Part shown: positions 1 through 64,000 of the stretch, piece after piece
Layout: the number at the start of each line of letters is the position of its first letter
Position numbering within the stretch: the stretch's first letter is position 1
Source of the DNA: Gemmatimonadaceae bacterium
GTDB taxonomy: Bacteria; Gemmatimonadota; Gemmatimonadetes; Gemmatimonadales; Gemmatimonadaceae
NCBI GenBank assembly: GCA_030835125.1
Contig: JAUQWM010000050.1
Span: 7,341 to 71,340 of the forward strand
Length of the DNA stretch: 64,000 nucleotides
Reading direction: 5' to 3'
Notes under the pieces: model-generated
What the model was told of the DNA's origin: nothing
The model's database searches: none
What the model saw: the letters and a program-made list of their open reading frames with translations, nothing else
Translations under genes and position numbers: made by a program

Positions 1-1328
1 AATGGCTCCACGCGATGGGAATGCGGTGGTTTCCCGTGGTCGGGTGGGCCGAGCGTGGCAGGAATTCGGTCCCGCGCTTTCACGTGACCTGGGGGACGGG
101 ACCCGCCGTTCTTGCGCCATTCGTCAGGCGGGCGCGGAAGGCCGAGGCAGTCGGACGGCTGACATTCCGGTTTCGGCACCGCGCGGATGCGTTGATCGAG
201 GAGGGCGGCACCGTGGCCGGAGTCCGTGGCGTCGTGCTCGCCCCGAGCCGCGTCGAGCGAGGCGCCAACAGCCCTCGCACCGAGGTCGGCAGCTTCGAGC
301 TGCGCGCGTCCGCCGTGGTGGTGGCCTCGGGCGGGATCGGCGGGAACCAGGAACTCGTCAGGCGGCACTGGCCGTCGTCGCTGGGCGCGGCGCCCGCGTC
401 GATGACGTGCGGCGTCCCGGCGTCGACCGACGGACGTGCGCAGGAAATGGTGGCACGAGTGGGCGGGCGGGTGATCAACCAGGACCGCATGTGGCATTAC
501 GTCGAGGGCGTGGCCAACTGGGCTCCGGTCTGGCACAACCACGGCATCCGGATCCTGCCGGGGCCTTCCTCGTTATGGCTAGACGCCACCGGGACGCGCC
601 TCCCTGCCCCGCTCTTCCCCGGCTTCGACAGCCTCGAGACACTCCGGCACCTGCGGCGGACGGGATTCGACTACTCGTGGTTCATCCTGAACCAGCACAT
701 CATCCGGAAGGAGTTCGCGCTCTCGGGGTCGGAACAGAACCCGGACCTCACCGGGAAGAGCATCCGGCTGGTGCTCGGTCGCGCCTTCGGCCGACGGGCG
801 ATGGCGCCGGTGGAGCGGTTCAAGGAACACGGCGCGGACTTCGTCGTGCGGCGCACGCTCCCTGAACTTGTGGACGCGATGAATGCGCTCCCCGGAACCA
901 GCCTGCTGGACTACGATGCCGTCGAGCGCGTGGTCCGTTCATACGACGAACAGCTCAGGAGGCCTGACGCGACCGATGCGCAGGTCCTGGCGATCCGCGA
1001 GGCACGGCAGGGCTACCTGGGGGACCGGCTGGTGAGGGTCGCAAGTCCGAAGGCGATCCTCGATCCGGCCGCAGGCCCGCTGGTCGCGGTGAAGCTCCAC
1101 GTGCTCACGCGGAAGTCGCTCGGCGGATGCGAGACGGATCTCGACGGCCGGGTGCTGTCCGCGGATGGTGCGGCGATCCCCGGGTTGTACGCGGCGGGTG
1201 AAGCGGCCGGGTTCGGGGGCGGTGGCGTCCATGGCTACCGTTCCCTCGAGGGGACCTTCCTCGGCGGGTGCCTCTACTCCGGGCGCACGGCCGGCCGGGC
1301 GGCGGCACTCGGGCTTGACGGAGGGTGA
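1..1328 (+). CDS. FAD-binding dehydrogenase (COG3573-like flavoprotein), 5'-truncated by the window edge
   Basis: ORF 15..1328 stays open to the window start in the same frame. The C-terminal motif PGLYAAGEAAGFGGGGVHGYRSLEGTFLGGCLYSGRTAG is typical of FAD-dependent dehydrogenase / fumarate-reductase-like flavoproteins. The N-terminal GxGxxG dinucleotide motif is absent, so the start lies upstream of the window. Confidence 0.7.
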   Translation, partial: WLHAMGMRWFPVVGWAERGRNSVPRFHVTWGTGPAVLAPFVRRARKAEAVGRLTFRFRHRADALIEEGGTVAGVRGVVLAPSRVERGANSPRTEVGSFELRASAVVVASGGIGGNQELVRRHWPSSLGAAPASMTCGVPASTDGRAQEMVARVGGRVINQDRMWHYVEGVANWAPVWHNHGIRILPGPSSLWLDATGTRLPAPLFPGFDSLETLRHLRRTGFDYSWFILNQHIIRKEFALSGSEQNPDLTGKSIRLVLGRAFGRRAMAPVERFKEHGADFVVRRTLPELVDAMNALPGTSLLDYDAVERVVRSYDEQLRRPDATDAQVLAIREARQGYLGDRLVRVASPKAILDPAAGPLVAVKLHVLTRKSLGGCETDLDGRVLSADGAAIPGLYAAGEAAGFGGGGVHGYRSLEGTFLGGCLYSGRTAGRAAALGLDGG

Positions 1329-2404
1329 ACCCCCGCCTGGACTGCAGGCAGCTCGAACAGCAGGCGCTGTAGTCGATGCCGGCACTCCGAGCGAAGTCGG
1401 TCGAACGTTTCGCTCGCCGTCGATGTTGCCGGACAGGCGGCCACCGCGCGCACGACATACGCCGCCTGGTCGACGGTACCCGGTGGAATCTCGACGTAGC
1501 GGTCCGCGAGGTTACTCATCCGGAGCAGGTGCGCCTTCTTGAGGTCGTGACAGGTGTCGAGGAAGGCGCCCTGCTTGCCTACGCAGCGGAGGTCGCGACC
1601 CAGGTTGAGGGTGTTGATCGCGAGGTGATAGATGTCCGTGACGATGAAGCGTGTTTCCCTGATCACGCGGAGCGCGCGCGCATAGCGAAAGTCGCACCAG
1701 CGCGGCTTGTGCCGCTGGAGCAGCCAGCGGATCGGGACCGCCCGGTATCCCGTGACCCGTGCGATGGTCCGTGCCACGTTCCGGCCCTCGGACTCACTGA
1801 ACGTACGCCCGAACGCGTAGCCGAAACTCTGGTCGCCGGTCGGGGTGCTCGCCGTTCCGTCGAGGAGAGAGGCGCAGTCGAACCCCGGCACCACGTTGGT
1901 CAAACCGAGGGCCTGCAATTCGGCCACGGACCCCGGGTCACGCGGCACGATGGCGTCGAAGCGAGCCAGCAGTCCCGCGTATTCCGACAGGGACGCGGAG
2001 TCGTGCAGGGACGACCGTGCCCCGAGGAAGCAGGTCCCGACGGAGAACACGCGCTGCCCGGCAACGCGGGGCCGGTCCATCTGCAGGCACGTCTGTTTCC
2101 ATCGACGCACCCCTTCGCGCAACGACGTCCGGTGCTTGCGGGCGTGGCGGCGACCGAAGTTCTGCTGCCCCCACATTGGATTCTGCTGGAAATCGCCCCA
2201 GTAGATCACGGTGTGGTACCGATCGAGGTCGGCCGGGGAGTCCACGATCCGGTAGCGCAGGCGGCCAATGCGGGCATGCCCGGTGAACTTGATCAGCTCG
2301 AACTGACGGCCGCTCGCCCCGAAGAACTGCTCGGCAGCCATGTCCACCGAGTACATGCCCAGGTTCCGCCTCCCGGGATTGTGAGCGCAGACGACGCCGA
2401 TCAT
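1274..2404 (-). CDS. Hypothetical protein, possibly polysaccharide pyruvyl transferase-like
   Basis: A 376-aa ORF. It shows a loose pyruvyl-transferase pattern: N-terminal NLG..S.D, then VPRDPGSVAELQALGL, then RFIVTDIYHLAINTLNLG. Its 3' end overlaps the convergent flavoprotein gene by 55 nt. The family call is weak. Confidence 0.4.
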   Translation of the reverse strand: MIGVVCAHNPGRRNLGMYSVDMAAEQFFGASGRQFELIKFTGHARIGRLRYRIVDSPADLDRYHTVIYWGDFQQNPMWGQQNFGRRHARKHRTSLREGVRRWKQTCLQMDRPRVAGQRVFSVGTCFLGARSSLHDSASLSEYAGLLARFDAIVPRDPGSVAELQALGLTNVVPGFDCASLLDGTASTPTGDQSFGYAFGRTFSESEGRNVARTIARVTGYRAVPIRWLLQRHKPRWCDFRYARALRVIRETRFIVTDIYHLAINTLNLGRDLRCVGKQGAFLDTCHDLKKAHLLRMSNLADRYVEIPPGTVDQAAYVVRAVAACPATSTASETFDRLRSECRHRLQRLLFELPAVQAGVHPPSSPSAAARPAVRPE

Positions 2405-2617
2405 GTGGGCTCACCGTGGGCGGCGCGCCACCCGGCGCCGCCGGTCACCGCAGGCAGGAGACGTCTCGGCGATGATGCAGGATCGATACGCATGGGGCCG
2501 CTGTTGCGCTCCGGTGGACCTGGGAGCGGGTACGTTCGCGGCTCCCGCCGTGCGCCACAAGGCAACGGTTGCATCGAGGTGACCGGGCCGGCGCGCACGA
2601 CCTCCCGCCGGCCGGCA

Positions 2618-5551
2618 TCAGCGACTGGCCGTCTGCGCGTGCCGGAGGAGCCAGCTTCGCGCCACCTCGCGTCGCGCGTGGAAGGCTGGATCCGCGCGTT
2701 CCCACGCCCGTGCGACGGCACGATAGTGGACCGACGCGCTGTCTTGCTGTCCAGCCTGGTCGAACGCTTGCGCCAACAGCTCGTGCAACTCGGTGCGCGT
2801 GATCCAGAAATTGGGGCCGTCGACCTCGCCGCGAAGCGCGGGTTGAAGCGCGGCGACCGCTTCCCGAGGCCGCCGCTGCCGCAGCAGCACTTTCGCCAGC
2901 TCAGCGTTCACGCGCGTGTAGCCTAACGTCCAGGAGTGGACGGCGGCGTGGTACTCGCGGATCGCATCGTCGTCCCGGCCGGCGGCGGCGTGCACCAGGC
3001 CGCGCAGGAAATGATGCATCCTGCGATCTCGCCCATAGGCGCTGCGCTCGCCCCAGTACTGTACCGTATCCGCCATGCGTCGGACCGATACGGTGTCGCT
3101 CATCGCTGCCTGGGCCGTCCCGAGCAGGGCGCCGTACCAGGCCAGCGTCCGTGCCTTGATGCTCGGAAACCGCGGTGTCGTGTCGACGCGGACCTGGTGC
3201 ATCGCACGCTCATAGATGGCGGCCATGATGCGCGGCTCACCCGCCGACAACGCAATCGCCGCCTCGGTGACTTCTTCGCGCTGCAGCGGGGACGCCGGGG
3301 CCGGTAACCCAGGCAGCTGTCCCGTTCGTGCAAGGCGGCGCGTCTCCGCGAGCCGGCCCTGATTGCGAAGCGCAAGCATCACCAGCCACCGCGCGTAACT
3401 GACGTCCTCCGGGTTCGCCGACGCCCACAGCGGGCGAACGTCCTTCTCCACGTCGTCGAATCGCTCGAAGACAAGGTCGAAACGGGCATCTATGGCAGGC
3501 ATGCTCCCGACCAGGCTCAGTTCCCGGTGCCGGTAGTACGCCGCCACCGCCTGCCTGTCGCGGCCCGACCTCGCCGCGGTGTACGCAAGCAGGGACCACG
3601 GTGTGGCGTTGCCGGGGCGCAGCCGGGCAAATCGCTGTGCGACGCGATCCACCGCCGGGAGCGAGTCCCACCACTGATAGACTTGAGCGATATTCGACAG
3701 GTCGTCGCAGACGTAACACGTTCCCTTGCCTATCGGCTCGGCCGCCGAATCGATGGCCGCGGCGCGGGTGTACGCATCGACGGCCGTCGCCCAGTCGCCC
3801 TGGTTTGCCCGAGCGTGTCCGAGTGCCGCCAGCGCCCGGGGGTCGTCAGGGTACCGGGTCGTGAGGCTTTCAGCGATCGCAGCCGCAGCCGGGTCGAGCA
3901 CCGAATTGAGAATGGACGCGGTGATCGTCAGGCGTTCGCGGTCCGGCGCGCGTCGCGCCAGACGAAGCGCCTGTCGGCGGAATCCGTCCTGCTTGGCGCC
4001 TCCGCCGCTGAGCGAGGCATAGTACGCCGCCATCGCGAACGTCGAGTCCTCGGCCAGCGCCGCCTCCATGAGCCGACGAGCCGCCGCGTGATCGTACTGA
4101 TAGAACGCCCGGAGACCTTCCTCATAGAGCCGGTACGCGATCGGCGATGCCGTCGTCGCCTCGGCGACGGAAGTGCGGGGTGACGGCAACCGCAAGCCGC
4201 GGGCGATCGCCGCGGTGGCGCTGTCAATCAGCGCATACCGATCCCCGGCGGTGACTCGATAGGCACCCTTGAGCAAGCCTGTCTCGAGATCGACCCGACG
4301 CACCTCGAGCGCCAGTCCCCAGTCCGGGCCGAAGAGCAGGCGTCCCTCGAGCAATTCGCTCGCGCCGGCGCGCCGCGCCGCATCGGAGTATCCGTCAGCG
4401 AGCGTGTCCTGGCCGGGTCGCATCACGTCAAAGAGCCGCGAGTTGGCAAGTACCGGCAGGCCTTCCACGCGCGCCAGGTTCGTCGCGAGCATGTCCGTGA
4501 GGACGCCGCCAATGCGAAGCGTGTCGGGCACGCCATCTTCCCGAATGAGACCGACCGCAAACGTCGGCAACGACGACGGCAACGCGGCGCGCGGGAACCA
4601 GCGCAGTTGCCAACCGGCCACGGCGACGAGCAGGAGCGCGGCCGCTCCCGCACCGATCCAGGGACCCCACGGACGGCGACGGGAACTCCGCGCTCCGTCC
4701 ACCGCAACCGGGTCGACGTCCGGCTGGAGGTCCGCCGGATTCGTGCCTTGCTGCGGCCCGATCGCCGTACTGCTCCCGGGCTCCTGCCGGGACGGGGCCG
4801 GGACGACGGCGGTCGATGCGGCTGTCGCCCGTACCACGGCTGGCGACGGCATCGCCCGCAATTCCGCCTCGAGCGCGCGAACGCCCGGATCGGGATCCGC
4901 TTCCAGCTCGCGGCGAACGATGCTCTCGTGTCCCCGGGCGAAGGCGAGCGCGTCAGCGCGATCGCCACGGGCGGCCAGCGCCTTGAGGAAGCCTAACGCG
5001 AACCGCCCGCTCACGGGATCCATCACCGTGAGCCGGCGCCACCACTCGACCGCCGCGTCACGATCCCCGGCCTCCTGGGCGGCGCCGGCGAGCGCAAGCA
5101 GCGCCTGAACGGTCGCCGCCTGCAGCCGCGCGCGCTCCTCCTCCACCCAGCGCTCGAATTCCGCGGCACCGGACAGGTAGAACCCGTCGAGGAACGGGCC
5201 GCGCACCAGGGCCACCGCCCGGGCCCGGTCGTTGGCGGCGAGAGCGGCGCGAAAGTCCCCGACATCCGAGCTGATGGCACGAGGATCCAGCGACAGGGCC
5301 GTCGCCGACACGACGACATCCGCCCCGAGCTCGTGCCGCAACTCGTACAGCGCCTGCCGCAGCGATTGCCGCGCCCGGCCTTCATCGGACTCCGGCCAGA
5401 GAACCGTGGCGAGACGCTCACGGGAAATGCCACCCTCGCCCGCGGCGGCGATGCACGCGAGGACAGCAAGCCGGAGTTGCCGCACTCGCGGCGCCGGTTC
5501 TGCTGCGGTGGACTGGAGACCAAGCCCGCCAAACGTGATGAGGCGCAACAT
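2618..5551 (-). CDS. Transmembrane SARP/BTAD-family transcriptional regulator with periplasmic TolB-N-like domain and TPR repeats
   Basis: The start is taken at MLRLITFGGLGL (ORF 2618..5665 trimmed). The N-terminus has a winged-helix plus BTAD signature (ISRERLATVLWPESDEGRARQSLRQALYELRHELG, FERWVEEERARL). One hydrophobic segment follows (WIGAGAAALLLVAVAGW). After it comes an FAVGLIRE...LTDMLATNL domain, then about 500 aa of TPR-like helical repeats. Confidence 0.75.
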   Translation of the reverse strand: MLRLITFGGLGLQSTAAEPAPRVRQLRLAVLACIAAAGEGGISRERLATVLWPESDEGRARQSLRQALYELRHELGADVVVSATALSLDPRAISSDVGDFRAALAANDRARAVALVRGPFLDGFYLSGAAEFERWVEEERARLQAATVQALLALAGAAQEAGDRDAAVEWWRRLTVMDPVSGRFALGFLKALAARGDRADALAFARGHESIVRRELEADPDPGVRALEAELRAMPSPAVVRATAASTAVVPAPSRQEPGSSTAIGPQQGTNPADLQPDVDPVAVDGARSSRRRPWGPWIGAGAAALLLVAVAGWQLRWFPRAALPSSLPTFAVGLIREDGVPDTLRIGGVLTDMLATNLARVEGLPVLANSRLFDVMRPGQDTLADGYSDAARRAGASELLEGRLLFGPDWGLALEVRRVDLETGLLKGAYRVTAGDRYALIDSATAAIARGLRLPSPRTSVAEATTASPIAYRLYEEGLRAFYQYDHAAARRLMEAALAEDSTFAMAAYYASLSGGGAKQDGFRRQALRLARRAPDRERLTITASILNSVLDPAAAAIAESLTTRYPDDPRALAALGHARANQGDWATAVDAYTRAAAIDSAAEPIGKGTCYVCDDLSNIAQVYQWWDSLPAVDRVAQRFARLRPGNATPWSLLAYTAARSGRDRQAVAAYYRHRELSLVGSMPAIDARFDLVFERFDDVEKDVRPLWASANPEDVSYARWLVMLALRNQGRLAETRRLARTGQLPGLPAPASPLQREEVTEAAIALSAGEPRIMAAIYERAMHQVRVDTTPRFPSIKARTLAWYGALLGTAQAAMSDTVSVRRMADTVQYWGERSAYGRDRRMHHFLRGLVHAAAGRDDDAIREYHAAVHSWTLGYTRVNAELAKVLLRQRRPREAVAALQPALRGEVDGPNFWITRTELHELLAQAFDQAGQQDSASVHYRAVARAWERADPAFHARREVARSWLLRHAQTASR

Positions 5552-5734
5552 CTTGACGGTGATCCTGACACACGGGCGCAGCTCTGTCAAATCGCCCGGG
5601 CGGCCGCCCCTGGGCCGGTAGGGACCATCGTCAGCGCAGAATCGTGGCGTTCTTGACGGCTTCATGACGCGCTGATGCCGTACCGCTGACGGTGCGACGT
5701 TAGCATCGGCCCCGTTTCCTCCCCTGGGGCGAGC

Positions 5735-6199
5735 GTGAGTCGTCAGATTCGAACGGGCCTTGTTCTGTCGGTCTTCGCGACGGCCTCTGCCGCGCTCGTC
5801 GGCGCGCAGACCGTCCAGCAGGTCTGGCAGGCCGACATACAGATTCGGACCCTGGAGGTCACCAAGACCAGGACGTCGCTGATGGTCCGCGTCCTCGTGT
5901 ACAGTGACAACAACGACGAGGCAAAGGACTCCCGGCTCCTCGTGCTGTTGCCGGTGGGGGCGGGCCTCGAACGGATTCCGCCGGGCTGCGCGGCGAGTGC
6001 CGGCCCGTCGATGGTGCCGTCACTGCGCGCCATGGTGCAGTGCGAACTGGGCGCGATCCCCGTCCGCGGGTTCCGCGAAGTGTTGCTGAGCACGACGCTG
6101 CCACCCGACGGCATGCCGAAGCGTTTCGGCGTCTTCGCCTATAGTGGCACGCCGGACCCGACCCCGGCGAACAATTACGCCGAGCGGATCATCCCATGA
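5735..6199 (+). CDS. Secreted protein with Ig-like (CARDB/DUF11-like) domain
   Basis: GTG start. Signal peptide MSRQIRTGLVLSVFATASAALVGAQT. A beta-rich pattern ends in TPDPTPANNYAE, as in CARDB/DUF11 domains. The stop overlaps the start of the next gene by 4 nt. Confidence 0.55.
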   Translation: MSRQIRTGLVLSVFATASAALVGAQTVQQVWQADIQIRTLEVTKTRTSLMVRVLVYSDNNDEAKDSRLLVLLPVGAGLERIPPGCAASAGPSMVPSLRAMVQCELGAIPVRGFREVLLSTTLPPDGMPKRFGVFAYSGTPDPTPANNYAERIIP

Positions 6200-7218
6200 G
6201 GCATGCGCGCCGGGTTCCCATCGGGTGGGCGGCAACGGCCCTCCTCGTCGCGGCGACTCACCTGACGGCGCAGGCTCCGCCCGCGCCGACGCTCAAGCTG
6301 CGCATTGCGGTCATGGACCTGAACGGCGTCGCGCTCAGGATGCAGACCGCGATGGCGCCGATGGGCGCATCCGGCATGGCGCCGCCCGGCATGCAGTCGA
6401 CGACGACCATCGCCATCCCGCCGCCGGCCGAGTTCGCGCGGTCACTGACCGAGGCGCTCACGACGTCGCTCGTGGCCACGAACCGCTTCATGGTCCTCGA
6501 GCGCGCCGCGCTCGCCGCCGTGCAGCAGGAACAGGATCTCGGCGCCGGTGGCCGCGTGAACAAGGAAACGGCGCCCGACATCGGGCGGATCGTCGGGGCC
6601 CAGGTGTTGATCACGGGGGACATCACCGGGTTCACCCACAGCAAGTCGTCGGTCGGTGGGCAGATCACGAACCTCATCAAGGGCGTGAACGCCTCGGTCG
6701 AGCGCGTCTCGGCGGCCGTGACCATCGACATCCGGGTCATCGATGCCGTGACCGGCGAGGTGATCGCGTCGGTCAAGGGCGACGGCCAGGCAGCCCAGAA
6801 CGGCGTGGCCACCGATCTCACCAGGGAGGAGCGGGGCTACTCGGGCTCGGTGGAGCTGACGACGCCGTTAGGCCATGCGTCGCGCATGGCGCTCCAGAAG
6901 GCGGTCGCCGGGATCGTCGCGGGCATGCCGAAGGTGAGGTGGAGCGCTCGGGTGATCGACTATCGCGACGGCGTGCTCTATGTGAACGCCGGAGCGGCGC
7001 ACGGCATCCAGCCCGGCATCGCCCTGGAGGTCTTCGATCCACAGCCGGCGCTCATCGATCCGGTGAGCGGCGTGAACCTCGGCACGCCGGACAAGCTGAT
7101 GGGCGAAGTGGTGATCGACCGGGTCGATGTGCAGTACTCGACGGCGAAGGTGGTGAGCGGGACGGACTTCAAGCGCAGCCAGGTCGTTCGGCTCAAGGGC
7201 GAGGGGTCACGGCCATGA
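6196..7218 (+). CDS. CsgG/HfaB-family periplasmic/outer-membrane channel-like protein (no lipobox) with C-terminal beta-domain
   Basis: Signal peptide, then LRIAVMDLNG...FARSLTEALTTSLVATNRFMVLERAALAAVQQEQDL...IGRIVGAQVLITGDITGF, the hallmark CsgG-family core. There is no Cys after the signal peptide. The C-terminal RVIDYRDGVLYVNAG...VVIDRV segment is a FlgT_C/SH3-like extension. Confidence 0.75.
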   Translation: MRHARRVPIGWAATALLVAATHLTAQAPPAPTLKLRIAVMDLNGVALRMQTAMAPMGASGMAPPGMQSTTTIAIPPPAEFARSLTEALTTSLVATNRFMVLERAALAAVQQEQDLGAGGRVNKETAPDIGRIVGAQVLITGDITGFTHSKSSVGGQITNLIKGVNASVERVSAAVTIDIRVIDAVTGEVIASVKGDGQAAQNGVATDLTREERGYSGSVELTTPLGHASRMALQKAVAGIVAGMPKVRWSARVIDYRDGVLYVNAGAAHGIQPGIALEVFDPQPALIDPVSGVNLGTPDKLMGEVVIDRVDVQYSTAKVVSGTDFKRSQVVRLKGEGSRP

Positions 7219-8405
7219 CGGGCGCTCGACTCCGTCGCGAGCCGCGATCTCGCGCGCCTCACGACGTCGTCTTGAGGATACCCGCGGCTCGCCATGCCGG
7301 GTACCGGACTTTCGCTGCTGCGTGGGCGATCGTCGTGGGAGTGGGGCTCGTGTTCGGGTCGGTAACCGTCGGCGCACAAGCCCGCGGTCGAGGTGAGCTT
7401 CCAAGAACCGCGAATACAACGCCAGCCGCCGCGCCGAACAATGTGCGCGCGATCGTCACGAGCCCAACGTCGGTTGCGGTGTCCTGGGACGCGGTCGCTG
7501 GAGCGCGAGGCTACATGGTGGAACGCCGACGCGCTGACAACCCTGCCTGTTGCCTGGCGCAGAGCGGTCCCATGCTGGCAACCGGTTGGCAGGACGGCGC
7601 GCTGCAGTCTGGAGCGGAGTACGACTACACGGTGACCGTTCTGCACGCGGACGGACGCGCCGGAAGCACACAGGTCATGGTGGAAACGCCCCTGCCGGTG
7701 CCTCCGACGCTCCCGATGCCGCGTGGCGCCCAGCTGGCGTCAGCGGACGGCGTGCTGCGTCTCACGCCGTGTGCGCAACGGACGACGGGCGGACCCGCCA
7801 CCACCGCGGCACGCAGCACCATCATCTCCCCCGGCTGGGTCGCCATCGAATGGGACGCCCTCGCCCCGGCCACCCACTGGGTCGTTGAACGCCAGCTTCC
7901 AACGGGCGCATGGAAGCTCATTGGTTCTACCTGTGGTGGACCAATGCCGGTATCGGCCCCGTTCACAGGGAGAACCGGCACGTCGAGCCAGGGCATTCGC
8001 GACGCCACTGGTGGGCTCGGGCCGCCCGGAACGCAGCATCTCTATCGCGTGACGGCAGTCGGCCCATCTGGTGAAGTCGGCTGGTATACGCACCGTGAGC
8101 ACGTCCCGTGTGTCTCCGGCCCTCAACTGTTCGCCACAGTCAGTGGGAGTACGGTGACGCTGACGTGGTCGAGTGGCAGCCTCAGTGTGTGCGGCATGCC
8201 TTCCGCCGTGACCGTCGAGCGCACGCCGAGATACTACACCGTCACGTCGTCATACGGCTACGTCAAGACCAGGTATGCGAGCACCTGGAGCAAGGAGCCG
8301 GTCTTCGGCGTCCCGTTAGGCACGCACACCTTCAGCATCGTCGGCGAGTACCCGCCCGACGGCAGAACGACCACGCGCTCGGTGACCGTCACCGTGGCCT
8401 ACTGA
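7215..8405 (+). CDS. Secreted/anchored protein with about three FN3-like modules
   Basis: ATG at 7215 overlaps the csgG-like stop (ATGA). Hydrophobic signal/anchor AAWAIVVGVGLVFGSVTVGAQA. FN3-like signatures recur (NVRAIVTSPTSVAVSWDAVAGARGYMVERR; GWVAIEWDALAPATHWVVERQ; VSGSTVTLTWSS). The 5' part of track ORF 6144..8405 was rejected as an out-of-frame overlap with the csgG-like gene. Confidence 0.6.
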   Translation: MTGARLRREPRSRAPHDVVLRIPAARHAGYRTFAAAWAIVVGVGLVFGSVTVGAQARGRGELPRTANTTPAAAPNNVRAIVTSPTSVAVSWDAVAGARGYMVERRRADNPACCLAQSGPMLATGWQDGALQSGAEYDYTVTVLHADGRAGSTQVMVETPLPVPPTLPMPRGAQLASADGVLRLTPCAQRTTGGPATTAARSTIISPGWVAIEWDALAPATHWVVERQLPTGAWKLIGSTCGGPMPVSAPFTGRTGTSSQGIRDATGGLGPPGTQHLYRVTAVGPSGEVGWYTHREHVPCVSGPQLFATVSGSTVTLTWSSGSLSVCGMPSAVTVERTPRYYTVTSSYGYVKTRYASTWSKEPVFGVPLGTHTFSIVGEYPPDGRTTTRSVTVTVAY

Positions 8406-8443
8406 GCACCAACCTTACCGTCACAACTCGCAGGGTATCCGCC

Positions 8444-9466
8444 ATGCACCGCATCCGCACGCTGATCACCACTGTCGTCACGGCCGTCGGGCCGGCGGTC
8501 GGCGCCCAGGAGCTGAGATCGTCCGCTCCACCGCCCGCGTCCGTTCAGGCGGTCACGACGGGCGCCACCGCGGTCCGTGTGAGCTGGACGCAGTCGCGTC
8601 TCGTCCGCGCCTACGTGGTCGCGCGGTTCCGACAGCCGAACCTGACGACGGCTGAACTCACGAGCAGCCCGGTGGTCGGGTCGGCCTGGGATGACGCCGG
8701 CCTGGCCGCCGGTCAGTCCTACGTCTACCGGGTCGCCGCGCAGTACGCGGATGGCCGGATCGGCGTCGCCGAGGTCAGCGTCACCGTGCCGGCGCCGCCA
8801 GCCAGGGTCGGGACGCCGACCCGGGCGCCTGCACCGCGTCTGTCCCCGGCGCCGCCACCGGCCTGGGCCCCCTTTAGACAGGTCTCTCGCTCGATCTGGC
8901 CGGAACTGCGGTTCGAGCTCCCGCCTGGCGCCGCGAGCATCCGTATCCAACGCCAGCAGCCCGGCCAGGCAGCGCCTCAATTGCTGACGCCTGACGCGAT
9001 TCCTGTCGCGTCGTTGAAGACCGACGGGAGTGCCGGGGGGGGCATGCGTGTGTACACGTGGCGAGACCAGGCATTGCAGGCGCCGGGGACGGCTTCCTAT
9101 CAGGTGACCGTGGATCTCGATGACGGACGCCAGGGGACGTCGCCGTGGGCGCCGTATACACCGGATTTGCGCGAGGCGCACTCGATCACGGTGACCAGGA
9201 CCGATGCCTACACGGTGCGCGTGGAGTTCTTTCACGTCGTTGACCACGAACCCAGGACCTTCAGGCTGGTGCGCCCAGGCATCCCGCTCGCCGCGAGTCC
9301 CCAGGCCACGTCGGCGACGAAGATGCTGCCCGATGGCACGTACAACATCGTCTGGAGCGTCACGGTCGGGAGTCTGAGCCCTGGCACGTACACCTGGCTC
9401 CTCAAGGCCGAGTACGAACCCGGGGTGTTCTCGAACGGCGTTCCGGTATCGGTCACGATGCCGTGA
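8444..9466 (+). CDS. Secreted protein with FN3-like modules
   Basis: The internal ATG of ORF 8108..9466 gives the signal peptide MHRIRTLITTVVTAVGPAVGAQE. FN3-like signature SVQAVTTGATAVRVSWTQSRLVRAYVVARF...YVYRVAAQYADGR. A proline-rich linker is followed by further beta-rich modules. Confidence 0.6.
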   Translation: MHRIRTLITTVVTAVGPAVGAQELRSSAPPPASVQAVTTGATAVRVSWTQSRLVRAYVVARFRQPNLTTAELTSSPVVGSAWDDAGLAAGQSYVYRVAAQYADGRIGVAEVSVTVPAPPARVGTPTRAPAPRLSPAPPPAWAPFRQVSRSIWPELRFELPPGAASIRIQRQQPGQAAPQLLTPDAIPVASLKTDGSAGGGMRVYTWRDQALQAPGTASYQVTVDLDDGRQGTSPWAPYTPDLREAHSITVTRTDAYTVRVEFFHVVDHEPRTFRLVRPGIPLAASPQATSATKMLPDGTYNIVWSVTVGSLSPGTYTWLLKAEYEPGVFSNGVPVSVTMP

Positions 9467-9584
9467 CAGGTCACGGATCGGCTGATGCTCACTGACGATC
9501 CACGTATCGCCGGAGTCAGGGCGTGCGGCTGAACGAACGGCGAAGACAATCGAGCATTCGGGCGCGAGGCGCCAAGGAGAAACG

Positions 9585-10586
9585 ATGAACAAGGCTCGCA
9601 CACTGCTGCTGACAGGTGTCCCGATGCTGGTCGCTGCGCTGTCGCTGGTGACGCCGGTGTCAGCACAGCGGGGGTCGCTCCCGAGGACCACTACCCCGCT
9701 CCCCAAGACGGACGTCAACCGGAATCCGACGATCACCAACCCGCTGCCGCCGAACACTGGACGCTACCGCGTGCTGTTGACGGGATTCGCCGCTGCCAAG
9801 GAAACGGTCGACGATCCGCGCGACTTCGACGGAGCAAAGGACGAGGTCTACGCCGTCGGAGCCTTCGCGCTGTTCGATCGCCGTGACAGCCACCTGATTT
9901 CCCAGCCGGCAATCATGAAGACTCGCGAATACGGCGACCGGAGCAAGGCGGAATTCCAGGCTCGCGCACAAGCCGGTTCAGCAAGTCCGAGCGGTGGCAT
10001 CTGGGGCGGCGGACGGGGGCCGGACTACGTTCCGCGCGAGTTCGATCCACGCTCCGCGGGTCTTCCGGTGCCGTCTCCGTATCAGTTCCCCCTGCTGCTC
10101 TTCGAGGGGGGGTTGTCCGACGGTGTCGAGGCACTGCTCGTCGCTCCGTCCTTGTGGGAGTCCGACAACTCTCCGGAGCCCTACAATCAGTACGCGAGGA
10201 ACTGGCAGACTGGAGGTATGCACGTGGTCATCAGATCGCCTGCCGTACAGAACCAGCTGCGCACCAACGTGCTCACGCCGATGGTACTGCCGGACGTGCC
10301 CGGCGTGAGGATCGCGAACATGCTGGCCGCGGTCTTCTCCGGCGGTTTGATCGGCAGCTACTCCTGGCTGATGCCGTTGATGGCAACGACGGACCGGCCG
10401 ATCGGGTTGGCGCCGATGCAGCAAGCGGCACACTACCAGGACCGCGTTGTCGTGATCACGCGCGAGAAGCTCACCGCGCTGACACCGGGAACGGGCACCA
10501 CGATCGCGATTCCATTCGGAGAGCCGATGGACAACGTGCTCAACGGCATGTACACGCTGTATCTCCGCGTGGAGCGCATACAGTGA
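9585..10586 (+). CDS. Secreted hypothetical protein
   Basis: A strong Shine-Dalgarno (AAGGAGA) lies 4 nt upstream of the ATG. Signal peptide MNKARTLLLTGVPMLVAALSLVTPVSAQ. I recognise no domain. Confidence 0.6.
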   Translation: MNKARTLLLTGVPMLVAALSLVTPVSAQRGSLPRTTTPLPKTDVNRNPTITNPLPPNTGRYRVLLTGFAAAKETVDDPRDFDGAKDEVYAVGAFALFDRRDSHLISQPAIMKTREYGDRSKAEFQARAQAGSASPSGGIWGGGRGPDYVPREFDPRSAGLPVPSPYQFPLLLFEGGLSDGVEALLVAPSLWESDNSPEPYNQYARNWQTGGMHVVIRSPAVQNQLRTNVLTPMVLPDVPGVRIANMLAAVFSGGLIGSYSWLMPLMATTDRPIGLAPMQQAAHYQDRVVVITREKLTALTPGTGTTIAIPFGEPMDNVLNGMYTLYLRVERIQ

Positions 10587-11152
10587 CGCCTGACGCTCGC
10601 GCGGCGCGCGCCGCGATCACCATCGCCGCGCTTCCGGCGAGCGAAGCCGGGGCATGCGCCGTCGATCGACGCACGTTCCTTCAGGACTCGGTCGCGGTGG
10701 TCGCCCTCGGCGCACCCGGATCGTGGGCGGCGTGGCGGGAGGCCATCGCGCGGTCGCATGAACAGCGACGGCCCCTGCTGACCGAAGAGACGTTCAACGC
10801 TCATGTCCAGTCGATCCGCAGCCAGGGCGCGACCGCTGAGCGCGACTTCGTCACCGCCGTGCGCAGCGACGTGCGGGCCCTGTTGCGCGGGCGCTTCGCC
10901 CTCACGGCGGTCCAGGAACGCAACATCGCCGCCTTTTCGACGGCTGACATTGCGACCATCGTGAGCGCCGTCGACCGCGGCTTCCTGCCGCGCAATGCCT
11001 TTCGCCTGCGCCTGGTGTCGTCCCGCGTCGCAGTGAGGCCTGGCATGGACAGGAAGGCGTCGGCTGAGTGCGACGTCACGGCCGAGCGAAGCGCGACGCA
11101 GTTGCCCGACGGCGCAATCGCCGAGGTCTGGACGGTGGTGATCGCGCCGTGA
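10583..11152 (+). CDS. Hypothetical protein with Tat-like signal (RRTFLQDSVAVVALGA)
   Basis: GTG at 10583 overlaps the upstream stop (GTGA). A twin-arginine-like motif, DRRTFLQ, is followed by a hydrophobic stretch. The 5' part of track ORF 10154..11152 overlaps the previous gene out of frame and was trimmed. Confidence 0.45.
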   Translation: MTPDARAARAAITIAALPASEAGACAVDRRTFLQDSVAVVALGAPGSWAAWREAIARSHEQRRPLLTEETFNAHVQSIRSQGATAERDFVTAVRSDVRALLRGRFALTAVQERNIAAFSTADIATIVSAVDRGFLPRNAFRLRLVSSRVAVRPGMDRKASAECDVTAERSATQLPDGAIAEVWTVVIAP

Positions 11153-11264
11153 GCGCCAACCAGTACCCGACGTCGTGTCCAATGGCCAGGACACCTGGAA
11201 GCCAGCGGTGTCGCTCATCCGGGGACGCCGGAAACACTCACCCATTCGCGCGAGGAAGTCTGCC

Positions 11265-12182
11265 ATGAAACGCTACCGGTGGCTCGGCGCAATCCTGATC
11301 GCCGCCACGGCGGGGTCCGCCGACGCGCAAGGCATCGGTGGCCTCATCAGGAAGAAAGTCGACGAGGCCATCAAGCCGAAGGAGCCGGTGGCCGCGAAAG
11401 CCGATGCCTCCACGGACGGCTCTACCCTCGGGTTCGAGCTTACCGAAAAGGTCTTCGATTCGTTCAAGAGCGCGCTCCGCCTCGAGGTGCGCATGCGCGA
11501 CGACTTTCGCGCGCGCCTCGCCAAGGTCAAGACGCCGGAGGAGTTCAGCAGATGTACGAACGAACTCGCCACGTCGGCCGATGCACAGAAGGCGATGACC
11601 GATTACACCACAGCGATCGGAAAGGCCAGCACTGACGCCGAGTCGCAGCAGGCGACGACGAGTTACTACGCCAGGCTGACAGAGCTTCATGTCGCGAAAT
11701 GCGGAGAGAATCCGCAGGAAGTCAACGCACAACGACAAGCCCAGGCATTCGGCCTTGCAGAGGACGCGGCCATCAGGGAGTTCGCCAGGGGCGTCAACCG
11801 GCCGCCGAACGATGACGAGCACCACCCCTCTGCGGCGGTAGATGTCCCGGACACCGACGCGTGTCCCGGCGGGTACCTGGCTCCGGACGCCTCCGATCTC
11901 GAGCCGTGCGACGTGGCGGCGCCGATCGCACCCCGGTATCCCGCGCCTCTCGTTGCCGACACCATCACACTCGACGCCGCGCAGGGACGATACCGGATAC
12001 TGGTCGAATGGGTCGAGAAGTTCTGCAGCATGTCCACGGAAACCCGGGCCGAGGCGGCCAGGATGGGCATTCGTATCGCCGGCACGGGCAACAACATCTT
12101 CTGGGTCTACACCGCCCGCGAGGCGCAGTGGCTGAACAAGGACTGCGACGAGCTGAAGAAACTCTTTGCGGCGCGGCAATGA
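11265..12182 (+). CDS. Secreted hypothetical protein (helical N-terminal half)
   Basis: SD GAGGAAG lies 6 nt upstream of ATG 11265. Signal peptide MKRYRWLGAILIAATAGSADAQ. No recognisable domain. Confidence 0.55.
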   Translation: MKRYRWLGAILIAATAGSADAQGIGGLIRKKVDEAIKPKEPVAAKADASTDGSTLGFELTEKVFDSFKSALRLEVRMRDDFRARLAKVKTPEEFSRCTNELATSADAQKAMTDYTTAIGKASTDAESQQATTSYYARLTELHVAKCGENPQEVNAQRQAQAFGLAEDAAIREFARGVNRPPNDDEHHPSAAVDVPDTDACPGGYLAPDASDLEPCDVAAPIAPRYPAPLVADTITLDAAQGRYRILVEWVEKFCSMSTETRAEAARMGIRIAGTGNNIFWVYTAREAQWLNKDCDELKKLFAARQ

Positions 12183-13012
12183 CCCTGTTCACGGTTCGCT
12201 TCATCATCGCCGCCGCGACGCTGTGGCAGCCGGTCCGCCCAGGCGTCTGGGTTCGCGAAATGCGGATGGCGGAGCACGGAGCCCTCTCCGTCGTGCGCGT
12301 GACGGCAGTGCGGCTCGATCCGGCTGCCGTGCGCTTCGCGCTCGACTCGGCGACCCGCGACTACGGCACGCGCGGCGCGTGGACGGTCGAGCGACTGCCG
12401 CCGAACGGGCTCCTCGCCGTCAACACCGGCCAGTTCATCGGTGGTGTGCCCTGGGGCTGGGTCGTGTCCGACGGTGGCGAGACGAGCGCGCCGGGTCAGG
12501 GCCGCCTGGCGATGTCGTTCGTGGTCGACAGCGCCGGCGTTGCATCACTCCTCGTGCCGGCCGACGTCGAGGCCGCGCGCGGGCACGTCAGGCTGGCGCT
12601 GCAGTCCTACCCCGCCCTGCTCATCGACGGCGAGCTGCCGTGGGAGCTGCGCGCGCCGGGGCGAGGCGCGAACCTCGACCATCGCGACACACGCCTCGCC
12701 ATCGGCACGCTTGCCGACGGCTCGGTCGTTGTCGCGATCACGCGGCTCAACGTCCTCGGCTCCACGGGCGAGACGCTCCCCTGGGGGCCAACCGTCGTCG
12801 AGATGGCGGAGTTCATGCGATCGCTGGGCTGCCGGCGCGCGATGCTGCTCGACGGAGGCATCTCGAGCCAGATGGCGTTTCGAGACAGGGACGGCTCCAT
12901 CCGGCGCTGGACCAACTGGCGCAAGGTGCCCCTCGGGCTGGTGGTCACCTCGCGGGCGGATCACGCGGCCGGCAATCCGCCTGCCACACTTTCGATGCAG
13001 AGGCCACGATGA
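12179..13012 (+). CDS. Phosphodiester glycosidase family protein (DUF2233/NAGPA-like)
   Basis: ATG 12179 overlaps the upstream stop (ATGA). Motifs NTGQF, LQSYPALLIDGE, HRDTRLAIGTLADGSVVVAIT and AMLLDGGISSQM match the phosphodiester glycosidase family pattern. Confidence 0.65.
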   Translation: MTLFTVRFIIAAATLWQPVRPGVWVREMRMAEHGALSVVRVTAVRLDPAAVRFALDSATRDYGTRGAWTVERLPPNGLLAVNTGQFIGGVPWGWVVSDGGETSAPGQGRLAMSFVVDSAGVASLLVPADVEAARGHVRLALQSYPALLIDGELPWELRAPGRGANLDHRDTRLAIGTLADGSVVVAITRLNVLGSTGETLPWGPTVVEMAEFMRSLGCRRAMLLDGGISSQMAFRDRDGSIRRWTNWRKVPLGLVVTSRADHAAGNPPATLSMQRPR

Positions 13013-14304
13013 ACCGACTTCACCAGGTGGTTGCAGCGATGACGGTCGCGGTCATTGGCGCCACGGCGACCCCCACGACCGCCTCCTCGCAGGGACTTGG
13101 TTCGCTCCGACGCAAGGCGGAGGAAGCCAGGAAGGCGCTGGACGCCAGGAATGCCGCCGATTCTGCCGCGAAAGCGAAGGCCGCGGCCGACAGTGCCGCC
13201 AGCGCCGCCCGGACGACCGCCATCTCCGACAGCATCCGCGCCAGGGCGGCCGCCGATTCGGCCAGGGCCGCAGCACCGTCGGGCACTCCCGCCGCCACAC
13301 AGGCTCCTGCGAGCGCAGGCGCTCGACCTGTGCAGGTCTGGGACAACTACGACTTCGTGCCGGGAAGCAAGGTGCTGTTCTACACCGACTTCAGCGAAGA
13401 CAAGGTCGGTAACTTCGCCCGCGGACTGAAATACCGGAGCGGTCCGATCGAGGTCGTCGAACGCGACGGCGCCAAGGCGCTCCGCAGCACGGGTCGCTCC
13501 ACGTTCCTGATCCCGCTCGGGAAGAAGCTCCCGGAGCGTTTCACGCTGGAGATCGACGTCATCGCGCCAAGGGAGCAGTGCTGCGGCTACGAGGTGATGA
13601 CGTTCGAGGGTGGGCCCGAACTGGACCGAGGGGAGAAGTCCGCGGAGGTCATCTGGCATCCGACTGCGACCATGATCTTCGGCGGTGGACAGGACGCCAG
13701 GAGTCAATCAAAGATCCCCGACGCGATGCAGGCCCAGTTGCTCGGTCAGGTGGCGCACGTTCGCGTGCTCATGGACAGCGCCTACTTCAAGATGTACACG
13801 AACGAGCGGCGCATGCACAACATCCCCGAGCTCCACTTCCGGCGCGACTCGGTGCTCCGCGTCTTCGTGAACGGGTTCGCGGAGAACGACCTCGCCGTCT
13901 ATATAACGAGCATCCGCGTCGCCGAGAGCGACACCGACGTGCTGTACGACGCGCTGTCGGCCAGGGGGCGCTGGGCGACGCAGGGCATCCTCTTCGCGAC
14001 CGGGAAGGCCGAGCTCAAGCCCGAGTCGCGTCCCGTGTTGAAGGAGATCGCGGCGACGATGAAGCAGCACGGCGATCTCACCATTTTGATCGAAGGCCAC
14101 ACCGACAACGTCGGCACGTCGGCCGGCAACCTGGCCCTGAGCAGTGCGCGTGCCGCCGCCGTCAAGGCGGCGCTGGTGGCCGACTTCGGGATCGACGGCG
14201 CCCGCATGACCACGAAGGGGCTGGGCGACACCGCACCGGCCGTGCCGAATGCCACCGCAACCGGTCGTGCACAGAACCGGCGTGTGGAGATCGTCAGGCA
14301 GTGA
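13009..14304 (+). CDS. OmpA-family protein (signal peptide, Ala-rich low-complexity region, unknown central domain, C-terminal OmpA peptidoglycan-binding domain)
   Basis: ATG 13009 overlaps the upstream stop (ATGA). The C-terminus FATGKAELKPESRPVLKEIAATMKQHGDLTILIEGHTDNVGTSAGNLALSSARAAAVKAALV...NRRVEIV is a canonical OmpA_C domain. Confidence 0.8.
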   Translation: MNRLHQVVAAMTVAVIGATATPTTASSQGLGSLRRKAEEARKALDARNAADSAAKAKAAADSAASAARTTAISDSIRARAAADSARAAAPSGTPAATQAPASAGARPVQVWDNYDFVPGSKVLFYTDFSEDKVGNFARGLKYRSGPIEVVERDGAKALRSTGRSTFLIPLGKKLPERFTLEIDVIAPREQCCGYEVMTFEGGPELDRGEKSAEVIWHPTATMIFGGGQDARSQSKIPDAMQAQLLGQVAHVRVLMDSAYFKMYTNERRMHNIPELHFRRDSVLRVFVNGFAENDLAVYITSIRVAESDTDVLYDALSARGRWATQGILFATGKAELKPESRPVLKEIAATMKQHGDLTILIEGHTDNVGTSAGNLALSSARAAAVKAALVADFGIDGARMTTKGLGDTAPAVPNATATGRAQNRRVEIVRQ

Positions 14305-14559
14305 GGGCGTGAGTCTCGAGCTCCGATTCGCAGGGTAGCACGGCGAGGTGTCTGCGCGGCGCGCCTGACGGGGTATGCCCGCGCGGGGCCCCACCATCTC
14401 CCCTGCCACAGCCCTCGTTCCGGGCGGTAAGAGGTCTCAGGTGAGGGATAACCCGGCTGAACGGTCCCTGATTCTCAGCGGGATTTCGCGCGCAAGGCCC
14501 TTCCGCGCCGTGCAATGCGGGATAAGAATCGTGCACCTCTCCCCGCCGTGATCCCCGCC

Positions 14560-17500
14560 ATGCCCAAGACGATTCGCCTGATCGGACTCGCCCTCTCGCT
14601 GCTCCCCGCCACGCACGCAGCCGGCCAGCCTGCCCGCACACCGCCACGGTCTGCTGCACCGGCGCCAGCGGTCGACTCGGTGCTGTTCAACAGCCTGCGC
14701 TTCCGGCTGCTCGGTCCGTTTCGCGGTGGCCGGTCCACCGCCGTCGCGGGCTTCGCCGCCCAGCCGCACACGTTCCTCGTCGGCTCCACCGGCGGCGGCG
14801 TCTGGAAGACCGAGGACGCTGGCATGTCGTGGAAGAACATCACGGACGGATTTTTCGGCGGATCCATTGGCGCCGTCGACATCGCCGACTCGGACCCCAA
14901 CGTCATCTACGTTGGCACGGGCTCGGCGGATATCCGCGGCAACTCATCGGCCGGCCGCGGTGTCTGGAAGTCTGTTGACGCGGGCGCAACGTGGGTCTTC
15001 GTGGGCTTGCCCGAGTCCGGCGCCATCCGCCGCATCGAGGTCCACCCGACCAACCCGGACCTCGTCTACGTGGCCGCGCTCGGCCATCCGTTCGGGAAGA
15101 ATCCCGAGCGCGGCGTGTTCCGGTCGAAGGACGGCGGTAAGACCTGGGATCACGTGCTGGCGCTGAATGACTCGACCGGCATGTCGGACCTGGCGATGAA
15201 TCCGAAGAACCCTCGCGTCCTGTACGCCGCGGCGTGGCGCGCCGAACGCAAGCCGTGGACGCTGATCTCCGGTGGGCCGGAGGGTGGCGTCTACCAGTCC
15301 ACCGACGGCGGCGACACCTGGAAGAAGCTTGGTGGTGGATTGCCAACCGGCATCGTCGGCAAGATCGGCGTGACCGTCTCGGCAGCGAACCCGGATCGCG
15401 TCTGGGCGATGATCGAGGCCGAGCCTGACGGCGGGGTGTACCGAACGGACGACGCCGGGAAGACGTGGACCCGGACGAACAGCGAGAACAAGCTCCGCCA
15501 GCGGGCGTGGTACTACACGCGCATCGTGGCCGACCCGGTCGACGAGAACACGGTCTACGGACTGAACGTGCAGATGTTCCGCTCGGTCGACGGCGGCAAG
15601 ACGTTCGATGTGATCAACGTGCCGCACGGCGACACCCACGACCTCTGGATCAACCCGGCCAACCGGAACGTCATGGTGCTGGGCGACGATGGCGGCGGCG
15701 TGGTCTCGGTCAACCGCGGGAAGACGTGGTCGTCGATGAACCTGCAGCCGACCGCGGAGTTCTATGATGTGGTGGTCGACAACGGGTTCCCGTATCGGGT
15801 GTATTCGTCACAGCAGGACAACACGAGCATCAGCCTGGCCGCGTGGCAGGGACCCCACCTCCTCCATCCGCTCGCGGATTGGCGGTATGCGTCGGCGTGC
15901 GAGACGGGGCCGGTGGCGCTGCATCCGGATCACCCCCAGGTGATGTACGGTGGGTGCTACGGCGGCGCGATCAGTCGCTGGGACACCGAGACCGACGAGC
16001 GCCGGACGGTGATCGTCTACCCGCAGCTCCAACTCGGCCAGGCGGCGAAGGACCTCAAGTACCGGTTCCAGTGGGTGTCGCCCATTCTCGTGTCGAAGCA
16101 CGACCGGAACACGGTTTACCACGCGTCGCAATACGTCCATCGCACGCGCGATGGCGGCATGAGCTGGGAGACGATCAGTCCGGACCTGACCACCAACGAC
16201 AAGACGAAACAGGAAGCGTCCGGCGGCCCGATCAACAACGACGTCACCGGCGTCGAGATCACCAACGTCATTTTTGCGCTGGCGGAGGATCCGGTCGACG
16301 CGCGGACGTTGTGGGCCGGCAGCGACGACGGTCGCCTCCACATCACGAGAGACGGCGGCACCTCGTGGCAGGACATCACACCACCCGGCATGCCGACGTA
16401 CGGCACGGTGGAGAACATCGACCTGTCCGCGCACCGGCCGGGGCGCGCGTTCGTGGGCGTACAGGCGTTCCGGCTGGACGACTTCCGGCCATACATCTTC
16501 AAGACCGAAGACTACGGCCGGACATGGACCCTGGTGGTGAATGGCATGGCGACGGGAAGTCCCGTGCGTTCGGTGCGCGAAGACCCGGTCAAGGATGGCG
16601 TTGCCTATGCCGGGACGGAACACGGCTTGTACGTCACGTTCGACGGCGGGCGTCGCTGGCAGGCGATGCAGCTCAACCTGCCCGTGTCGCCGATCGCGGA
16701 CATGCGCGTCCACCGCAACGATCTCGTCGTGGCGACGCAGGGGCGGTCGCTCTGGATCCTGGACGATCTCACGCCGTTGCATCAGCTGGCCGACGTCGCG
16801 TCAGGCGCGCGCGCGCACCTCTACACGCCGCGTGATGCCTGGCGAGTGCAGGTGGGCGGCGGCGGCGCAGGCGGCGTTGAAGCGGCGCCCGACCCCGCAC
16901 CGGCCGGCGCCATCATCCAGTACTACCTGGCGACACCCGATTCGGCCATCCGGATCGAGATACTCGATGCCCGTGGCGCGAGTGTCCGCTCGTTCTCGAC
17001 GGACACCGCGGCGGCCCGGCAGAACGGCACGACGGTGCTGGCGATCCGGCGCGGCGGCAACCGGCTGATCTGGGACCTCACCTATGCCGGTCCCCGCTAT
17101 CCGAAGAACGCCGTCACGTGGGGATACACCGGCGGCGTGAAGGCTCCACCCGGTGCCTATCGCGTTCGCCTGACGGCCAACGGTGTGACCATGGAGAAAC
17201 CGTTCCGCGTGCTCGCGGACCCGCGCCTGACGGTGTCGCAGACCGACTACGATGAGCAGTTCCGGATCGCCATCGAGGTTCGCGACTCGATCACCTCGGT
17301 CACGAACGCCATCGAGACGATTCGCTCGCTGAAGGAACAGGCCGACCGGGCGCTCGAGCAGGCCGCACGCATCGAACGCACGAGCGACGTGAAGCCGATG
17401 GCGGACTCGCTCGCGTCCCGACTGACCGGCGTGGAAGGCGGCCTCATTCAAACGAAGAGCCAGAGTGGCCAGGACCCGATCCGGTTCGCCGGGAAGCTCG

Positions 17501-17739
17501 ACAACCAGCTCGCCGAGCTCTATGGCTACGTGACGGGACCGAGTGGCTACATCGCGGGTGGTGTCGAAGGTCGGCCCACGCGTGGCGCGCTGGAACGGCT
17601 CGCCGACCTGCAGCAGGTGTGGGCGCCGCTGCGCGCGCAGCTCCAGCAGATCATCGACCGGGATCTCGCCGCATTCAACGCGCTGCTCCAGCGGCTCGGC
17701 CTCGGCGCGATCGTTGTTCCGCGTCGGACGATCATGTGA
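14560..17739 (+). CDS. Sortilin/VPS10-type BNR (Asp-box) repeat protein, glycosyl-hydrolase-like
   Basis: Signal peptide MPKTIRLIGLALSLLPATHAAGQ. Repeated Asp-box motifs are present (SxDxGxTW: TEDAGMSW, SVDAGATW, SKDGGKTW, STDGGDTW, TDDAGKTW, SVDGGKTF, TRDGGMSW, TRDGGTSW, TEDYGRTW). Confidence 0.8.
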   Translation: MPKTIRLIGLALSLLPATHAAGQPARTPPRSAAPAPAVDSVLFNSLRFRLLGPFRGGRSTAVAGFAAQPHTFLVGSTGGGVWKTEDAGMSWKNITDGFFGGSIGAVDIADSDPNVIYVGTGSADIRGNSSAGRGVWKSVDAGATWVFVGLPESGAIRRIEVHPTNPDLVYVAALGHPFGKNPERGVFRSKDGGKTWDHVLALNDSTGMSDLAMNPKNPRVLYAAAWRAERKPWTLISGGPEGGVYQSTDGGDTWKKLGGGLPTGIVGKIGVTVSAANPDRVWAMIEAEPDGGVYRTDDAGKTWTRTNSENKLRQRAWYYTRIVADPVDENTVYGLNVQMFRSVDGGKTFDVINVPHGDTHDLWINPANRNVMVLGDDGGGVVSVNRGKTWSSMNLQPTAEFYDVVVDNGFPYRVYSSQQDNTSISLAAWQGPHLLHPLADWRYASACETGPVALHPDHPQVMYGGCYGGAISRWDTETDERRTVIVYPQLQLGQAAKDLKYRFQWVSPILVSKHDRNTVYHASQYVHRTRDGGMSWETISPDLTTNDKTKQEASGGPINNDVTGVEITNVIFALAEDPVDARTLWAGSDDGRLHITRDGGTSWQDITPPGMPTYGTVENIDLSAHRPGRAFVGVQAFRLDDFRPYIFKTEDYGRTWTLVVNGMATGSPVRSVREDPVKDGVAYAGTEHGLYVTFDGGRRWQAMQLNLPVSPIADMRVHRNDLVVATQGRSLWILDDLTPLHQLADVASGARAHLYTPRDAWRVQVGGGGAGGVEAAPDPAPAGAIIQYYLATPDSAIRIEILDARGASVRSFSTDTAAARQNGTTVLAIRRGGNRLIWDLTYAGPRYPKNAVTWGYTGGVKAPPGAYRVRLTANGVTMEKPFRVLADPRLTVSQTDYDEQFRIAIEVRDSITSVTNAIETIRSLKEQADRALEQAARIERTSDVKPMADSLASRLTGVEGGLIQTKSQSGQDPIRFAGKLDNQLAELYGYVTGPSGYIAGGVEGRPTRGALERLADLQQVWAPLRAQLQQIIDRDLAAFNALLQRLGLGAIVVPRRTIM

Positions 17740-18952
17740 GCGCCCCCATCACGCCCAGCTCCTGTCCGGTGCCGGGAGCGTCCTCTCCGCCGCCTTTCCT
17801 CGCGTCCGGAGCGTGGAGCGGCTTGTACGATCGCCCCTTCACGTTCTCAGGCGCAAAGAAGAAGTCGTACACGTACTGAAAATCGAAGTTGGTGGTGATG
17901 GCATCGATCTGTTGCTTGCCGACAGGATCGCGGAGGTCACCATCCCACCACACGACTATCCATTGCGGGCTGTCCGACTTCGCCAGCTCGGCCAGCCGGG
18001 GGTCCACCTTGTAGACGGGATACCGCTCCCCCGGACCGCCGCTCCCCTCGAAGGCGTCCTTGTAATTCTCGAGCAACGCGTCCGGCTGGAGCGAGAAGAC
18101 TTCGGCGGCCTCCTGGAGCCTCGCGGCATACTTCTCACGGTTCGCCGCGAGCAGGCTCAGTCGTCTCTGGTACCGCTCGTCAACCCCGGCCAGTGCCGTG
18201 GTCCGCGCCTTGCCTTCCGGCCAGCCCTTGATGGCGGACTCCCGCTCGGCCGCGTGCTTCCGCTCGATCGCTCCTGACAATGTCTCGATGTACTCCGCCC
18301 TGGTGACGGTCACGAACGGCAGCTTGTTGTCCTTCGCCAGCACCACGTAGGTCGCGTTGGCTCTCGTGCTCCTGAGCTGGTCGTTGAAGTACGTGATGTA
18401 GCGCTTCAGAGCGGGATGCTCGGAAAGGTCGTAGCGCTGCGATGCCTGCTTCGCCGCCTCCGGCCGATGGAAGTTCGGGAGCAGGAAGTAGTACTGCGAC
18501 GGCGTATTCAGCGAAATCAGCGGCTCGCCGAACACCAGGTTGGCCTGTATGGACCACGTCAGGTGGCTGTTGCTGAAAGGCACGAGCTTCCGGTTCGCGT
18601 CGTACTTCAGCTCGATGTACGTCTTGGCGTACGCCCCATAGGCCTGGGGAAGCGAGGCGTCATTCTGGCTGTGTGCACCGAGCCTGGGCGAGACGCTCCG
18701 TGTGACGTCGCCCAGCGCACCCTTCGGCGTGTAGCTGGCCTGGATCCAGTTAGCGATCGAATCTGCGATGGACAGTTGCGCGGGCGAGTAACGCTTGGTG
18801 TCGACCGTCATCGGAGCCCGCGCTCCGGTGAATTTGTAGACCTTCATCCAGCCAATCACGCTGTCCTGGAGCGATTGGCGGGGGACCTGCTGCGCGGTGG
18901 CGGTGGAGACGACAGCGGCCAGCAGGAACGGAACGAACCGGTGCGCTTTCAT
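17732..18952 (-). CDS. Secreted hypothetical protein
   Basis: Internal ATG with signal peptide MKAHRFVPFLLAAVVSTATAQQ. A 406-aa ORF with noticeably lower GC (about 55-62% in sampled lines) than its neighbours. It overlaps the convergent BNR gene by 8 nt. Confidence 0.6.
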   Translation of the reverse strand: MKAHRFVPFLLAAVVSTATAQQVPRQSLQDSVIGWMKVYKFTGARAPMTVDTKRYSPAQLSIADSIANWIQASYTPKGALGDVTRSVSPRLGAHSQNDASLPQAYGAYAKTYIELKYDANRKLVPFSNSHLTWSIQANLVFGEPLISLNTPSQYYFLLPNFHRPEAAKQASQRYDLSEHPALKRYITYFNDQLRSTRANATYVVLAKDNKLPFVTVTRAEYIETLSGAIERKHAAERESAIKGWPEGKARTTALAGVDERYQRRLSLLAANREKYAARLQEAAEVFSLQPDALLENYKDAFEGSGGPGERYPVYKVDPRLAELAKSDSPQWIVVWWDGDLRDPVGKQQIDAITTNFDFQYVYDFFFAPENVKGRSYKPLHAPDARKGGGEDAPGTGQELGVMGALT

Positions 18953-19176
18953 GCGCTGGTCTCCATGAGATGGCAGTCGACCTGATGGCATCCTCCCTGC
19001 TACAATCGCGCCATGGACAAGGCGTGGTCAACCGCCCCCAGTCAATCCGGGCACGAATGTTGTCTGTTGAGGTCCTTGCTCGCCGGCACTCATCTTCGAC
19101 GCATGGGCAAGGGAGGAGAACCCTTCAACAGGCAGGTCACTGGGATCAGACAGACGCGCCACGTTATGTTCACCCG

Positions 19177-21654
19177 ATGCTGAAAAACCTGCCCCAATCG
19201 CCCAGGCACCTTTCCCGCGGATTCGCGCGCCAGGGCGGTCGATGCCTACGGATGCTCCTGGCCATCGCCACGCCGCTCTGCCCTGCCATTGCCCACGCGC
19301 AACAGGGGGCGACCGTCGCCGGACGCACCGTGGATTCCACGAGCCGGGCCCCGATCGCGATGGTGACGGTCGTCATCGTGAATGCAGCATCTGGAGACAC
19401 GCTATCCGGGACGCTCACGGACGCCGACGGCCGGTTCCTCGTGCGTGGCCTGGCGCCGGGGCGCTACACCATCGTCACGAGGTTCCCCGGCCTCAGTCCC
19501 GCCGAGCGCGGCCTGATCGTCTCGGCGCTCAACCCCTCGTACGACCTGGGAGACCTCCTGATCGGGCGACTGCAATCCCTCTCGGGAGTCGCGGTCACCG
19601 CGGACGCCATGCGGACGGCGGCGCTCAACTCGGAGGTGTATCGCCTCGGCGAAGGGGCGGCGCCCACCACGGGCTCGATCCTCGACGCCCTCAGGAACGT
19701 GCCCGGCGTGACCATCGACCAGGAGGGCAAGGTCCTGCTCCGCGGCAGCGATCGCGTCGCCATCCTCATCGACGGCCGGCCCTCGAGCCTGACGGGACTC
19801 GGCAGCCAACGGGGGCTCGACAACATCCCCGCTGGCAACATCGAGGCCGTGGAGATCATCCATAATCCCGCGGCACGGTTCGACGCCGCGGGCATGGCCG
19901 GGATCATCAACATCGTCTACAAGCAGGAACGCCGGAGAGGCGTTTCGGGGGACGTTGGCCTTTCGCTGGGCATGGGGACGTTCTCGAAACAACGCGCCGA
20001 CCTTCCCACGGACCTGGGCAGCTTCGCGCATAACGGGAAGGCCATCCCCAGCCTCAACCTGAACTACAACACGCCGAGCGCGCGCGCGTTCCTGTTCTAC
20101 CAGGCGTTGATCCAGAAGGACCTGCCGAACAATGAGTTCTCGACGCGCGTGTACGAGGACGGCCGGATCATCGCCTCGCAGGTTCCCGAGAACCGCCGGC
20201 AGTCACAGAACATCGTCCGGGTCGGCGCTGACTTCGGCGTGGGGAGCGCCAACGTATTCTCCCTTTCGGGTCTCTACGATACCGAGACGCACACCGACAG
20301 CGCGCAAGTGCCGTTCATCCTCCAGTCAACCGGTCAGCGCGAGCGCTACTGGTTCTGGCGCGAACGTGAGAGCAATGGGGTCGCGAGCGCTGCCTTCAAC
20401 TGGAAAAGGCTGTTCCGGACGCCGGGGCATGAACTGAACGTGAACCTCCAGTACTCCCGCATCTGGGAGGACGAGGCGTACTTCCTCAACGAAGAGTCGA
20501 GCGCCCGCACGGGGACTGACGCGACCCACGTCGTCGGCCGGGAAAACACGACTCCGCTCACCATCGACTATACCCGGCCACTGCAGAACGGCCGGCTCGA
20601 GCTTGGGGCGAAGCTGCAGCGCCGATGGCTCCCGGTCACCTATGCGGTCGAACGCGGCAACCAGAGCGTGATCTATCCCGGACTCGGCGACTTCACCGAC
20701 TGGGACGAGGAGATCGTGGCGGGATATGCCAACCTGGTGCGCATCCGGGAGTCCTACACCCTGGAAGCCGGGGTGCGTGTGGAGCAGACGGGCGTCACGT
20801 ACACCGTGCCGGACGAGAACCTCTACTACGACACCAGCGACGCCTACGACTACCTCGAGGTCTTCCCGAATGTGAAGCTGAGCGCCGCCCTTGGGGGCGC
20901 GTTCCGGATCGTCGCTGCCTACAACCGCCGGATTGACCGACCCGGCGAACAGGAGCTGCGGATCTTCCCGAAGTACGACGACCCCGAGCTGCTCAAGGTC
21001 GGCAACCCGTATCTTCGACCGCAACTCACGCAGCTCATGGAGTTGGGCATCGGCCGCGGATGGTCCACGGGATCCGCAACGGTTTCCGGCTATCATCGTG
21101 ACATCACCGACGCGTTCCAGCGCATCTACGCGATCGACAGCTCCAACCCGACGTACGACATCGTCAACAAGCTGTACGAGAACGTCGGCCAGGCGACGCA
21201 GACCGGAGTCCAGGTGGTCGCCGACCAGCAGGTCGGGCCTTCGTGGCGGGTGTCGGGAAGCGTGAACTGGTACGTGCACAAGATCGATGCACTGCACACG
21301 ACCCTGTTCTTCCCGACCGAGCGTCCATTCTTCGCTCCCGGGTCGCGTGACAACACGTGGGATCTCACGGTCAGCAACCGCTTCCGGTTCGCCGGTGGCC
21401 AGGAAGTCCAGCTGAGCTTCATCAACTACGCCGCGCGAAACGCCCACCAGGGTGTCGAGCGCGCCCGCTCGTCACTGGACCTTTCAGCGTCCTGGCCGCT
21501 CAGGAACGAGCGGGGGGATGTGACGTTCACGTTCACGGACATGCTGGCCGATTTCGGCGTGCGGCGGGAATACGTCGGGCAGGGGTTCAGCGCGCTGTAC
21601 GAGAACCTGAAGGAGACCCAGACCGCGAGGGTCCGGATGCGGGTGCGTTTCTAG
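19177..21654 (+). CDS. TonB-dependent receptor with N-terminal carboxypeptidase-regulatory-like domain
   Basis: GRTVDSTSRAPIAMVTVVIVNAASGDTLSGTLTDADGRFLVRGLAPGRYTI is a CarboxypepD_reg-like domain. The plug motifs are ILDALRNVPGVTIDQEGKVLLRGSDRVAILIDGRP and NIEAVEIIHNPAARFDAAGMAGIINIV. The C-terminus is a beta-barrel ending in F. The start is ambiguous (19177 or 19252). Confidence 0.8.
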   Translation: MLKNLPQSPRHLSRGFARQGGRCLRMLLAIATPLCPAIAHAQQGATVAGRTVDSTSRAPIAMVTVVIVNAASGDTLSGTLTDADGRFLVRGLAPGRYTIVTRFPGLSPAERGLIVSALNPSYDLGDLLIGRLQSLSGVAVTADAMRTAALNSEVYRLGEGAAPTTGSILDALRNVPGVTIDQEGKVLLRGSDRVAILIDGRPSSLTGLGSQRGLDNIPAGNIEAVEIIHNPAARFDAAGMAGIINIVYKQERRRGVSGDVGLSLGMGTFSKQRADLPTDLGSFAHNGKAIPSLNLNYNTPSARAFLFYQALIQKDLPNNEFSTRVYEDGRIIASQVPENRRQSQNIVRVGADFGVGSANVFSLSGLYDTETHTDSAQVPFILQSTGQRERYWFWRERESNGVASAAFNWKRLFRTPGHELNVNLQYSRIWEDEAYFLNEESSARTGTDATHVVGRENTTPLTIDYTRPLQNGRLELGAKLQRRWLPVTYAVERGNQSVIYPGLGDFTDWDEEIVAGYANLVRIRESYTLEAGVRVEQTGVTYTVPDENLYYDTSDAYDYLEVFPNVKLSAALGGAFRIVAAYNRRIDRPGEQELRIFPKYDDPELLKVGNPYLRPQLTQLMELGIGRGWSTGSATVSGYHRDITDAFQRIYAIDSSNPTYDIVNKLYENVGQATQTGVQVVADQQVGPSWRVSGSVNWYVHKIDALHTTLFFPTERPFFAPGSRDNTWDLTVSNRFRFAGGQEVQLSFINYAARNAHQGVERARSSLDLSASWPLRNERGDVTFTFTDMLADFGVRREYVGQGFSALYENLKETQTARVRMRVRF

Positions 21655-21916
21655 CGCCCTCCCGGCTTCGGTCGTACCCTCCTCCCGTCCGGACAGCCGT
21701 AGGCTTTCAATCAACGAGGCCGGCACGGGCGGCAAAACCGGCGCGCGGCGTTCCGCCTGGGGCAGTGGTCGCCGCAGGAGGCGATCGATTTTCTCGTTGA
21801 CCGGGTCGGTCATGAGGCGCGCGAACGCACGGCTGAGGTGCGCCGTTCATTCGAGGGGGGCTGTGGCCCGTTGAACCAGGCGGCCTGCCTGGCGCGATCC
21901 AGTGGCGCGGACCGGT

Positions 21917-24900
21917 CTACATGATCGCTCCACCCCGCACGATGATGTGGGGCAGGTTCTTGAGGAGGCCGTTCAGCCTGGCGATCCGGCCGTTCACGAT
22001 GCCCTGCAATTCCTGCTGCACGGCACCGGTCTCCGTCACGAGCTCCCCGTGCCGGCGACCCTGGGCATCGGTCGGCCTGGTGATCGTGCGACTGACCGCG
22101 CCGCTCAGCGAGCCCACTTCCTCACGCAGCCTCGGATACTGACGGTAGCCGAGCCCCGGAATCGGGCGGAGCAACTTCTCATCCCGCAGCTTCTTCAACT
22201 CGACCAGTGCCCCTTCGGCCTCGTTGAGCGCGTCGCGTTCATTCGGGGCGTTCTTCCTGATGTTGTCGACCAGTGAGGTGAGTTGGCCGATCAGGTCCTC
22301 GGTCCGGTCGATGACGTTGGTCACGCGTCCGCCAAGGTCGCGCAGGTTGAGCGCGAGATCGCGCTGCGCTTCGAGGTCGGCGGTGGTGACGTTGGCGCGA
22401 GGGTCGAGTTCGACCGTGAGCGGCCTGGTGAACTCGCGACCCGCGAGCTGCATCTTCACCGTGAACGGTCCCGGCACGACGGACGGTGCGCCACCACCCC
22501 GTCCGCCGCGCCCGCCCCCGCCGCCGCGACCGGCCGCCGGTCCCGCGCCGGATTCGGTCGTCGCCGGGTCATACGCCAGGTCCCACACGAGCTGGTTCAC
22601 GCCGGCGTCGCGCGGTCCATTGCGCAGCGTGCGGACGACCTTCCCGGCCGGATCGGAGATCGTCGCCACCACCGGCGACTGGCTCGGTGCCTTCAGGTAG
22701 TACTTGATCAACGCCCCGTTCGGCGGATTCTCGCCGACCCACACCTTCTGCCCCAGGTTGCCATCATTGGCCCACATGACCCAGCGCGTCGCCGGCCGGA
22801 TGTCGAAGACGTATGCGTCGGCCGCCATGGCCTCGCCCAGCCGCTGCAGGGGTGTGATGTCGTCCATCACGTAGATGCCGCGCCCGTGCGTCGCGATGAT
22901 GAGGTCGTTGTCGCGGGGATGCACCCAGAGGTCACGCACCGGCGCCGCCGAGAGGCCGTTGCGCAGCGAGTGCCAGCGCCCGCCGCGATCCCACGACGCG
23001 AAGATGCCGAACTCCGTGCCGAGGTAAAGCAGGTTCGGGTTCCGCGGATCCTGCCGCACGACATGCACCCAGCCGCGGGCGGGGAGGTTCCCGGTGATCC
23101 GCCGCCAGCTCTGCCCGTAGTCCGTCGTCATGTAGGCATACGGCGTGTAGTCCCCCGTCTGCCAGTGGCTCGCGGCCACGAACGCGGTCGCGGCATCGTG
23201 GGGTGAGGCATCCACGGTCGAGATCCAGGCGTTGGGTGCCAGTCCCGGCAGGTTCCGCGCCGTGTTGGTCCACGTCTTCCCGCCGTCACGGGTCACCTGG
23301 ACGTTGCCGTCGTCGGTGCCGGCCCAGATCACGTTCCCGTCCTTCGGCGAGGGCGCGATGCTCAACAGCGTGCTGTGGAACTCGGCGGCGGTGTTGTCGG
23401 TGACGATGTCGCCGCCTGACGACTTCTGCTTCGCCTTGTCGTTGGTGCTCAGGTCGGGCGAGATGACGTCCCACGACTGCCCGTAATTGGTGGACCGGAA
23501 CACGACGTTGCCGCCGAAATAGACCGTGCCCGGGTTCTGCGGCGACAGCGCAATGGGCGCGTTCCAGTTGAACCGGTACGCGTGGTGCTCGAGCGCGTCC
23601 CCGGCCGACCCGACGCGATTCGGGTCCGGGTGGATACTGCGCTGGTCGCCAGTCCGGATGTCGGTGAGGGTGATGTTGCCGCCCTGCGACGCCGAGTAGA
23701 CCAGCCACGGACGCGCGAGGTCGGGGACGGCGTAGAACCCGTCGCCACCGCTGACGGTCACCCACGCATTCTTCCGGTTGCCCTCGGGAGTGAGCGTGCG
23801 GCTGGGGCCGCACCAATGGCCGTTGTCCTGGAGTCCGCCGCAGAGATTGTACGGCTTCTCCATGTCGTAGTTCACGTGGTAGAACTGCGTGAACGCCACC
23901 GTGTTCGGCACGTCCCAGTTCCGGCCGGCGTCATAGCTGACCTGCCACCCGCCATCGCTTCCCTCGACGATGTAGTCCGGGTCCGTGGGGTCGATCCACA
24001 TCGCCTGGTGATCACCATGGACGCCCTGGCCGATGGTGCGGAACGTGCGACCGCCGTCCTCGCTCTTGTACAGCCCGCCGGACAGCGTGTACACGACATT
24101 GGGATTGCGCGGGTCGGCGCGAATATCGGCGTAGTAGAAGGGGCGGAAGTTGATGTTCCGTTCGCGGCTGACCACCTGCCAGGTCGCGCCGGCGTCCTCG
24201 GTGCGCCAGAGCTCTCCCTCGTCCACCGTCTCGGTGATCATGTAGACGATATCCGGGTTCGCGCGGTGCACAGAGACACCAATGCGGTCCATCGCGGTCC
24301 GCGGCAGCCCGTGGGTGTTCCCGGGGCCGGACAGCTTCGTCCAGGACTCGCCCCCGTCGCTCGACTTGTACAGCGCCGTCTCCCCGCCGCCGGACGTGAA
24401 GAACCACGGCCAGCGCTGGTGCGTGTACATCCCGGCGTAGACGATGTTGGCGTTGTTGGGGTCGATGTCGACGTCCGAGCATCCGGTCAGGTTGTTGCGG
24501 TAGAGGATCTTCCGCCAGGTCCGGCCGCCGTCGGTGGTCTTGTAGAGGCCCCGATCCTCGTTAGGCCCCCACGTCCGGCCGAGGGCACAGAGGTACACCA
24601 CGTCGGGGTTGCGCGCGTCGATGCGCATCCGGGGGACCTTCTCGGTGTGCTCCAGGCCGAGCTTTTTCCAGGTCCGGCCGGCATCGAGCGACTTGTACAC
24701 CCCGTCGCCGACGGAGGCCGAGTTCCGCGGGTTTCCCTCACCGGTGGCGAGGTAGATGATGTTCGGGTCGGAGGGGGCGATGACTATGTCACCGATCGAC
24801 GCGTTGTCCTGGTCGTCGAAGAGCTGGGTAAACGTGATCCCCCCGTTGGTGGTCTTCATCAGGCCACCGGCGGCCGAGCCGATGTAGAAGACGCCCCGGT

Positions 24901-25126
24901 TACCGGGGACGCCGACCACCGCGGGAATACGACCGGCCTGGTTGGCGGGTCCGATGGCCCGCCACCGGAGCCTGCTGATCGCATTCAGCTCGGGGGAGTC
25001 CTTGACCGACACCGCCTGTGCCGCAGGCGTCGCGGGTGGACTGCCGGCTCGCTGGGCATTGGTGGCCTGCGGCAGCAACGCCGGGAGCGTGATGGCCAGC
25101 GCGAGCGTGGAAACGTGGCGAGTCAT
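21917..25126 (-). CDS. Sortilin/VPS10-type BNR (Asp-box) repeat protein, paralog of 14560..17739
   Basis: Signal peptide MTRHVSTLALAITLPALLPQATNAQ. Asp-boxes are present (SLDAGRTW, TTDGGRTW, SSDGGESW, TEDAGATW, SEDGGRTF, STNYGQSW, TRDGGKTW, TTDYGQSW). The overall layout is the same as in the other copy. Confidence 0.8.
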   Translation of the reverse strand: MTRHVSTLALAITLPALLPQATNAQRAGSPPATPAAQAVSVKDSPELNAISRLRWRAIGPANQAGRIPAVVGVPGNRGVFYIGSAAGGLMKTTNGGITFTQLFDDQDNASIGDIVIAPSDPNIIYLATGEGNPRNSASVGDGVYKSLDAGRTWKKLGLEHTEKVPRMRIDARNPDVVYLCALGRTWGPNEDRGLYKTTDGGRTWRKILYRNNLTGCSDVDIDPNNANIVYAGMYTHQRWPWFFTSGGGETALYKSSDGGESWTKLSGPGNTHGLPRTAMDRIGVSVHRANPDIVYMITETVDEGELWRTEDAGATWQVVSRERNINFRPFYYADIRADPRNPNVVYTLSGGLYKSEDGGRTFRTIGQGVHGDHQAMWIDPTDPDYIVEGSDGGWQVSYDAGRNWDVPNTVAFTQFYHVNYDMEKPYNLCGGLQDNGHWCGPSRTLTPEGNRKNAWVTVSGGDGFYAVPDLARPWLVYSASQGGNITLTDIRTGDQRSIHPDPNRVGSAGDALEHHAYRFNWNAPIALSPQNPGTVYFGGNVVFRSTNYGQSWDVISPDLSTNDKAKQKSSGGDIVTDNTAAEFHSTLLSIAPSPKDGNVIWAGTDDGNVQVTRDGGKTWTNTARNLPGLAPNAWISTVDASPHDAATAFVAASHWQTGDYTPYAYMTTDYGQSWRRITGNLPARGWVHVVRQDPRNPNLLYLGTEFGIFASWDRGGRWHSLRNGLSAAPVRDLWVHPRDNDLIIATHGRGIYVMDDITPLQRLGEAMAADAYVFDIRPATRWVMWANDGNLGQKVWVGENPPNGALIKYYLKAPSQSPVVATISDPAGKVVRTLRNGPRDAGVNQLVWDLAYDPATTESGAGPAAGRGGGGGRGGRGGGAPSVVPGPFTVKMQLAGREFTRPLTVELDPRANVTTADLEAQRDLALNLRDLGGRVTNVIDRTEDLIGQLTSLVDNIRKNAPNERDALNEAEGALVELKKLRDEKLLRPIPGLGYRQYPRLREEVGSLSGAVSRTITRPTDAQGRRHGELVTETGAVQQELQGIVNGRIARLNGLLKNLPHIIVRGGAIM

Positions 25127-25278
25127 GGTGTCACCGATTGAGGGCGGCCCAGGGGGATCGGGATGCCAGCAAATTTCGCCGCGCCGAGGCTGCTCGCCAG
25201 AGGGAATCCGTTCCGGCGATATCGGCGCGAACGGCCAGCGGAATTGCCGAAGGGACTCTGGGGCCCCACTTTTCCCCG

Positions 25279-26235
25279 ATGTCCCCAGCCAAGCGGTCGA
25301 AAAAGAAGCGCACGTCGGCACCGGCCGCGTCACGGGGTCTCGACGCGCGCCGCCTCACCGGCCCACCGCCGGCTGCCGTCGAGGCGCTGGCGCGCACGAT
25401 CGAGGAGGACGGTGGCGCCGTGCTCGCTCGCTACCGCGACCCCCTCGGCGGACACTGGCAGCTTCTTGCCGCGCTCCCCCTCAGCCGAGTGGAGCCGACG
25501 CCGTTCCAGCGTGACCTGTCGGAGGCTCACGTCGGGAAGGTCGTGAGGGCCATCGACAAGCTCGGCCGGTATCTCGATCCCATCATCGCGGTGCCGGCGA
25601 GCGACGGCCTGTACTGGTCTCCCAACGGCTTTCACCGGTTGTCCGCGATGCGTGAACTGGGCGCGAAGTCGATCGTGGCGCTGGTGATCCCCGAACCCGA
25701 GGTGGCGCACCACATCCTGCTCCTCAACACCGAGAAGGCGCACAACCTCAGGGAGCGCGCGATCGAGGTGGTCCGGCTCGCCGAAGCGCTAGCGGTGCTG
25801 GACGACCGTCCCGAAGTCGAGTTCGAGACCGAATTCGAGGAGGCCGCCCTGGTCACGCTGGGACTGTGCTATCAACAGGACGGGCGCTTCTCGGGAAGCG
25901 CCTATCATCCGATCCTGAGGCGCTGCGACCGGTTCCTGCGCCGATCGCTGCCGGACGCGCTCATGGAACGACGCTTGCGCGCCGACAAGCTCCTCGAGCT
26001 CAACGCCCTGGTGAACGCGGCGGTGGCGGCGCTCAAGGCGAAGGGGATGGAGAGTCCGTACCTCAAGGCCTTCGTGGTCGCCCGGATCAACCCGCTGCGG
26101 TTCCAGCGGAAGCCGACCGCGGATTTCGACGAGACGATCGACAAGATGCTCGGCTCGGCGCGCCGGTTCGATGCGGGGCGGATCAGGTCCGACCAGATCG
26201 CGCGTTCGGGCGGACCGCCGTCGGGAGAGGAGTAG
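25279..26235 (+). CDS. ParB/Sulfiredoxin (ParB N-terminal-like) domain protein, orphan
   Basis: LPLSRVEPTPFQRDLSEAHVGKVVRAIDKLGRYLDPIIAV...SPNGFHRLSAMRELGAKSIVALV fits the ParB-like nuclease/Srx fold pattern. A helical domain of about 200 aa follows. No parA or partition partner is adjacent. Confidence 0.65.
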   Translation: MSPAKRSKKKRTSAPAASRGLDARRLTGPPPAAVEALARTIEEDGGAVLARYRDPLGGHWQLLAALPLSRVEPTPFQRDLSEAHVGKVVRAIDKLGRYLDPIIAVPASDGLYWSPNGFHRLSAMRELGAKSIVALVIPEPEVAHHILLLNTEKAHNLRERAIEVVRLAEALAVLDDRPEVEFETEFEEAALVTLGLCYQQDGRFSGSAYHPILRRCDRFLRRSLPDALMERRLRADKLLELNALVNAAVAALKAKGMESPYLKAFVVARINPLRFQRKPTADFDETIDKMLGSARRFDAGRIRSDQIARSGGPPSGEE

Positions 26236-26359
26236 GACGGTGCGCGGTCGTCTCGCGTCGACGGCCTCGCCGCGATAGGAACTCAGTCGCTCGAGTTGAC
26301 ACCCGATTGCATGGCGCAATCAGAACGGCGCGGATGTGCCGCGCAGGGACAGGAACGAC

Positions 26360-26920
26360 ATGGCCAAGCTCGTGTTCGGAATGAACCAGTCGCTGGACGG
26401 CTACGTCGACCATACGGCTTTTGCGCCGGATTCCACGCTCTTCCGCCACTTCATCGAGGAGGCACAGGGGCAGGCGGGCAGCGTGTACGGTCGCCGGATG
26501 TACGAGATCATGCGGTACTGGGACGACGACCAGCCTGACTGGGATGCCGCGGAACGCGACTTCGCGGCGGCGTGGCGGCAGCAGCCAAAATGGGTCGTCT
26601 CGCGCACGCTGAAGTCGGTCGGCCCCAACGCGACGTTGGTGGAAGATAGTCTCGAGGGTGCGATGCGCGGGCTGAAGGCCGAACGCGAGGGGGAGATCGA
26701 AGTGGCTGGCCCGAACCTGGCGCGGAGCCTCACCGCACTTGGCCTGATCGATGAGTATCGCATCTACCTGCATCCGGTCGTGCTTGGACATGGCACGCCC
26801 TACTTTGCCGGACCTCGGCCGCCGCTCCGCCTTCTGGCGCATGACCGGATTGGCGAGGATGTGATCAGGTTGAGTTACGTTCCCGCTCAGTCTGGCGACG
26901 CATCGGACGATCACCGCTGA
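26360..26920 (+). CDS. Dihydrofolate reductase family protein (RibD C-terminal domain)
   Basis: MAKLVFGMNQSLDGYV...GRRMYEIM..W...PKWVVSRTL...EIEVAGPNLARSLTALGLIDEYRIYLHPVVLGHGTPYF is the typical RibD_C/DHFR-like pattern. Confidence 0.75.
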   Translation: MAKLVFGMNQSLDGYVDHTAFAPDSTLFRHFIEEAQGQAGSVYGRRMYEIMRYWDDDQPDWDAAERDFAAAWRQQPKWVVSRTLKSVGPNATLVEDSLEGAMRGLKAEREGEIEVAGPNLARSLTALGLIDEYRIYLHPVVLGHGTPYFAGPRPPLRLLAHDRIGEDVIRLSYVPAQSGDASDDHR

Positions 26921-27108
26921 ACCAGGTCCTGGGTCGGGGACTGTCACAACAGGAGCGGCGCAGCCAAGGCGCGAACCCGACGTACTCGGGTACGCAGCCA
27001 GCACTCATTCCCCGGCTCCCTCGGCGTGCAGGGCATTGCCGCCGCGGTTCCCAACAACGGTGAGCCACCGCGCTCCTGCACACCGGGCTGCCAGCAAGCA
27101 ACGACTTG

Positions 27109-27333
27109 TCAGGCAGCGCCAACTTCGCGCGGGAGGCGAGTCAACGCCCAGGTGAGCATGTCCCGCACGAAGGAGTCAGGCTCGATCGCGCACCGAGCTA
27201 CGAGCGCGTAAACCAGATCGGGTTCGGCGTTCAATCCGGCTGCGAGAGCGGCCCTAAGCCGCGTCGACCCGTCATCGGCAGCCAGGGCACCGACCAGATT
27301 CGTTTCCTGAGCGTTCGTGCCTGTTTTGTTCAT
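27109..27333 (-). pseudogene. Possible N-terminal fragment of a HEAT-repeat protein (truncated after about 74 aa)
   Basis: The translation ...GALAADDGSTRLRAALAAGLNAEPDLVYALVARCAIEPDSFVRDMLTWALTRLP resembles the first HEAT-like repeats of longer proteins, but the frame ends at 27109. It sits at the left edge of the low-GC island. Low confidence. Confidence 0.3.
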
Positions 27334-27773
27334 GCCAATCCAGGCCTCGCCGTCTCGAGTTGGACCGGTTCGACGCCCGTTTGCACGCGATACGGCAGAC
27401 ACGCCAAGAGCGCCGCTTTGGTCGATAGCGGCCCTCGCCTTGTTGCAGTCATACCGCCATCCGCGCCGCATAACGCCACGTTTCAGCTGCGGCGACTCGT
27501 ACAAAGCGCCGTGGACGCGCGTAGCGCGCCTCGGCGCATACGACCGTCCGCCGTCAGCTGCAAACAACAGTTAGGCATCAAGATCTGAGGCGATGACTCT
27601 ACGAAGCATGACCAGGGGCCTCGCCCGTGCCCCCTCTTGTGCCCAGAACCCGCGTGCGTTTTGGCAACCCTCACTGCACCAGACTGAATCCCCGTCGCCG
27701 CGAGAGACTCCATGAAGATCCAAGGTTGGCGTCAACTGTGGGACGCGCCTTCACCGGAGAGCCGCACGCGATA

Positions 27774-28235
27774 TCAGTGACGCGCTAAAGCAGCGGAGAG
27801 ACGATCGAACTGGGCCAGCGACAGCGGGAGATTAGCCTGCAGCTCCCCGTTACATCCGTCGACCTGAAGCGCTCCCCGGTCCTCGTTCAAATAGATGAAC
27901 TCGCCATTCGAGGTGGCGATGCGCTCCAGAGCTTCGAGATCACCCCGGTCGTAGTCGGCTAACACCTGAATCAACACAGTCGGAGCAAGCGTTCCTCCGC
28001 ATGCGCCGTGGCAGTCGCCGTCGCCGTCATCGCAGTCAGTGTGCTTTGTTCCAGACTTCGATCCTTCCGTTCCGTCGTCCCAGTGCTGGCCACCCTGCGG
28101 ATTGCACACTTCCCAGAAGCAGGCAAAACAGTCCTCGACAACAGGGACAGCGTTTGCGGCGTAGGTGGAGCTAAAGAGCGCCATTACTCCGCCCGTTGTC
28201 AGGATGAGGGATAGCCCGAAGGCTCCGATCTTCAT
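27774..28235 (-). CDS. Small Cys-rich secreted protein (unknown family)
   Basis: A strong SD (GAGGAGG) lies 6 nt upstream of ATG 28235. Signal peptide MKIGAFGLSLILTTGGVMALFSSTYA. Seven Cys are clustered in EDCFACFWEVCNPQGG...HTDCDDGDGDCHGACGG, with an eighth Cys at DGCNGE near the C-terminus. A distinct C-terminal domain of about 70 aa follows the Cys cluster. The region is low-GC. Confidence 0.5.
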   Translation of the reverse strand: MKIGAFGLSLILTTGGVMALFSSTYAANAVPVVEDCFACFWEVCNPQGGQHWDDGTEGSKSGTKHTDCDDGDGDCHGACGGTLAPTVLIQVLADYDRGDLEALERIATSNGEFIYLNEDRGALQVDGCNGELQANLPLSLAQFDRLSAALARH

Positions 28236-28248
28236 GATGTCCTCCTCG

Positions 28249-29382
28249 TTATCGAGCAGTGAGTGAAAAAGACCAGACTTCAAGAAACGGATAGCCCGCC
28301 TCGTCCTCTTCGTACGCGTAGGTTATGCCTTCGCACGCGAACCCTCGCATATTCGGCTCCAGTCTTACCGAGGCGAGGACAACGCGACGGCCTGGGTCTA
28401 TGACCTCGAGAACACTGTCGTACTCAGCCGATGTCCCTGACGACGATCGCCGTTGTGACTGCGCCGTCTTCGATTTGCGACCGTCATCGAAGGACGGGTC
28501 CCTCACGGAATGCAACACCCAGAGCAGACCACTGGCGTCCTCCTGCACGTCGATGATCATGGGGCCTGTTGCCTTGGGATTTGATGGATCGCGCCGCCAA
28601 GGCTTGAACCACGTTGTTTCCACGAGAAGTCTTAGATCCAGGGTCCCGGCAGTATCCCACCGCTCGATCGTGTACTCCGTAAGCCTCGCGGACCACACTC
28701 GCCCGTCCGAAGCTGGCGCAAGCCGACGAGCGGATACAAATGGATCATCAGGTCTCATTTCCCCTGTCGTGCTTCCGAACGAACCACCTAAGACCCCTGC
28801 GGAGCTAAGAACGTGAATAGGAAGTCCAATCCGGTCGCGCGTTGGAATCGAACCTTGAAGTACAACGGCTCCATTCGCAAACGGTGCAGCCGCGGCTGGT
28901 GACGTCGGAAGAGTCAGAGTGCGGACATATTTCAGGGTGGAATCGAAAACCGTGACGCGCCGCGCCGACGGTTGGAATACCCACAGCGAGTCTCCCGGAC
29001 CAAACTTCAGTGGGAAAGCAACTCTAAACTCGCCCGGTCCTTCACCAGCGCGGCCAACCGAACGTTGAAACCGACCGAGATGGTCAAAAAGCAGGACCTC
29101 CCCTGGCCGCGACATGGTAACGGCGGCGAACTGCTGTCCTCGCTTCCGACATGCCAGCCAGGGAGCAGCGCCAATCGACCCAGGTCCATCCTTATCTCCG
29201 ACTGCTGCAACGCGAGTTGCGATGATGCGGCAATTTGGGCAGCTAGTTTCTCGCGTGACTTGAGCCGACTGCTGTGAGTGCACCCGGCCCGCCGTAAGTG
29301 CACTCAAGAGCAGCACACTCAACACGAGCTGACGCGGGCCTTTGTCAGGCAATCCCAGTAACGGTCGACGTGTTTGAGTCAT
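28249..29382 (-). CDS. 6-bladed beta-propeller-like secreted protein (GRAGEGPGEF motif)
   Basis: ATG 29382 overlaps the upstream stop (ATGA). There is a hydrophobic N-terminus (LVLSVLLLSALTAG). The GRAGEGPGEF motif is characteristic of the DUF5128 / BF3164-type 6-bladed beta-propeller family. The protein is beta-rich throughout. Confidence 0.6.
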   Translation of the reverse strand: MTQTRRPLLGLPDKGPRQLVLSVLLLSALTAGRVHSQQSAQVTRETSCPNCRIIATRVAAVGDKDGPGSIGAAPWLACRKRGQQFAAVTMSRPGEVLLFDHLGRFQRSVGRAGEGPGEFRVAFPLKFGPGDSLWVFQPSARRVTVFDSTLKYVRTLTLPTSPAAAAPFANGAVVLQGSIPTRDRIGLPIHVLSSAGVLGGSFGSTTGEMRPDDPFVSARRLAPASDGRVWSARLTEYTIERWDTAGTLDLRLLVETTWFKPWRRDPSNPKATGPMIIDVQEDASGLLWVLHSVRDPSFDDGRKSKTAQSQRRSSSGTSAEYDSVLEVIDPGRRVVLASVRLEPNMRGFACEGITYAYEEDEAGYPFLEVWSFSLTAR

Positions 29383-30542
29383 CGCGAGCGCGGCATGGGA
29401 ATCCGCATCACCCACGCGCCTTGATCGTTCCACTGCGCAAACCACACTCCATCAACAGAAGCCTGAATCGCAGCCACAGTGCGATCGGGCCATGTCCGGC
29501 ACAGTACTCGCTTCAGGAGCCCGCTCAACGCGAGCGTCGCGAGGCATGTCCGTCGCGAGCCCGGGTAGTCGTTCTCGACGACGATAACTTCGCCCGTGCT
29601 ACTCGCAGGGGCTGAGGCCAGCCTAACGACTGGAAACGTTCCTGGCAGATCGAGGTCCGCCAGCAACTCGGTAATCAGAGTGCGGAATTCCCTACGCAAC
29701 TCCGGCTCGTACCGCTGGGATGCCATCTCAGCCTCATACCATTTCGAGATTGAGTCCCGCACTACGGGCAGGTGGCGCGATGCAAGAGCGCGCGAGGGGC
29801 CGTCTCCGACGATTGGGGCGCTGCGGCGCGGTCGACTGACGAGCGTCCAAACACTATCGATCGAGCGACCGATCACTATCATCTGACCGGACGTCCTAAC
29901 GAGGAGGGGCGGAGACTCGTACGGAAGCCGCAGAGAGGTTCTCAAAGCCCCCTTGGAGCGAAGACGCCGCTTGGAACCTTGAAATTTCGCGATGGTGTCG
30001 ACGTCTAGCGTTGAGCGAACAACACGGAACACGGCCAACGAATCCACTCTCATTCCGGATGCAGGTGCTCCCTGCCTCTCCACCGCAATCCAGAGCGAGT
30101 CGCCCTCGCACCAGGCGCTTTGCGTTTTGGCACGCGACAATAATCCTGACGGTAGTTGGATAGAGCGCGGCTCGCCTTTCCCCGAGGGCGCCATCCAAGT
30201 GACTCGCTGCAGCTGATCGTCAACCCAACCACCAGTATCGTCACATCCAAACACGCGACTCACCATCCTGTACTCGCCTGGGCCAGCTCCGGCGCGACCA
30301 ATCCGTGCGCCGCTACCTGTCAGAAGATCAATAACTGCGATGCCCTGCCGCGGTCCACTCACCCAGAGATATCTGCCTGCCGCAATCGACAGTTGATCGA
30401 CTTCAGTAATTCCGAACTCCAAAACCGATATCGAGTCGACAGCGGGGCCGGCAGAATGGAGCGAGTGGATCGCGGGCTCCGCCGCGACGGCCGCGATCTC
30501 AATCAGCGCCGCTGACCCGACAACAAGCGCAAGAGTCCACAT
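29379..30542 (-). CDS. 6-bladed beta-propeller-like protein, paralog of 28249..29382
   Basis: N-terminal hydrophobic segment MWTLALVVGSAALIEIAAVAA. The equivalent motif is GRAGAGPGEYR. Length and beta-rich composition are similar to the paralog. The region is low-GC. Confidence 0.6.
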   Translation of the reverse strand: MWTLALVVGSAALIEIAAVAAEPAIHSLHSAGPAVDSISVLEFGITEVDQLSIAAGRYLWVSGPRQGIAVIDLLTGSGARIGRAGAGPGEYRMVSRVFGCDDTGGWVDDQLQRVTWMAPSGKGEPRSIQLPSGLLSRAKTQSAWCEGDSLWIAVERQGAPASGMRVDSLAVFRVVRSTLDVDTIAKFQGSKRRLRSKGALRTSLRLPYESPPLLVRTSGQMIVIGRSIDSVWTLVSRPRRSAPIVGDGPSRALASRHLPVVRDSISKWYEAEMASQRYEPELRREFRTLITELLADLDLPGTFPVVRLASAPASSTGEVIVVENDYPGSRRTCLATLALSGLLKRVLCRTWPDRTVAAIQASVDGVWFAQWNDQGAWVMRIPMPRSR

Positions 30543-30756
30543 TGGTCTTCACTCGATGCGTTGACGAAGAATAGCAAGACTATCCCCATGGGATTGCACG
30601 ATTGAGCAAATGGACCTGTCGCAAGGGAAAGTGGCCACCGTCAGTTCGGGGGTGCGAAGCGAGGACCGCCGTGTACATACAGACGATTGCGGGCAGATCC
30701 ACAGTTCGATCCGCTCTTCGGATATCGTGCCAACCATCAGACCGGCCGCTCCCCGC

Positions 30757-31050
30757 TCAACAAAGGCGACCTTTCGGGACACAGCCGGCGGCGTACGCGA
30801 TCACACCGATGAGAGACCCGAGAAGGAGCACTACTCGGGGAAATAGCACTGCATTGATCAGGCCTATTGCTGCCTCAGTCGGAAACTCCCTGCGATCGCG
30901 TCGGATCCACGCGGCCATATCGACCACAGCAGTGCGTACCGCTGCGACTCGGCTTGTTTGCCGACTCTTTAGCTCTTCGCGAAGTTGGTCGAGCTCTTGT
31001 TTTACCGAGCCGAGTGTCGGCTCCGGCACCGGGACGTGGGTGTCTGTCAT
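30757..31050 (-). CDS. Small hypothetical membrane protein (coiled N-terminus plus one TM segment)
   Basis: A 97-aa ORF at the head of the low-GC island. It contains LGSVKQELDQLREELKSRQ and then the hydrophobic LFPRVVLLLGSLIGVIAYAAG. The SD is weak. Coding status is uncertain. Confidence 0.3.
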   Translation of the reverse strand: MTDTHVPVPEPTLGSVKQELDQLREELKSRQTSRVAAVRTAVVDMAAWIRRDRREFPTEAAIGLINAVLFPRVVLLLGSLIGVIAYAAGCVPKGRLC

Positions 31051-31433
31051 TCTTGAGAGATGCCTCTCGGGCGAAGGCGGGCAGGTACTGAGTGCTTACA
31101 TCTCACGGCCAGATTGAGGCGACAAGCGCAGCGCCATCAGCGTGCTGCGCAATCTCTCACGAGCTGACAGCTTCCGGGAGGTCGCCCCTTCGATAAGGCG
31201 CCGCCGTACAACCACGGCGGCCTAACGCAGAGTAGCTGGAACTGGATAACCCGTTTGAGCGGGACCGGTACGATACGGTTCCACCAGACCTGCCCAAGTT
31301 GGCTATCCAGACCTGTATAACCCGTTTCGACGACCCCGGCAATGATCAGGACTGCACTCTACAGCACCCGCTCGCCCCTCAGATTGTCCGTCCGAAGCAA
31401 GAAACGGGAGACCCGGGTGTAATCCCGAATCCC

Positions 31434-31481
31434 CCGCCCTTTGCGCTTTGCGCCCTGCGCTCCGCCCTCCGCCCTCTGCCC

Positions 31482-31482
<1 letters not shown>
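31434..31482. repeat. Tandem heptanucleotide array, 7 units (CCGCCCT/TTGCGCT family), abutting the rpoC stop codon
   Basis: Read directly: ccgccct ttgcgct ttgcgcc ctgcgct ccgccct ccgccct ctgccct. The last base overlaps the rpoC stop (tta on the + strand at 31482-31484). Confidence 0.85.
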
Positions 31483-35798
<4,316 letters not shown>

Positions 35799-35801
35799 CG
35801 A

Positions 35802-40472
<4,671 letters not shown>

Positions 40473-40599
40473 GATTCACCCGCGGGCAGGCGAAGACGCC
40501 ACGAGTCCCCTCGGCGCGACATGGCCGGGGGAGTGGCGAAAGGGAACGGCTATTGATGTGTCGGAATGCGTCACGATGGCGGGCGGCTGGAGGTGAGTG

Positions 40600-40682
40600 G
40601 TGATTCGTGACTCGTGATTCGTGACTCGGCAGGACCGGGTTGCGCCGGTGTGCCGAGTCCCGCGTCACGAGTCACGCGTCAC
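40600..40682 (-). promoter_or_regulatory. Long imperfect hairpin (32-nt arms, 27/32 complementary, 19-nt loop) built from CGTGA(C/T)T heptamers in the rplL-rpoB spacer
   Basis: The arm at 40600-40631 (gtgattcgtgactcgtgattcgtgactcggca) pairs with the arm at 40651-40682 (tgccgagtcccgcgtcacgagtcacgcgtcac). The hairpin starts directly after the rplL stop. Its function (attenuator or processing site) is inferred. Confidence 0.6.
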
Positions 40683-41071
40683 TACTTCAGCTCCACCGTC
40701 GCGCCGGCTGCCTCGAGCTTCGACTTGACCTGCGCCGCCTCGTCCTTCGAGACGCCGACCTTCACGTCCTTCGGCGCGCCGTCGACAAGGTCCTTGGCTT
40801 CCTTCAGGCCGAGGCCCGTGAGTTCGCGGACCACCTTGATGACCTGGATCTTCTGGGCGCCCGCGCCCGTGAGCACGACGGTGAACTCCGTCTGCTCTTC
40901 CACCGCCGGGGCCGCCGCCGCGCCCGCGCCACCGGCCGGGCCGGCCGCCGCGACCGCGATGGTCACGTTGAACTTCGTCTTGAACGCCTCGGTGAGCTCG
41001 ACGAGCTCCGAGACCTTCATGTTGCCGATCGCTTCGAGGATGTCGTCACTGCTCAGGGTCGCGTTAGCCAT
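40682..41071 (-). CDS. rplL: 50S ribosomal protein L7/L12
   Basis: [36 protein letters not shown]...[56 protein letters not shown] is a canonical L7/L12 sequence. Confidence 0.95.
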
Positions 41072-41188
41072 TGTCCATTGTCTCCATGACGTGCCCAGGC
41101 GATGCTGGGATTGTTCGTACACAATTCCAAAAGGCGACGGCGCCGGCCGGCTCACACTGCGTGAGTTGCCGCGGTCTCCGCCTGGGGT

Positions 41189-41671
41189 CTATTCGGTTTC
41201 CAGCTGCTGCTTCCGCGCCTCGAGGGCGAGGGCAAACACCATCAACACGCCGTTCATCGCGCCCGCGAACAACCCGAGCGCCACATCGCGCGTCGGCAGC
41301 GTGGCGAGCTTCCTGACTTCGGCCTCGGTCACGACCACGCCGTCGACCAGGCCACCCTTGAGCCCAGGACGCTGTTCGTTCTCCTTCGCGAAGTCGACCA
41401 GCACCTTCGCGGCGGTGACGGGATCCTTCGACACCGCGACGCCCGTGGGGCCCTTGAGCGGCTCGGCGGTCAGGCCGCTCTCGCTTACGGCGCGCAGCGC
41501 CAGCGTGTTCTTGATGACGACGTACTCGACGCCGGCCTTCCGCAGGCGGCGGCGCAACTCGGTCATCCGCTTCACGTTCAGGCCCGTGAAGTCGGTGAAG
41601 TAGAGCGCCGAGGCGCCATCCAGCTTTCCGCGCAGCTCCGATACGAGCTGTTCCTTCTGGGTTCGCTTCAT
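41189..41671 (-). CDS. rplJ: 50S ribosomal protein L10
   Basis: MKRTQKEQLVSELRGKLDGASALYFTDFTGLNVKRMTELRRRLRKAGVEYVVIKNTL matches the L10 pattern. The gene lies between rplA and rplL. Confidence 0.93.
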   Translation of the reverse strand: MKRTQKEQLVSELRGKLDGASALYFTDFTGLNVKRMTELRRRLRKAGVEYVVIKNTLALRAVSESGLTAEPLKGPTGVAVSKDPVTAAKVLVDFAKENEQRPGLKGGLVDGVVVTEAEVRKLATLPTRDVALGLFAGAMNGVLMVFALALEARKQQLETE

Positions 41672-41677
41672 CGCTCG

Positions 41678-42367
41678 TTACCGGTAGGGAGTGGCATCGA
41701 CGCGAACGCCGGGTCCCATGGTGCTGGAGACCGAGACGTTCCGGACATAGACGCCCTTGGACGACGCGGGCTTGGACCGGACGATCTGGTCCATGAACGC
41801 GCCGAAATTCGTCTCGAGGGCCTCGAGGGCGAAGGAGACCTTCCCGATGGCGGCGTGCACGTTGCCCGCCTTGTCGACCCGGAACTCGATCTTGCCCGCC
41901 TTGGATTCACGAGTGGCGCGTCCGACATCCATGGTGACGGTGCCCGCCTTGGGATTCGGCATCAGCCCGCGGGGGCCGAGCACGCGGCCCAGCTGGCCGA
42001 CCTGACCCATCTGGTCGGGGGTGGCGATCATGATGTCGAAGTCGAGCCATCCGTCCTTGATCTTCTGCAGGAACTCGCTGCCGACGAAGTCGGCGCCAGC
42101 GTCCTGCGCCTCGCGCGCCTTCTCGCCGACGGCGATGACGAGCACGCGAACGGTCTTGCCGGTCCCGGCCGGGAGCACGACGGTGCCGCGGACGATCTGG
42201 TCGGCGTGGCGCGGGTCAACGCCCAAACGCACCGCCACCTCGACCGTCTCGTCGAACTTGGCGAACGCGTTCCCCTTCACCATCTCGAGCGCCAGCCTGG
42301 GCGCGTAGGTGGCGACGATGTCGCGCTTCTCGGCCGCCGTGCGGTACTTCTTGCCGTGGGTGCGCAT
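41678..42367 (-). CDS. rplA: 50S ribosomal protein L1
   Basis: Internal ATG giving [14 protein letters not shown]...[34 protein letters not shown]. The start shares 1 nt with the rplK stop (TGATG). Confidence 0.93.
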
Positions 42368-42792
42368 CAGTCCTTGACCTCCACACCCATGGAGCGGGCG
42401 GCGCCGGCAACCATCGCCATCGCCGACTCGACGGTGTCGCAATTCAGGTCGGGCATCTTCACCTCGGCGATCTTGCGGACCTGGGCCTTGGTGAGCGTGC
42501 CGACCTTCACGCGGTTGGGCTGTCCCGACCCCTTCTCGAGCCCGAGCTCCTTCTTGATCAGGATCGCCGCGGGCGGCGTCTTGAGGATGAAGGTGAAGGA
42601 CTTGTCCGCGAAGATGGTGATCTCGACCGGCAGGATCAGGCCATCCTGGCTCTGCGTGCGGGAGTTGAACTCCTTGCAGAACGCCATGATGTTGATGCCT
42701 TGCGGGCCGAGGGCCGTTCCCACGGGTGGAGCCGGGTTCGCGCGCCCCGCGGGAATCTGGAGCTTGACGAATCCGGTGACTTTCTTGGCCAT
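42367..42792 (-). CDS. rplK: 50S ribosomal protein L11
   Basis: [43 protein letters not shown] is a canonical L11 N-terminus. Confidence 0.93.
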
Positions 42793-43090
42793 GTGATCTC
42801 CTCTGCGTTCGCAGCAGTCGAGGAGAGAATCAGCGATCCGAGGAGCGAAACGTGAACGGAGCAACGGCATCAGGCACCAGGCATCGGTGCGTCGAGTCCG
42901 TCTCCGCTGTGCGCGTTGCGCGTTGCGCTCTGCGCCTTCTCACGTCCCGCAGTCGGCCACCCTCATCCATCCCGGCCCTGCGCTGATGACTCCCACAGTC
43001 TGATTTGCGTCGTTGTGGTATCCGACGGTGCGCTCCTCGCCGCTCAGCGGCCGCCCCGCGCAAGGGCATCCAGCAAGACATCAGGCATCG

Positions 43091-43151
43091 GGCATCAGGC
43101 ATCAGGCATCAGAGAGGAATCAGGGTTTGCTGATGCCTGATGCCTGATGCC
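43091..43151 (-). terminator. Perfect 22-bp stem / 17-nt loop hairpin made of GGCATCA heptamers, 10 nt downstream of the nusG stop (candidate terminator or structural element; no U-tract)
   Basis: 43091-43112 (ggcatcaggcatcaggcatcag) is the exact reverse complement of 43130-43151 (ctgatgcctgatgcctgatgcc). Two further GGCATC(A/G) units precede it (43077-43090). Confidence 0.55.
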
Positions 43152-43160
43152 TCTCCCTTC

Positions 43161-43724
43161 CTAGTACCCTTTCAACTGCAGGTAATCCAGCTCGACTGAG
43201 GTCGGCCGGCCAAAGAGGCTCACGCTCACGCGCACCTTGCCCTTGTCCGCCACGACCTCTTCCACCGTGCCATTGAAGTCCGTGAACGGGCCCTCGGTGA
43301 TGGTCACCGCCTGCCCGATCATGAACGGGATTTCTTCCTTCGGCGCTTCGGGCTCCACCTCTTCGGCGATGCCCAGCAGCCGGTTCACTTCCTCCTGGCG
43401 CAGCGCCATCGGCTCCACGCCCACGGGGGCGTGACCGCCGCCGTGGTGCAGGAACTTGATGACGCCCTGGATACTGTTGATGACGTGGGCCGTCTCCTGG
43501 TTCCACACCATCTCGACCAGCACGTAGCCCGGGAAGAGCTTCCGGTCCACCGTGACCTTCTTGCCGTTCTTCACCTCGACCACTTCCTGCGTCGGCACGA
43601 GCGCCTGACGGATCAGTCGCGCGTCGGCCGGCGTCGGGTCACCCTCGATGCGCCGCGCAATCAGCGACCGCACCTTGTTCTCGTGACCCGCCGTCGTCTG
43701 GATGGCGTACCAGCGATGCTCCAC
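43161..43724 (-). CDS. nusG: Transcription termination/antitermination factor NusG
   Basis: A GTG start 2 nt after the secE stop. RWYAIQTTAGHENKV...FPGYVLVEM...FTDFNGTVEEV....KVRVSVSLFGRPTSVELDYLQL shows NGN plus KOW domains. The upstream part of track ORF 43161..44183 was rejected. Confidence 0.9.
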   Translation of the reverse strand: MEHRWYAIQTTAGHENKVRSLIARRIEGDPTPADARLIRQALVPTQEVVEVKNGKKVTVDRKLFPGYVLVEMVWNQETAHVINSIQGVIKFLHHGGGHAPVGVEPMALRQEEVNRLLGIAEEVEPEAPKEEIPFMIGQAVTITEGPFTDFNGTVEEVVADKGKVRVSVSLFGRPTSVELDYLQLKGY

Positions 43725-43726
43725 TC

Positions 43727-43957
43727 CTAGCCCCCGAGGAGCGAAGGCAGCCCGCGAACGAACACGGCCTGGAAGAGCACGTCCATCAACGCGATCACCG
43801 CCCCGATGAACAGGGACAGCACGATCACGCCGATCGAGAGCTGGCGCACCTGCGGCACGTCCGGCCACGTCACCTTCTTCATCTCCGCGACCACGTCCTG
43901 ATAGAACGTGACCAGGCGCCTGAAGATGTTCGGTTGCACGATGACTTCGCTCGCCAC
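43727..43957 (-). CDS. secE: Preprotein translocase subunit SecE
   Basis: FYQDVVAEMKKVTWPDVPQVRQLSIGVIVLSLFIGAVIALMDVLF shows the SecE signature (KKVTWP plus one TM). The gene lies between rpmG and nusG. The start is uncertain (GTG 43957 or GTG 43936). Confidence 0.75.
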   Translation of the reverse strand: MASEVIVQPNIFRRLVTFYQDVVAEMKKVTWPDVPQVRQLSIGVIVLSLFIGAVIALMDVLFQAVFVRGLPSLLGG

Positions 43958-43959
43958 GA

Positions 43960-44112
43960 TTACTTGGTTTCCTTGTGGACCACGTGCTTGTTGCAGCGCG
44001 GGCAGTACTTCTTCCACTCGACTCGCTCCGGGTGCACCCGGCGGTTCTTCGTGGTGAAGTAGTTGCGGTTCTTGCAGTCGTTGCAGGCGAGGATGATCTT
44101 GTCTCTTGGCAT
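43960..44112 (-). CDS. rpmG: 50S ribosomal protein L33
   Basis: Not in the ORF track (50 aa). My own translation of the minus strand gives [50 protein letters not shown], a canonical L33 with a CxxC...CxxC zinc ribbon. Confidence 0.9.
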
Positions 44113-44187
44113 GACACGCTGACGGGGGACGTGAGACGGGTGACGGGAGATCGTTCCCTGCCAGCCTCACACCTGTTCTTCAAACAG

Positions 44188-44260
44188 AGCTCGCGACCGG
44201 GATTGAACCGGTGACCTCACCCTTACCAAGGGTGTGCTCTACCGACTGAGCTACGCGAGC
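44188..44260 (-). tRNA. tRNA-Thr (anticodon GGU)
   Basis: Minus-strand sequence GCTCGCGTAGCTCAGTCGGTAGAGCACACCCTTGGTAAGGGTGAGGTCACCGGTTCAATCCCGGTCGCGAGCT. The acceptor stem has 7 bp, the anticodon stem is CACCC/GGGTG with loop TTGGTAA, and the T-loop is GGTTCAATCC. No CCA is encoded. Confidence 0.9.
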
Positions 44261-44276
44261 GGGCCTTCAACGATAG

Positions 44277-44349
44277 AGCGGGAGACGGGGCTCGAACCCG
44301 CGACATCGAGCTTGGAAGGCTCGCGCTCTACCAACTGAGCTACTCCCGC
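44277..44349 (-). tRNA. tRNA-Gly (anticodon UCC)
   Basis: Minus-strand sequence GCGGGAGTAGCTCAGTTGGTAGAGCGCGAGCCTTCCAAGCTCGATGTCGCGGGTTCGAGCCCCGTCTCCCGCT. The anticodon loop is CTTCCAA. Confidence 0.9.
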
Positions 44350-44429
44350 AATCCCCAGCAACGAAGCCATCAGTATCCCGCTCCAGCACTACGCCTGCCA
44401 CGTTCGCATTCGTTAGGTCCGCACCACCA

Positions 44430-44512
44430 TGGTGGGGGAAGGATTCGAACCTTCGAAGGCGTGAGCCGGCAGATTTACAGTCTGCTCCCGTTGGCCGCTT
44501 GGGTACCCCACC
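44430..44512 (-). tRNA. tRNA-Tyr (anticodon GUA), long variable arm
   Basis: Minus-strand sequence GGTGGGGTACCCAAGCGGCCAACGGGAGCAGACTGTAAATCTGCCGGCTCACGCCTTCGAAGGTTCGAATCCTTCCCCCACCA. The anticodon loop is CTGTAAA. Confidence 0.9.
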
Positions 44513-44550
44513 GCAAGCGCGCTTTCGCTGAGGCCGATTCGCCGTCCCAG

Positions 44551-44623
44551 AGCTGACGGCGAGAGTCGAACTCGCAACCGCCTGATTACAAATCAGGTGC
44601 TCTGCCAGTTGAGCTACGTCAGC
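44551..44623 (-). tRNA. tRNA-Thr (anticodon UGU)
   Basis: Minus-strand sequence GCTGACGTAGCTCAACTGGCAGAGCACCTGATTTGTAATCAGGCGGTTGCGAGTTCGACTCTCGCCGTCAGCT. The anticodon loop is TTTGTAA. Confidence 0.9.
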
Positions 44624-44648
44624 ACCCAGCCAATAGCGCGAGCCAAGA

Positions 44649-44677
44649 ACGATAGCCGGGTGGGAAAAGCGTGTCAA
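44649..44677 (-). promoter_or_regulatory. Candidate sigma70-type promoter of the tRNA/rpmG-secE-nusG unit (TTGACA-17 nt-TATCGT)
   Basis: On the minus strand, TTGACA (44677-44672) is followed by a 17-nt spacer and TATCGT (44654-44649). It ends about 25 nt upstream of the mature 5' end of tRNA-Thr(UGU). This is a sequence match only. Confidence 0.4.
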
Positions 44678-44682
44678 GCAAT

Positions 44683-44730
44683 TGGGATATCGAGAGTTCC
44701 AGCGCCTGGGATATCGAGAGTTCCAGCGCC
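44683..44730. repeat. Perfect tandem duplication of a 24-nt unit (TGGGATATCGAGAGTTCCAGCGCC x2)
   Basis: Read directly: 44683-44706 equals 44707-44730. It lies between the cysS stop (44773) and the candidate tRNA promoter, 6-53 nt upstream of the -35 box. Confidence 0.85.
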
Positions 44731-44772
44731 ACGGGTGAACGCCATCACCCGCTCCCCCTCTCCCGTCTCGCC

Positions 44773-46242
44773 TTACTGATACCGCTCCAGAACCGTCCCG
44801 CCAGGCGTGTCCTTGACCGCGAACCCGGCCTCTTCAACCTCCTTCCGGATCGAGTCGGAAACCCCGAACTCGCGTCGCTGCCTGGCCGCGATCCGGTCCC
44901 GGAGCCGGCCAACCGCCCACTCAACCTGACGCCGCTCCACTTCGCTAAGACCCTGCTCGGCAACGGGTTCAGGCGAGACTCCATCGCCAGTCACGACGAA
45001 CCTCAAAGCCCGCGGCTCCAGGTCGAGTACCGCCATCATCAGCTGGAACGTCGCCCTCGCCCTCTCCAGTGAGCCCACGTCCTGGCCTTTCCTGTTGAGC
45101 TCGGCATTCGCCTGGCCGATGAACGTGAACAAAGCCGCCACCGCCTCGGGGGCGTTCAAGTCCGCGTCCAGCGCCGTCCGGAACTCCAACTCGGCAGTCT
45201 CGGCCACTGCCGCCAGTTCGCGCGTCCCTCCCCTCGCCTCAGCCAGCCGGTGGGCGAACTCCCCGATCCGCGCCACGGCCTCGATCGACGCCTCCAGGGC
45301 CGCCCCCGACAGGTTGATCTGCTTCCGGTAGTGCGTCGAAAACACGAAGTGCCTCAACGCCGAGGCCGAGATTCCCTTCTCCCGCAGGTCTGACACGGTC
45401 GAGACGTTCCCGATCCGCTTGGACATCTTGGTCCCGTCCACCTGCAGGAACTCGCCATGGCACCAGAACCGCGCGAACGGCTTTCCGGTCGCCGCCTCGG
45501 ACTGGGCGATCTCGTCCTCATGGTGCGGGAACACCAAGTCGATGCCGCCGCAGTGCAGGTCGAGCGTCTCGCCCAGGTACTTCATGGCCATCGCCGAGCA
45601 CTCGAGGTGCCATCCCGGGCGCCCGCGGCCGAATGGGGCGTCCCACGCGGCACCGGTGGACTCGTCCTCGGGCTTCGCCGCCTTCCATAAAGCAAAGTCC
45701 TGCGCGTTCTCCTTCGTGTAGTCGTCCTGGGCCACCCGGGCACCCGCCTTGATCTCACGCGTGTCCAGTCGCGACAGCCGGCCATACCCCTCGAAGCGAT
45801 CGATGGCGAAGTAAACCGAGCCGTCGTCCGCCTTGTACGCGATCCCGCGCTCGAGCAACCGCTCGACCAGGGCGATCATCTCGGCGATGTGCCCGGTCGC
45901 CGTCGGGTACACCTCGGCGTCCTCGATCCGCAGGTATCGCCGGTCGGCATGGAAGATCTCGACCACCGGCTCGGTCACCTGGGTAATGGTCTTCCCCTGC
46001 TCGTGCGCCCGCTTGATGATCTTGTCGTCGACGTCCGTCAGGTTCATCACCTGGAGCACGTTCCATCCGTGCAGCCGCAGCACCCGCCGCAGCAGGTCCT
46101 CGAACAGGAAGGTGCGGAAGTTGCCGATGTGCGCCGGGTTGTAGACCGTCGGTCCGCACGCGTACATGCGCACGGTCTTGCCGTCCGCCGGCGCGAATGT
46201 CTCGATGCTGCGACTGAGCGTGTTGTAGAGACGGAGGGTCAT
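44773..46242 (-). CDS. cysS: Cysteine--tRNA ligase
   Basis: MTLRLYNTLSRSIETFAPADGKTVRMYACGPTVYNPAHIGNFRTFLFEDLL (HIGN motif) and KMSKRIGN (KMSKS motif). Confidence 0.95.
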   Translation of the reverse strand: MTLRLYNTLSRSIETFAPADGKTVRMYACGPTVYNPAHIGNFRTFLFEDLLRRVLRLHGWNVLQVMNLTDVDDKIIKRAHEQGKTITQVTEPVVEIFHADRRYLRIEDAEVYPTATGHIAEMIALVERLLERGIAYKADDGSVYFAIDRFEGYGRLSRLDTREIKAGARVAQDDYTKENAQDFALWKAAKPEDESTGAAWDAPFGRGRPGWHLECSAMAMKYLGETLDLHCGGIDLVFPHHEDEIAQSEAATGKPFARFWCHGEFLQVDGTKMSKRIGNVSTVSDLREKGISASALRHFVFSTHYRKQINLSGAALEASIEAVARIGEFAHRLAEARGGTRELAAVAETAELEFRTALDADLNAPEAVAALFTFIGQANAELNRKGQDVGSLERARATFQLMMAVLDLEPRALRFVVTGDGVSPEPVAEQGLSEVERRQVEWAVGRLRDRIAARQRREFGVSDSIRKEVEEAGFAVKDTPGGTVLERYQ

Positions 46243-46333
46243 GCGGGGTCTGGCTGGGGCGCTCGCGAAAAATAAGCGACGGGGCCCTCCGTGCGCCGGG
46301 CTGCTCCTCTGGCCTCTGACCTCTGGCCTGGTC

Positions 46334-47515
46334 CTATGCCCTTCGCATCACGTCCCGCAGCACGTCGATCGACTGCCCACCGATCACGGCCGCGTCGGGC
46401 GCGGGCACCCGTAGTACCAGCACTTTGTCCCCGGCGTGCCGCCGCAGCCCCTGCCCTTCATAGAGTCGGTGGATGACGACGCGCCGGATCAGCACCATCA
46501 CCACCGCGGCCATCGGCACCGCGACCACCACCCCGAACACGCCGAACAGCTTGGCGACGATCAGCACCGACATCATGCTCATCACCGGCGGGATCTCCAC
46601 CCGCCTGGCGGTAATCAGCGGCAGGACGACGTTCCCCTCGATGATGTGCACGATCACGCCGAGCGCGATCACCAGCAGGAAGTGGCCTCCCGGGCCGATG
46701 CCCGCGAAGCCGTCGCCGCCCAGCACGAACAGCGCCGGGATCAGCGTGCCGACGAGCGTGCCGAAGAACGGCACCACCACCACCGCGCCGACGAACAGCC
46801 CGAACGTGAGCCAGTACGGGACGCGCAGGATGTAGAGTCCCAGCGCCGTCAGGGCCGCCAGTACCGTCATCGCGAGCAACTGGGCCACGATCCATGCCTT
46901 GAGCGTCGTGGCGAGGTCGCGCATGACGTCGCGGACGGTGTCGCGGTGCACCGGCGGGAACAGGGCGATCAGCCACTCGCGGTAGAGCCCGGGATAGAGG
47001 GCCATGTAGATCCCCATCACGAGGATGGAGACGATGTTCACGACCTGGTGCCCGATGTTGATCGCCGTCGGCACCGCCTTCGAGGCAACGCCCTGGATCT
47101 GCGCGACGATCGCGTTCACCATCTCGGCTTGCGGGTCGGCCGTGCCGCCAAGGCTCGGGAACCGCCGCGTCAGGCGCTGCAGCCACTCCTGCCAGGCGCG
47201 CACGTAGTCGGGCAGCACGGCGAAGAGCTGCTGCGTCTGTTCGACCACCGGCGGGACGAGCAGCGCACCCAGGCCGTAGATCGCGCCCAGGGTCAGGAAG
47301 AGGCCCGCCGTGAACGCCAACGCGCGCGGCACCGGCAGCCGCGCCACCAGGAAGTCGGTGACCGAACTGAGGTACAGCGAGACCAGGACCGCGATGAACA
47401 GCAGGAGCAGAACGTCAGCGACCGTCCAGAACAGCCAGATCAGGAGGACGGTCGTGACGGTGGCCCCGAGGATGGGGCCGAAGCGGAAGCGTGAGTCAGC
47501 CGCCGCGGTGGTCAA
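46334..47515 (-). CDS. AI-2E family (PerM/UPF0118) transporter
   Basis: A 393-aa polytopic membrane protein with the typical AI-2E layout and motifs (LLLLFIAVLVSLYL..., VPFFGTLVGTLIPALF, EGNVVLPLI). Confidence 0.85.
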   Translation of the reverse strand: MTTAAADSRFRFGPILGATVTTVLLIWLFWTVADVLLLLFIAVLVSLYLSSVTDFLVARLPVPRALAFTAGLFLTLGAIYGLGALLVPPVVEQTQQLFAVLPDYVRAWQEWLQRLTRRFPSLGGTADPQAEMVNAIVAQIQGVASKAVPTAINIGHQVVNIVSILVMGIYMALYPGLYREWLIALFPPVHRDTVRDVMRDLATTLKAWIVAQLLAMTVLAALTALGLYILRVPYWLTFGLFVGAVVVVPFFGTLVGTLIPALFVLGGDGFAGIGPGGHFLLVIALGVIVHIIEGNVVLPLITARRVEIPPVMSMMSVLIVAKLFGVFGVVVAVPMAAVVMVLIRRVVIHRLYEGQGLRRHAGDKVLVLRVPAPDAAVIGGQSIDVLRDVMRRA

Positions 47516-48300
47516 CCGTGGCGCTTCTCGTCCTGCACTTCCTCCACCTCGGCGTGGATGTCCTCGGCGGCCTGGGCCCCGGCGCCGAGCTTCCGCGGCT
47601 CGGGGGCGCTGCCGGCGGGGAGCATCCCCATCTTCTGCTTGAGCGCAAGCAACTGCGCGTCGGCGCTGGCGGACCCGTGCGCCTTCTCCAGCGCCTTGAA
47701 GTCACGCTGCAGCCGGTCGCCGGAGAATTCCTCGTCGATCTCCGTGCTGGCTTTGATCATGCGCTCGTTGGTGGCGATCTTCTCCTCCATCCGGGCGAAG
47801 GCCTCGAAGGCCGACTTCTCGGACATGGAGGACATCGTCTCGGCGATGCGCTTCTGCGCCTGGGCGCGACGCTGCCGGGCGAGGAGGAGGTTCTTCTTCC
47901 GCTTCGCTTCCTCGATCTTGTCGTTGAGGTCGCGGAGCGACGCCTTGAGCTTCTCGGTCTCGGCCTGGTGGGTCTGCCAGGTGAGCTCGAGCTGCTGGGC
48001 GTGGGTGAGGTGCTCGCCGTGCCTGACGAGGGCCGCCTTGGCCAGCTCGTCGTGGTTCTGGCGGACGGCCAGCTCGGCCTTGGCCATCCACTCCGTGGCC
48101 TGCTTCGCCTCCTCGTCGGCCTGGTCGCGGAGGCGCTTCTCGTCGGCGATGGCGGCGGCCACCTGCTGCTTGGCCTTCACCAGCTGGTCCCGCATGTCGA
48201 CGATGATCTGGTTGAGCATCTTCTCCGGGTTTTCCGCGGAGGAGATCAGGTCGTTGATGTTCGACTTGATCAGGGTGCTCAGGCGGTCGAAGAGTCCCAT
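47512..48300 (-). CDS. pspA: PspA/IM30 family protein
   Basis: MGLFDRLSTLIKSNINDLISSAENPEKMLNQIIVDMRDQLVKAKQQVAAAIADEKRL is a canonical PspA/IM30 N-terminus. The protein is coiled-coil throughout. Its stop overlaps the downstream transporter start by 4 nt. Confidence 0.85.
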   Translation of the reverse strand: MGLFDRLSTLIKSNINDLISSAENPEKMLNQIIVDMRDQLVKAKQQVAAAIADEKRLRDQADEEAKQATEWMAKAELAVRQNHDELAKAALVRHGEHLTHAQQLELTWQTHQAETEKLKASLRDLNDKIEEAKRKKNLLLARQRRAQAQKRIAETMSSMSEKSAFEAFARMEEKIATNERMIKASTEIDEEFSGDRLQRDFKALEKAHGSASADAQLLALKQKMGMLPAGSAPEPRKLGAGAQAAEDIHAEVEEVQDEKRHG

Positions 48301-48302
48301 AC

Positions 48303-48707
48303 CTAACGATCCTCGCTGAACGCGGAGAGCTCGCGGAGGTGCGTCGCGAGCGCCAGCGTCATGCTTTCATAGCTGGACTGGAATTCCTCGTAGTCGAGGT
48401 GCTCGAGCTCGAGCGCCTCGGTGAGGACGATGGACCCGTTGGAGATGCCGTAGGAGCCGTGCACGAGGTCGGTGGCGTTCAACTCGAGCAGCCGGCGATA
48501 GAGGTCGGCCCCCTGGCCGTTGGCCGACGGGAGTTCCATGACCTTGACCCGCAGGACGACGACCGGCGGGTTGTGGTGGACGATGAAGTCGAGGTCGAGC
48601 GCCCCGCCCGGGCGGACCGCCCACAGGCCGGGCTCGATCTCGCGGTAGGTCGCCCCTTCGGACGCCAGCCGGTCGAGGAAGGCCTCGATGTCTTCGCGCG
48701 TGACCAT
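48303..48707 (-). CDS. YbjN-like (putative sensory transduction regulator / T3SS-chaperone-like fold) protein
   Basis: Internal ATG giving MVTREDIEAFLDRLASEGATYREIEPGLWAVRPGG...VVVLRVKVMELP....LYRRLLELNATDLVHGSYGI. The pattern resembles the YbjN family. It ends 2 nt before the pspA start. Confidence 0.6.
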   Translation of the reverse strand: MVTREDIEAFLDRLASEGATYREIEPGLWAVRPGGALDLDFIVHHNPPVVVLRVKVMELPSANGQGADLYRRLLELNATDLVHGSYGISNGSIVLTEALELEHLDYEEFQSSYESMTLALATHLRELSAFSEDR

Positions 48708-48886
48708 CAGCAATCCTGTGATCGGGGTTCCCCGGGACGTACGTCGGCTGACGGCGCCCTGTTTCGCGAGCGGCCGCGCCGGGGTCAGTGAGGCGGAAGA
48801 TAAGGCGTCACCGCGGGTTCGCGAGGGTGCCTCCGGCGTGGACCGGCGCCAACCCGCGCCGCCAGACCGAAGGGCGCCTCCGTGCG

Positions 48887-51784
<2,898 letters not shown>

Positions 51785-51828
51785 AGACCTGAAAGCTCTC
51801 AGGACGCGGTGCCGGCTTCAAGTCAGCA

Positions 51829-51883
51829 CCAATGGGGTCTGACCCCATTGGTCCCCCGGCCCCAATGGGGTCAGACCCCATTG
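51829..51883. repeat. Two adjacent copies of a 22-23 nt palindromic element (CCAATGGGGTC-N-GACCCCATTGG)
   Basis: Copy 1 is at 51829-51851 (ccaatggggtctgaccccattgg). Copy 2 is at 51862-51883 (ccaatggggtcagaccccattg). They lie in the divergent uvrA/cutA intergenic region. A third copy is at 57698-57720. Confidence 0.85.
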
Positions 51884-51959
51884 ACGGTCACGGCAGGGGC
51901 TGGCTGGTCGTCCTTCGGAGGGTCGCGGGTCGCCGAGTCACGAGTCACGAGTCCCGATC

Positions 51960-52292
51960 ATGCACACTGACGTCGTCGTCATCCTCACTACCGTGGCGAG
52001 CCCGGACGAAGGCGCGACGCTCATTCGCGCGCTGCTCGACCGGCGCCTGGTCGCGTGCGGCACCATGCTGCCGGGGGCCCGATCGCTGTATCGCTGGGAG
52101 GGCCGGATCGCCGACGAGTCGGAGACCGTGCTGCTCCTCAAGACCCGGTCCGGCGTCCTGCACGCGTTCGAGGCGGCATTCGCCGAACTGCATCCCTACA
52201 AGGTGCCCGAACTGCTGGTCCTCACGCCGACGTCCGGCCTCGAGAAGTACGTCGCGTGGATCAACGACGAAACGTCGATCAAGCTGCAATGA
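51960..52292 (+). CDS. cutA: Divalent-cation tolerance protein CutA
   Basis: A 110-aa protein. VVVILTTVASPDEGATLIRALLDRRLVACGTMLPGARSLYRWEGRIADESETVLLLKT....L......ELHPYKVPELLVL is the CutA1 signature. Confidence 0.85.
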   Translation: MHTDVVVILTTVASPDEGATLIRALLDRRLVACGTMLPGARSLYRWEGRIADESETVLLLKTRSGVLHAFEAAFAELHPYKVPELLVLTPTSGLEKYVAWINDETSIKLQ

Positions 52293-53845
52293 AGCGTCGG
52301 GGGGTGGTGGCGGCATCCGTGCTCGTGGCGTGGGGAGCTGGCCTTGGCCTGCTCCTGGCGCGTGAACTGAATCCGTCGTCCGGACGGAAGCTCGCCGAAG
52401 CCGCGCTCCGGGTCGTGCCCCAGGCGACGTACTACCTGGTCGAGCGTGACGGCCGCCACATCGGCTTTGCCTCGATCGCGATCGACACGGTTCCGCGCGC
52501 GCTGCAGGTCACGGAGTACCTGGTGACCGACAGCGCGGGTACGCGCCTGACCGACCAGCAGGTGGTTCGCCTCTCGCGTGGGCTGGCGCTGCGGGACTTC
52601 GAGTCCACCCGCACGGTCGGGAGCGACACGGCGCGGGTCACCGGGCACGTCGCCGACTCCTCGCTCGTGGTCACGCGAGGGGCCGCCGTCGAGACCGCTG
52701 CCCTGCCGGGCCCCACCTTCGCCGGCGCGATCGCGTCGACGGTCGCCGTGCTGCTCGACGATCCGCGGGTTGGCGCCACGACCACCATGCACACCGTCGA
52801 CCCGCCGACCGGCCGGTTGGGCCTCTCCATCCTCCGGATCGATGCGGAGTCGCTGTTCGTGGTGGTGGACAGCGCCGTGGCCGACTCGTCAGGCAGGTGG
52901 TTCGCGGTGCACCGGGACACGGTGCGCGCCTGGCGACTGCGGGGCGATACCCCCGCACCGCTCGACGCCTGGGTCGATGCCCAGGGACTCGTCGTCGAGG
53001 CGACGCGACCCGATGGACTGGTGCTGCGGCGCACGGCGTTCGAGCTGGCCTTCGAGAACTGGCGGATGTCGAGCCCCATCGCGGGCGCCTCGGCACGCGC
53101 CCGCGACGGCATCGTCACCGACACCTGGCTGGCCAGTGGTGCGCCGCGTCCTGACTCGGAACTCGATTCGCTCCTGGTAAAGCTCGGCGGCACCATACCG
53201 GGCGAGTTTGCCGCGCGATTCGGACGGCAATGGCGACCCGGCAATACCATCGTGTTCACCCGGACGGCGCCCGAACGGCTGCGCGCGCGTTACACGCTGC
53301 CAACCAGCGAGCGCTGGCAGAAGAGCTTCACGCGGAACCTCGCGCCCGCACCGGGGATCGAGGCCGACGACCCGGCCATCGCGCGACGGGCGGCACGACT
53401 GGCGGCCGGGGACACCGATCCCTCGGTTGTGATCGCGCGCATCGTGGCCTGGATCGGCGACTCCCTGCGCGCCGACGCATCGGCATCGCCCTTCACGGCG
53501 TCCACGGCGATGACGCGCCGCGCCGGCGATGCGCGCGAATTCGCCCTGCTGCTCGCCGCGATGGCGCGCGCCGCCGGGATTCCCGCGTACCCCGTCGCCG
53601 GCCTGCTGCAGCTTGGCGGCCGGTTCTACCTGCATGCCTGGACGCGCGTCTACCTCGGCCGGTGGGTGCCCATCGACGCGATGCTCGGCCAGGTGCCGGC
53701 TGACGCGAGTCACCTCGAGTTCCTTGCGGGCGACGCGGACCTCGGCCCCGACCTGGCGCGCCTCCTCAGCCGGCTGCCGCTGTCGTTGGTGCGGAGCACG
53801 CCCGTGATCTCCACCGATCCCCGTCCCATATCACCGGCCCCATGA
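52289..53845 (+). CDS. Membrane-anchored transglutaminase-like domain protein (catalytic Cys position is Ala)
   Basis: ATG 52289 overlaps the cutA stop (ATGA). N-terminal TM VVAASVLVAWGAGLGLLLA. The C-terminal core RRAGDAREFALLLAAMARAAGIPAYPVAG...LHAWTRVYLGRWVPIDA aligns to the transglutaminase-like G-x-C-x-x-F-A...H-A-W...D pattern with Ala in place of Cys. Confidence 0.65.
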   Translation: MKRRGVVAASVLVAWGAGLGLLLARELNPSSGRKLAEAALRVVPQATYYLVERDGRHIGFASIAIDTVPRALQVTEYLVTDSAGTRLTDQQVVRLSRGLALRDFESTRTVGSDTARVTGHVADSSLVVTRGAAVETAALPGPTFAGAIASTVAVLLDDPRVGATTTMHTVDPPTGRLGLSILRIDAESLFVVVDSAVADSSGRWFAVHRDTVRAWRLRGDTPAPLDAWVDAQGLVVEATRPDGLVLRRTAFELAFENWRMSSPIAGASARARDGIVTDTWLASGAPRPDSELDSLLVKLGGTIPGEFAARFGRQWRPGNTIVFTRTAPERLRARYTLPTSERWQKSFTRNLAPAPGIEADDPAIARRAARLAAGDTDPSVVIARIVAWIGDSLRADASASPFTASTAMTRRAGDAREFALLLAAMARAAGIPAYPVAGLLQLGGRFYLHAWTRVYLGRWVPIDAMLGQVPADASHLEFLAGDADLGPDLARLLSRLPLSLVRSTPVISTDPRPISPAP

Positions 53846-54600
53846 TCAGCCTCGAACGGCTCACCAAGAAGTACGGCGACTTCACCGCGGTCGACGCCAT
53901 CGACCTCGAGGTTCCCCCGGGGCAGCTGTTCGGGTTCCTGGGGCCCAACGGGGCGGGCAAGACCACGACGTTGCGGATGATCGCCGGCATCCTTCGCCCG
54001 ACCGACGGGCGGATCCGGATCGGCGGCATCGACGTGGTGCGCCAGCCTAACGAGGCCAAGGCCCGCCTCGGATTCATCCCGGACCGTCCCTTCATCTACG
54101 AGAAGCTGACGGGGATGGAGTTCCTGCGGTTCGTCGCGGGCCTGTACGGACAGCAGGGCGCGCAGGTCGAGCACCGCGGGCGCGAGCTGTTGGCATTGTT
54201 CGACCTCGAGGACTGGCGCGACGAGCTGGTCGAGTCGTACAGCCACGGCATGCGGCAGAAGCTCATCATCTCGGGCGCATTCGTGCACCGGCCGGCGGTG
54301 ATCGTGGTGGACGAGCCGATGGTGGGCCTCGACCCCAAGGCGGCCAGGACGCTGAAGGACCTGTTCCGCGAGTACGTGCGACGCGGGCACACCATCATGA
54401 TGTCCACCCACACGCTGGAAGTGGCGCAGCACCTGTGCGACCGGATCGCGATCATCCGGCGCGGCCGGATCGTCGCCGCCGGCACCATGGACGAGCTGCG
54501 CCGGCACGCCGAGCACGGCGCCGAGGGACTGGAGGACATCTTCCTCCGCCTGACCGGCGAGATCGCCGCGCGCGACCTGGTCGAGGTCCTGGATGCCTGA
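53842..54600 (+). CDS. ABC transporter ATP-binding protein
   Basis: Walker A GPNGAGKTT, signature YSHGMRQKL, Walker B VIVVDEP. The start overlaps the upstream stop by 4 nt. Confidence 0.9.
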   Translation: MISLERLTKKYGDFTAVDAIDLEVPPGQLFGFLGPNGAGKTTTLRMIAGILRPTDGRIRIGGIDVVRQPNEAKARLGFIPDRPFIYEKLTGMEFLRFVAGLYGQQGAQVEHRGRELLALFDLEDWRDELVESYSHGMRQKLIISGAFVHRPAVIVVDEPMVGLDPKAARTLKDLFREYVRRGHTIMMSTHTLEVAQHLCDRIAIIRRGRIVAAGTMDELRRHAEHGAEGLEDIFLRLTGEIAARDLVEVLDA

Positions 54601-56293
54601 CGAGACCGGGGCAAGGCCCTGGCCGTTCCTGGCCGTGCTCCGTCCCAAGTGGCTCACGGCGCGCGCGCGGACGGTCCATGGCGAGAAGGGCCGCGCCGTC
54701 CGCTGGACCGTCCTCGGCATCGTCGGCCTCGCCTTCTGGGCGGTCGCCTTCGGCCTCCTCCACCGCGTGCTGCGGTACTTCGCCGGGGTGGACGAGATCG
54801 GGGCGCTGCTCGCGGGCCGGCTCCTCGGCATCCTCGTCCTCTCGTTCCTGTCCATCCTCCTGCTCTCCAACATCATCGCGGCGCTGTCCAGCTTCTTCCT
54901 CGCGAAGGACCTCGACCTCCTGGTGTCCTCGCCGGTGGACTGGCTGACGCTCTACACCAGCCGGCTCGCCGAGACGGCGCTGCATTCCAGCTGGATGGTC
55001 GTGCTGCTGGCGCTGCCGATGCTCACGGCGTACGGACTGGCGTTCAGCGGCGGACCGGGCTTCGTCCTCGCCGCGCTGGCGGGGTTCCTCCCGTTCCTGG
55101 TGATCCCGGCGGCGTTAGGCAGCGCCCTCACGCTCACGCTCGTCAACGTCTTCCCGGCCCGGCGGACGCGCGACATCCTGTCGGTGATCGGCGTGCTGGC
55201 CGCCGCGGGCCTCGTGGTGCTGTTCCGGCTCATCCGCCCCGAGCAACTGGCGCGGCCCGAGGGCTTCCGCTCCCTGGTCGAGTTCATCACCATCCTCCGC
55301 GGGTCGTCGTCGCCGTTCCTCCCCAGCGACTGGCTGCAGCAGGTGCTGATGGGCTCCCTCACCGGCCGCTTCGACCCGCTGCCGCTGTACCTGCTCTGGT
55401 CCACCGCGGCCGCGCTGGTGGTGCTCGGCGCCCTGCTCCACCGCGCGTTCTACCCGATCGGGTTCACCAAGGCCCAGGAAGGCGCGCAGCGCTTCGCGCG
55501 CGAGGGCACCGGCACCCGGTTCCTGCGGCGCGTCCTCGCCCCGCTCGGCGTTCTCCGCCGCGAGCTGGTCCTGAAGGAACTGCGCGTCTTCTTCCGCGAC
55601 TCGACGCAATGGTCCCAGCTCATCCTGCTGGCGGTGCTGGTCGCGGTCTACGTCGTGAACATCCGGTACCTGCCCCTCAGCGGCGACGGGATGACGTTCT
55701 TCATCGTCAACGTCATCCCGTTCCTCAACCTCGCCCTGTCCGGGTTCGTGCTGGCATCGATCGCGGCGCGCTTCCTCTTCCCGGCGGTGAGCCTCGAGGG
55801 GCGCACCTGGTGGCTGCTGCGCTCCAGCGCGATGTCGATGCGGGACCTGCTCTGGGCGAAGTTCTGGACGGGGACGTTGCCGCTCCTCGGGCTCGCGGTC
55901 GGCATCGTCGTCGTCACCGACGTGCTGCTGCAGGTCAGCCCGTTCATGTTCGCCGTCTCGGTGGGCACGATCACGCTGATGACGTTCGCCATCGCGGGAC
56001 TGGCGATCGGCTTCGGCACGCTGTATCCGCGGTTCGAGTCGGAGAACGCGGCCCAGATCCCGACCTCGTTCGGCGGGCTGCTCTTCATGATGACGGCCAT
56101 CGCGCTCATCGGCGTGGTGCTGGTCCTCGAGGCGCGCCCCGCCTATGAATGGCTCAGCGCGCGCTCGGCCGGGGAGGCGCCCGCCGCGTCGTCGCTCGTC
56201 GCCGGCCTCGCCGGTGCGGCGGCGGTGTGCCTGCTCGCGACGTTCCTGCCGCTCCGCCTCGCGCTCCGGCGCCTGGACGCCATCGAGCGTTAG
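54593..56293 (+). CDS. Putative ABC exporter permease (polytopic membrane protein)
   Basis: A 566-aa ORF overlapping the ATPase stop by 8 nt. It has at least 10 hydrophobic segments. It resembles the 'putative ABC exporter' permease family. Confidence 0.7.
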   Translation: MPDETGARPWPFLAVLRPKWLTARARTVHGEKGRAVRWTVLGIVGLAFWAVAFGLLHRVLRYFAGVDEIGALLAGRLLGILVLSFLSILLLSNIIAALSSFFLAKDLDLLVSSPVDWLTLYTSRLAETALHSSWMVVLLALPMLTAYGLAFSGGPGFVLAALAGFLPFLVIPAALGSALTLTLVNVFPARRTRDILSVIGVLAAAGLVVLFRLIRPEQLARPEGFRSLVEFITILRGSSSPFLPSDWLQQVLMGSLTGRFDPLPLYLLWSTAAALVVLGALLHRAFYPIGFTKAQEGAQRFAREGTGTRFLRRVLAPLGVLRRELVLKELRVFFRDSTQWSQLILLAVLVAVYVVNIRYLPLSGDGMTFFIVNVIPFLNLALSGFVLASIAARFLFPAVSLEGRTWWLLRSSAMSMRDLLWAKFWTGTLPLLGLAVGIVVVTDVLLQVSPFMFAVSVGTITLMTFAIAGLAIGFGTLYPRFESENAAQIPTSFGGLLFMMTAIALIGVVLVLEARPAYEWLSARSAGEAPAASSLVAGLAGAAAVCLLATFLPLRLALRRLDAIER

Positions 56294-56299
56294 GCGTCG

Positions 56300-56764
56300 T
56301 CAGGCGAGCGCCGTGCCGCAATTCGAGCAGAACCGCGCCCCGGCCTCGGGGCGCCCCCCGCACCGGGGGCACGCCGGCCGCGGCAGGTCCCGCCAGCGCC
56401 GCACCAGCGCCTCGGCCTCGTTCGTCGTGCCGGGTGCGGCGGCAGGGCGGGCTTCAGTCGCCTCGACCGCCGGAGTCGGGACCGGGTCGGCGACCGCCGC
56501 CGCGGGTGTCGCCGCCGCGGCCCCGCCGCCCGACTCCAACCGCGAGCGCAGTCGTTCGTAGTCCGATTCGCTCACGCGGCCCATCGCCCGGTCCATCTCC
56601 AGCTCCGCAAGCTCGTCGACATCGGGCAGCGCCTGGCGCGGCGAGGGGGCGAACGACGAACCGTCCGCCGCCGGCGTCCCCTTCCCCCGCAGGAGGGGCC
56701 AGAGCAACGCGGCGCCAATCACGACGCCGATTGCGACAAGAATGACGAGCTGGTTCGTGCTCAC
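56300..56764 (-). CDS. Membrane-anchored protein with C-terminal zinc-ribbon (CcmI/CcmH-like N-terminal region?)
   Basis: GTG 56764 overlaps the upstream stop (GTGA). TM segment LVILVAIGVVIGAALLWPLL. It contains ELEMDRAMGRVSESDYERLRSRL and ends in CPRCGGRPEAGARFCSNCG (zinc ribbon). Confidence 0.5.
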   Translation of the reverse strand: MSTNQLVILVAIGVVIGAALLWPLLRGKGTPAADGSSFAPSPRQALPDVDELAELEMDRAMGRVSESDYERLRSRLESGGGAAAATPAAAVADPVPTPAVEATEARPAAAPGTTNEAEALVRRWRDLPRPACPRCGGRPEAGARFCSNCGTALA

Positions 56765-58077
56765 GGGGTAGCAACTCCGTCTTCGCGGTTCGATCCGGCC
56801 GCAGACACCATGGCAACGAACGACAGCGCCAGCAACACGATCCCGGCCGGCCAGAGGACCGGCAACGGAAGGAAGGTAACGCGAACACCCGCCGAGTCGC
56901 TCGAGTCGGACTCGGTGAGGAGAACGCGCGCCTCCATCACCAGGCCAACCGTGGATCGCCTGATGCCAACCGTGCTCTCGAGGTGCTCGCCGTCCCACCC
57001 ATGGTACTCCCTGATTTCCGGCGCCAGCAGGTGTTTCCCTCCTTTCGGCCCGACCGCTTCCAGCGCCGCCGCGGTGACCTCGACGCCTTCGGCGTCATAC
57101 CGTGAGACGCCCTGGTTGACCAGGGTCCACGTCCGTCGGAAGGAGTCCCTCACCTCGACGGGCACGCCCGCGGGCAGGCGGACGGTTGATCGGGCAGCCA
57201 GGATGTGCATGCCGAAGGAAATGCCGAGGAGTGCTGCCCCGGCGTGGGCGGCGCGCGTCACCAACGGGCGCCTCACGCGCGGTCGTTCATGCCGAAACAC
57301 CAGGCGCTGCACGCGCCCGTGGAGCAGCGCGCTGATCGCCAGCCAGAGCAGCAGGCCCGACGACGCCGTTCCCAGGACCACCGGATCCGAGGGGCCGATG
57401 CCCAGCCCTGCCCGGGCCACCTGTTCGGCCGCCACCGCGCCCGTCGCCGCGATCCATGACACCGCCAGCGCCTGACGAGGAATCGGTGCACCCACCGGTC
57501 GCGCCACGCTCCACGAGATGACGAGGACCGTGCCGGTGATGGCGATGAGCGCGAGCAGCGGTGCCGCAGCCGCCGCGGGGCCCTGGACGAACGCGGGGAT
57601 GATCCGCGCGGGCGGCGTCGCGTCAGGCGCAAACCAGGCGGCGGTGGCGATGCACACGGCCGCCACCGCCGCGAGAATCGTGGAATGCCTCGCCCGGGCA
57701 ATGGGGTCAGACCCCATTGCCGGTACCGTGGCCGGCCCGGCGCCGTTCGGCAGCCGGAGCGCCACCGCGGCCAGGAGGAGCGTCGCCGCGGTCAGGGCGG
57801 CGCCGGGCAGCGTGGACCAGAGAGTCGCCAGGCGGTACACGGGGCCAACACGGATTGGCACGGACGCGGCGAGGAGGGCCGGTGGCTGGCCGTTGCCGAG
57901 CAACGTGCCCGCGGTGGCGGACCACGAGACGATCGTCGCCCCGGCGGCGACCAGGAGCAGGACATCGGCCAGTCGCGACGGGGACGACCTCTCCGGCCAC
58001 CGACCGGCACCGATGCCGAACGCGAGGGCGGTCGCGGCCAGTGCGAGCCAGAGACTCGCGTCGGCGATCCCCATCAT
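56761..58077 (-). CDS. Polytopic membrane protein, degenerate CcmF/NrfE-like (CcmF_C-like C-terminus, no WWD heme-handling motif seen)
   Basis: A 438-aa ORF. The N-terminal PVYRLATLWSTLPGAALTAATLLL resembles the CcmF Y-R-I-x-x-x-W-G-x-x-E-G-S block but is degenerate. The C-terminal FRRTWTLVNQGVSRYD...LLAPEIREY resembles the CcmF C-terminal domain. The assignment is tentative. Confidence 0.45.
   Translation of the reverse strand: MMGIADASLWLALAATALAFGIGAGRWPERSSPSRLADVLLLVAAGATIVSWSATAGTLLGNGQPPALLAASVPIRVGPVYRLATLWSTLPGAALTAATLLLAAVALRLPNGAGPATVPAMGSDPIARARHSTILAAVAAVCIATAAWFAPDATPPARIIPAFVQGPAAAAAPLLALIAITGTVLVISWSVARPVGAPIPRQALAVSWIAATGAVAAEQVARAGLGIGPSDPVVLGTASSGLLLWLAISALLHGRVQRLVFRHERPRVRRPLVTRAAHAGAALLGISFGMHILAARSTVRLPAGVPVEVRDSFRRTWTLVNQGVSRYDAEGVEVTAAALEAVGPKGGKHLLAPEIREYHGWDGEHLESTVGIRRSTVGLVMEARVLLTESDSSDSAGVRVTFLPLPVLWPAGIVLLALSFVAMVSAAGSNREDGVATP
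57698..57720. repeat. Third copy of the CAATGGGGTC-A-GACCCCATTG palindrome, embedded in the CcmF-like CDS
   Basis: Read directly as gcaatggggtcagaccccattgc. It is translated on the minus strand as ..AMGSDPIA.. in a predicted loop of the membrane protein. Confidence 0.85.
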
Positions 58078-58113
58078 GCGCCGGCGCGCGGTGCGATGCG
58101 CCCCAAGGCCGCG

Positions 58114-58323
58114 TCAGTCGCCCGAATGGAGGGCCGCTCGCCGTACCTGCGCCATGATGCGCTCCAGGTCCGCCTCCGCCCGTATCCGCTCGTCAGGCGG
58201 CCAGGCCCCGCCGTGAGCACGCAGCTCCCGGAGCTGCTGCATCAGGTCGTCGATGAGGGTCCGGAACAGGTCGTCGCGACGCCGCTCCGTGCCGGGCTCG
58301 CGTTCCGCTCCCTCAGCCGCCAT
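58114..58323 (-). CDS. Small hypothetical protein (69 aa)
   Basis: The ORF lies between the lipoprotein and CcmF-like genes and overlaps the lipoprotein stop by 11 nt. It is helical and charged. Coding status is uncertain. Confidence 0.3.
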   Translation of the reverse strand: MAAEGAEREPGTERRRDDLFRTLIDDLMQQLRELRAHGGAWPPDERIRAEADLERIMAQVRRAALHSGD

Positions 58324-58732
58324 AGAACGCGTCGATGGCCTTCTGGATGTCCTGGGGCGTCTTCCCCTGCTCGGTCATGCGCGCGACCGTGACCGCCTCG
58401 GTCATGCAGACGTCGCAGTGTGCGCCGTGGTCGCTCTCGAAGCATTCCACCAGCGCGCGGTGCCCGATGTTCTCCTTGCAGCGGCAGTAGCAGTAGATGC
58501 TCTCGAGCACATGGGCGTACTTCTTCGCCGCCTCATAAGCGCGCCGGACCTGCGGATCGGAGAAGCCGGCCGGGTCCAGCACCTTGTTCGGGCGGACGGC
58601 ATCGGCGGCAGCGGGCGCCGACTGGAGCACGGAGGCCTGGGCCTGGGTGGCTTCCCGGGCAGGCTCGGGGGACGTGCAGCCGACGAGTATCGCGGCGGCA
58701 AGCCAGGTGGCGTAACGCGGGGTCATCGACAT
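58313..58732 (-). CDS. PCYCGC-motif lipoprotein
   Basis: Lipobox AAILVGC. The motif SIYCYCRCKENIGHRALVECFESDHGAHCDVC matches the CYCxC...C...H...H.C..C pattern of PCYCGC-motif (lipo)proteins. Confidence 0.65.
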   Translation of the reverse strand: MSMTPRYATWLAAAILVGCTSPEPAREATQAQASVLQSAPAAADAVRPNKVLDPAGFSDPQVRRAYEAAKKYAHVLESIYCYCRCKENIGHRALVECFESDHGAHCDVCMTEAVTVARMTEQGKTPQDIQKAIDAFYGG

Positions 58733-58822
58733 TCGGGAACCTCGAGGGGCGGCGGTGGTCGGTCCCTGAATACTATGGACGGCGTCCGGGATGTGCAGGC
58801 GTCCGGGGACCGCCGAGTCGCA

Positions 58823-60298
58823 TTACCGCGGGTCTCGCGCCCAGGCGAGGGTTGCCCGAACCGCCCGCTCCCATCCGCGGTGCGCCGCGTCGGCCTCGGC
58901 CCGGTTTCCTCCCGGCTCGAACCGGGTGAAGTGCCTCGCCCCCAGGAACTCGGACGGCGCGGACCACACGCCACCGGCCAGGCCCGCGAGCCCGGCGGCA
59001 CCTAACGCGGTCGTCTCGACCAGGTCCGGTCGCTCGACCGGGACCCCCAGCTGGTCGGCCTGGAACTGCATCAGCCAATCGTTGGCGACGGCGCCGCCAT
59101 CGACCCGCAAGCGCTCGATGCCGCCCAGCCCGTGCGTCGACATCGTCTGGACCACGTCGCGCGTCCCGTACGCCATGGCCTCGATGGCCGCCCGCGCCAG
59201 GTGCGCGCGCGTCGTGCCCCGGGTGATGCCGACGATCGTGCCGCGCGCGGCAGCTTCCCAGTGCGGCGCTCCCAGTCCCACCAGCGCCGGCACGAAGTAG
59301 ACGCCGTCGTTCGATGGCACCGACCGCGCGAGCGCCTCCGTTTCCGACGCGTCCTTCACGAGACCCAGCCCGTCGCGCAGCCACTGCACCGCGGCGCCCG
59401 CAATGAAGATGGATGCCTCGAGGGCATAGACGGCCCCGCCACGCGCGTCACAGGCGATGGTCGTGAGCAGCCCACCACCCCCGGCGGGACGCCGCGCACC
59501 GGCATTGAAGAGGAGGAACGCGCCCGTTCCATACGTGTTCTTGCCTTCCCCGGGCTCCCAGCACCCCTGGCCGTACAGGGCAGCCTGCTGGTCACCGGCC
59601 ACGCCCCGGATCGGGATCCCGGTGCCGAACCAGTCGGTGGCGGCCACGCCGAAATCCCCCGCCGATGCGCGCACCTCGGGCAGCATGGCCGGCGGCACGC
59701 CGAACACCTCACAGAGCGCGGGCGACCATTCCCGCCGGTCGATGTCGTACAGCATCGTGCGCGACGCATTGGTGGGATCGGTGGCATGGACGGCGCCGTT
59801 CGTCAGGCGCCAGATGAGCCACGCGTCGATGGTCCCGGCGAGCACGTCACCCGCCCGGGCCCGGGCCACGAGGTCACGCTCGCGCAGCATCAGCTCGAGC
59901 TTGGTGGCCGAGAAGTAGGGATCCATCACCAGGCCCGTGAGCTTCGCGATGTGCGGAGCCTGGGTCGCGAGCCCGGCGCAACGATCGGCCGTGCGGCGAT
60001 CCTGCCAGACGATCGCCGGGCCGACCGGCCGGCCCGTGCGCCGATCCCACACGACGACGGTCTCACGCTGGTTGGTGATGCCGATCGCGACCGGTGTCGC
60101 CGCCGACTGCGCGATGGCTTCACGACCCGCCTCGACCGTGCGGGCGAGGATCTCCTCCGCGTCGTGCTCGACCCATCCGGGCCGGGGATAGTGCTGGGTG
60201 ATCTCCCGGTACCCGCGGCCGGTGACCCGCCCGCCTTCGTCGATGACGAGGCAGGTGGACCCGGTGGTTCCCTGGTCGATGGCGAGGACGGAGCCCAA
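58823..60298 (-). CDS. glpK: Glycerol kinase (apparent TTG start)
   Basis: GSVLAIDQGTTGSTCLVIDE...YPRPGWVEHDAEEI...GITNQRETVVVWDRRTGRP is canonical GlpK. The first in-frame start after the upstream stop is TTG at 60298 (CTG alternatives lie within the repeat). Confidence 0.93.
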   Translation of the reverse strand: MGSVLAIDQGTTGSTCLVIDEGGRVTGRGYREITQHYPRPGWVEHDAEEILARTVEAGREAIAQSAATPVAIGITNQRETVVVWDRRTGRPVGPAIVWQDRRTADRCAGLATQAPHIAKLTGLVMDPYFSATKLELMLRERDLVARARAGDVLAGTIDAWLIWRLTNGAVHATDPTNASRTMLYDIDRREWSPALCEVFGVPPAMLPEVRASAGDFGVAATDWFGTGIPIRGVAGDQQAALYGQGCWEPGEGKNTYGTGAFLLFNAGARRPAGGGGLLTTIACDARGGAVYALEASIFIAGAAVQWLRDGLGLVKDASETEALARSVPSNDGVYFVPALVGLGAPHWEAAARGTIVGITRGTTRAHLARAAIEAMAYGTRDVVQTMSTHGLGGIERLRVDGGAVANDWLMQFQADQLGVPVERPDLVETTALGAAGLAGLAGGVWSAPSEFLGARHFTRFEPGGNRAEADAAHRGWERAVRATLAWARDPR

Positions 60299-60354
60299 GG
60301 TCAGAGGTCCGAGGTCAGAGGTCAGAGGTCAGAGGTCAGAGGTCAGAGGTCCGA
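60299..60354. repeat. Tandem heptanucleotide array, 8 units (GGTCAGA x6, GGTCCGA x2), plus one degenerate unit
   Basis: Read directly. The array spans the whole mtnA-glpK spacer, from the base after the glpK start codon into the last 4 sense codons of mtnA (stop at 60343-60345 lies inside the array). Confidence 0.9.
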
Positions 60355-61416
60355 GGCCGACGCCACGAAGGAGTGTCCCTCCGGGCCCTTGACGGTGAAC
60401 GCGTAGGGCGGTCGAAAGATGCCCTGGTCGGTGATGATCGCGGAGATCAGCTCGGCCGGCGTGACGTCGAAGGCGGGGTTGCGGGCTCTGGCGCCGTGGG
60501 CCGCCACCCGAACCTCACCTAACGACAACACCTCGCCCGGATCGCGCTCCTCGATCGCGATCGCCTCACCCGCTGGCAGCGAGGGGTCGATGGTCGACGT
60601 GGGCGCCGCCACGTAGAACGGGATGCCGTGGTGGTGCGCCAGGACGGCGAGCGCGTACGTGCCGATCTTGTTGGCGCAATCGCCGTTGGCGACGATCCGG
60701 TCCGCGCCCACGAGGCACAGGTCGACGTCTCCCGCCCGCATCCGGGCGGCGGCCGAGCTGTCGGTGATGATCGTCGTCTCGATACCGGCACGACCCAGTT
60801 CCCAGGCGGTGAGGCGGCTGCCCTGCAGCAGCGGCCGTGTCTCCGTGGCGAGTACGGTAACGCGCAGGCCGTGCTCGGCCGCGACGTAGATCGGCGCCAG
60901 CGCCGTGCCGATGCCACCCGTGGCGAGCGCGCCGGCGTTGCAGTGCGTGAGGACGGAGGCGCCGTCACGGAGGAGTGGCACCCCCGCCTCGCCGATCCGG
61001 CGACACATGACCTGGTCCTCGGCGAGGATCGCCGACGCCTCGGCGCGCATCGCGTCGAGGATGCTCGCCGGAGGGCCCGGCGTGCGCGCTCCTGTCCGCA
61101 GCACACGCTGCACCGCCCACGCCAGGTTGACCGCGGTCGGGCGCGTGGCGACCAGGTCGGTCGCCGCCGATCGCGCCATGGCCAGGAAGGCGTGCCGGTC
61201 CAGCGCGACGTGCGGCGCGAGGGCAACGCATACGCCCATGGCGCCCGCAATCCCCAGGGCCGGGGCGCCGCGGACCGCGAGCGTGCGGATCGCCTCGCGA
61301 ACGTCCTCGAGCGTCGCGAGGTCGCGCTCCACGAATTCGCCCGGGAGCCGTCGCTGGTCGATGATGCGCACGCTTCGCTGGTCCGCGTCCCAGCGGATCG
61401 CCTGGATCGGTTGCAC
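60343..61416 (-). CDS. mtnA: S-methyl-5-thioribose-1-phosphate isomerase (eIF-2B alpha/beta/delta family)
   Basis: IRWDADQRSVRIIDQRRLPGEFVERDLATLEDVREAIRTLAVRGAPALGIAGAMG...LTHCNAGALATGGIGTALAPI...VGADRIVANGDCANKIGTY. Confidence 0.9.
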   Translation of the reverse strand: MQPIQAIRWDADQRSVRIIDQRRLPGEFVERDLATLEDVREAIRTLAVRGAPALGIAGAMGVCVALAPHVALDRHAFLAMARSAATDLVATRPTAVNLAWAVQRVLRTGARTPGPPASILDAMRAEASAILAEDQVMCRRIGEAGVPLLRDGASVLTHCNAGALATGGIGTALAPIYVAAEHGLRVTVLATETRPLLQGSRLTAWELGRAGIETTIITDSSAAARMRAGDVDLCLVGADRIVANGDCANKIGTYALAVLAHHHGIPFYVAAPTSTIDPSLPAGEAIAIEERDPGEVLSLGEVRVAAHGARARNPAFDVTPAELISAIITDQGIFRPPYAFTVKGPEGHSFVASASDL

Positions 61417-61546
61417 GCCGAAAAGCTAGGAGCGGCGCACGCGTCTCGCGAGACGGCGCGCGGTGCACCGCGACGGGCTAGATTCCGGTCGCGCCAGGCG
61501 CCAGGCGCCGGTGCCCCTCGTCGCTCGTGTCGATCCGCACGCCTCC

Positions 61547-62329
61547 ATGACCTACCAGAACCTCCGCGTCTCCATCAGCGGCGACCGCATCGCCACGCTG
61601 ACGCTCAACCGGTTCGACAAGCTCAACGCGCTCAACAGCGCCACCGTCGAGGAACTCGACCGGGCCCTCGCGGCGCTGGAAGCGCGGGACGATGTGGGCG
61701 GGATCATCGTCACCGGGGCGGGCCGCGCCTTCGTGGCGGGCGCGGACATCGCCGAGCTGGCGGCGCTGTCGCCGGAGCAGGCCCGGACGTTCGCGCTGAC
61801 CGGACAGGCCGCGTTCGCGCGCCTCGAGGCCAGCGCCCGCCCGGTGATCGCGGCGGTGAACGGGTTCGCGTTAGGCGGCGGGTGCGAGCTGGCGATGGCC
61901 TGCCACGTGCGCCTCGCCGCCGACACCGCGCGCTTCGGGCAGCCCGAGGTGAAGCTCGGCCTGATCCCGGGCTATGGGGGGACGCAGCGACTCCCGCGGC
62001 TGGTGGGCCCCGGGCATGCGGCCCAGCTGATGCTGACGGGGGAGATCATCGACGCCGCCGAGGCAGCGCGCATCGGCCTGGTGAATCGCGTGGTACCGGC
62101 GGCGGAACTCATCGCGGTCGCCGAGGGGCTCATGCGGCAGATGCTCGCGAACGCGCCGCTGGCCATGACGCGTGTGCTCGACGCGATCCGCCGCGGCGTG
62201 GATGCCCCGCCGTCGGCGCTGTACCACCTCGAGGCCGCGTCCTTCTCGATGCTCGCCGGGACCGAGGATGCCCGCGAGGGCACGGCGGCCTTCCTCGAGA
62301 AGCGGACGCCACGGTTCGGCGGCCGCTGA
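61547..62329 (+). CDS. Enoyl-CoA hydratase/isomerase family protein
   Basis: MTYQNLRVSISGDRIATLTLNRFDKLNALN...IIVTGAGRAFVAGADIAEL...AAVNGFALGGGCELAMACHVRLA...FGQPEVKLGLIPGYGGTQRL is a crotonase signature. Confidence 0.88.
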   Translation: MTYQNLRVSISGDRIATLTLNRFDKLNALNSATVEELDRALAALEARDDVGGIIVTGAGRAFVAGADIAELAALSPEQARTFALTGQAAFARLEASARPVIAAVNGFALGGGCELAMACHVRLAADTARFGQPEVKLGLIPGYGGTQRLPRLVGPGHAAQLMLTGEIIDAAEAARIGLVNRVVPAAELIAVAEGLMRQMLANAPLAMTRVLDAIRRGVDAPPSALYHLEAASFSMLAGTEDAREGTAAFLEKRTPRFGGR

Positions 62330-62350
62330 CGCCGTGTGCCGTCCCTGACG

Positions 62351-63511
62351 ATGGAGGCCCCGGCGCGCACCACCGACGTCCGGCCGGTGGCCGCGCGGCT
62401 GCAACGCCTGGTCATCCGCGACTTCCGGAACCTCGCCGACGTGACGCTGGTGGTGCCGCCCGGCGGGCTGGCGCTCGTGGGCGACAACGGGCACGGCAAG
62501 ACGAACCTGCTCGAGGCCGTGTACTACCTGCACCTGTTCCGGTCGCTGCGCGGCGCGCGCGACGTGGAACTGGTCCGGTTCGGGGCGACGACCTTTCACA
62601 TTGGCGCCGAGGCGGCCGGCGCCCGGCGCGACCGCCTGAGCGTCGGCTTCGAGAAGGAGACCGGGCGGCGGCGGATCCTGCTGGACGGCGTCCCCTGCCC
62701 GCGGGTGAGCGACGCGTTAGGCGCGCTGCCGTCGGTGGCCTTCTCGCCGGCCGACGTGGCGCTGGTGGCCGGCGGCCCGGGCGGGCGGCGCCACTGGCTC
62801 GACGTGACGCTGGCGTCGACCTCGGCGCGGTATCTCGGGTCGCTCCGCGACTATCGCGCGGCGTTGTCGCAGCGGAACGCCGCCTTGCGCGCGCGGTCGC
62901 GATCCTCCCCGCCGGCCGTCTGGGAACCGGCGATGGCGGAGCACGGCGCCGCACTCCGCCTGGCACGGGCGGAGTTCATCGACTGGGCCAGGCCCCGCGT
63001 CACCGAATCGGGCATGTCGCTGGGAGAACGCGGCCTGGTCGAGGCGCGGTATCGCTGCGGTGACCCGCTGCTCCCGGGGGCGACGCTGGACGATGCCCGG
63101 GAGGCGATCGCGGCCACGCTGGCGGCCGGACGCGATCGCGACCTGGAGCGCGGCTCCACCCTCCAGGGTCCGCACCGCGACGACATCGAGATCCGGCTCG
63201 ACGGCGTCTCGTTGCGACGCTACGGCTCGGCGGGACAACAGCGCACCGCCGCCATCGCGCTCCGCCTGCTGGAGTGCGCGTGGTACCGGGAGCGGGGCGG
63301 CACGGAACCGGTGCTGCTCCTCGACGACCCCGTGGCCGAACTGGATCGCGGACGCGCTGCCCGCGTGCTGGCCGCCATCACGGCCCGCGAAGGCGGCCAG
63401 GTGCTTCTCGCCGTGCCGCGCGCCGACGACATCCCCGCCGCGCTGACGGCCCTGCCGAGGTTCCGCGTGCGCGACGGCACCATCAGCCCCTGGAGCGATG
63501 CCGATGCCTGA
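62351..63511 (+). CDS. recF: DNA replication/repair protein RecF
   Basis: LQRLVIRDFRNLADVTLVVPPGGLALVGDNGHGKTNLLEAVYYL (Walker A), the signature GSAGQQRTAAIALRL, and LLLDDPVAELD (Walker B). The start is ATG 62351 (alternative GTG 62336). Confidence 0.88.
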   Translation: MEAPARTTDVRPVAARLQRLVIRDFRNLADVTLVVPPGGLALVGDNGHGKTNLLEAVYYLHLFRSLRGARDVELVRFGATTFHIGAEAAGARRDRLSVGFEKETGRRRILLDGVPCPRVSDALGALPSVAFSPADVALVAGGPGGRRHWLDVTLASTSARYLGSLRDYRAALSQRNAALRARSRSSPPAVWEPAMAEHGAALRLARAEFIDWARPRVTESGMSLGERGLVEARYRCGDPLLPGATLDDAREAIAATLAAGRDRDLERGSTLQGPHRDDIEIRLDGVSLRRYGSAGQQRTAAIALRLLECAWYRERGGTEPVLLLDDPVAELDRGRAARVLAAITAREGGQVLLAVPRADDIPAALTALPRFRVRDGTISPWSDADA

Positions 63512-63806
63512 CGACAGGCCGGTGCCGATGGCTGACGTCCTCAAGCGCTTCCTGGACCAGCAGGGGCTTGCGAAGCGGGTCGGGCAGATGACCGCGCTCG
63601 AGGCCTGGCCGCGCGTGGTCGGGCCGGCCGTCGCCGCGGCGGCGAAGCCGGTCTCGGTCACTGCCGACGGCACTCTGATCGTCGCCGTGCGCTCCTCGGC
63701 ATGGATGAACGAGTTGTCGCTGATGGAGCGCGACCTGCTCGACGCCCTGAACCGTGTGAATCCCACGGCTCCGCTTGCTCGCATCCGGTGGCAAATCGGC
63801 GCCTAA
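63498..63806 (+). CDS. DUF721 (DciA-like) domain protein
   Basis: LEAWPRVVGPAVAAAAKPVSVTADGTLIVAVRSSAWMNELSLMERDLLDALN matches the DUF721 pattern. It is in the classic position between recF and gyrB. An alternative start is at 63528. Confidence 0.7.
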   Translation: MPMPDDRPVPMADVLKRFLDQQGLAKRVGQMTALEAWPRVVGPAVAAAAKPVSVTADGTLIVAVRSSAWMNELSLMERDLLDALNRVNPTAPLARIRWQIGA

Positions 63807-63844
63807 GCAATTGGCGATTAAATGCTTAGGGAGCGTGGTCGAGG

Positions 63845-63874
63845 TTGATTTAGACCGCCCCGACCGGTTATTTT
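63845..63874 (+). promoter_or_regulatory. Candidate promoter upstream of gyrB (TTGATT-18 nt-TATTTT)
   Basis: This is an AT-rich patch in an otherwise GC-rich spacer: TTGATT at 63845-63850 and TATTTT at 63869-63874, 70 nt upstream of the gyrB ATG. Sequence match only. Confidence 0.3.
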
Positions 63875-63943
63875 GCACTGTTTCGCGGACCGGACTTTCG
63901 CTGTTTGTTCGCCCTGCTCTGTCGCCCGAATCCCCACCGCCTC

Positions 63944-64000
63944 ATGGCCAGCCCCAACCAGCCGACGCAACAGTACGACGCCGGGAACATCCAGGTCCTC
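63944..64000 (+). CDS. gyrB: DNA gyrase subunit B, 5' end only (19 codons)
   Basis: MASPNQPTQQYDAGNIQVL... The Y-x-A-x-x-IQVL pattern is the typical GyrB N-terminus. Synteny with recF-DUF721 supports the call. The gene is truncated by the window end. Confidence 0.5.
   Translation, partial: MASPNQPTQQYDAGNIQVL

Follow-up and report, generated by a model that had tools for sequence, protein, structure and literature searches.

A candidate membrane-anchored SARP-type regulator and a non-lipidated CsgG/FlgT-like protein at a variable envelope gene cluster of the Gemmatimonadaceae

CsgG is the outer-membrane pore of the curli (type VIII) secretion system, and the E. coli protein, when produced without its lipid, stays soluble in a pre-pore state (cf. 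the title of PDB entry 4UV2). In the Vibrio flagellum, FlgT makes up a ring that lies in the periplasm beneath the outer membrane. A further periplasmic ring is that of TsaP, which links an outer-membrane machine to the peptidoglycan. Among regulators that sense periplasmic conditions, ToxR has conserved periplasmic cysteines. Activators of the SARP family follow a published promoter rule, by which the repeats are spaced 11 or 22 bp apart and 8 bp separate the 3' repeat from the -10 box (PMC10936776).

The window, the whole 64-kb stretch of DNA that was analysed, comes from a soil bacterium of the Gemmatimonadaceae. A preliminary description had singled out nine co-directional genes at 5735-14304 (here g1 to g9, all on the plus strand) as a translationally coupled, uncharacterised run of exported or envelope proteins, and overlaps, domain matches and signal sequences uphold that account. 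Firstly, third-position GC of 0.72-0.94 in the predicted frame throughout the interval agrees with the gene calls and supports all nine genes. Secondly, the five reported 4-nt start/stop overlaps are all real (ATGA at 6196, 7215, 12179 and 13009; GTGA at 10583), as are the two SD sites, AAGGAG ahead of g5 and GAGGAAG ahead of g7. Thirdly, signal-peptide-like or Tat-like N-termini are present in eight of the nine products, with g8 showing only a hydrophobic stretch that falls under the hydropathy cut-off. Two starts were moved to a Met that begins a signal peptide, namely that of g4 to 8444 (from an ORF beginning at 8108) and that of g7 to 11265 (from an ORF beginning at 11175), and g3 may start at either ATG 7215 or TTG 7272. 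The limits of the cluster were likewise redrawn: g0, which is transcribed divergently, and the promoter region at 5552-5734 had been left out, yet both are part of it. A scan with E. coli-type consensus sequences found no promoter-like or terminator-like site on the plus strand between 5400 and 14700, and an Rfam search gave no matches; three intra-operon gaps of 38-118 nt could hold promoters of another type, which counts against the single-operon reading.

The explanation that we favour, as probable though far from certain, is that the cluster is a Gemmatimonadaceae-specific envelope module: a regulator, g0, and an operon activated by it, whose products would build a ring in the periplasm or at the outer membrane along with exported partners that vary by lineage. 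Comparison with 12 distinct related Gemmatimonadaceae loci does not support the nine genes as a conserved unit, since the fn3, g5, g7-NAGPA and OmpA genes are present, absent or shuffled among these loci and g6 lacks homologs altogether. Instead the constant part comprises only g0, g1 and g2. A g0 homolog, 52-57% identical, adjoins the CsgG-like gene in 11 of the 11 loci with enough flank, and 10 of the 12 carry g1, the exceptions being L001 and L008. Locus L016 carries a second copy of the cluster in which g0, g1 and g9 are kept and g2 is reduced to a remnant, so that g2 can be dispensed with in cis. This remnant and the orphan status of g6 both count against the favoured explanation.

The first gene of the operon, g1 (5735-6199, plus strand), encodes an exported 154-aa protein with two invariant Cys that is an obligate partner of g2, the 4-nt overlap between the two (ATGA or GTGA) being kept in 10 of 10 loci. 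Its 321 homologs are without any Pfam domain, weak DUF11 matches occurring in 7 of 25. AlphaFold2 models g1 as an Ig-like beta sandwich (pLDDT 79), for which Foldseek returns generic Ig-like matches; thus the Ig-like half of the earlier "Ig/CARDB-like" label stands, while the CARDB half, for which there was no match, does not.

The second gene, g2 (6196-7218, plus strand), encodes a non-lipidated CsgG/FlgT-like protein of two domains, a CsgG-type alpha/beta domain (residues 28-251) and a FlgT_C-like beta domain (~250-335). It is a member of a large, mostly non-lipidated, two-domain subfamily, and its Gemmatimonadaceae homologs are 60-79% identical. Membership of the CsgG family, as first proposed, is confirmed by Pfam (PF03783, 1.1e-31, 110 bits, profile positions 3-208 of 210); matches to FlgT_M and FlgT_C are weak and both under threshold. 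In Foldseek the AlphaFold2 model, which is of moderate quality (pLDDT 64) and to that extent counts against the ring reading, finds FlgT (1.3e-14, ~310 columns) ahead of CsgG (1.1e-8, ~235 columns), the top structural matches being FlgT in the LPHT ring (1e-14) and the FlgT crystal structure (1e-13), with CsgG next. Ring formation is common to all g2 relatives with solved structures (CsgG, FlgT, PelC).

It is conceivable, albeit rather unlikely, that, in line with the secretion function first suggested, g2 acts as a genuine outer-membrane pore of the CsgG type, that is, a non-curli, type VIII-like channel exporting the fn3 proteins, g5 and others to the surface, with g1 as an accessory factor and g9 as a peptidoglycan anchor. 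The Pfam match spans the full profile, both hairpin regions included, but g2 fails the NCBIfam curli CsgG equivalog model (23.5 bits, cut-off 505), and Pfam and NCBIfam searches found CsgA/B/E/F-like families in none of the nine proteins, bearing out the preliminary view that curli machinery is absent. Similarly, the putative membrane hairpins fit CsgG in length, aligning with E. coli TM1 with a difference of just 2 residues, and the AlphaFold2 model contains unusually long strands (137-152, 164-183 and 189-206); yet the hairpins have few aromatic residues and no aromatic girdle, and place the invariant polar residues N159 and R170 on the face aligned to the lipid-facing residues of CsgG. In CsgG the constriction is formed by the beta1-alpha1 loop; the corresponding loop of g2 is long, Met/Gln/Pro-rich and variable in length, as might suit a channel. 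Against insertion in the membrane, however, stands the lack of a lipobox, correctly noted before: no Cys occupies that position in g2 or in 18 homologs (0 of 19 sequences), and E. coli CsgG in its non-lipidated form remains a soluble pre-pore. A constant core beside locus-variable exported proteins is the pattern of a channel plus its cargo, but the putative cargo in other loci has no shared N-terminal targeting motif, and FlgT, a periplasmic ring protein that is not a pore, fits the structure of g2 better.

The genes that follow g2 make up the variable part of the cluster. Both g3 (7215-8405, plus strand) and g4 (8444-9466, plus strand) encode exported fn3-like proteins, the former modular and the latter with a conserved C-terminal domain; their earlier designation as FN3-like holds in so far as fn3 matches are present, though these lie under the gathering score of 25 (21.0 bits for g3, 17.4 bits for g4). 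Homologs of g3, 30-48% identical, occur in L003, L007, L008, L010 and L013, and the C-terminal domain of g4 is 40% identical in L001, L008 and L011. The next variable component, g5 (9585-10586, plus strand), is exported and consists of a novel domain of ~285 aa that had no match in Pfam, NCBIfam, PHROG or PDB-profile searches; its homologs are found in L003 and L010 (55-57%) and in L012 and L013 (26-30%), fused in L013 behind an fn3 domain. The orphan g6 (10583-11152, plus strand; 189 aa) has an in-frame GC3 of 0.84-0.87 and no homolog in any of the 12 loci compared, and the Tat-like RRTFL signal previously ascribed to it is indeed present in the motif DRRTFLQ. An exported, helical, Cys-containing protein whose mature form begins with the basic motif GIGGLIRKKV is encoded by g7 (11265-12182, plus strand), which is always paired with g8 (12179-13012, plus strand), a phosphodiester glycosidase of the NAGPA/DUF2233 family (Pfam 2.7e-19, in agreement with the first assignment); g7 homologs adjoin NAGPA in L004 and L007, the loci in which g8 homologs are 55-64% identical. 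Finally, the exported product of g9 (13009-14304, plus strand) opens with a basic N-terminal motif and an Ala-rich linker, goes on to a conserved, novel domain of ~220 aa and closes with an OmpA-like, peptidoglycan-binding domain at the C-terminus, which is the OmpA domain already recognised (Pfam 2.5e-23). Its homologs in L004, L007, L015 and L016 are 60-77% identical, and its middle domain, which had no match in the PDB, occurs on its own in L003 and L010.

The NAGPA and OmpA domains of the operon, a Pfam LpoB match to g2 that exceeds the curated cut-off (29.6 vs 22.3 bits) and a paralogous cluster (L018) in which Peptidase_M23 and CARDB-BON proteins lie directly 3' of the CsgG-like gene would all suit a peptidoglycan or cell-wall module, in which g2 would be an LpoB- or FlgT-like periplasmic adaptor placing or activating wall-modifying enzymes near the peptidoglycan-binding g9, and g0 would sense envelope stress. 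Such a module, with the NAGPA glycosidase here and the M23 peptidase in the paralogous cluster as its enzymes, is improbable: the LpoB match covers 70 residues of shared fold only, NAGPA and g9 are both missing from several core-bearing loci (L001, L008, L011 and L013), and PBP or other wall-synthesis genes were found in no locus. It is more doubtful still that the functional unit is g0-g1-g2 only and the remainder unrelated envelope genes co-transcribed by chance in this strain, for although downstream content and order differ in nearly all loci, g6 is an orphan and the g7-g8 pair of L004 sits upstream of g1 on the other strand, in most loci the interval between g2 and g0 draws, even when rearranged, on the same small set of families (g9, g7-g8, fn3 modules and the g5 domain), four downstream junctions (g2/g3, g5/g6, g7/g8 and g8/g9) have 4-nt overlaps, and the g7 and g9 families have a distinctive mature N-terminal motif in common.

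The most informative feature of the locus, absent from the preliminary description, is the membrane-anchored SARP regulator together with its putative binding-site array. The regulator gene, g0 (2618-5551, minus strand), lies in an ORF of 1015 aa that extends to 5665, the conserved start being ATG 5551 (MLRLITFGG). From the N-terminus, its product has wHTH and BTAD domains, one TM helix (~334-356 in the numbering of the 1015-aa ORF), a conserved periplasmic domain and then TPRs with an invariant CxxC. Pfam detects BTAD (1e-11) and TPR_2, and a profile of 10 homologs aligns at positions 24-275 with residues 20-286 of EmbR (E 0.049), TPR proteins also matching; the wHTH is weakly detected (Trans_reg_C E 0.18, ToxR 0.57), which counts against the SARP-activator reading. 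Each of 10 homologs has the CxxC motif and just one TM helix, preceded by a basic stretch, and the TPR region is predicted to be periplasmic because the helix precedes it.

Two divergent promoters lie between g0 and g1. That of g0 (5562-5590, minus strand) has a -35 TTGACA at 5585-5590, a 17-nt spacer and a -10 CAGGAT at 5562-5567, 10 nt ahead of ATG 5551; TTGACA-N17-CA(T/G)(G/C)AT is kept ~10 nt upstream of the g0 start in 9 of 10 loci examined, L001 retaining TTGACA with a less clear -10. The operon promoter has a -10 box, TAGCAT (5701-5706, plus strand), with no -35 hexamer at 17 bp. Upstream of it is a putative SARP-box array (5653-5691, plus strand) of four direct repeats in 11-bp phase, TTGACG at 5653, ATGACG at 5664, the degenerate ATGCCG at 5675 and CTGACG at 5686, the heptamer CTGACGG ending 8 bp before the -10 box. 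Four TTGACR repeats in exact 11-bp phase are found in 12 of 12 loci, equally far in each from a TAnnnT -10 box that is aligned in all, and this arrangement is the canonical SARP-box geometry. The pattern has one match in the window, vs 0.13 expected. Among the related loci, scores of at least 21 of 24 are confined to the operon promoter, where 10 of the 12 attain them and the arrays of L004 and L007 fall below this cut-off; paralogous clusters without g0 have no high-scoring array, and 20 shuffled windows gave one such score. Since an ATG lies 7-8 nt downstream of the -10 box in nine loci, a leaderless transcript is predicted there, whereas the GTG start at 5735 in the window predicts a leader of ~22 nt.

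Under the favoured explanation, g0 would be a ToxR-like single-pass membrane protein expressed from its own sigma70-type promoter, with a cytoplasmic SARP domain (OmpR-type wHTH plus BTAD) and a periplasmic C-terminus in which a conserved domain is followed by the TPR repeats with CxxC. Some periplasmic cue would cause g0 to bind the four 11-bp-phased TTGACR repeats, which would stand in for the -35 of the divergent promoter, and g0 very probably thus switches on the operon, giving a transcript from g1 to g9 that would be leaderless in most relatives. The periplasmic Ig-like g1 and the non-lipidated CsgG/FlgT-type g2, made in coupled amounts, may then assemble into a ring that lines the outer membrane on its inner face. 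This ring, together with the FlgT_C-like domain of g2, would offer a platform on which the fn3 modules, g5, g7 with its NAGPA partner and the peptidoglycan-binding g9 could dock. The accessory genes are highly variable between loci, so that a docking role common to them is conjecture. The layout of g2 and g9 may be likened to that in Vibrio, where FlgT_C scaffolds MotY, the bearer of an OmpA-like domain (preprint 10.64898/2025.12.02.691832).

Taken together, g2 and g0 each resemble more than one described system. With curli CsgG (PDB 4UV3, 4UV2 and 6SI7), g2 shares the full-length PF03783 match, the alpha/beta fold (Foldseek probability 1.0) and hairpin insertions of near-equal length, and by sequence it is far nearer to CsgG than to FlgT; unlike CsgG, it has no N-terminal lipobox and no CsgA, B, E or F partners, and it carries an extra FlgT_C-like C-terminal domain, aromatic-poor hairpins and its Met/Gln/Pro-rich loop at the constriction-loop position. 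FlgT of the flagellar H and T rings (PDB 3W1E and 8Z5N), the top structural match across both domains, is likewise non-lipidated and Sec-exported, and its docking, through FlgT_C, of MotY, whose OmpA-like domain is the C-terminal one, has a possible parallel in the presence of g9 in the same operon as g2. Unlike FlgT, g2 has no FlgT_N domain, and flagellar genes were found neither in the window nor in any related locus. The secretin-associated ring protein TsaP of type IV pili (PDB 6VE2) has a FlgT_C-like part to which residues 261-321 of g2 show a non-significant profile match (E 0.17), but g2 has no LysM domain and no secretin gene lies nearby. The regulator, for its part, resembles SARP activators (AfsR, EmbR, ActII-ORF4) in its BTAD and EmbR-like N-terminal region, follows the "large SARP" plan in having TPRs after the SARP domain, and faces a promoter with 11-bp direct repeats, a 3' repeat 8 bp from the -10 and no usable -35, as at SARP targets. 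It differs from these activators in its transmembrane helix, in lacking a NOD/NB-ARC ATPase domain (no P-loop), in belonging to the Gemmatimonadota and not the Actinobacteria, in its proposed target, an envelope operon instead of a biosynthetic gene cluster, and in facing four repeats where SARP sites have two or three. With one-component activators of the ToxR/CadC type, g0 shares a cytoplasmic wHTH, a single TM helix, a periplasmic sensor domain and, as in ToxR, conserved periplasmic cysteines, but its DNA-binding module is a SARP-type wHTH plus BTAD, and in place of their small alpha/beta domain it has an ectodomain of ~650 aa of TPR repeats.

The nine genes of the cluster (g1 to g9, 5735-14304, plus strand) lie in a chromosomal window, with rpoC and rpoB (31482-40472, minus strand), cysS and uvrA further along, a G+C content of 64-71% across the first 24 kb, and a context around the cluster that is ordinary for a chromosome and in which no sign of a mobile element was seen. 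Across 5735-14304, GC3 is 0.72-0.94 in the frames given by the preliminary description, and the frame switches fall at the junctions proposed there, such that both the nine genes and their five 4-nt start/stop overlaps (ATGA at 6196, 7215, 12179 and 13009, and GTGA at 10583) are borne out by frame and by sequence. Two starts were corrected, that of g4 to the ATG at 8444 and that of g7 to the ATG at 11265, each with a purine-rich stretch before it and a signal peptide after it. As a delimitation of the cluster these coordinates hold for the plus-strand genes, while the left edge needs extension to 2618 in order to take in g0, a regulator gene divergent from g1 (2618-5551, minus strand).

The flanks hold several further features. 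A Sortilin/BNR-repeat protein (14515-17739, plus strand) begins 210 nt past g9 on the same strand and has a 34% identical paralog at 21917-25333 (minus strand), both being of about 1100 amino acids; a homolog, also 34% identical, adjoins g0 in the related locus L013 (18535-20934). Between the two paralogs lies a gene for a TonB-dependent-type outer-membrane protein with CarboxypepD_reg, Plug and beta-barrel parts (18970-21654, plus strand). On the 3' side of g0, the region 1274-2926 contains long overlapping open reading frames on opposite strands, one without a Pfam match (1376-2926, plus strand) and one with high GC3 (1274-2404, minus strand).

An identical g2 protein is present in NCBI, and hundreds of relatives at 60-79% identity occur in Gemmatimonadaceae genomes and soil metagenomes. 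When the window proteins were mapped onto each of 12 distinct related loci, only three genes proved constant. Specifically, g2, encoding the CsgG-like protein, was found in all of them; g1 lies immediately upstream of g2 in 10 of the 12 and each time overlaps it by ATGA or GTGA; and each of the 11 loci with sufficient flank has a g0 homolog (52-57% identity), whose orientation may be divergent, convergent or co-directional. Because only these three are constant and the remaining genes vary, the nine genes do not form one conserved unit; the conserved unit is g0-g1-g2 plus a shifting repertoire of exported proteins. One metagenome-assembled genome, MFD04944.bin.2.100, carries two copies of the cluster, on contigs L015 and L016, the second of which retains g0, g1, g9 and the SARP box together with a g2 remnant (10001-10495) that has no signal peptide or first strand and loses frame past the residues DLGASG.

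The promoters of this unit are likewise conserved. Upstream of the conserved g0 start (ATG 5551) stands TTGACA-N17-CAGGAT, 10 nt from the ATG, which is kept in nine of 10 loci examined, the tenth (L001) having the TTGACA and a less clear -10. Alignment of the operon promoters on their TAnnnT -10 box (TAGCAT, 5701-5706 in the window) revealed, in all 12 loci, four copies of (T/C)TGAC(G/A) at exact 11-bp intervals (5653-5691 in the window), the last heptamer ending 8 bp upstream of the -10 box, and a -35 hexamer is missing from its usual position. In nine loci the g1 ATG follows 7-8 nt past the -10 box and the operon mRNA should therefore be leaderless there, as the aligned promoters predict for most of the related loci; in the window, where g1 starts at GTG 5735, the predicted leader is about 22 nt. 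The array is the sole match in the 64-kb window (0.13 expected). Only at this promoter was a score of at least 21/24 reached: 10 of the 12 loci attain it, L004 and L007 having the array with a lower score. The paralogous clusters that lack g0 never do so, and among 20 shuffled windows the score was reached once. Together these data make a regulatory link from g0 to the operon promoter well supported, with g0 as the predicted DNA-binding protein. A CTGATG and a CTGACG, 10 nt apart, resemble the SARP repeats in the 118-nt gap between g4 and g5 (9467-9584); they are out of the 11-bp phase and below the scan threshold.

In its N-terminal part g0 matches the BTAD domain with 45.9 bits (cut-off 22.1); the wHTH alone is weak (Trans_reg_C, E 0.18), and the g0 family profile aligns with residues 20-286 of EmbR across both wHTH and BTAD (E 0.049). 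This EmbR-like portion is followed by a Pro-rich linker, one hydrophobic helix and about 650 predicted-periplasmic residues. The helix appears in 10 of 10 homologs as a single hydrophobic 19-mer (Kyte-Doolittle 1.7-2.5) with Arg/Lys before it. In the predicted periplasmic part, a 140-residue domain of high conservation is accompanied by TPR repeats, in which a CxxC (residues 650-653; 3707-3718, minus strand) followed by YxWWDSLPA is invariant in all ten homologs and may serve in redox or metal sensing. The alternative of a cytoplasmic, AfsR-like STAND regulator was rejected, g0 having a conserved transmembrane helix and no P-loop. Taken together, wHTH and BTAD, the single helix, the periplasmic TPR part and the missing P-loop identify g0 as a SARP of predicted ToxR-like topology. 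Homology of the periplasmic domain (residues 357-505) with the CsgG/TolB-N fold was also considered, and hhalign against the g2 family gave no significant result (probability 0.14).

The product of g1 had been described as an Ig/CARDB-like secreted protein. It is exported, has a DUF11/CARDB-like C-terminal NN motif as well as two invariant cysteines, and gives no match in Pfam, NCBIfam or PHROGs. Its predicted fold is an Ig-like sandwich with generic structural neighbours only, and a role as a CsgE- or CsgF-like accessory was rejected on that basis.

Membership of g2 (6196-7218) in the CsgG family is upheld by Pfam CsgG PF03783, which matches residues 28-251 over profile positions 3-208 of 210 at 110.2 bits (gathering threshold 20.8; E 1.1e-31); a Pfam LpoB match is also above threshold. 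Against the curli CsgG equivalog NF011731 the protein reaches 23.5 bits (cut-off 505). It contains no Cys and its signal peptide is of the SPase I type, a lipobox is absent from all 19 aligned g2 homologs, no CsgA/B/E/F-like family is found in g1-g9 with E below 0.1 (Pfam and NCBIfam), and no csgE, csgF or csgA/B is found among the called genes of related loci. A curli operon is rejected on these grounds, and since the domain searches returned no curli component beyond the CsgG domain, the non-curli, lipobox-free character first noticed in the sequence is confirmed. Of the preliminary description, the observation is upheld and the interpretation partly borne out. A second resemblance, to FlgT, lies below the Pfam cut-offs (FlgT_M, 18.5 bits against 31.2; FlgT_C, 14.1 against 27; no FlgT_N match), and a flagellar H-ring locus was rejected, as neither the scanned window ORFs nor the related loci contain a flagellar family.

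Structurally, the model of g2, which is of moderate quality (pLDDT 64), combines a CsgG-type alpha/beta domain, long strands at residues 137-206 and a C-terminal beta domain. The best PDB matches found by Foldseek are FlgT in the Vibrio LPHT ring (1.3e-14, TM 0.56) and the FlgT crystal structure (1.1e-13), over some 310 columns; CsgG ranks after FlgT (about 1e-8, some 235 columns), and the next matches, HpaA, PelC, LptE and LpoB, are other ring or outer-membrane lipoprotein folds. A HMMER search against 1.84 billion representatives returned 96 clusters at E <=1e-30 and 979 at <=1e-10, indicating that the two-domain architecture is widespread. With a lipobox-like motif in 14 of 98 full-length relatives (50% clustering), the family is mostly non-lipidated. 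Given that most relatives are non-lipidated and have a FlgT_C-like domain, the label 'curli secretion channel CsgG' that automatic annotation has given to hundreds of g2-like proteins is probably misleading.

A rival reading takes g2 for a genuine CsgG-type secretion pore with fn3 cargo, as the preliminary description suggested. In curli CsgG, two amphipathic beta hairpins per subunit build a 36-strand outer-membrane barrel. The aligned segments of g2 are of the right length and are predicted to form long strands, which, like the full-length match to the CsgG profile, speaks for a pore; yet aromatics are almost absent from them, and their putative lipid face bears polar residues that are invariant. 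A standard CsgG pore is disfavoured because of this composition and the missing lipobox, and the FlgT-like architecture also stands against it, leaving the pore a minority reading of perhaps a quarter of our confidence. Less probable again is a more elaborate version, in which g1 and g2 would form a new non-lipidated class of CsgG-type outer-membrane pore that secretes or displays fn3-type proteins in a quickly diversifying set, and the g0 ectodomain would monitor pore or cargo and feed back on transcription; if true, this would be a type VIII-like secretion system that regulates itself and has no relation to amyloid export. At the position of the CsgG constriction loop, g2 has a beta1-alpha1 loop (residues ~45-78, 6330-6430) that is low in complexity, rich in Met, Gln, Pro and Gly, variable in length among homologs and predicted to be disordered.

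The remaining genes encode the variable exported proteins. The two described as FN3-like, g3 and g4, score below the fn3 PF00041 cut-off of 25 (21.0 and 17.4 bits), as do their paralogs in other loci (21.7-24.1 bits); in PHROGs, the g3 and g4 segments concerned match the portions of phage tail proteins that bear fn3. The three secreted proteins reported to be without a recognisable domain, g5, g6 and g7, are indeed unmatched in Pfam, NCBIfam and PHROGs, and neither the g5 domain nor the middle domain of g9 had a match when their profiles were searched against PDB sequences. The g8 product belongs to the phosphodiester glycosidase family (NAGPA PF09992, residues 79-257, 70.5 bits against 25) and is a putative glycosidase, and g9 is an OmpA-domain protein (PF00691, residues 328-424, 82.7 bits against 27.2), both as proposed. 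Among the related loci, fn3 modules and the g5 domain recur, fused to each other in L013; g9 is found in seven, two of which have the middle domain alone; the g7-g8 pair occurs in three, on the opposite strand in one; and g6 has a homolog in none.

In six related loci the interval from the variable genes to g0 holds a CxxCxxCC (PF03692) protein and a small one whose signal, VSRRDSVRLAAALALGAG, is twin-arginine-like, for example at L001 11867-12865, L003 15492-16589, L011 3289-4337, L015 14478-15656 and L016 12743-13819; both are absent from the window. Tat-type signals being taken as S/T-R-R-x-F-L-K before a hydrophobic stretch, g6 has DRRTFLQ, from residue 28 of the called ORF, and then SVAVVALGAPG; it was considered as the equivalent of that Tat-signal protein (F7) and showed no similarity to it. 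A shared N-terminal cargo signal was likewise not supported, as the G.LPRT of g3 and g5 is limited to this window and the only feature general among the putative cargo is a loose Pro-rich linker. At every locus the g7 and g9 families do share one element at the mature N-terminus, the basic and amphipathic Q-(G)-[ILF]-G-x-L-[IKR]-[KR]-K (11265-11330 and 13009-13130 in the window), which is a candidate docking or membrane-association peptide. Some distant CsgG-like proteins (P0259, P0269, P0277 and P0286) likewise have this GLGxLxKK-type motif immediately past the signal peptide, where it may take the place of a lipid anchor.

More distant paralogs of the CsgG/FlgT-like gene are found without g0 and g1, beside unannotated exported proteins and a TPR signalling protein (TPR-CHAT, wHTH-TPR or kinase-TPR). 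At L017 3095-5953 and L021 10151-13189 the neighbours of such paralogs are large TPR-CHAT proteins, and genes for ECF sigma factors are close by. The CsgG/FlgT-like class seems to be repeatedly paired with TPR signalling proteins. Small proteins upstream of the paralogs in L017 and L018 were not supported as g1 homologs. One paralog context holds an M23 peptidase and a CARDB-BON protein, and this peptidase, together with the LpoB match of g2 and the NAGPA and OmpA domains, would suit a peptidoglycan-directed adaptor; the enzymes are not constant partners, however, and we consider such a role rather improbable. That the downstream genes are passengers is the least credible reading of all, because the same families recur after rearrangement.

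The picture we favour, by a modest balance of probability, is that of a g0-activated operon whose g1 and g2 products form a ring with docked variable proteins. Starting from the observed operon structure, domain content, g0-g1-g2 linkage and promoter architecture, we infer that g0 would be made constitutively, that its TPR/CxxC ectodomain would sense something in the periplasm, and that g0 would then activate the operon via the repeat array. Produced in coupled amounts, g1 and g2 would assemble a ring in the outer membrane or beneath it, and this ring, with its FlgT_C-like domain, might serve as a docking site for the exported proteins that vary between loci, the peptidoglycan-binding g9 among them. 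The regulatory part of this picture is much firmer than the structural part.

While the domains are all known, their combination is new: a SARP that is anchored in the membrane, has a periplasmic TPR sensor, occurs outside the Actinobacteria and presumably drives an operon built around a non-lipidated CsgG/FlgT-like protein. A literature search on CsgG-like proteins in Gemmatimonadetes and on membrane-bound SARPs found nothing relevant, and no account of this combination or of a membrane-anchored SARP with a periplasmic sensor that controls envelope proteins. The cluster thus offers a concrete, testable circuit in a poorly studied soil phylum, with a defined site array, promoter and regulator, and extends the reach of SARPs to a membrane-anchored, ToxR-like form that would act on envelope proteins rather than antibiotic synthesis. 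Should g2 be a pore, it would represent a new secretion route; should it be a collar, a non-flagellar relative of the H-ring.

SARP activators carry an N-terminal OmpR-type wHTH and then BTAD, as g0 does, although its wHTH is weak alone, and ToxR-like activators place a single transmembrane helix between a cytoplasmic DNA-binding domain and a periplasmic sensor, the arrangement predicted for g0. [quoted passage not shown] Curli CsgG is distinguished by its lipobox, partner genes and equivalog similarity, none of which is found at g2. FlgT shares the g2 fold and differs in its flagellar context and above-threshold FlgT domains. FlgT_M forms the ring in the flagellar system and FlgT_C serves as a scaffold for MotY, the C-terminal domain of which is OmpA-like (10.64898/2025.12.02.691832), and the FlgT-MotY pair is the closest worked example for a putative g2 ring and the OmpA-domain protein g9.

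Follow-up and report, generated by a model that had tools for sequence, protein, structure and literature searches.

Immediately downstream of rpoC in a soil Gemmatimonadaceae bacterium, the base composition of the DNA changes sharply, which raises the question of whether foreign genes were inserted there and, if so, by what route. We analysed a stretch of 64,000 nucleotides around this locus, called the window below. An earlier note, made from the sequence alone, had described positions 27600-31430 as an acquired low-GC island with a GC content of 53-56%. The anomaly is real: the GC content is 59.6% against 68.1% in the remainder of the window, and this is the window's lowest-GC 3.8-kb stretch. 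However, the hand count behind the earlier figure exaggerates the drop (the minima of 500-nt sub-windows are 58.0-58.6%). The signal in codon positions is far stronger than the overall GC deviation: GC3 is 0.57-0.68 in the island's open reading frames (ORFs), 0.946-0.954 in rpoC and rpoB, and 0.79-0.89 in the left-hand genes. In addition, 3.3-kb sub-windows starting at 27.5-28.0 kb are the top tetranucleotide outliers of the window (L1 distance, z = 3.5-4.0; TETRA correlation 0.14-0.18, window mean 0.62). The sliding-window GC and tetranucleotide check that the note had proposed thus gave a deviation, on which GC, GC3 and tetranucleotides all agree, and the stretch is compositionally foreign. 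The features identified in and around it are collected in Table 1; the ORFs that the note had listed all lie where it had placed them.

Table 1. Features of the region downstream of rpoC (window coordinates)
Feature	Position	Strand	Description
HEAT-repeat gene locus fragment	27122..27476	-	143 nt of upstream region and first ~71-73 codons of a ~219-codon gene
10-nt microhomology GCGTTA(T/G)(G/A)CG	27467..27476		Shared by L085-like sequence and the L097-like DNA 5' of the HEAT gene; crossover point
Horizontally exchanged segment, 3,333 bp	27467..30799	-	99.2% identical to L084-L087 and partly L088-L091; both flanks differ there
Non-coding 3' tail of segment	27467..27773	-	Holds 13 of the 27 differences from L085-type copies, single-base indels included
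E, 153 aa, exported (predicted)	27774..28235	-	Signal peptide, Cys/His-rich segment, conserved C-terminal alpha/beta domain (LNxERxAxQxxGC...LPL)
D, 377 aa, exported (predicted) six-bladed NHL-type beta-propeller	28249..29382	-	Start overlaps the C stop (ATGA, 29379-29382)
C, 387 aa, exported (predicted)	29379..30542	-	Rare family, with 58 hits in 1.84 billion representatives
Lipoprotein gene 3' remnant, ~82-89 codons	30549..30818	-	324-aa gene intact in L081 (7861-8835)
ORF A, 97 aa	30757..31050	-	Straddles the left junction
Window-specific low-GC spacer	30800..31394	-	Includes an 18-nt direct repeat (31239-31256, 31310-31327) and the 5' part of ORF A (first 83 codons)
Terminator-like hairpin	31395..31438	-	15-bp stem (31403-31438), then U-rich tail UCUUGCUU
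G-rich 7-nt tandem repeats	31439..31482	-	~6.5 copies (TRF), between rpoC stop and hairpin
rpoC	31482..35798	-	Last backbone gene; homology with every relative stops at the stop codon or terminator

Sequence comparison indicates that the core of this stretch was exchanged horizontally between genomes, and very recently (0.8% divergence). The 99.2% match spans exactly the 3,333-bp segment, which contains the lipoprotein 3' remnant, the propeller genes C and D and the Cys/His-rich gene E, and the matching copies, in metagenome contigs of several other samples, lie between unrelated flanks. These L085-type copies are bordered by a BNR/sortilin gene and, at their other end, by a BrnT/CopG toxin-antitoxin pair and an IS110 element. 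Their BNR gene is merely 82% identical to its homologue in the window, and the backbone GC3 of their contigs is lower (0.77-0.82).

A more distant cassette is found in L081, a sister lineage with a 95.6% identical RpoC. It lies 2.5 kb downstream of rpoC, and 27796-30799 of the window aligns with it at 78% nucleotide identity. Comparison with relatives, which the note had suggested as a check, gave a divided answer: the cassette is missing downstream of rpoC in 19 relatives (RpoC identity at least 75%, at least 4 kb of sequence), yet it is present in L081. Horizontal exchange is thus supported for the core, given the nearly identical copies in another context, but this genome is not alone in having such a locus, since L081 carries a cassette downstream of rpoC as well. 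Between the window and L081, the cassette dS is 0.57-0.99, compared with 0.56-0.59 for rpoBC. C, D, E and the lipoprotein remnant have dN/dS ratios of 0.16-0.22 (0.17 for the remnant against L081), values of about 0.2 that indicate purifying selection on all four and mark them as real genes. As for direction, the window lineage is most likely the acquirer of the segment. At the left junction, the end bordering the spacer, L085 shares six more nucleotides (AGACGG) with L081 than the window does, which fits the window copy as the derived one; this is a hint of direction, although it could be chance (about 1 in 4,000).

The junctions bear on how the segment arrived. At the HEAT-fragment junction, the 10-nt microhomology points to illegitimate recombination, and genes are truncated at both ends of the segment. 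Microhomology was assessed at this one of the two junctions, the left one having no known second parent. The left junction coincides within 6 nt across three contexts, which random illegitimate recombination does not predict and which hints at a defined end. The note had seen no integrase, transposase, tRNA target or terminal repeat, and our searches bear this out: domain searches found no integrase or transposase domain in the island ORFs, the repeat scan found no terminal direct or inverted repeats, and the tRNA scan placed the window's sole tRNA genes at 44187-44623, away from the island. There is no target-site duplication at the junctions in the window or in L085, and no inverted repeat resembling attC was detected in the non-coding tail by a repeat scan that used a general rather than an attC model. 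Nor was an empty insertion site found. Of the segment's copies, only that of L085/L088 has an IS110 transposase beside it, 1.7 kb beyond the segment in L088.

The border regions are made up of gene pieces. The left flank had been thought to hold a truncated HEAT-repeat gene, and in fact only the first ~73 codons of this gene are left: it starts at 27333, is cut off again at 27122, and is 84% identical at the nucleotide level to L097/L098. In L097, where the HEAT gene is intact, a similar IS110-BrnT set is its neighbour. On the other side, the spacer has no homologue in any fetched locus except the same strain. ORF A, taken earlier for a small TM protein, is probably not a conserved gene: it runs across the left junction into the transferred segment, where its last 14 codons are in a frame that differs from that of the lipoprotein remnant, and neither Pfam nor NCBIfam gives a match. 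A 202-aa fusion of ORF A and the HEAT part has homologues for the HEAT part only. The 77-aa ORF with a GTG start (30549-30782) does exist, but it really lies inside the 3' remnant of the lipoprotein gene that is intact in L081. The remnant ends 6 nt before C, and in a third lineage a gene of at least 203 aa likewise stops 6 nt before the C homologue.

The two genes that follow had been described as paralogous beta-propellers joined by an ATGA overlap. The overlap is there, and D can confidently be assigned, on the basis of its predicted structure, to the six-bladed NHL-type propellers: the AlphaFold2 model is all-beta (pLDDT 88.5, pTM 0.86), and Foldseek ranks NHL domains (E = 1e-13), 3s9j and 4raa as its best matches. 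In Pfam, D gives a borderline and partial match to DUF5128 (24.4 bits, cut-off 22.9, covering only 74 of 321 profile positions), and C has no Pfam match. However, the relationship between C and D is no more than a distant one (hhalign probability 97% over 87 columns; BLASTP E = 0.002 over 66 residues), with a GRxGxGPGE(Y/F) NHL-like blade region in common. The N-terminal CxxC motif of D is nearly invariant. In the L085-type copies, C is frameshifted by a 2-nt deletion.

E was correctly recognised as a Cys-rich secreted protein with a strong Shine-Dalgarno sequence: its true start is at 28235, with GAGGAGG 7 nt before the ATG, within a gap of 13 nt from the D stop to E. Pfam gave no hit for E even at E <= 10, there is no PDB sequence match, and neither by structure nor by sequence was a relative with a known function found; structure prediction gave no model for the N-terminal half. 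In five independent contexts, D homologues are followed by a gene for a small, exported, Cys/His-rich protein that has the C-terminal domain of E, and by this gene-neighbourhood evidence E is the conserved partner encoded after D-type propellers. Gemmatimonadota contain many relatives of the D/E pair, which are spread widely in the phylum and have a native GC3 of 0.92 in L104. It is a distinctly doubtful proposition that the pair would form a two-component extracytoplasmic system not yet described from Gemmatimonadota, travelling between species as a self-contained cassette that lands, throughout the phylum, in the rpoC-rpsL slot. Such a system could, for example, be an enzyme or a binding module, with a metal or a cross-linked redox centre in the small subunit.

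The earlier note had also supposed that read-through from rpoC could express these genes. The heptamer array that it had noticed at the rpoC stop is present (a comparable 8-nt repeat, GGGYAGAC, occurs at the same place in L081), and it is followed by a hairpin whose position, and partly whose sequence, is kept in the two closest relatives, L081 and L001. The 106-nt stretch containing the hairpin folds at z = -3.2. Although a strict consensus terminator scan did not pick it up, the hairpin with its U-rich tail fits the criteria of a Rho-independent terminator and is predicted to be one. Simple read-through is less likely than supposed, because this conserved structure directly follows rpoC. A consensus scan identified no promoter for the cassette. 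As for the site itself, the spacer between rpoC and rpsL in Gemmatimonadota is 86-735 nt long in 37 loci, and 1.8-8.8 kb or more than 10 kb, with diverse cargo, in many others. What had been taken for a 3.7-kb island is the part closest to rpoC of a larger variable zone, which stands where the ancestral rpoC-rpsL junction used to be.

We consider it likely that the stretch at about 27.1-31.4 kb is a foreign mosaic in an rpoC-rpsL plasticity zone, and that its core is a recently exchanged fragment of a Gemmatimonadaceae accessory operon joined by illegitimate recombination. An operon comprising the lipoprotein, propeller C, propeller D and the Cys/His-rich E would circulate among Gemmatimonadaceae, and a 3,333-bp fragment of it would have been stitched to other gene fragments by microhomology-mediated illegitimate recombination, without a dedicated integrase or transposase. 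This fragment would have lost the 5' two-thirds of the lipoprotein gene and retained C, D and E as a closely linked group of genes that selection maintains. Judging from the N-terminal signal-like sequences, the three proteins are probably exported. D and E may form a complex in which E docks by its conserved C-terminal domain, and the Cys/His-rich segment of E, possibly together with the CxxC of D, may hold a metal or a disulfide/redox centre. Transcription could come from the 0.6-kb window-specific spacer or from residual read-through past the rpoC terminator. The functional part of this account we only infer, because E has no relatives of known function and its N-terminal half is unmodelled.

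The position of the L081 cassette, at the same locus and in the same orientation, could also mean that the operon followed rpoC before the window and L081 lineages split. In that case, the window would have been trimmed by deletions, the 99.2% copies would have been exported from a window-like genome, and the low GC3 would be a property of the family or locus. The cassette dS, of the same order as that of rpoBC, agrees with such a history, as do the wide spread of the D/E pair in the phylum and its GC3 in L104. However, there would then have been no amelioration over a dS of ~0.6-1, given that GC3 is 0.57-0.68 in the window and 0.59-0.65 in L081 against backbones of 0.95 and 0.84, respectively. 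Moreover, the cassette flanks of the window and L081 are unrelated on both sides, 19 other relatives are without the cassette, L085 has the six L081-like nucleotides missing from the window, and the L085 copy would need to end exactly at a deletion endpoint of the window. We think this history unlikely.

A different reading of the shared ends appears very doubtful, namely that they delimit a discrete mobile element of 3.3 kb, for whose movement a recombinase acting in trans (e.g., an IS110-family transposase) or an integron-like or rolling-circle mechanism would be responsible. Both ends are exactly common to the window and the L085-type copies, the left end lies within 6 nt of where L081 homology stops, and IS110 and BrnT/CopG genes flank the L085-type copy and, as a similar set, adjoin the intact HEAT gene in L097. 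Nevertheless, terminal repeats, target-site duplication and an attC-like hairpin are all lacking, the segment starts within a truncated gene, no recombinase gene lies in or beside the window copy, and the known contexts of insertion number just two; in the window, the microhomology of the right junction to an unrelated locus is typical of illegitimate joining. Finally, a repeat shared between strains might have led to a chimeric joining of the rpoC contig to unrelated DNA, since the segment occurs in at least two metagenome contexts and such repeats can in principle mislead assemblers. The arrangement is not an assembly artefact, or only with extreme improbability, because it was recovered in two further assemblies from other samples, L083 (100%) and L107 (99.91% over 7.9 kb), which cross both junctions and reach rpoC and RibD_C; the flanks right outside the segment are also low in GC3. 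Overall, the cassette is a clean yet fairly ordinary case of gene transfer into a variable chromosome slot.

Among known systems, D resembles the DUF5128/DUF4221-type propellers of Bacteroidota (3s9j, 4raa) and NHL domains in its predicted six blades and in the GxGPGE(F/Y) blade motif, which C also has. Unlike them, the Gemmatimonadota proteins have an N-terminal CxxC and a Cys/His-rich partner; a literature search on DUF5128 found nothing, and we know of no description of such a pairing for the Bacteroides propeller families. In methylamine dehydrogenase (MauB/MauA) and quinohemoprotein amine dehydrogenase (beta/gamma), a periplasmic propeller stands beside a small exported protein containing Cys and Trp. 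The adjacent propeller and small-protein genes seen here recall this layout, which we take as a lead only: there is no sequence similarity to these enzymes (E has no Pfam or PDB match, and D and C have none beyond the DUF5128 match of D), the propeller has six blades rather than seven, and the cassette is without MauG, radical-SAM or other maturation genes.

As a piece of DNA, the segment is probably neither an integron gene cassette, since the repeat scan of its 3' end found no attC-type inverted repeat, nor an IS or composite transposon, since its junctions in the window and in L085 show neither terminal inverted repeats nor a target-site duplication. It shares deviant composition and sporadic distribution with classical integrase-mediated islands, but not the integrase and the tRNA site or direct repeats. 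Closer are hot-spot genomic islets, which it resembles in deviant composition, patchy occurrence among close relatives, a mosaic of gene fragments, and a place between the conserved operons rpoBC and rpsL-rpsG-fusA (str), where the spacer has been repeatedly expanded in the phylum. Unlike these islets, it lacks an integrase, a tRNA target and flanking repeats, shows microhomology at one junction, and occupies a slot that is also rearranged, rpsL no longer being within 31 kb. No homologous anchor as in homology-facilitated recombination was identified; the sharp 10-nt junction between unrelated parents and the truncated border genes are like those of microhomology-mediated illegitimate recombination after DNA uptake.

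The 3,333-bp segment that lies downstream of rpoC is 99.2% identical to sequence on contigs from several other samples, namely L084-L087 (the L085-type copies) and parts of L088-L091. In these contigs the flanks are different. On one side, the segment abuts the region upstream of a BNR/sortilin gene with only 82% identity to its homologue in the window (14515-17739); on the other side come a BrnT/CopG toxin-antitoxin pair and then an IS110 transposase. At both ends, a single base separates 99% identity between the window and the L085-type copies from no identity at all. Such identity amid different flanks is the decisive result, and it identifies the segment as a genuine, well-delimited and recent horizontal exchange. 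Note that the window contains two Sortilin-Vps10/BNR paralogues, and it is the homologue of the first that abuts the L085-type cassette.

Features of the window that are discussed in the text
Feature	Position	Strand	Description
tuf and four tRNA genes		-	
rpoB	35802-40472	-	
rpoC	31482-35798	-	
G-rich tandem 7-mers	31439-31482		between rpoC stop codon and hairpin
Hairpin	31395-31438		15-bp, GC-rich, U-rich tail; directly after the 7-mers
Window-specific spacer	30800-31394		
18-nt direct repeat	31239-31256, 31310-31327	-	AAACGGGTTAT(C/A)CAG(T/G)TC; spaced 71 nt
ORF A	30757-31050	-	97 aa
77-aa ORF	30549-30782	-	3' remnant of a lipoprotein gene
Exchanged segment	27467-30799	-	holds the remnant, C, D and E
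C	29379-30542	-	very small family, 58 matches among 1.84 billion representatives
D	28249-29382	-	partial, borderline DUF5128 match
E	27774-28235	-	signal-peptide-like N-terminus, Cys/His-rich segment, C-terminal alpha/beta domain
365-aa ORF	25138-26235	+	GC3 0.84, native-like
Sortilin-Vps10/BNR paralogues	14515-17739, 21917-25333		~1,070-1,140 aa

The RpoC protein of the window is 94%, 90% and 87% identical to those of the Gemmatimonadaceae MAGs L001, L002 and L003, respectively. DNA homology with every relative is unbroken through the ribosomal-protein/rpoBC cluster, and ends where rpoC does, at its stop codon or at the terminator. Beyond this point is the stretch that an earlier note had described as a low-GC island (27600-31430). 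Its GC content, 59.6% versus 68.1% elsewhere, is the minimum of the window; the drop is real, but it amounts to about 8-10 points rather than the 15 estimated in that note. By codon position the contrast is sharp: GC3 is 0.57-0.68 in the island ORFs and the adjoining HEAT fragment, 0.95 in rpoB and rpoC, and 0.79-0.89 in genes further left. The stretch is also the strongest outlier in tetranucleotide usage (z = 3.5-4; TETRA r = 0.14-0.18 versus a mean of 0.62), and its deviant composition is thus borne out. The ORFs that had been listed, the ATGA overlap, the strong Shine-Dalgarno sequence and the heptamer array were each found as described.

The segment adjoins 355 bp derived from a HEAT-gene locus; this fragment consists of the upstream region and the first ~71-73 codons and is 84% identical to L097 and L098, two loci that carry the HEAT gene. 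Only ~73 residues of a 219-aa protein are left, as expected of the truncated HEAT-repeat gene suspected here, and the fragment is cut again at 27122. At this junction, the stretch that resembles L085 and the one that resembles L097 have 10 nt in common, GCGTTA(T/G)(G/A)CG, found in both parental sequences; such an overlap is the mark of microhomology-mediated illegitimate recombination. On the opposite (left) side, L085 has six more nucleotides in common with L081, a sister-lineage locus, than the window has, a hint that the window copy is the more derived one. A sensitive alignment of the window-specific spacer with the left flanks of L085 and L081 gave only chance 8-13-mers and a shared terminator arm.

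The most probable explanation is that a fragment of an accessory operon was recently exchanged between genomes, was most probably acquired by the window lineage, and would have lodged in a plasticity zone between rpoC and rpsL by illegitimate recombination. The arrangement is not a chimera, since it is recovered in two other assemblies (L083 and L107, the latter a near-identical contig labelled Gemmatimonadaceae_JABWBJ01), and the same observation makes an assembly artefact very unlikely. A locus that is ancestral downstream of rpoC is unlikely as well. It would fit the position common to the window and L081, and a cassette dS (0.57-0.99) comparable to that of rpoBC (0.56-0.59), but it leaves unexplained the unameliorated GC3, the unrelated flanks and the coincidence of the endpoints with those of the L085 copies. 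As for relatives with the same genes after rpoC, which the earlier note had named as a comparison to make, L081 does have a version, 78% identical, with a complete lipoprotein gene, 2.5 kb downstream of rpoC (its RpoC is 95.6% identical to that of the window), and none of the 19 further relatives with enough sequence has homologues of C, D or E there.

A defined mobile unit that moved in trans would account for a left end that coincides in three contexts, but the segment is without any end structure, and we consider such a unit distinctly improbable. The earlier note had seen no integrase, transposase, tRNA target or terminal repeat, and domain, tRNA, repeat and junction checks of the island agree; no target duplication was found either. 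There was no phage match, and viral contigs gave only propeller matches of 26-32%; plasmid matches were confined to the HEAT fragment, in actinomycete plasmids (~71-73%). The exchanged fragment, joined illegitimately, is the explanation that we prefer.

Several further observations concern the flanks. The 18-nt direct repeat lies in the window-specific spacer, and in L085 a motif loosely like it is found 60 nt ahead of the left junction; this may be chance. In L097 (1-12500), the intact HEAT gene is part of an island of toxin-antitoxin pairs (HigB, BrnT/BrnA, PIN/RHH) that also contains an IS110 transposase and encodes an OLD-like TOPRIM protein. In L085 and L088 (L088 940-2674), the IS110 element that follows the cassette and the BrnT/CopG pair has 66% nucleotide identity to that of L097.

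Two of the listed ORFs call for a different reading. The 77-aa ORF is what remains of a 324-aa lipoprotein gene, its last 82-89 codons; L081 has this gene intact. The frame of the remnant is closed by a stop codon precisely at the onset of homology. ORF A, described as a TM protein, spans the breakpoint at this end of the segment and has no Pfam or NCBIfam match. Insertion of the segment into a pre-existing gene was also considered, because ORF A (to 30800) and the sequence after 27466 together form an open 202-aa frame, but was rejected. All 1,198 homologues of this fusion match the last ~73 residues only, that is, the N-terminus of the 219-aa HEAT protein from an internal Met start, so the in-frame fusion is a matter of chance.

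The coding sequences of the segment are under constraint. Comparison of the window with L081 gives dN/dS values of 0.22 (C), 0.16 (D), 0.18 (E) and 0.17 (lipoprotein remnant), which indicates that all four are real and constrained. The structure prediction for D is a confident six-bladed propeller (pLDDT 88.5); among solved structures, the model comes closest to NHL domains, to the Bacteroides proteins 3s9j and 4raa, and to peptidyl-hydroxyglycine lyase. D has 56 relatives, several of them annotated as Gemmatimonadaceae or Gemmatimonadales, and its family has a CxxC near the N-terminus and a GxGPGE motif, both invariant or nearly so; a literature search for DUF5128 found nothing. Of the two paralogous propeller-like proteins originally proposed, D is thus a propeller in the model, but the relationship of C to D is confined to the surroundings of the NHL-like blade motif. 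In E, the C-terminal domain is well modelled and the Cys/His-rich N-terminal half could not be modelled; a fold search on this model gave no significant match, and neither structure nor sequence points to a relative of known function. PADLOC gave no match to anti-phage defence, and a search of the island for non-coding RNA gave one sub-threshold chance match.

Close homologues of E form only three 90% clusters, and a metagenome scan with the E alignment re-found the L081 contig and nothing else. Small exported proteins of the same architecture, with the C-terminal motif LNxERxAxQxxGC...LPL, are nevertheless encoded directly downstream of D homologues (~30-50% identical). Since this occurs in unrelated contexts (L082/L092, L104 and L105), D and E are a conserved gene pair. 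In addition, a 2-nt deletion (equivalent to 29648-29649) splits C into ORFs of 305 and 89 aa in all L085-type copies (L084-L087), and D and E are intact, which suggests that the pair is the selected core of the segment. From sequence features and gene linkage, we propose that D and E may be exported and form a complex that holds a metal or disulfide centre.

The hairpin that follows rpoC is conserved in L081 and L001 and is most simply read as a putative rpoC terminator. Read-through from rpoBC, which had been envisaged for the island genes, would then be partial at best. In the 0.6-kb window-specific spacer, a scan that may not suit this phylum gave no sigma-70-type promoter. In L081, the G-rich repeats between stop codon and hairpin are GGGYAGAC 8-mers (~6040-6090).

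The setting extends beyond the 3.7-kb island. In a survey of loci L003-L080 downstream of rpoC and of window positions 1-31481, the spacer between rpoC and rpsL is 86-735 nt in 37 loci (most Gemmatimonadota and outgroups); in many Gemmatimonadaceae/Gemmatimonadales it is 1.8-8.8 kb, or more than 7-10 kb, the longest values being lower bounds. The cargo is diverse, including acyltransferases, Ser/Thr kinases, a subtilase, a TonB-dependent receptor with SusD, and glycosyltransferases. The spacer has the look of a zone of recurrent plasticity that lies between two core operons. Given these long spacers and the absence of rpsL from the 31 kb beyond rpoC in the window, the island, foreign in composition as the earlier note held, is only the rpoC-proximal part of a larger zone. 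A second, independent propeller and Cys-rich cassette occupies the same slot in L029 (14591-16612, minus strand): it is low in GC and encodes a 108-aa exported peptide with a Cys-rich C-terminus, a 180-aa membrane-anchored protein without Pfam match and a 352-aa DUF5128-like propeller.

The gene directly downstream of rpoC in L002 (14750-15805; RpoC 90% identical) has a homologue with 59% identity in the window, but 29 kb away from rpoC (1274-2404, minus strand), which points to a large insertion or rearrangement on the lineage of the window. The 365-aa ORF belongs to no Pfam or NCBIfam family, and none of the relatives has a homologue of it downstream of rpoC.

These results document, at nucleotide resolution and with a microhomology mark at one junction, a very recent exchange of a small cassette among uncultured soil Gemmatimonadaceae, and point to the spacer that separates the rpoBC operon from rpsL-rpsG-fusA as a recurrent plasticity zone in the phylum. 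They also flag a conserved, selection-maintained and uncharacterised pair, a propeller and its Cys/His-rich exported partner, as a tractable biochemical target. None of them overturns current understanding. In kind, the exchange is an ordinary one, an islet in a hot spot.
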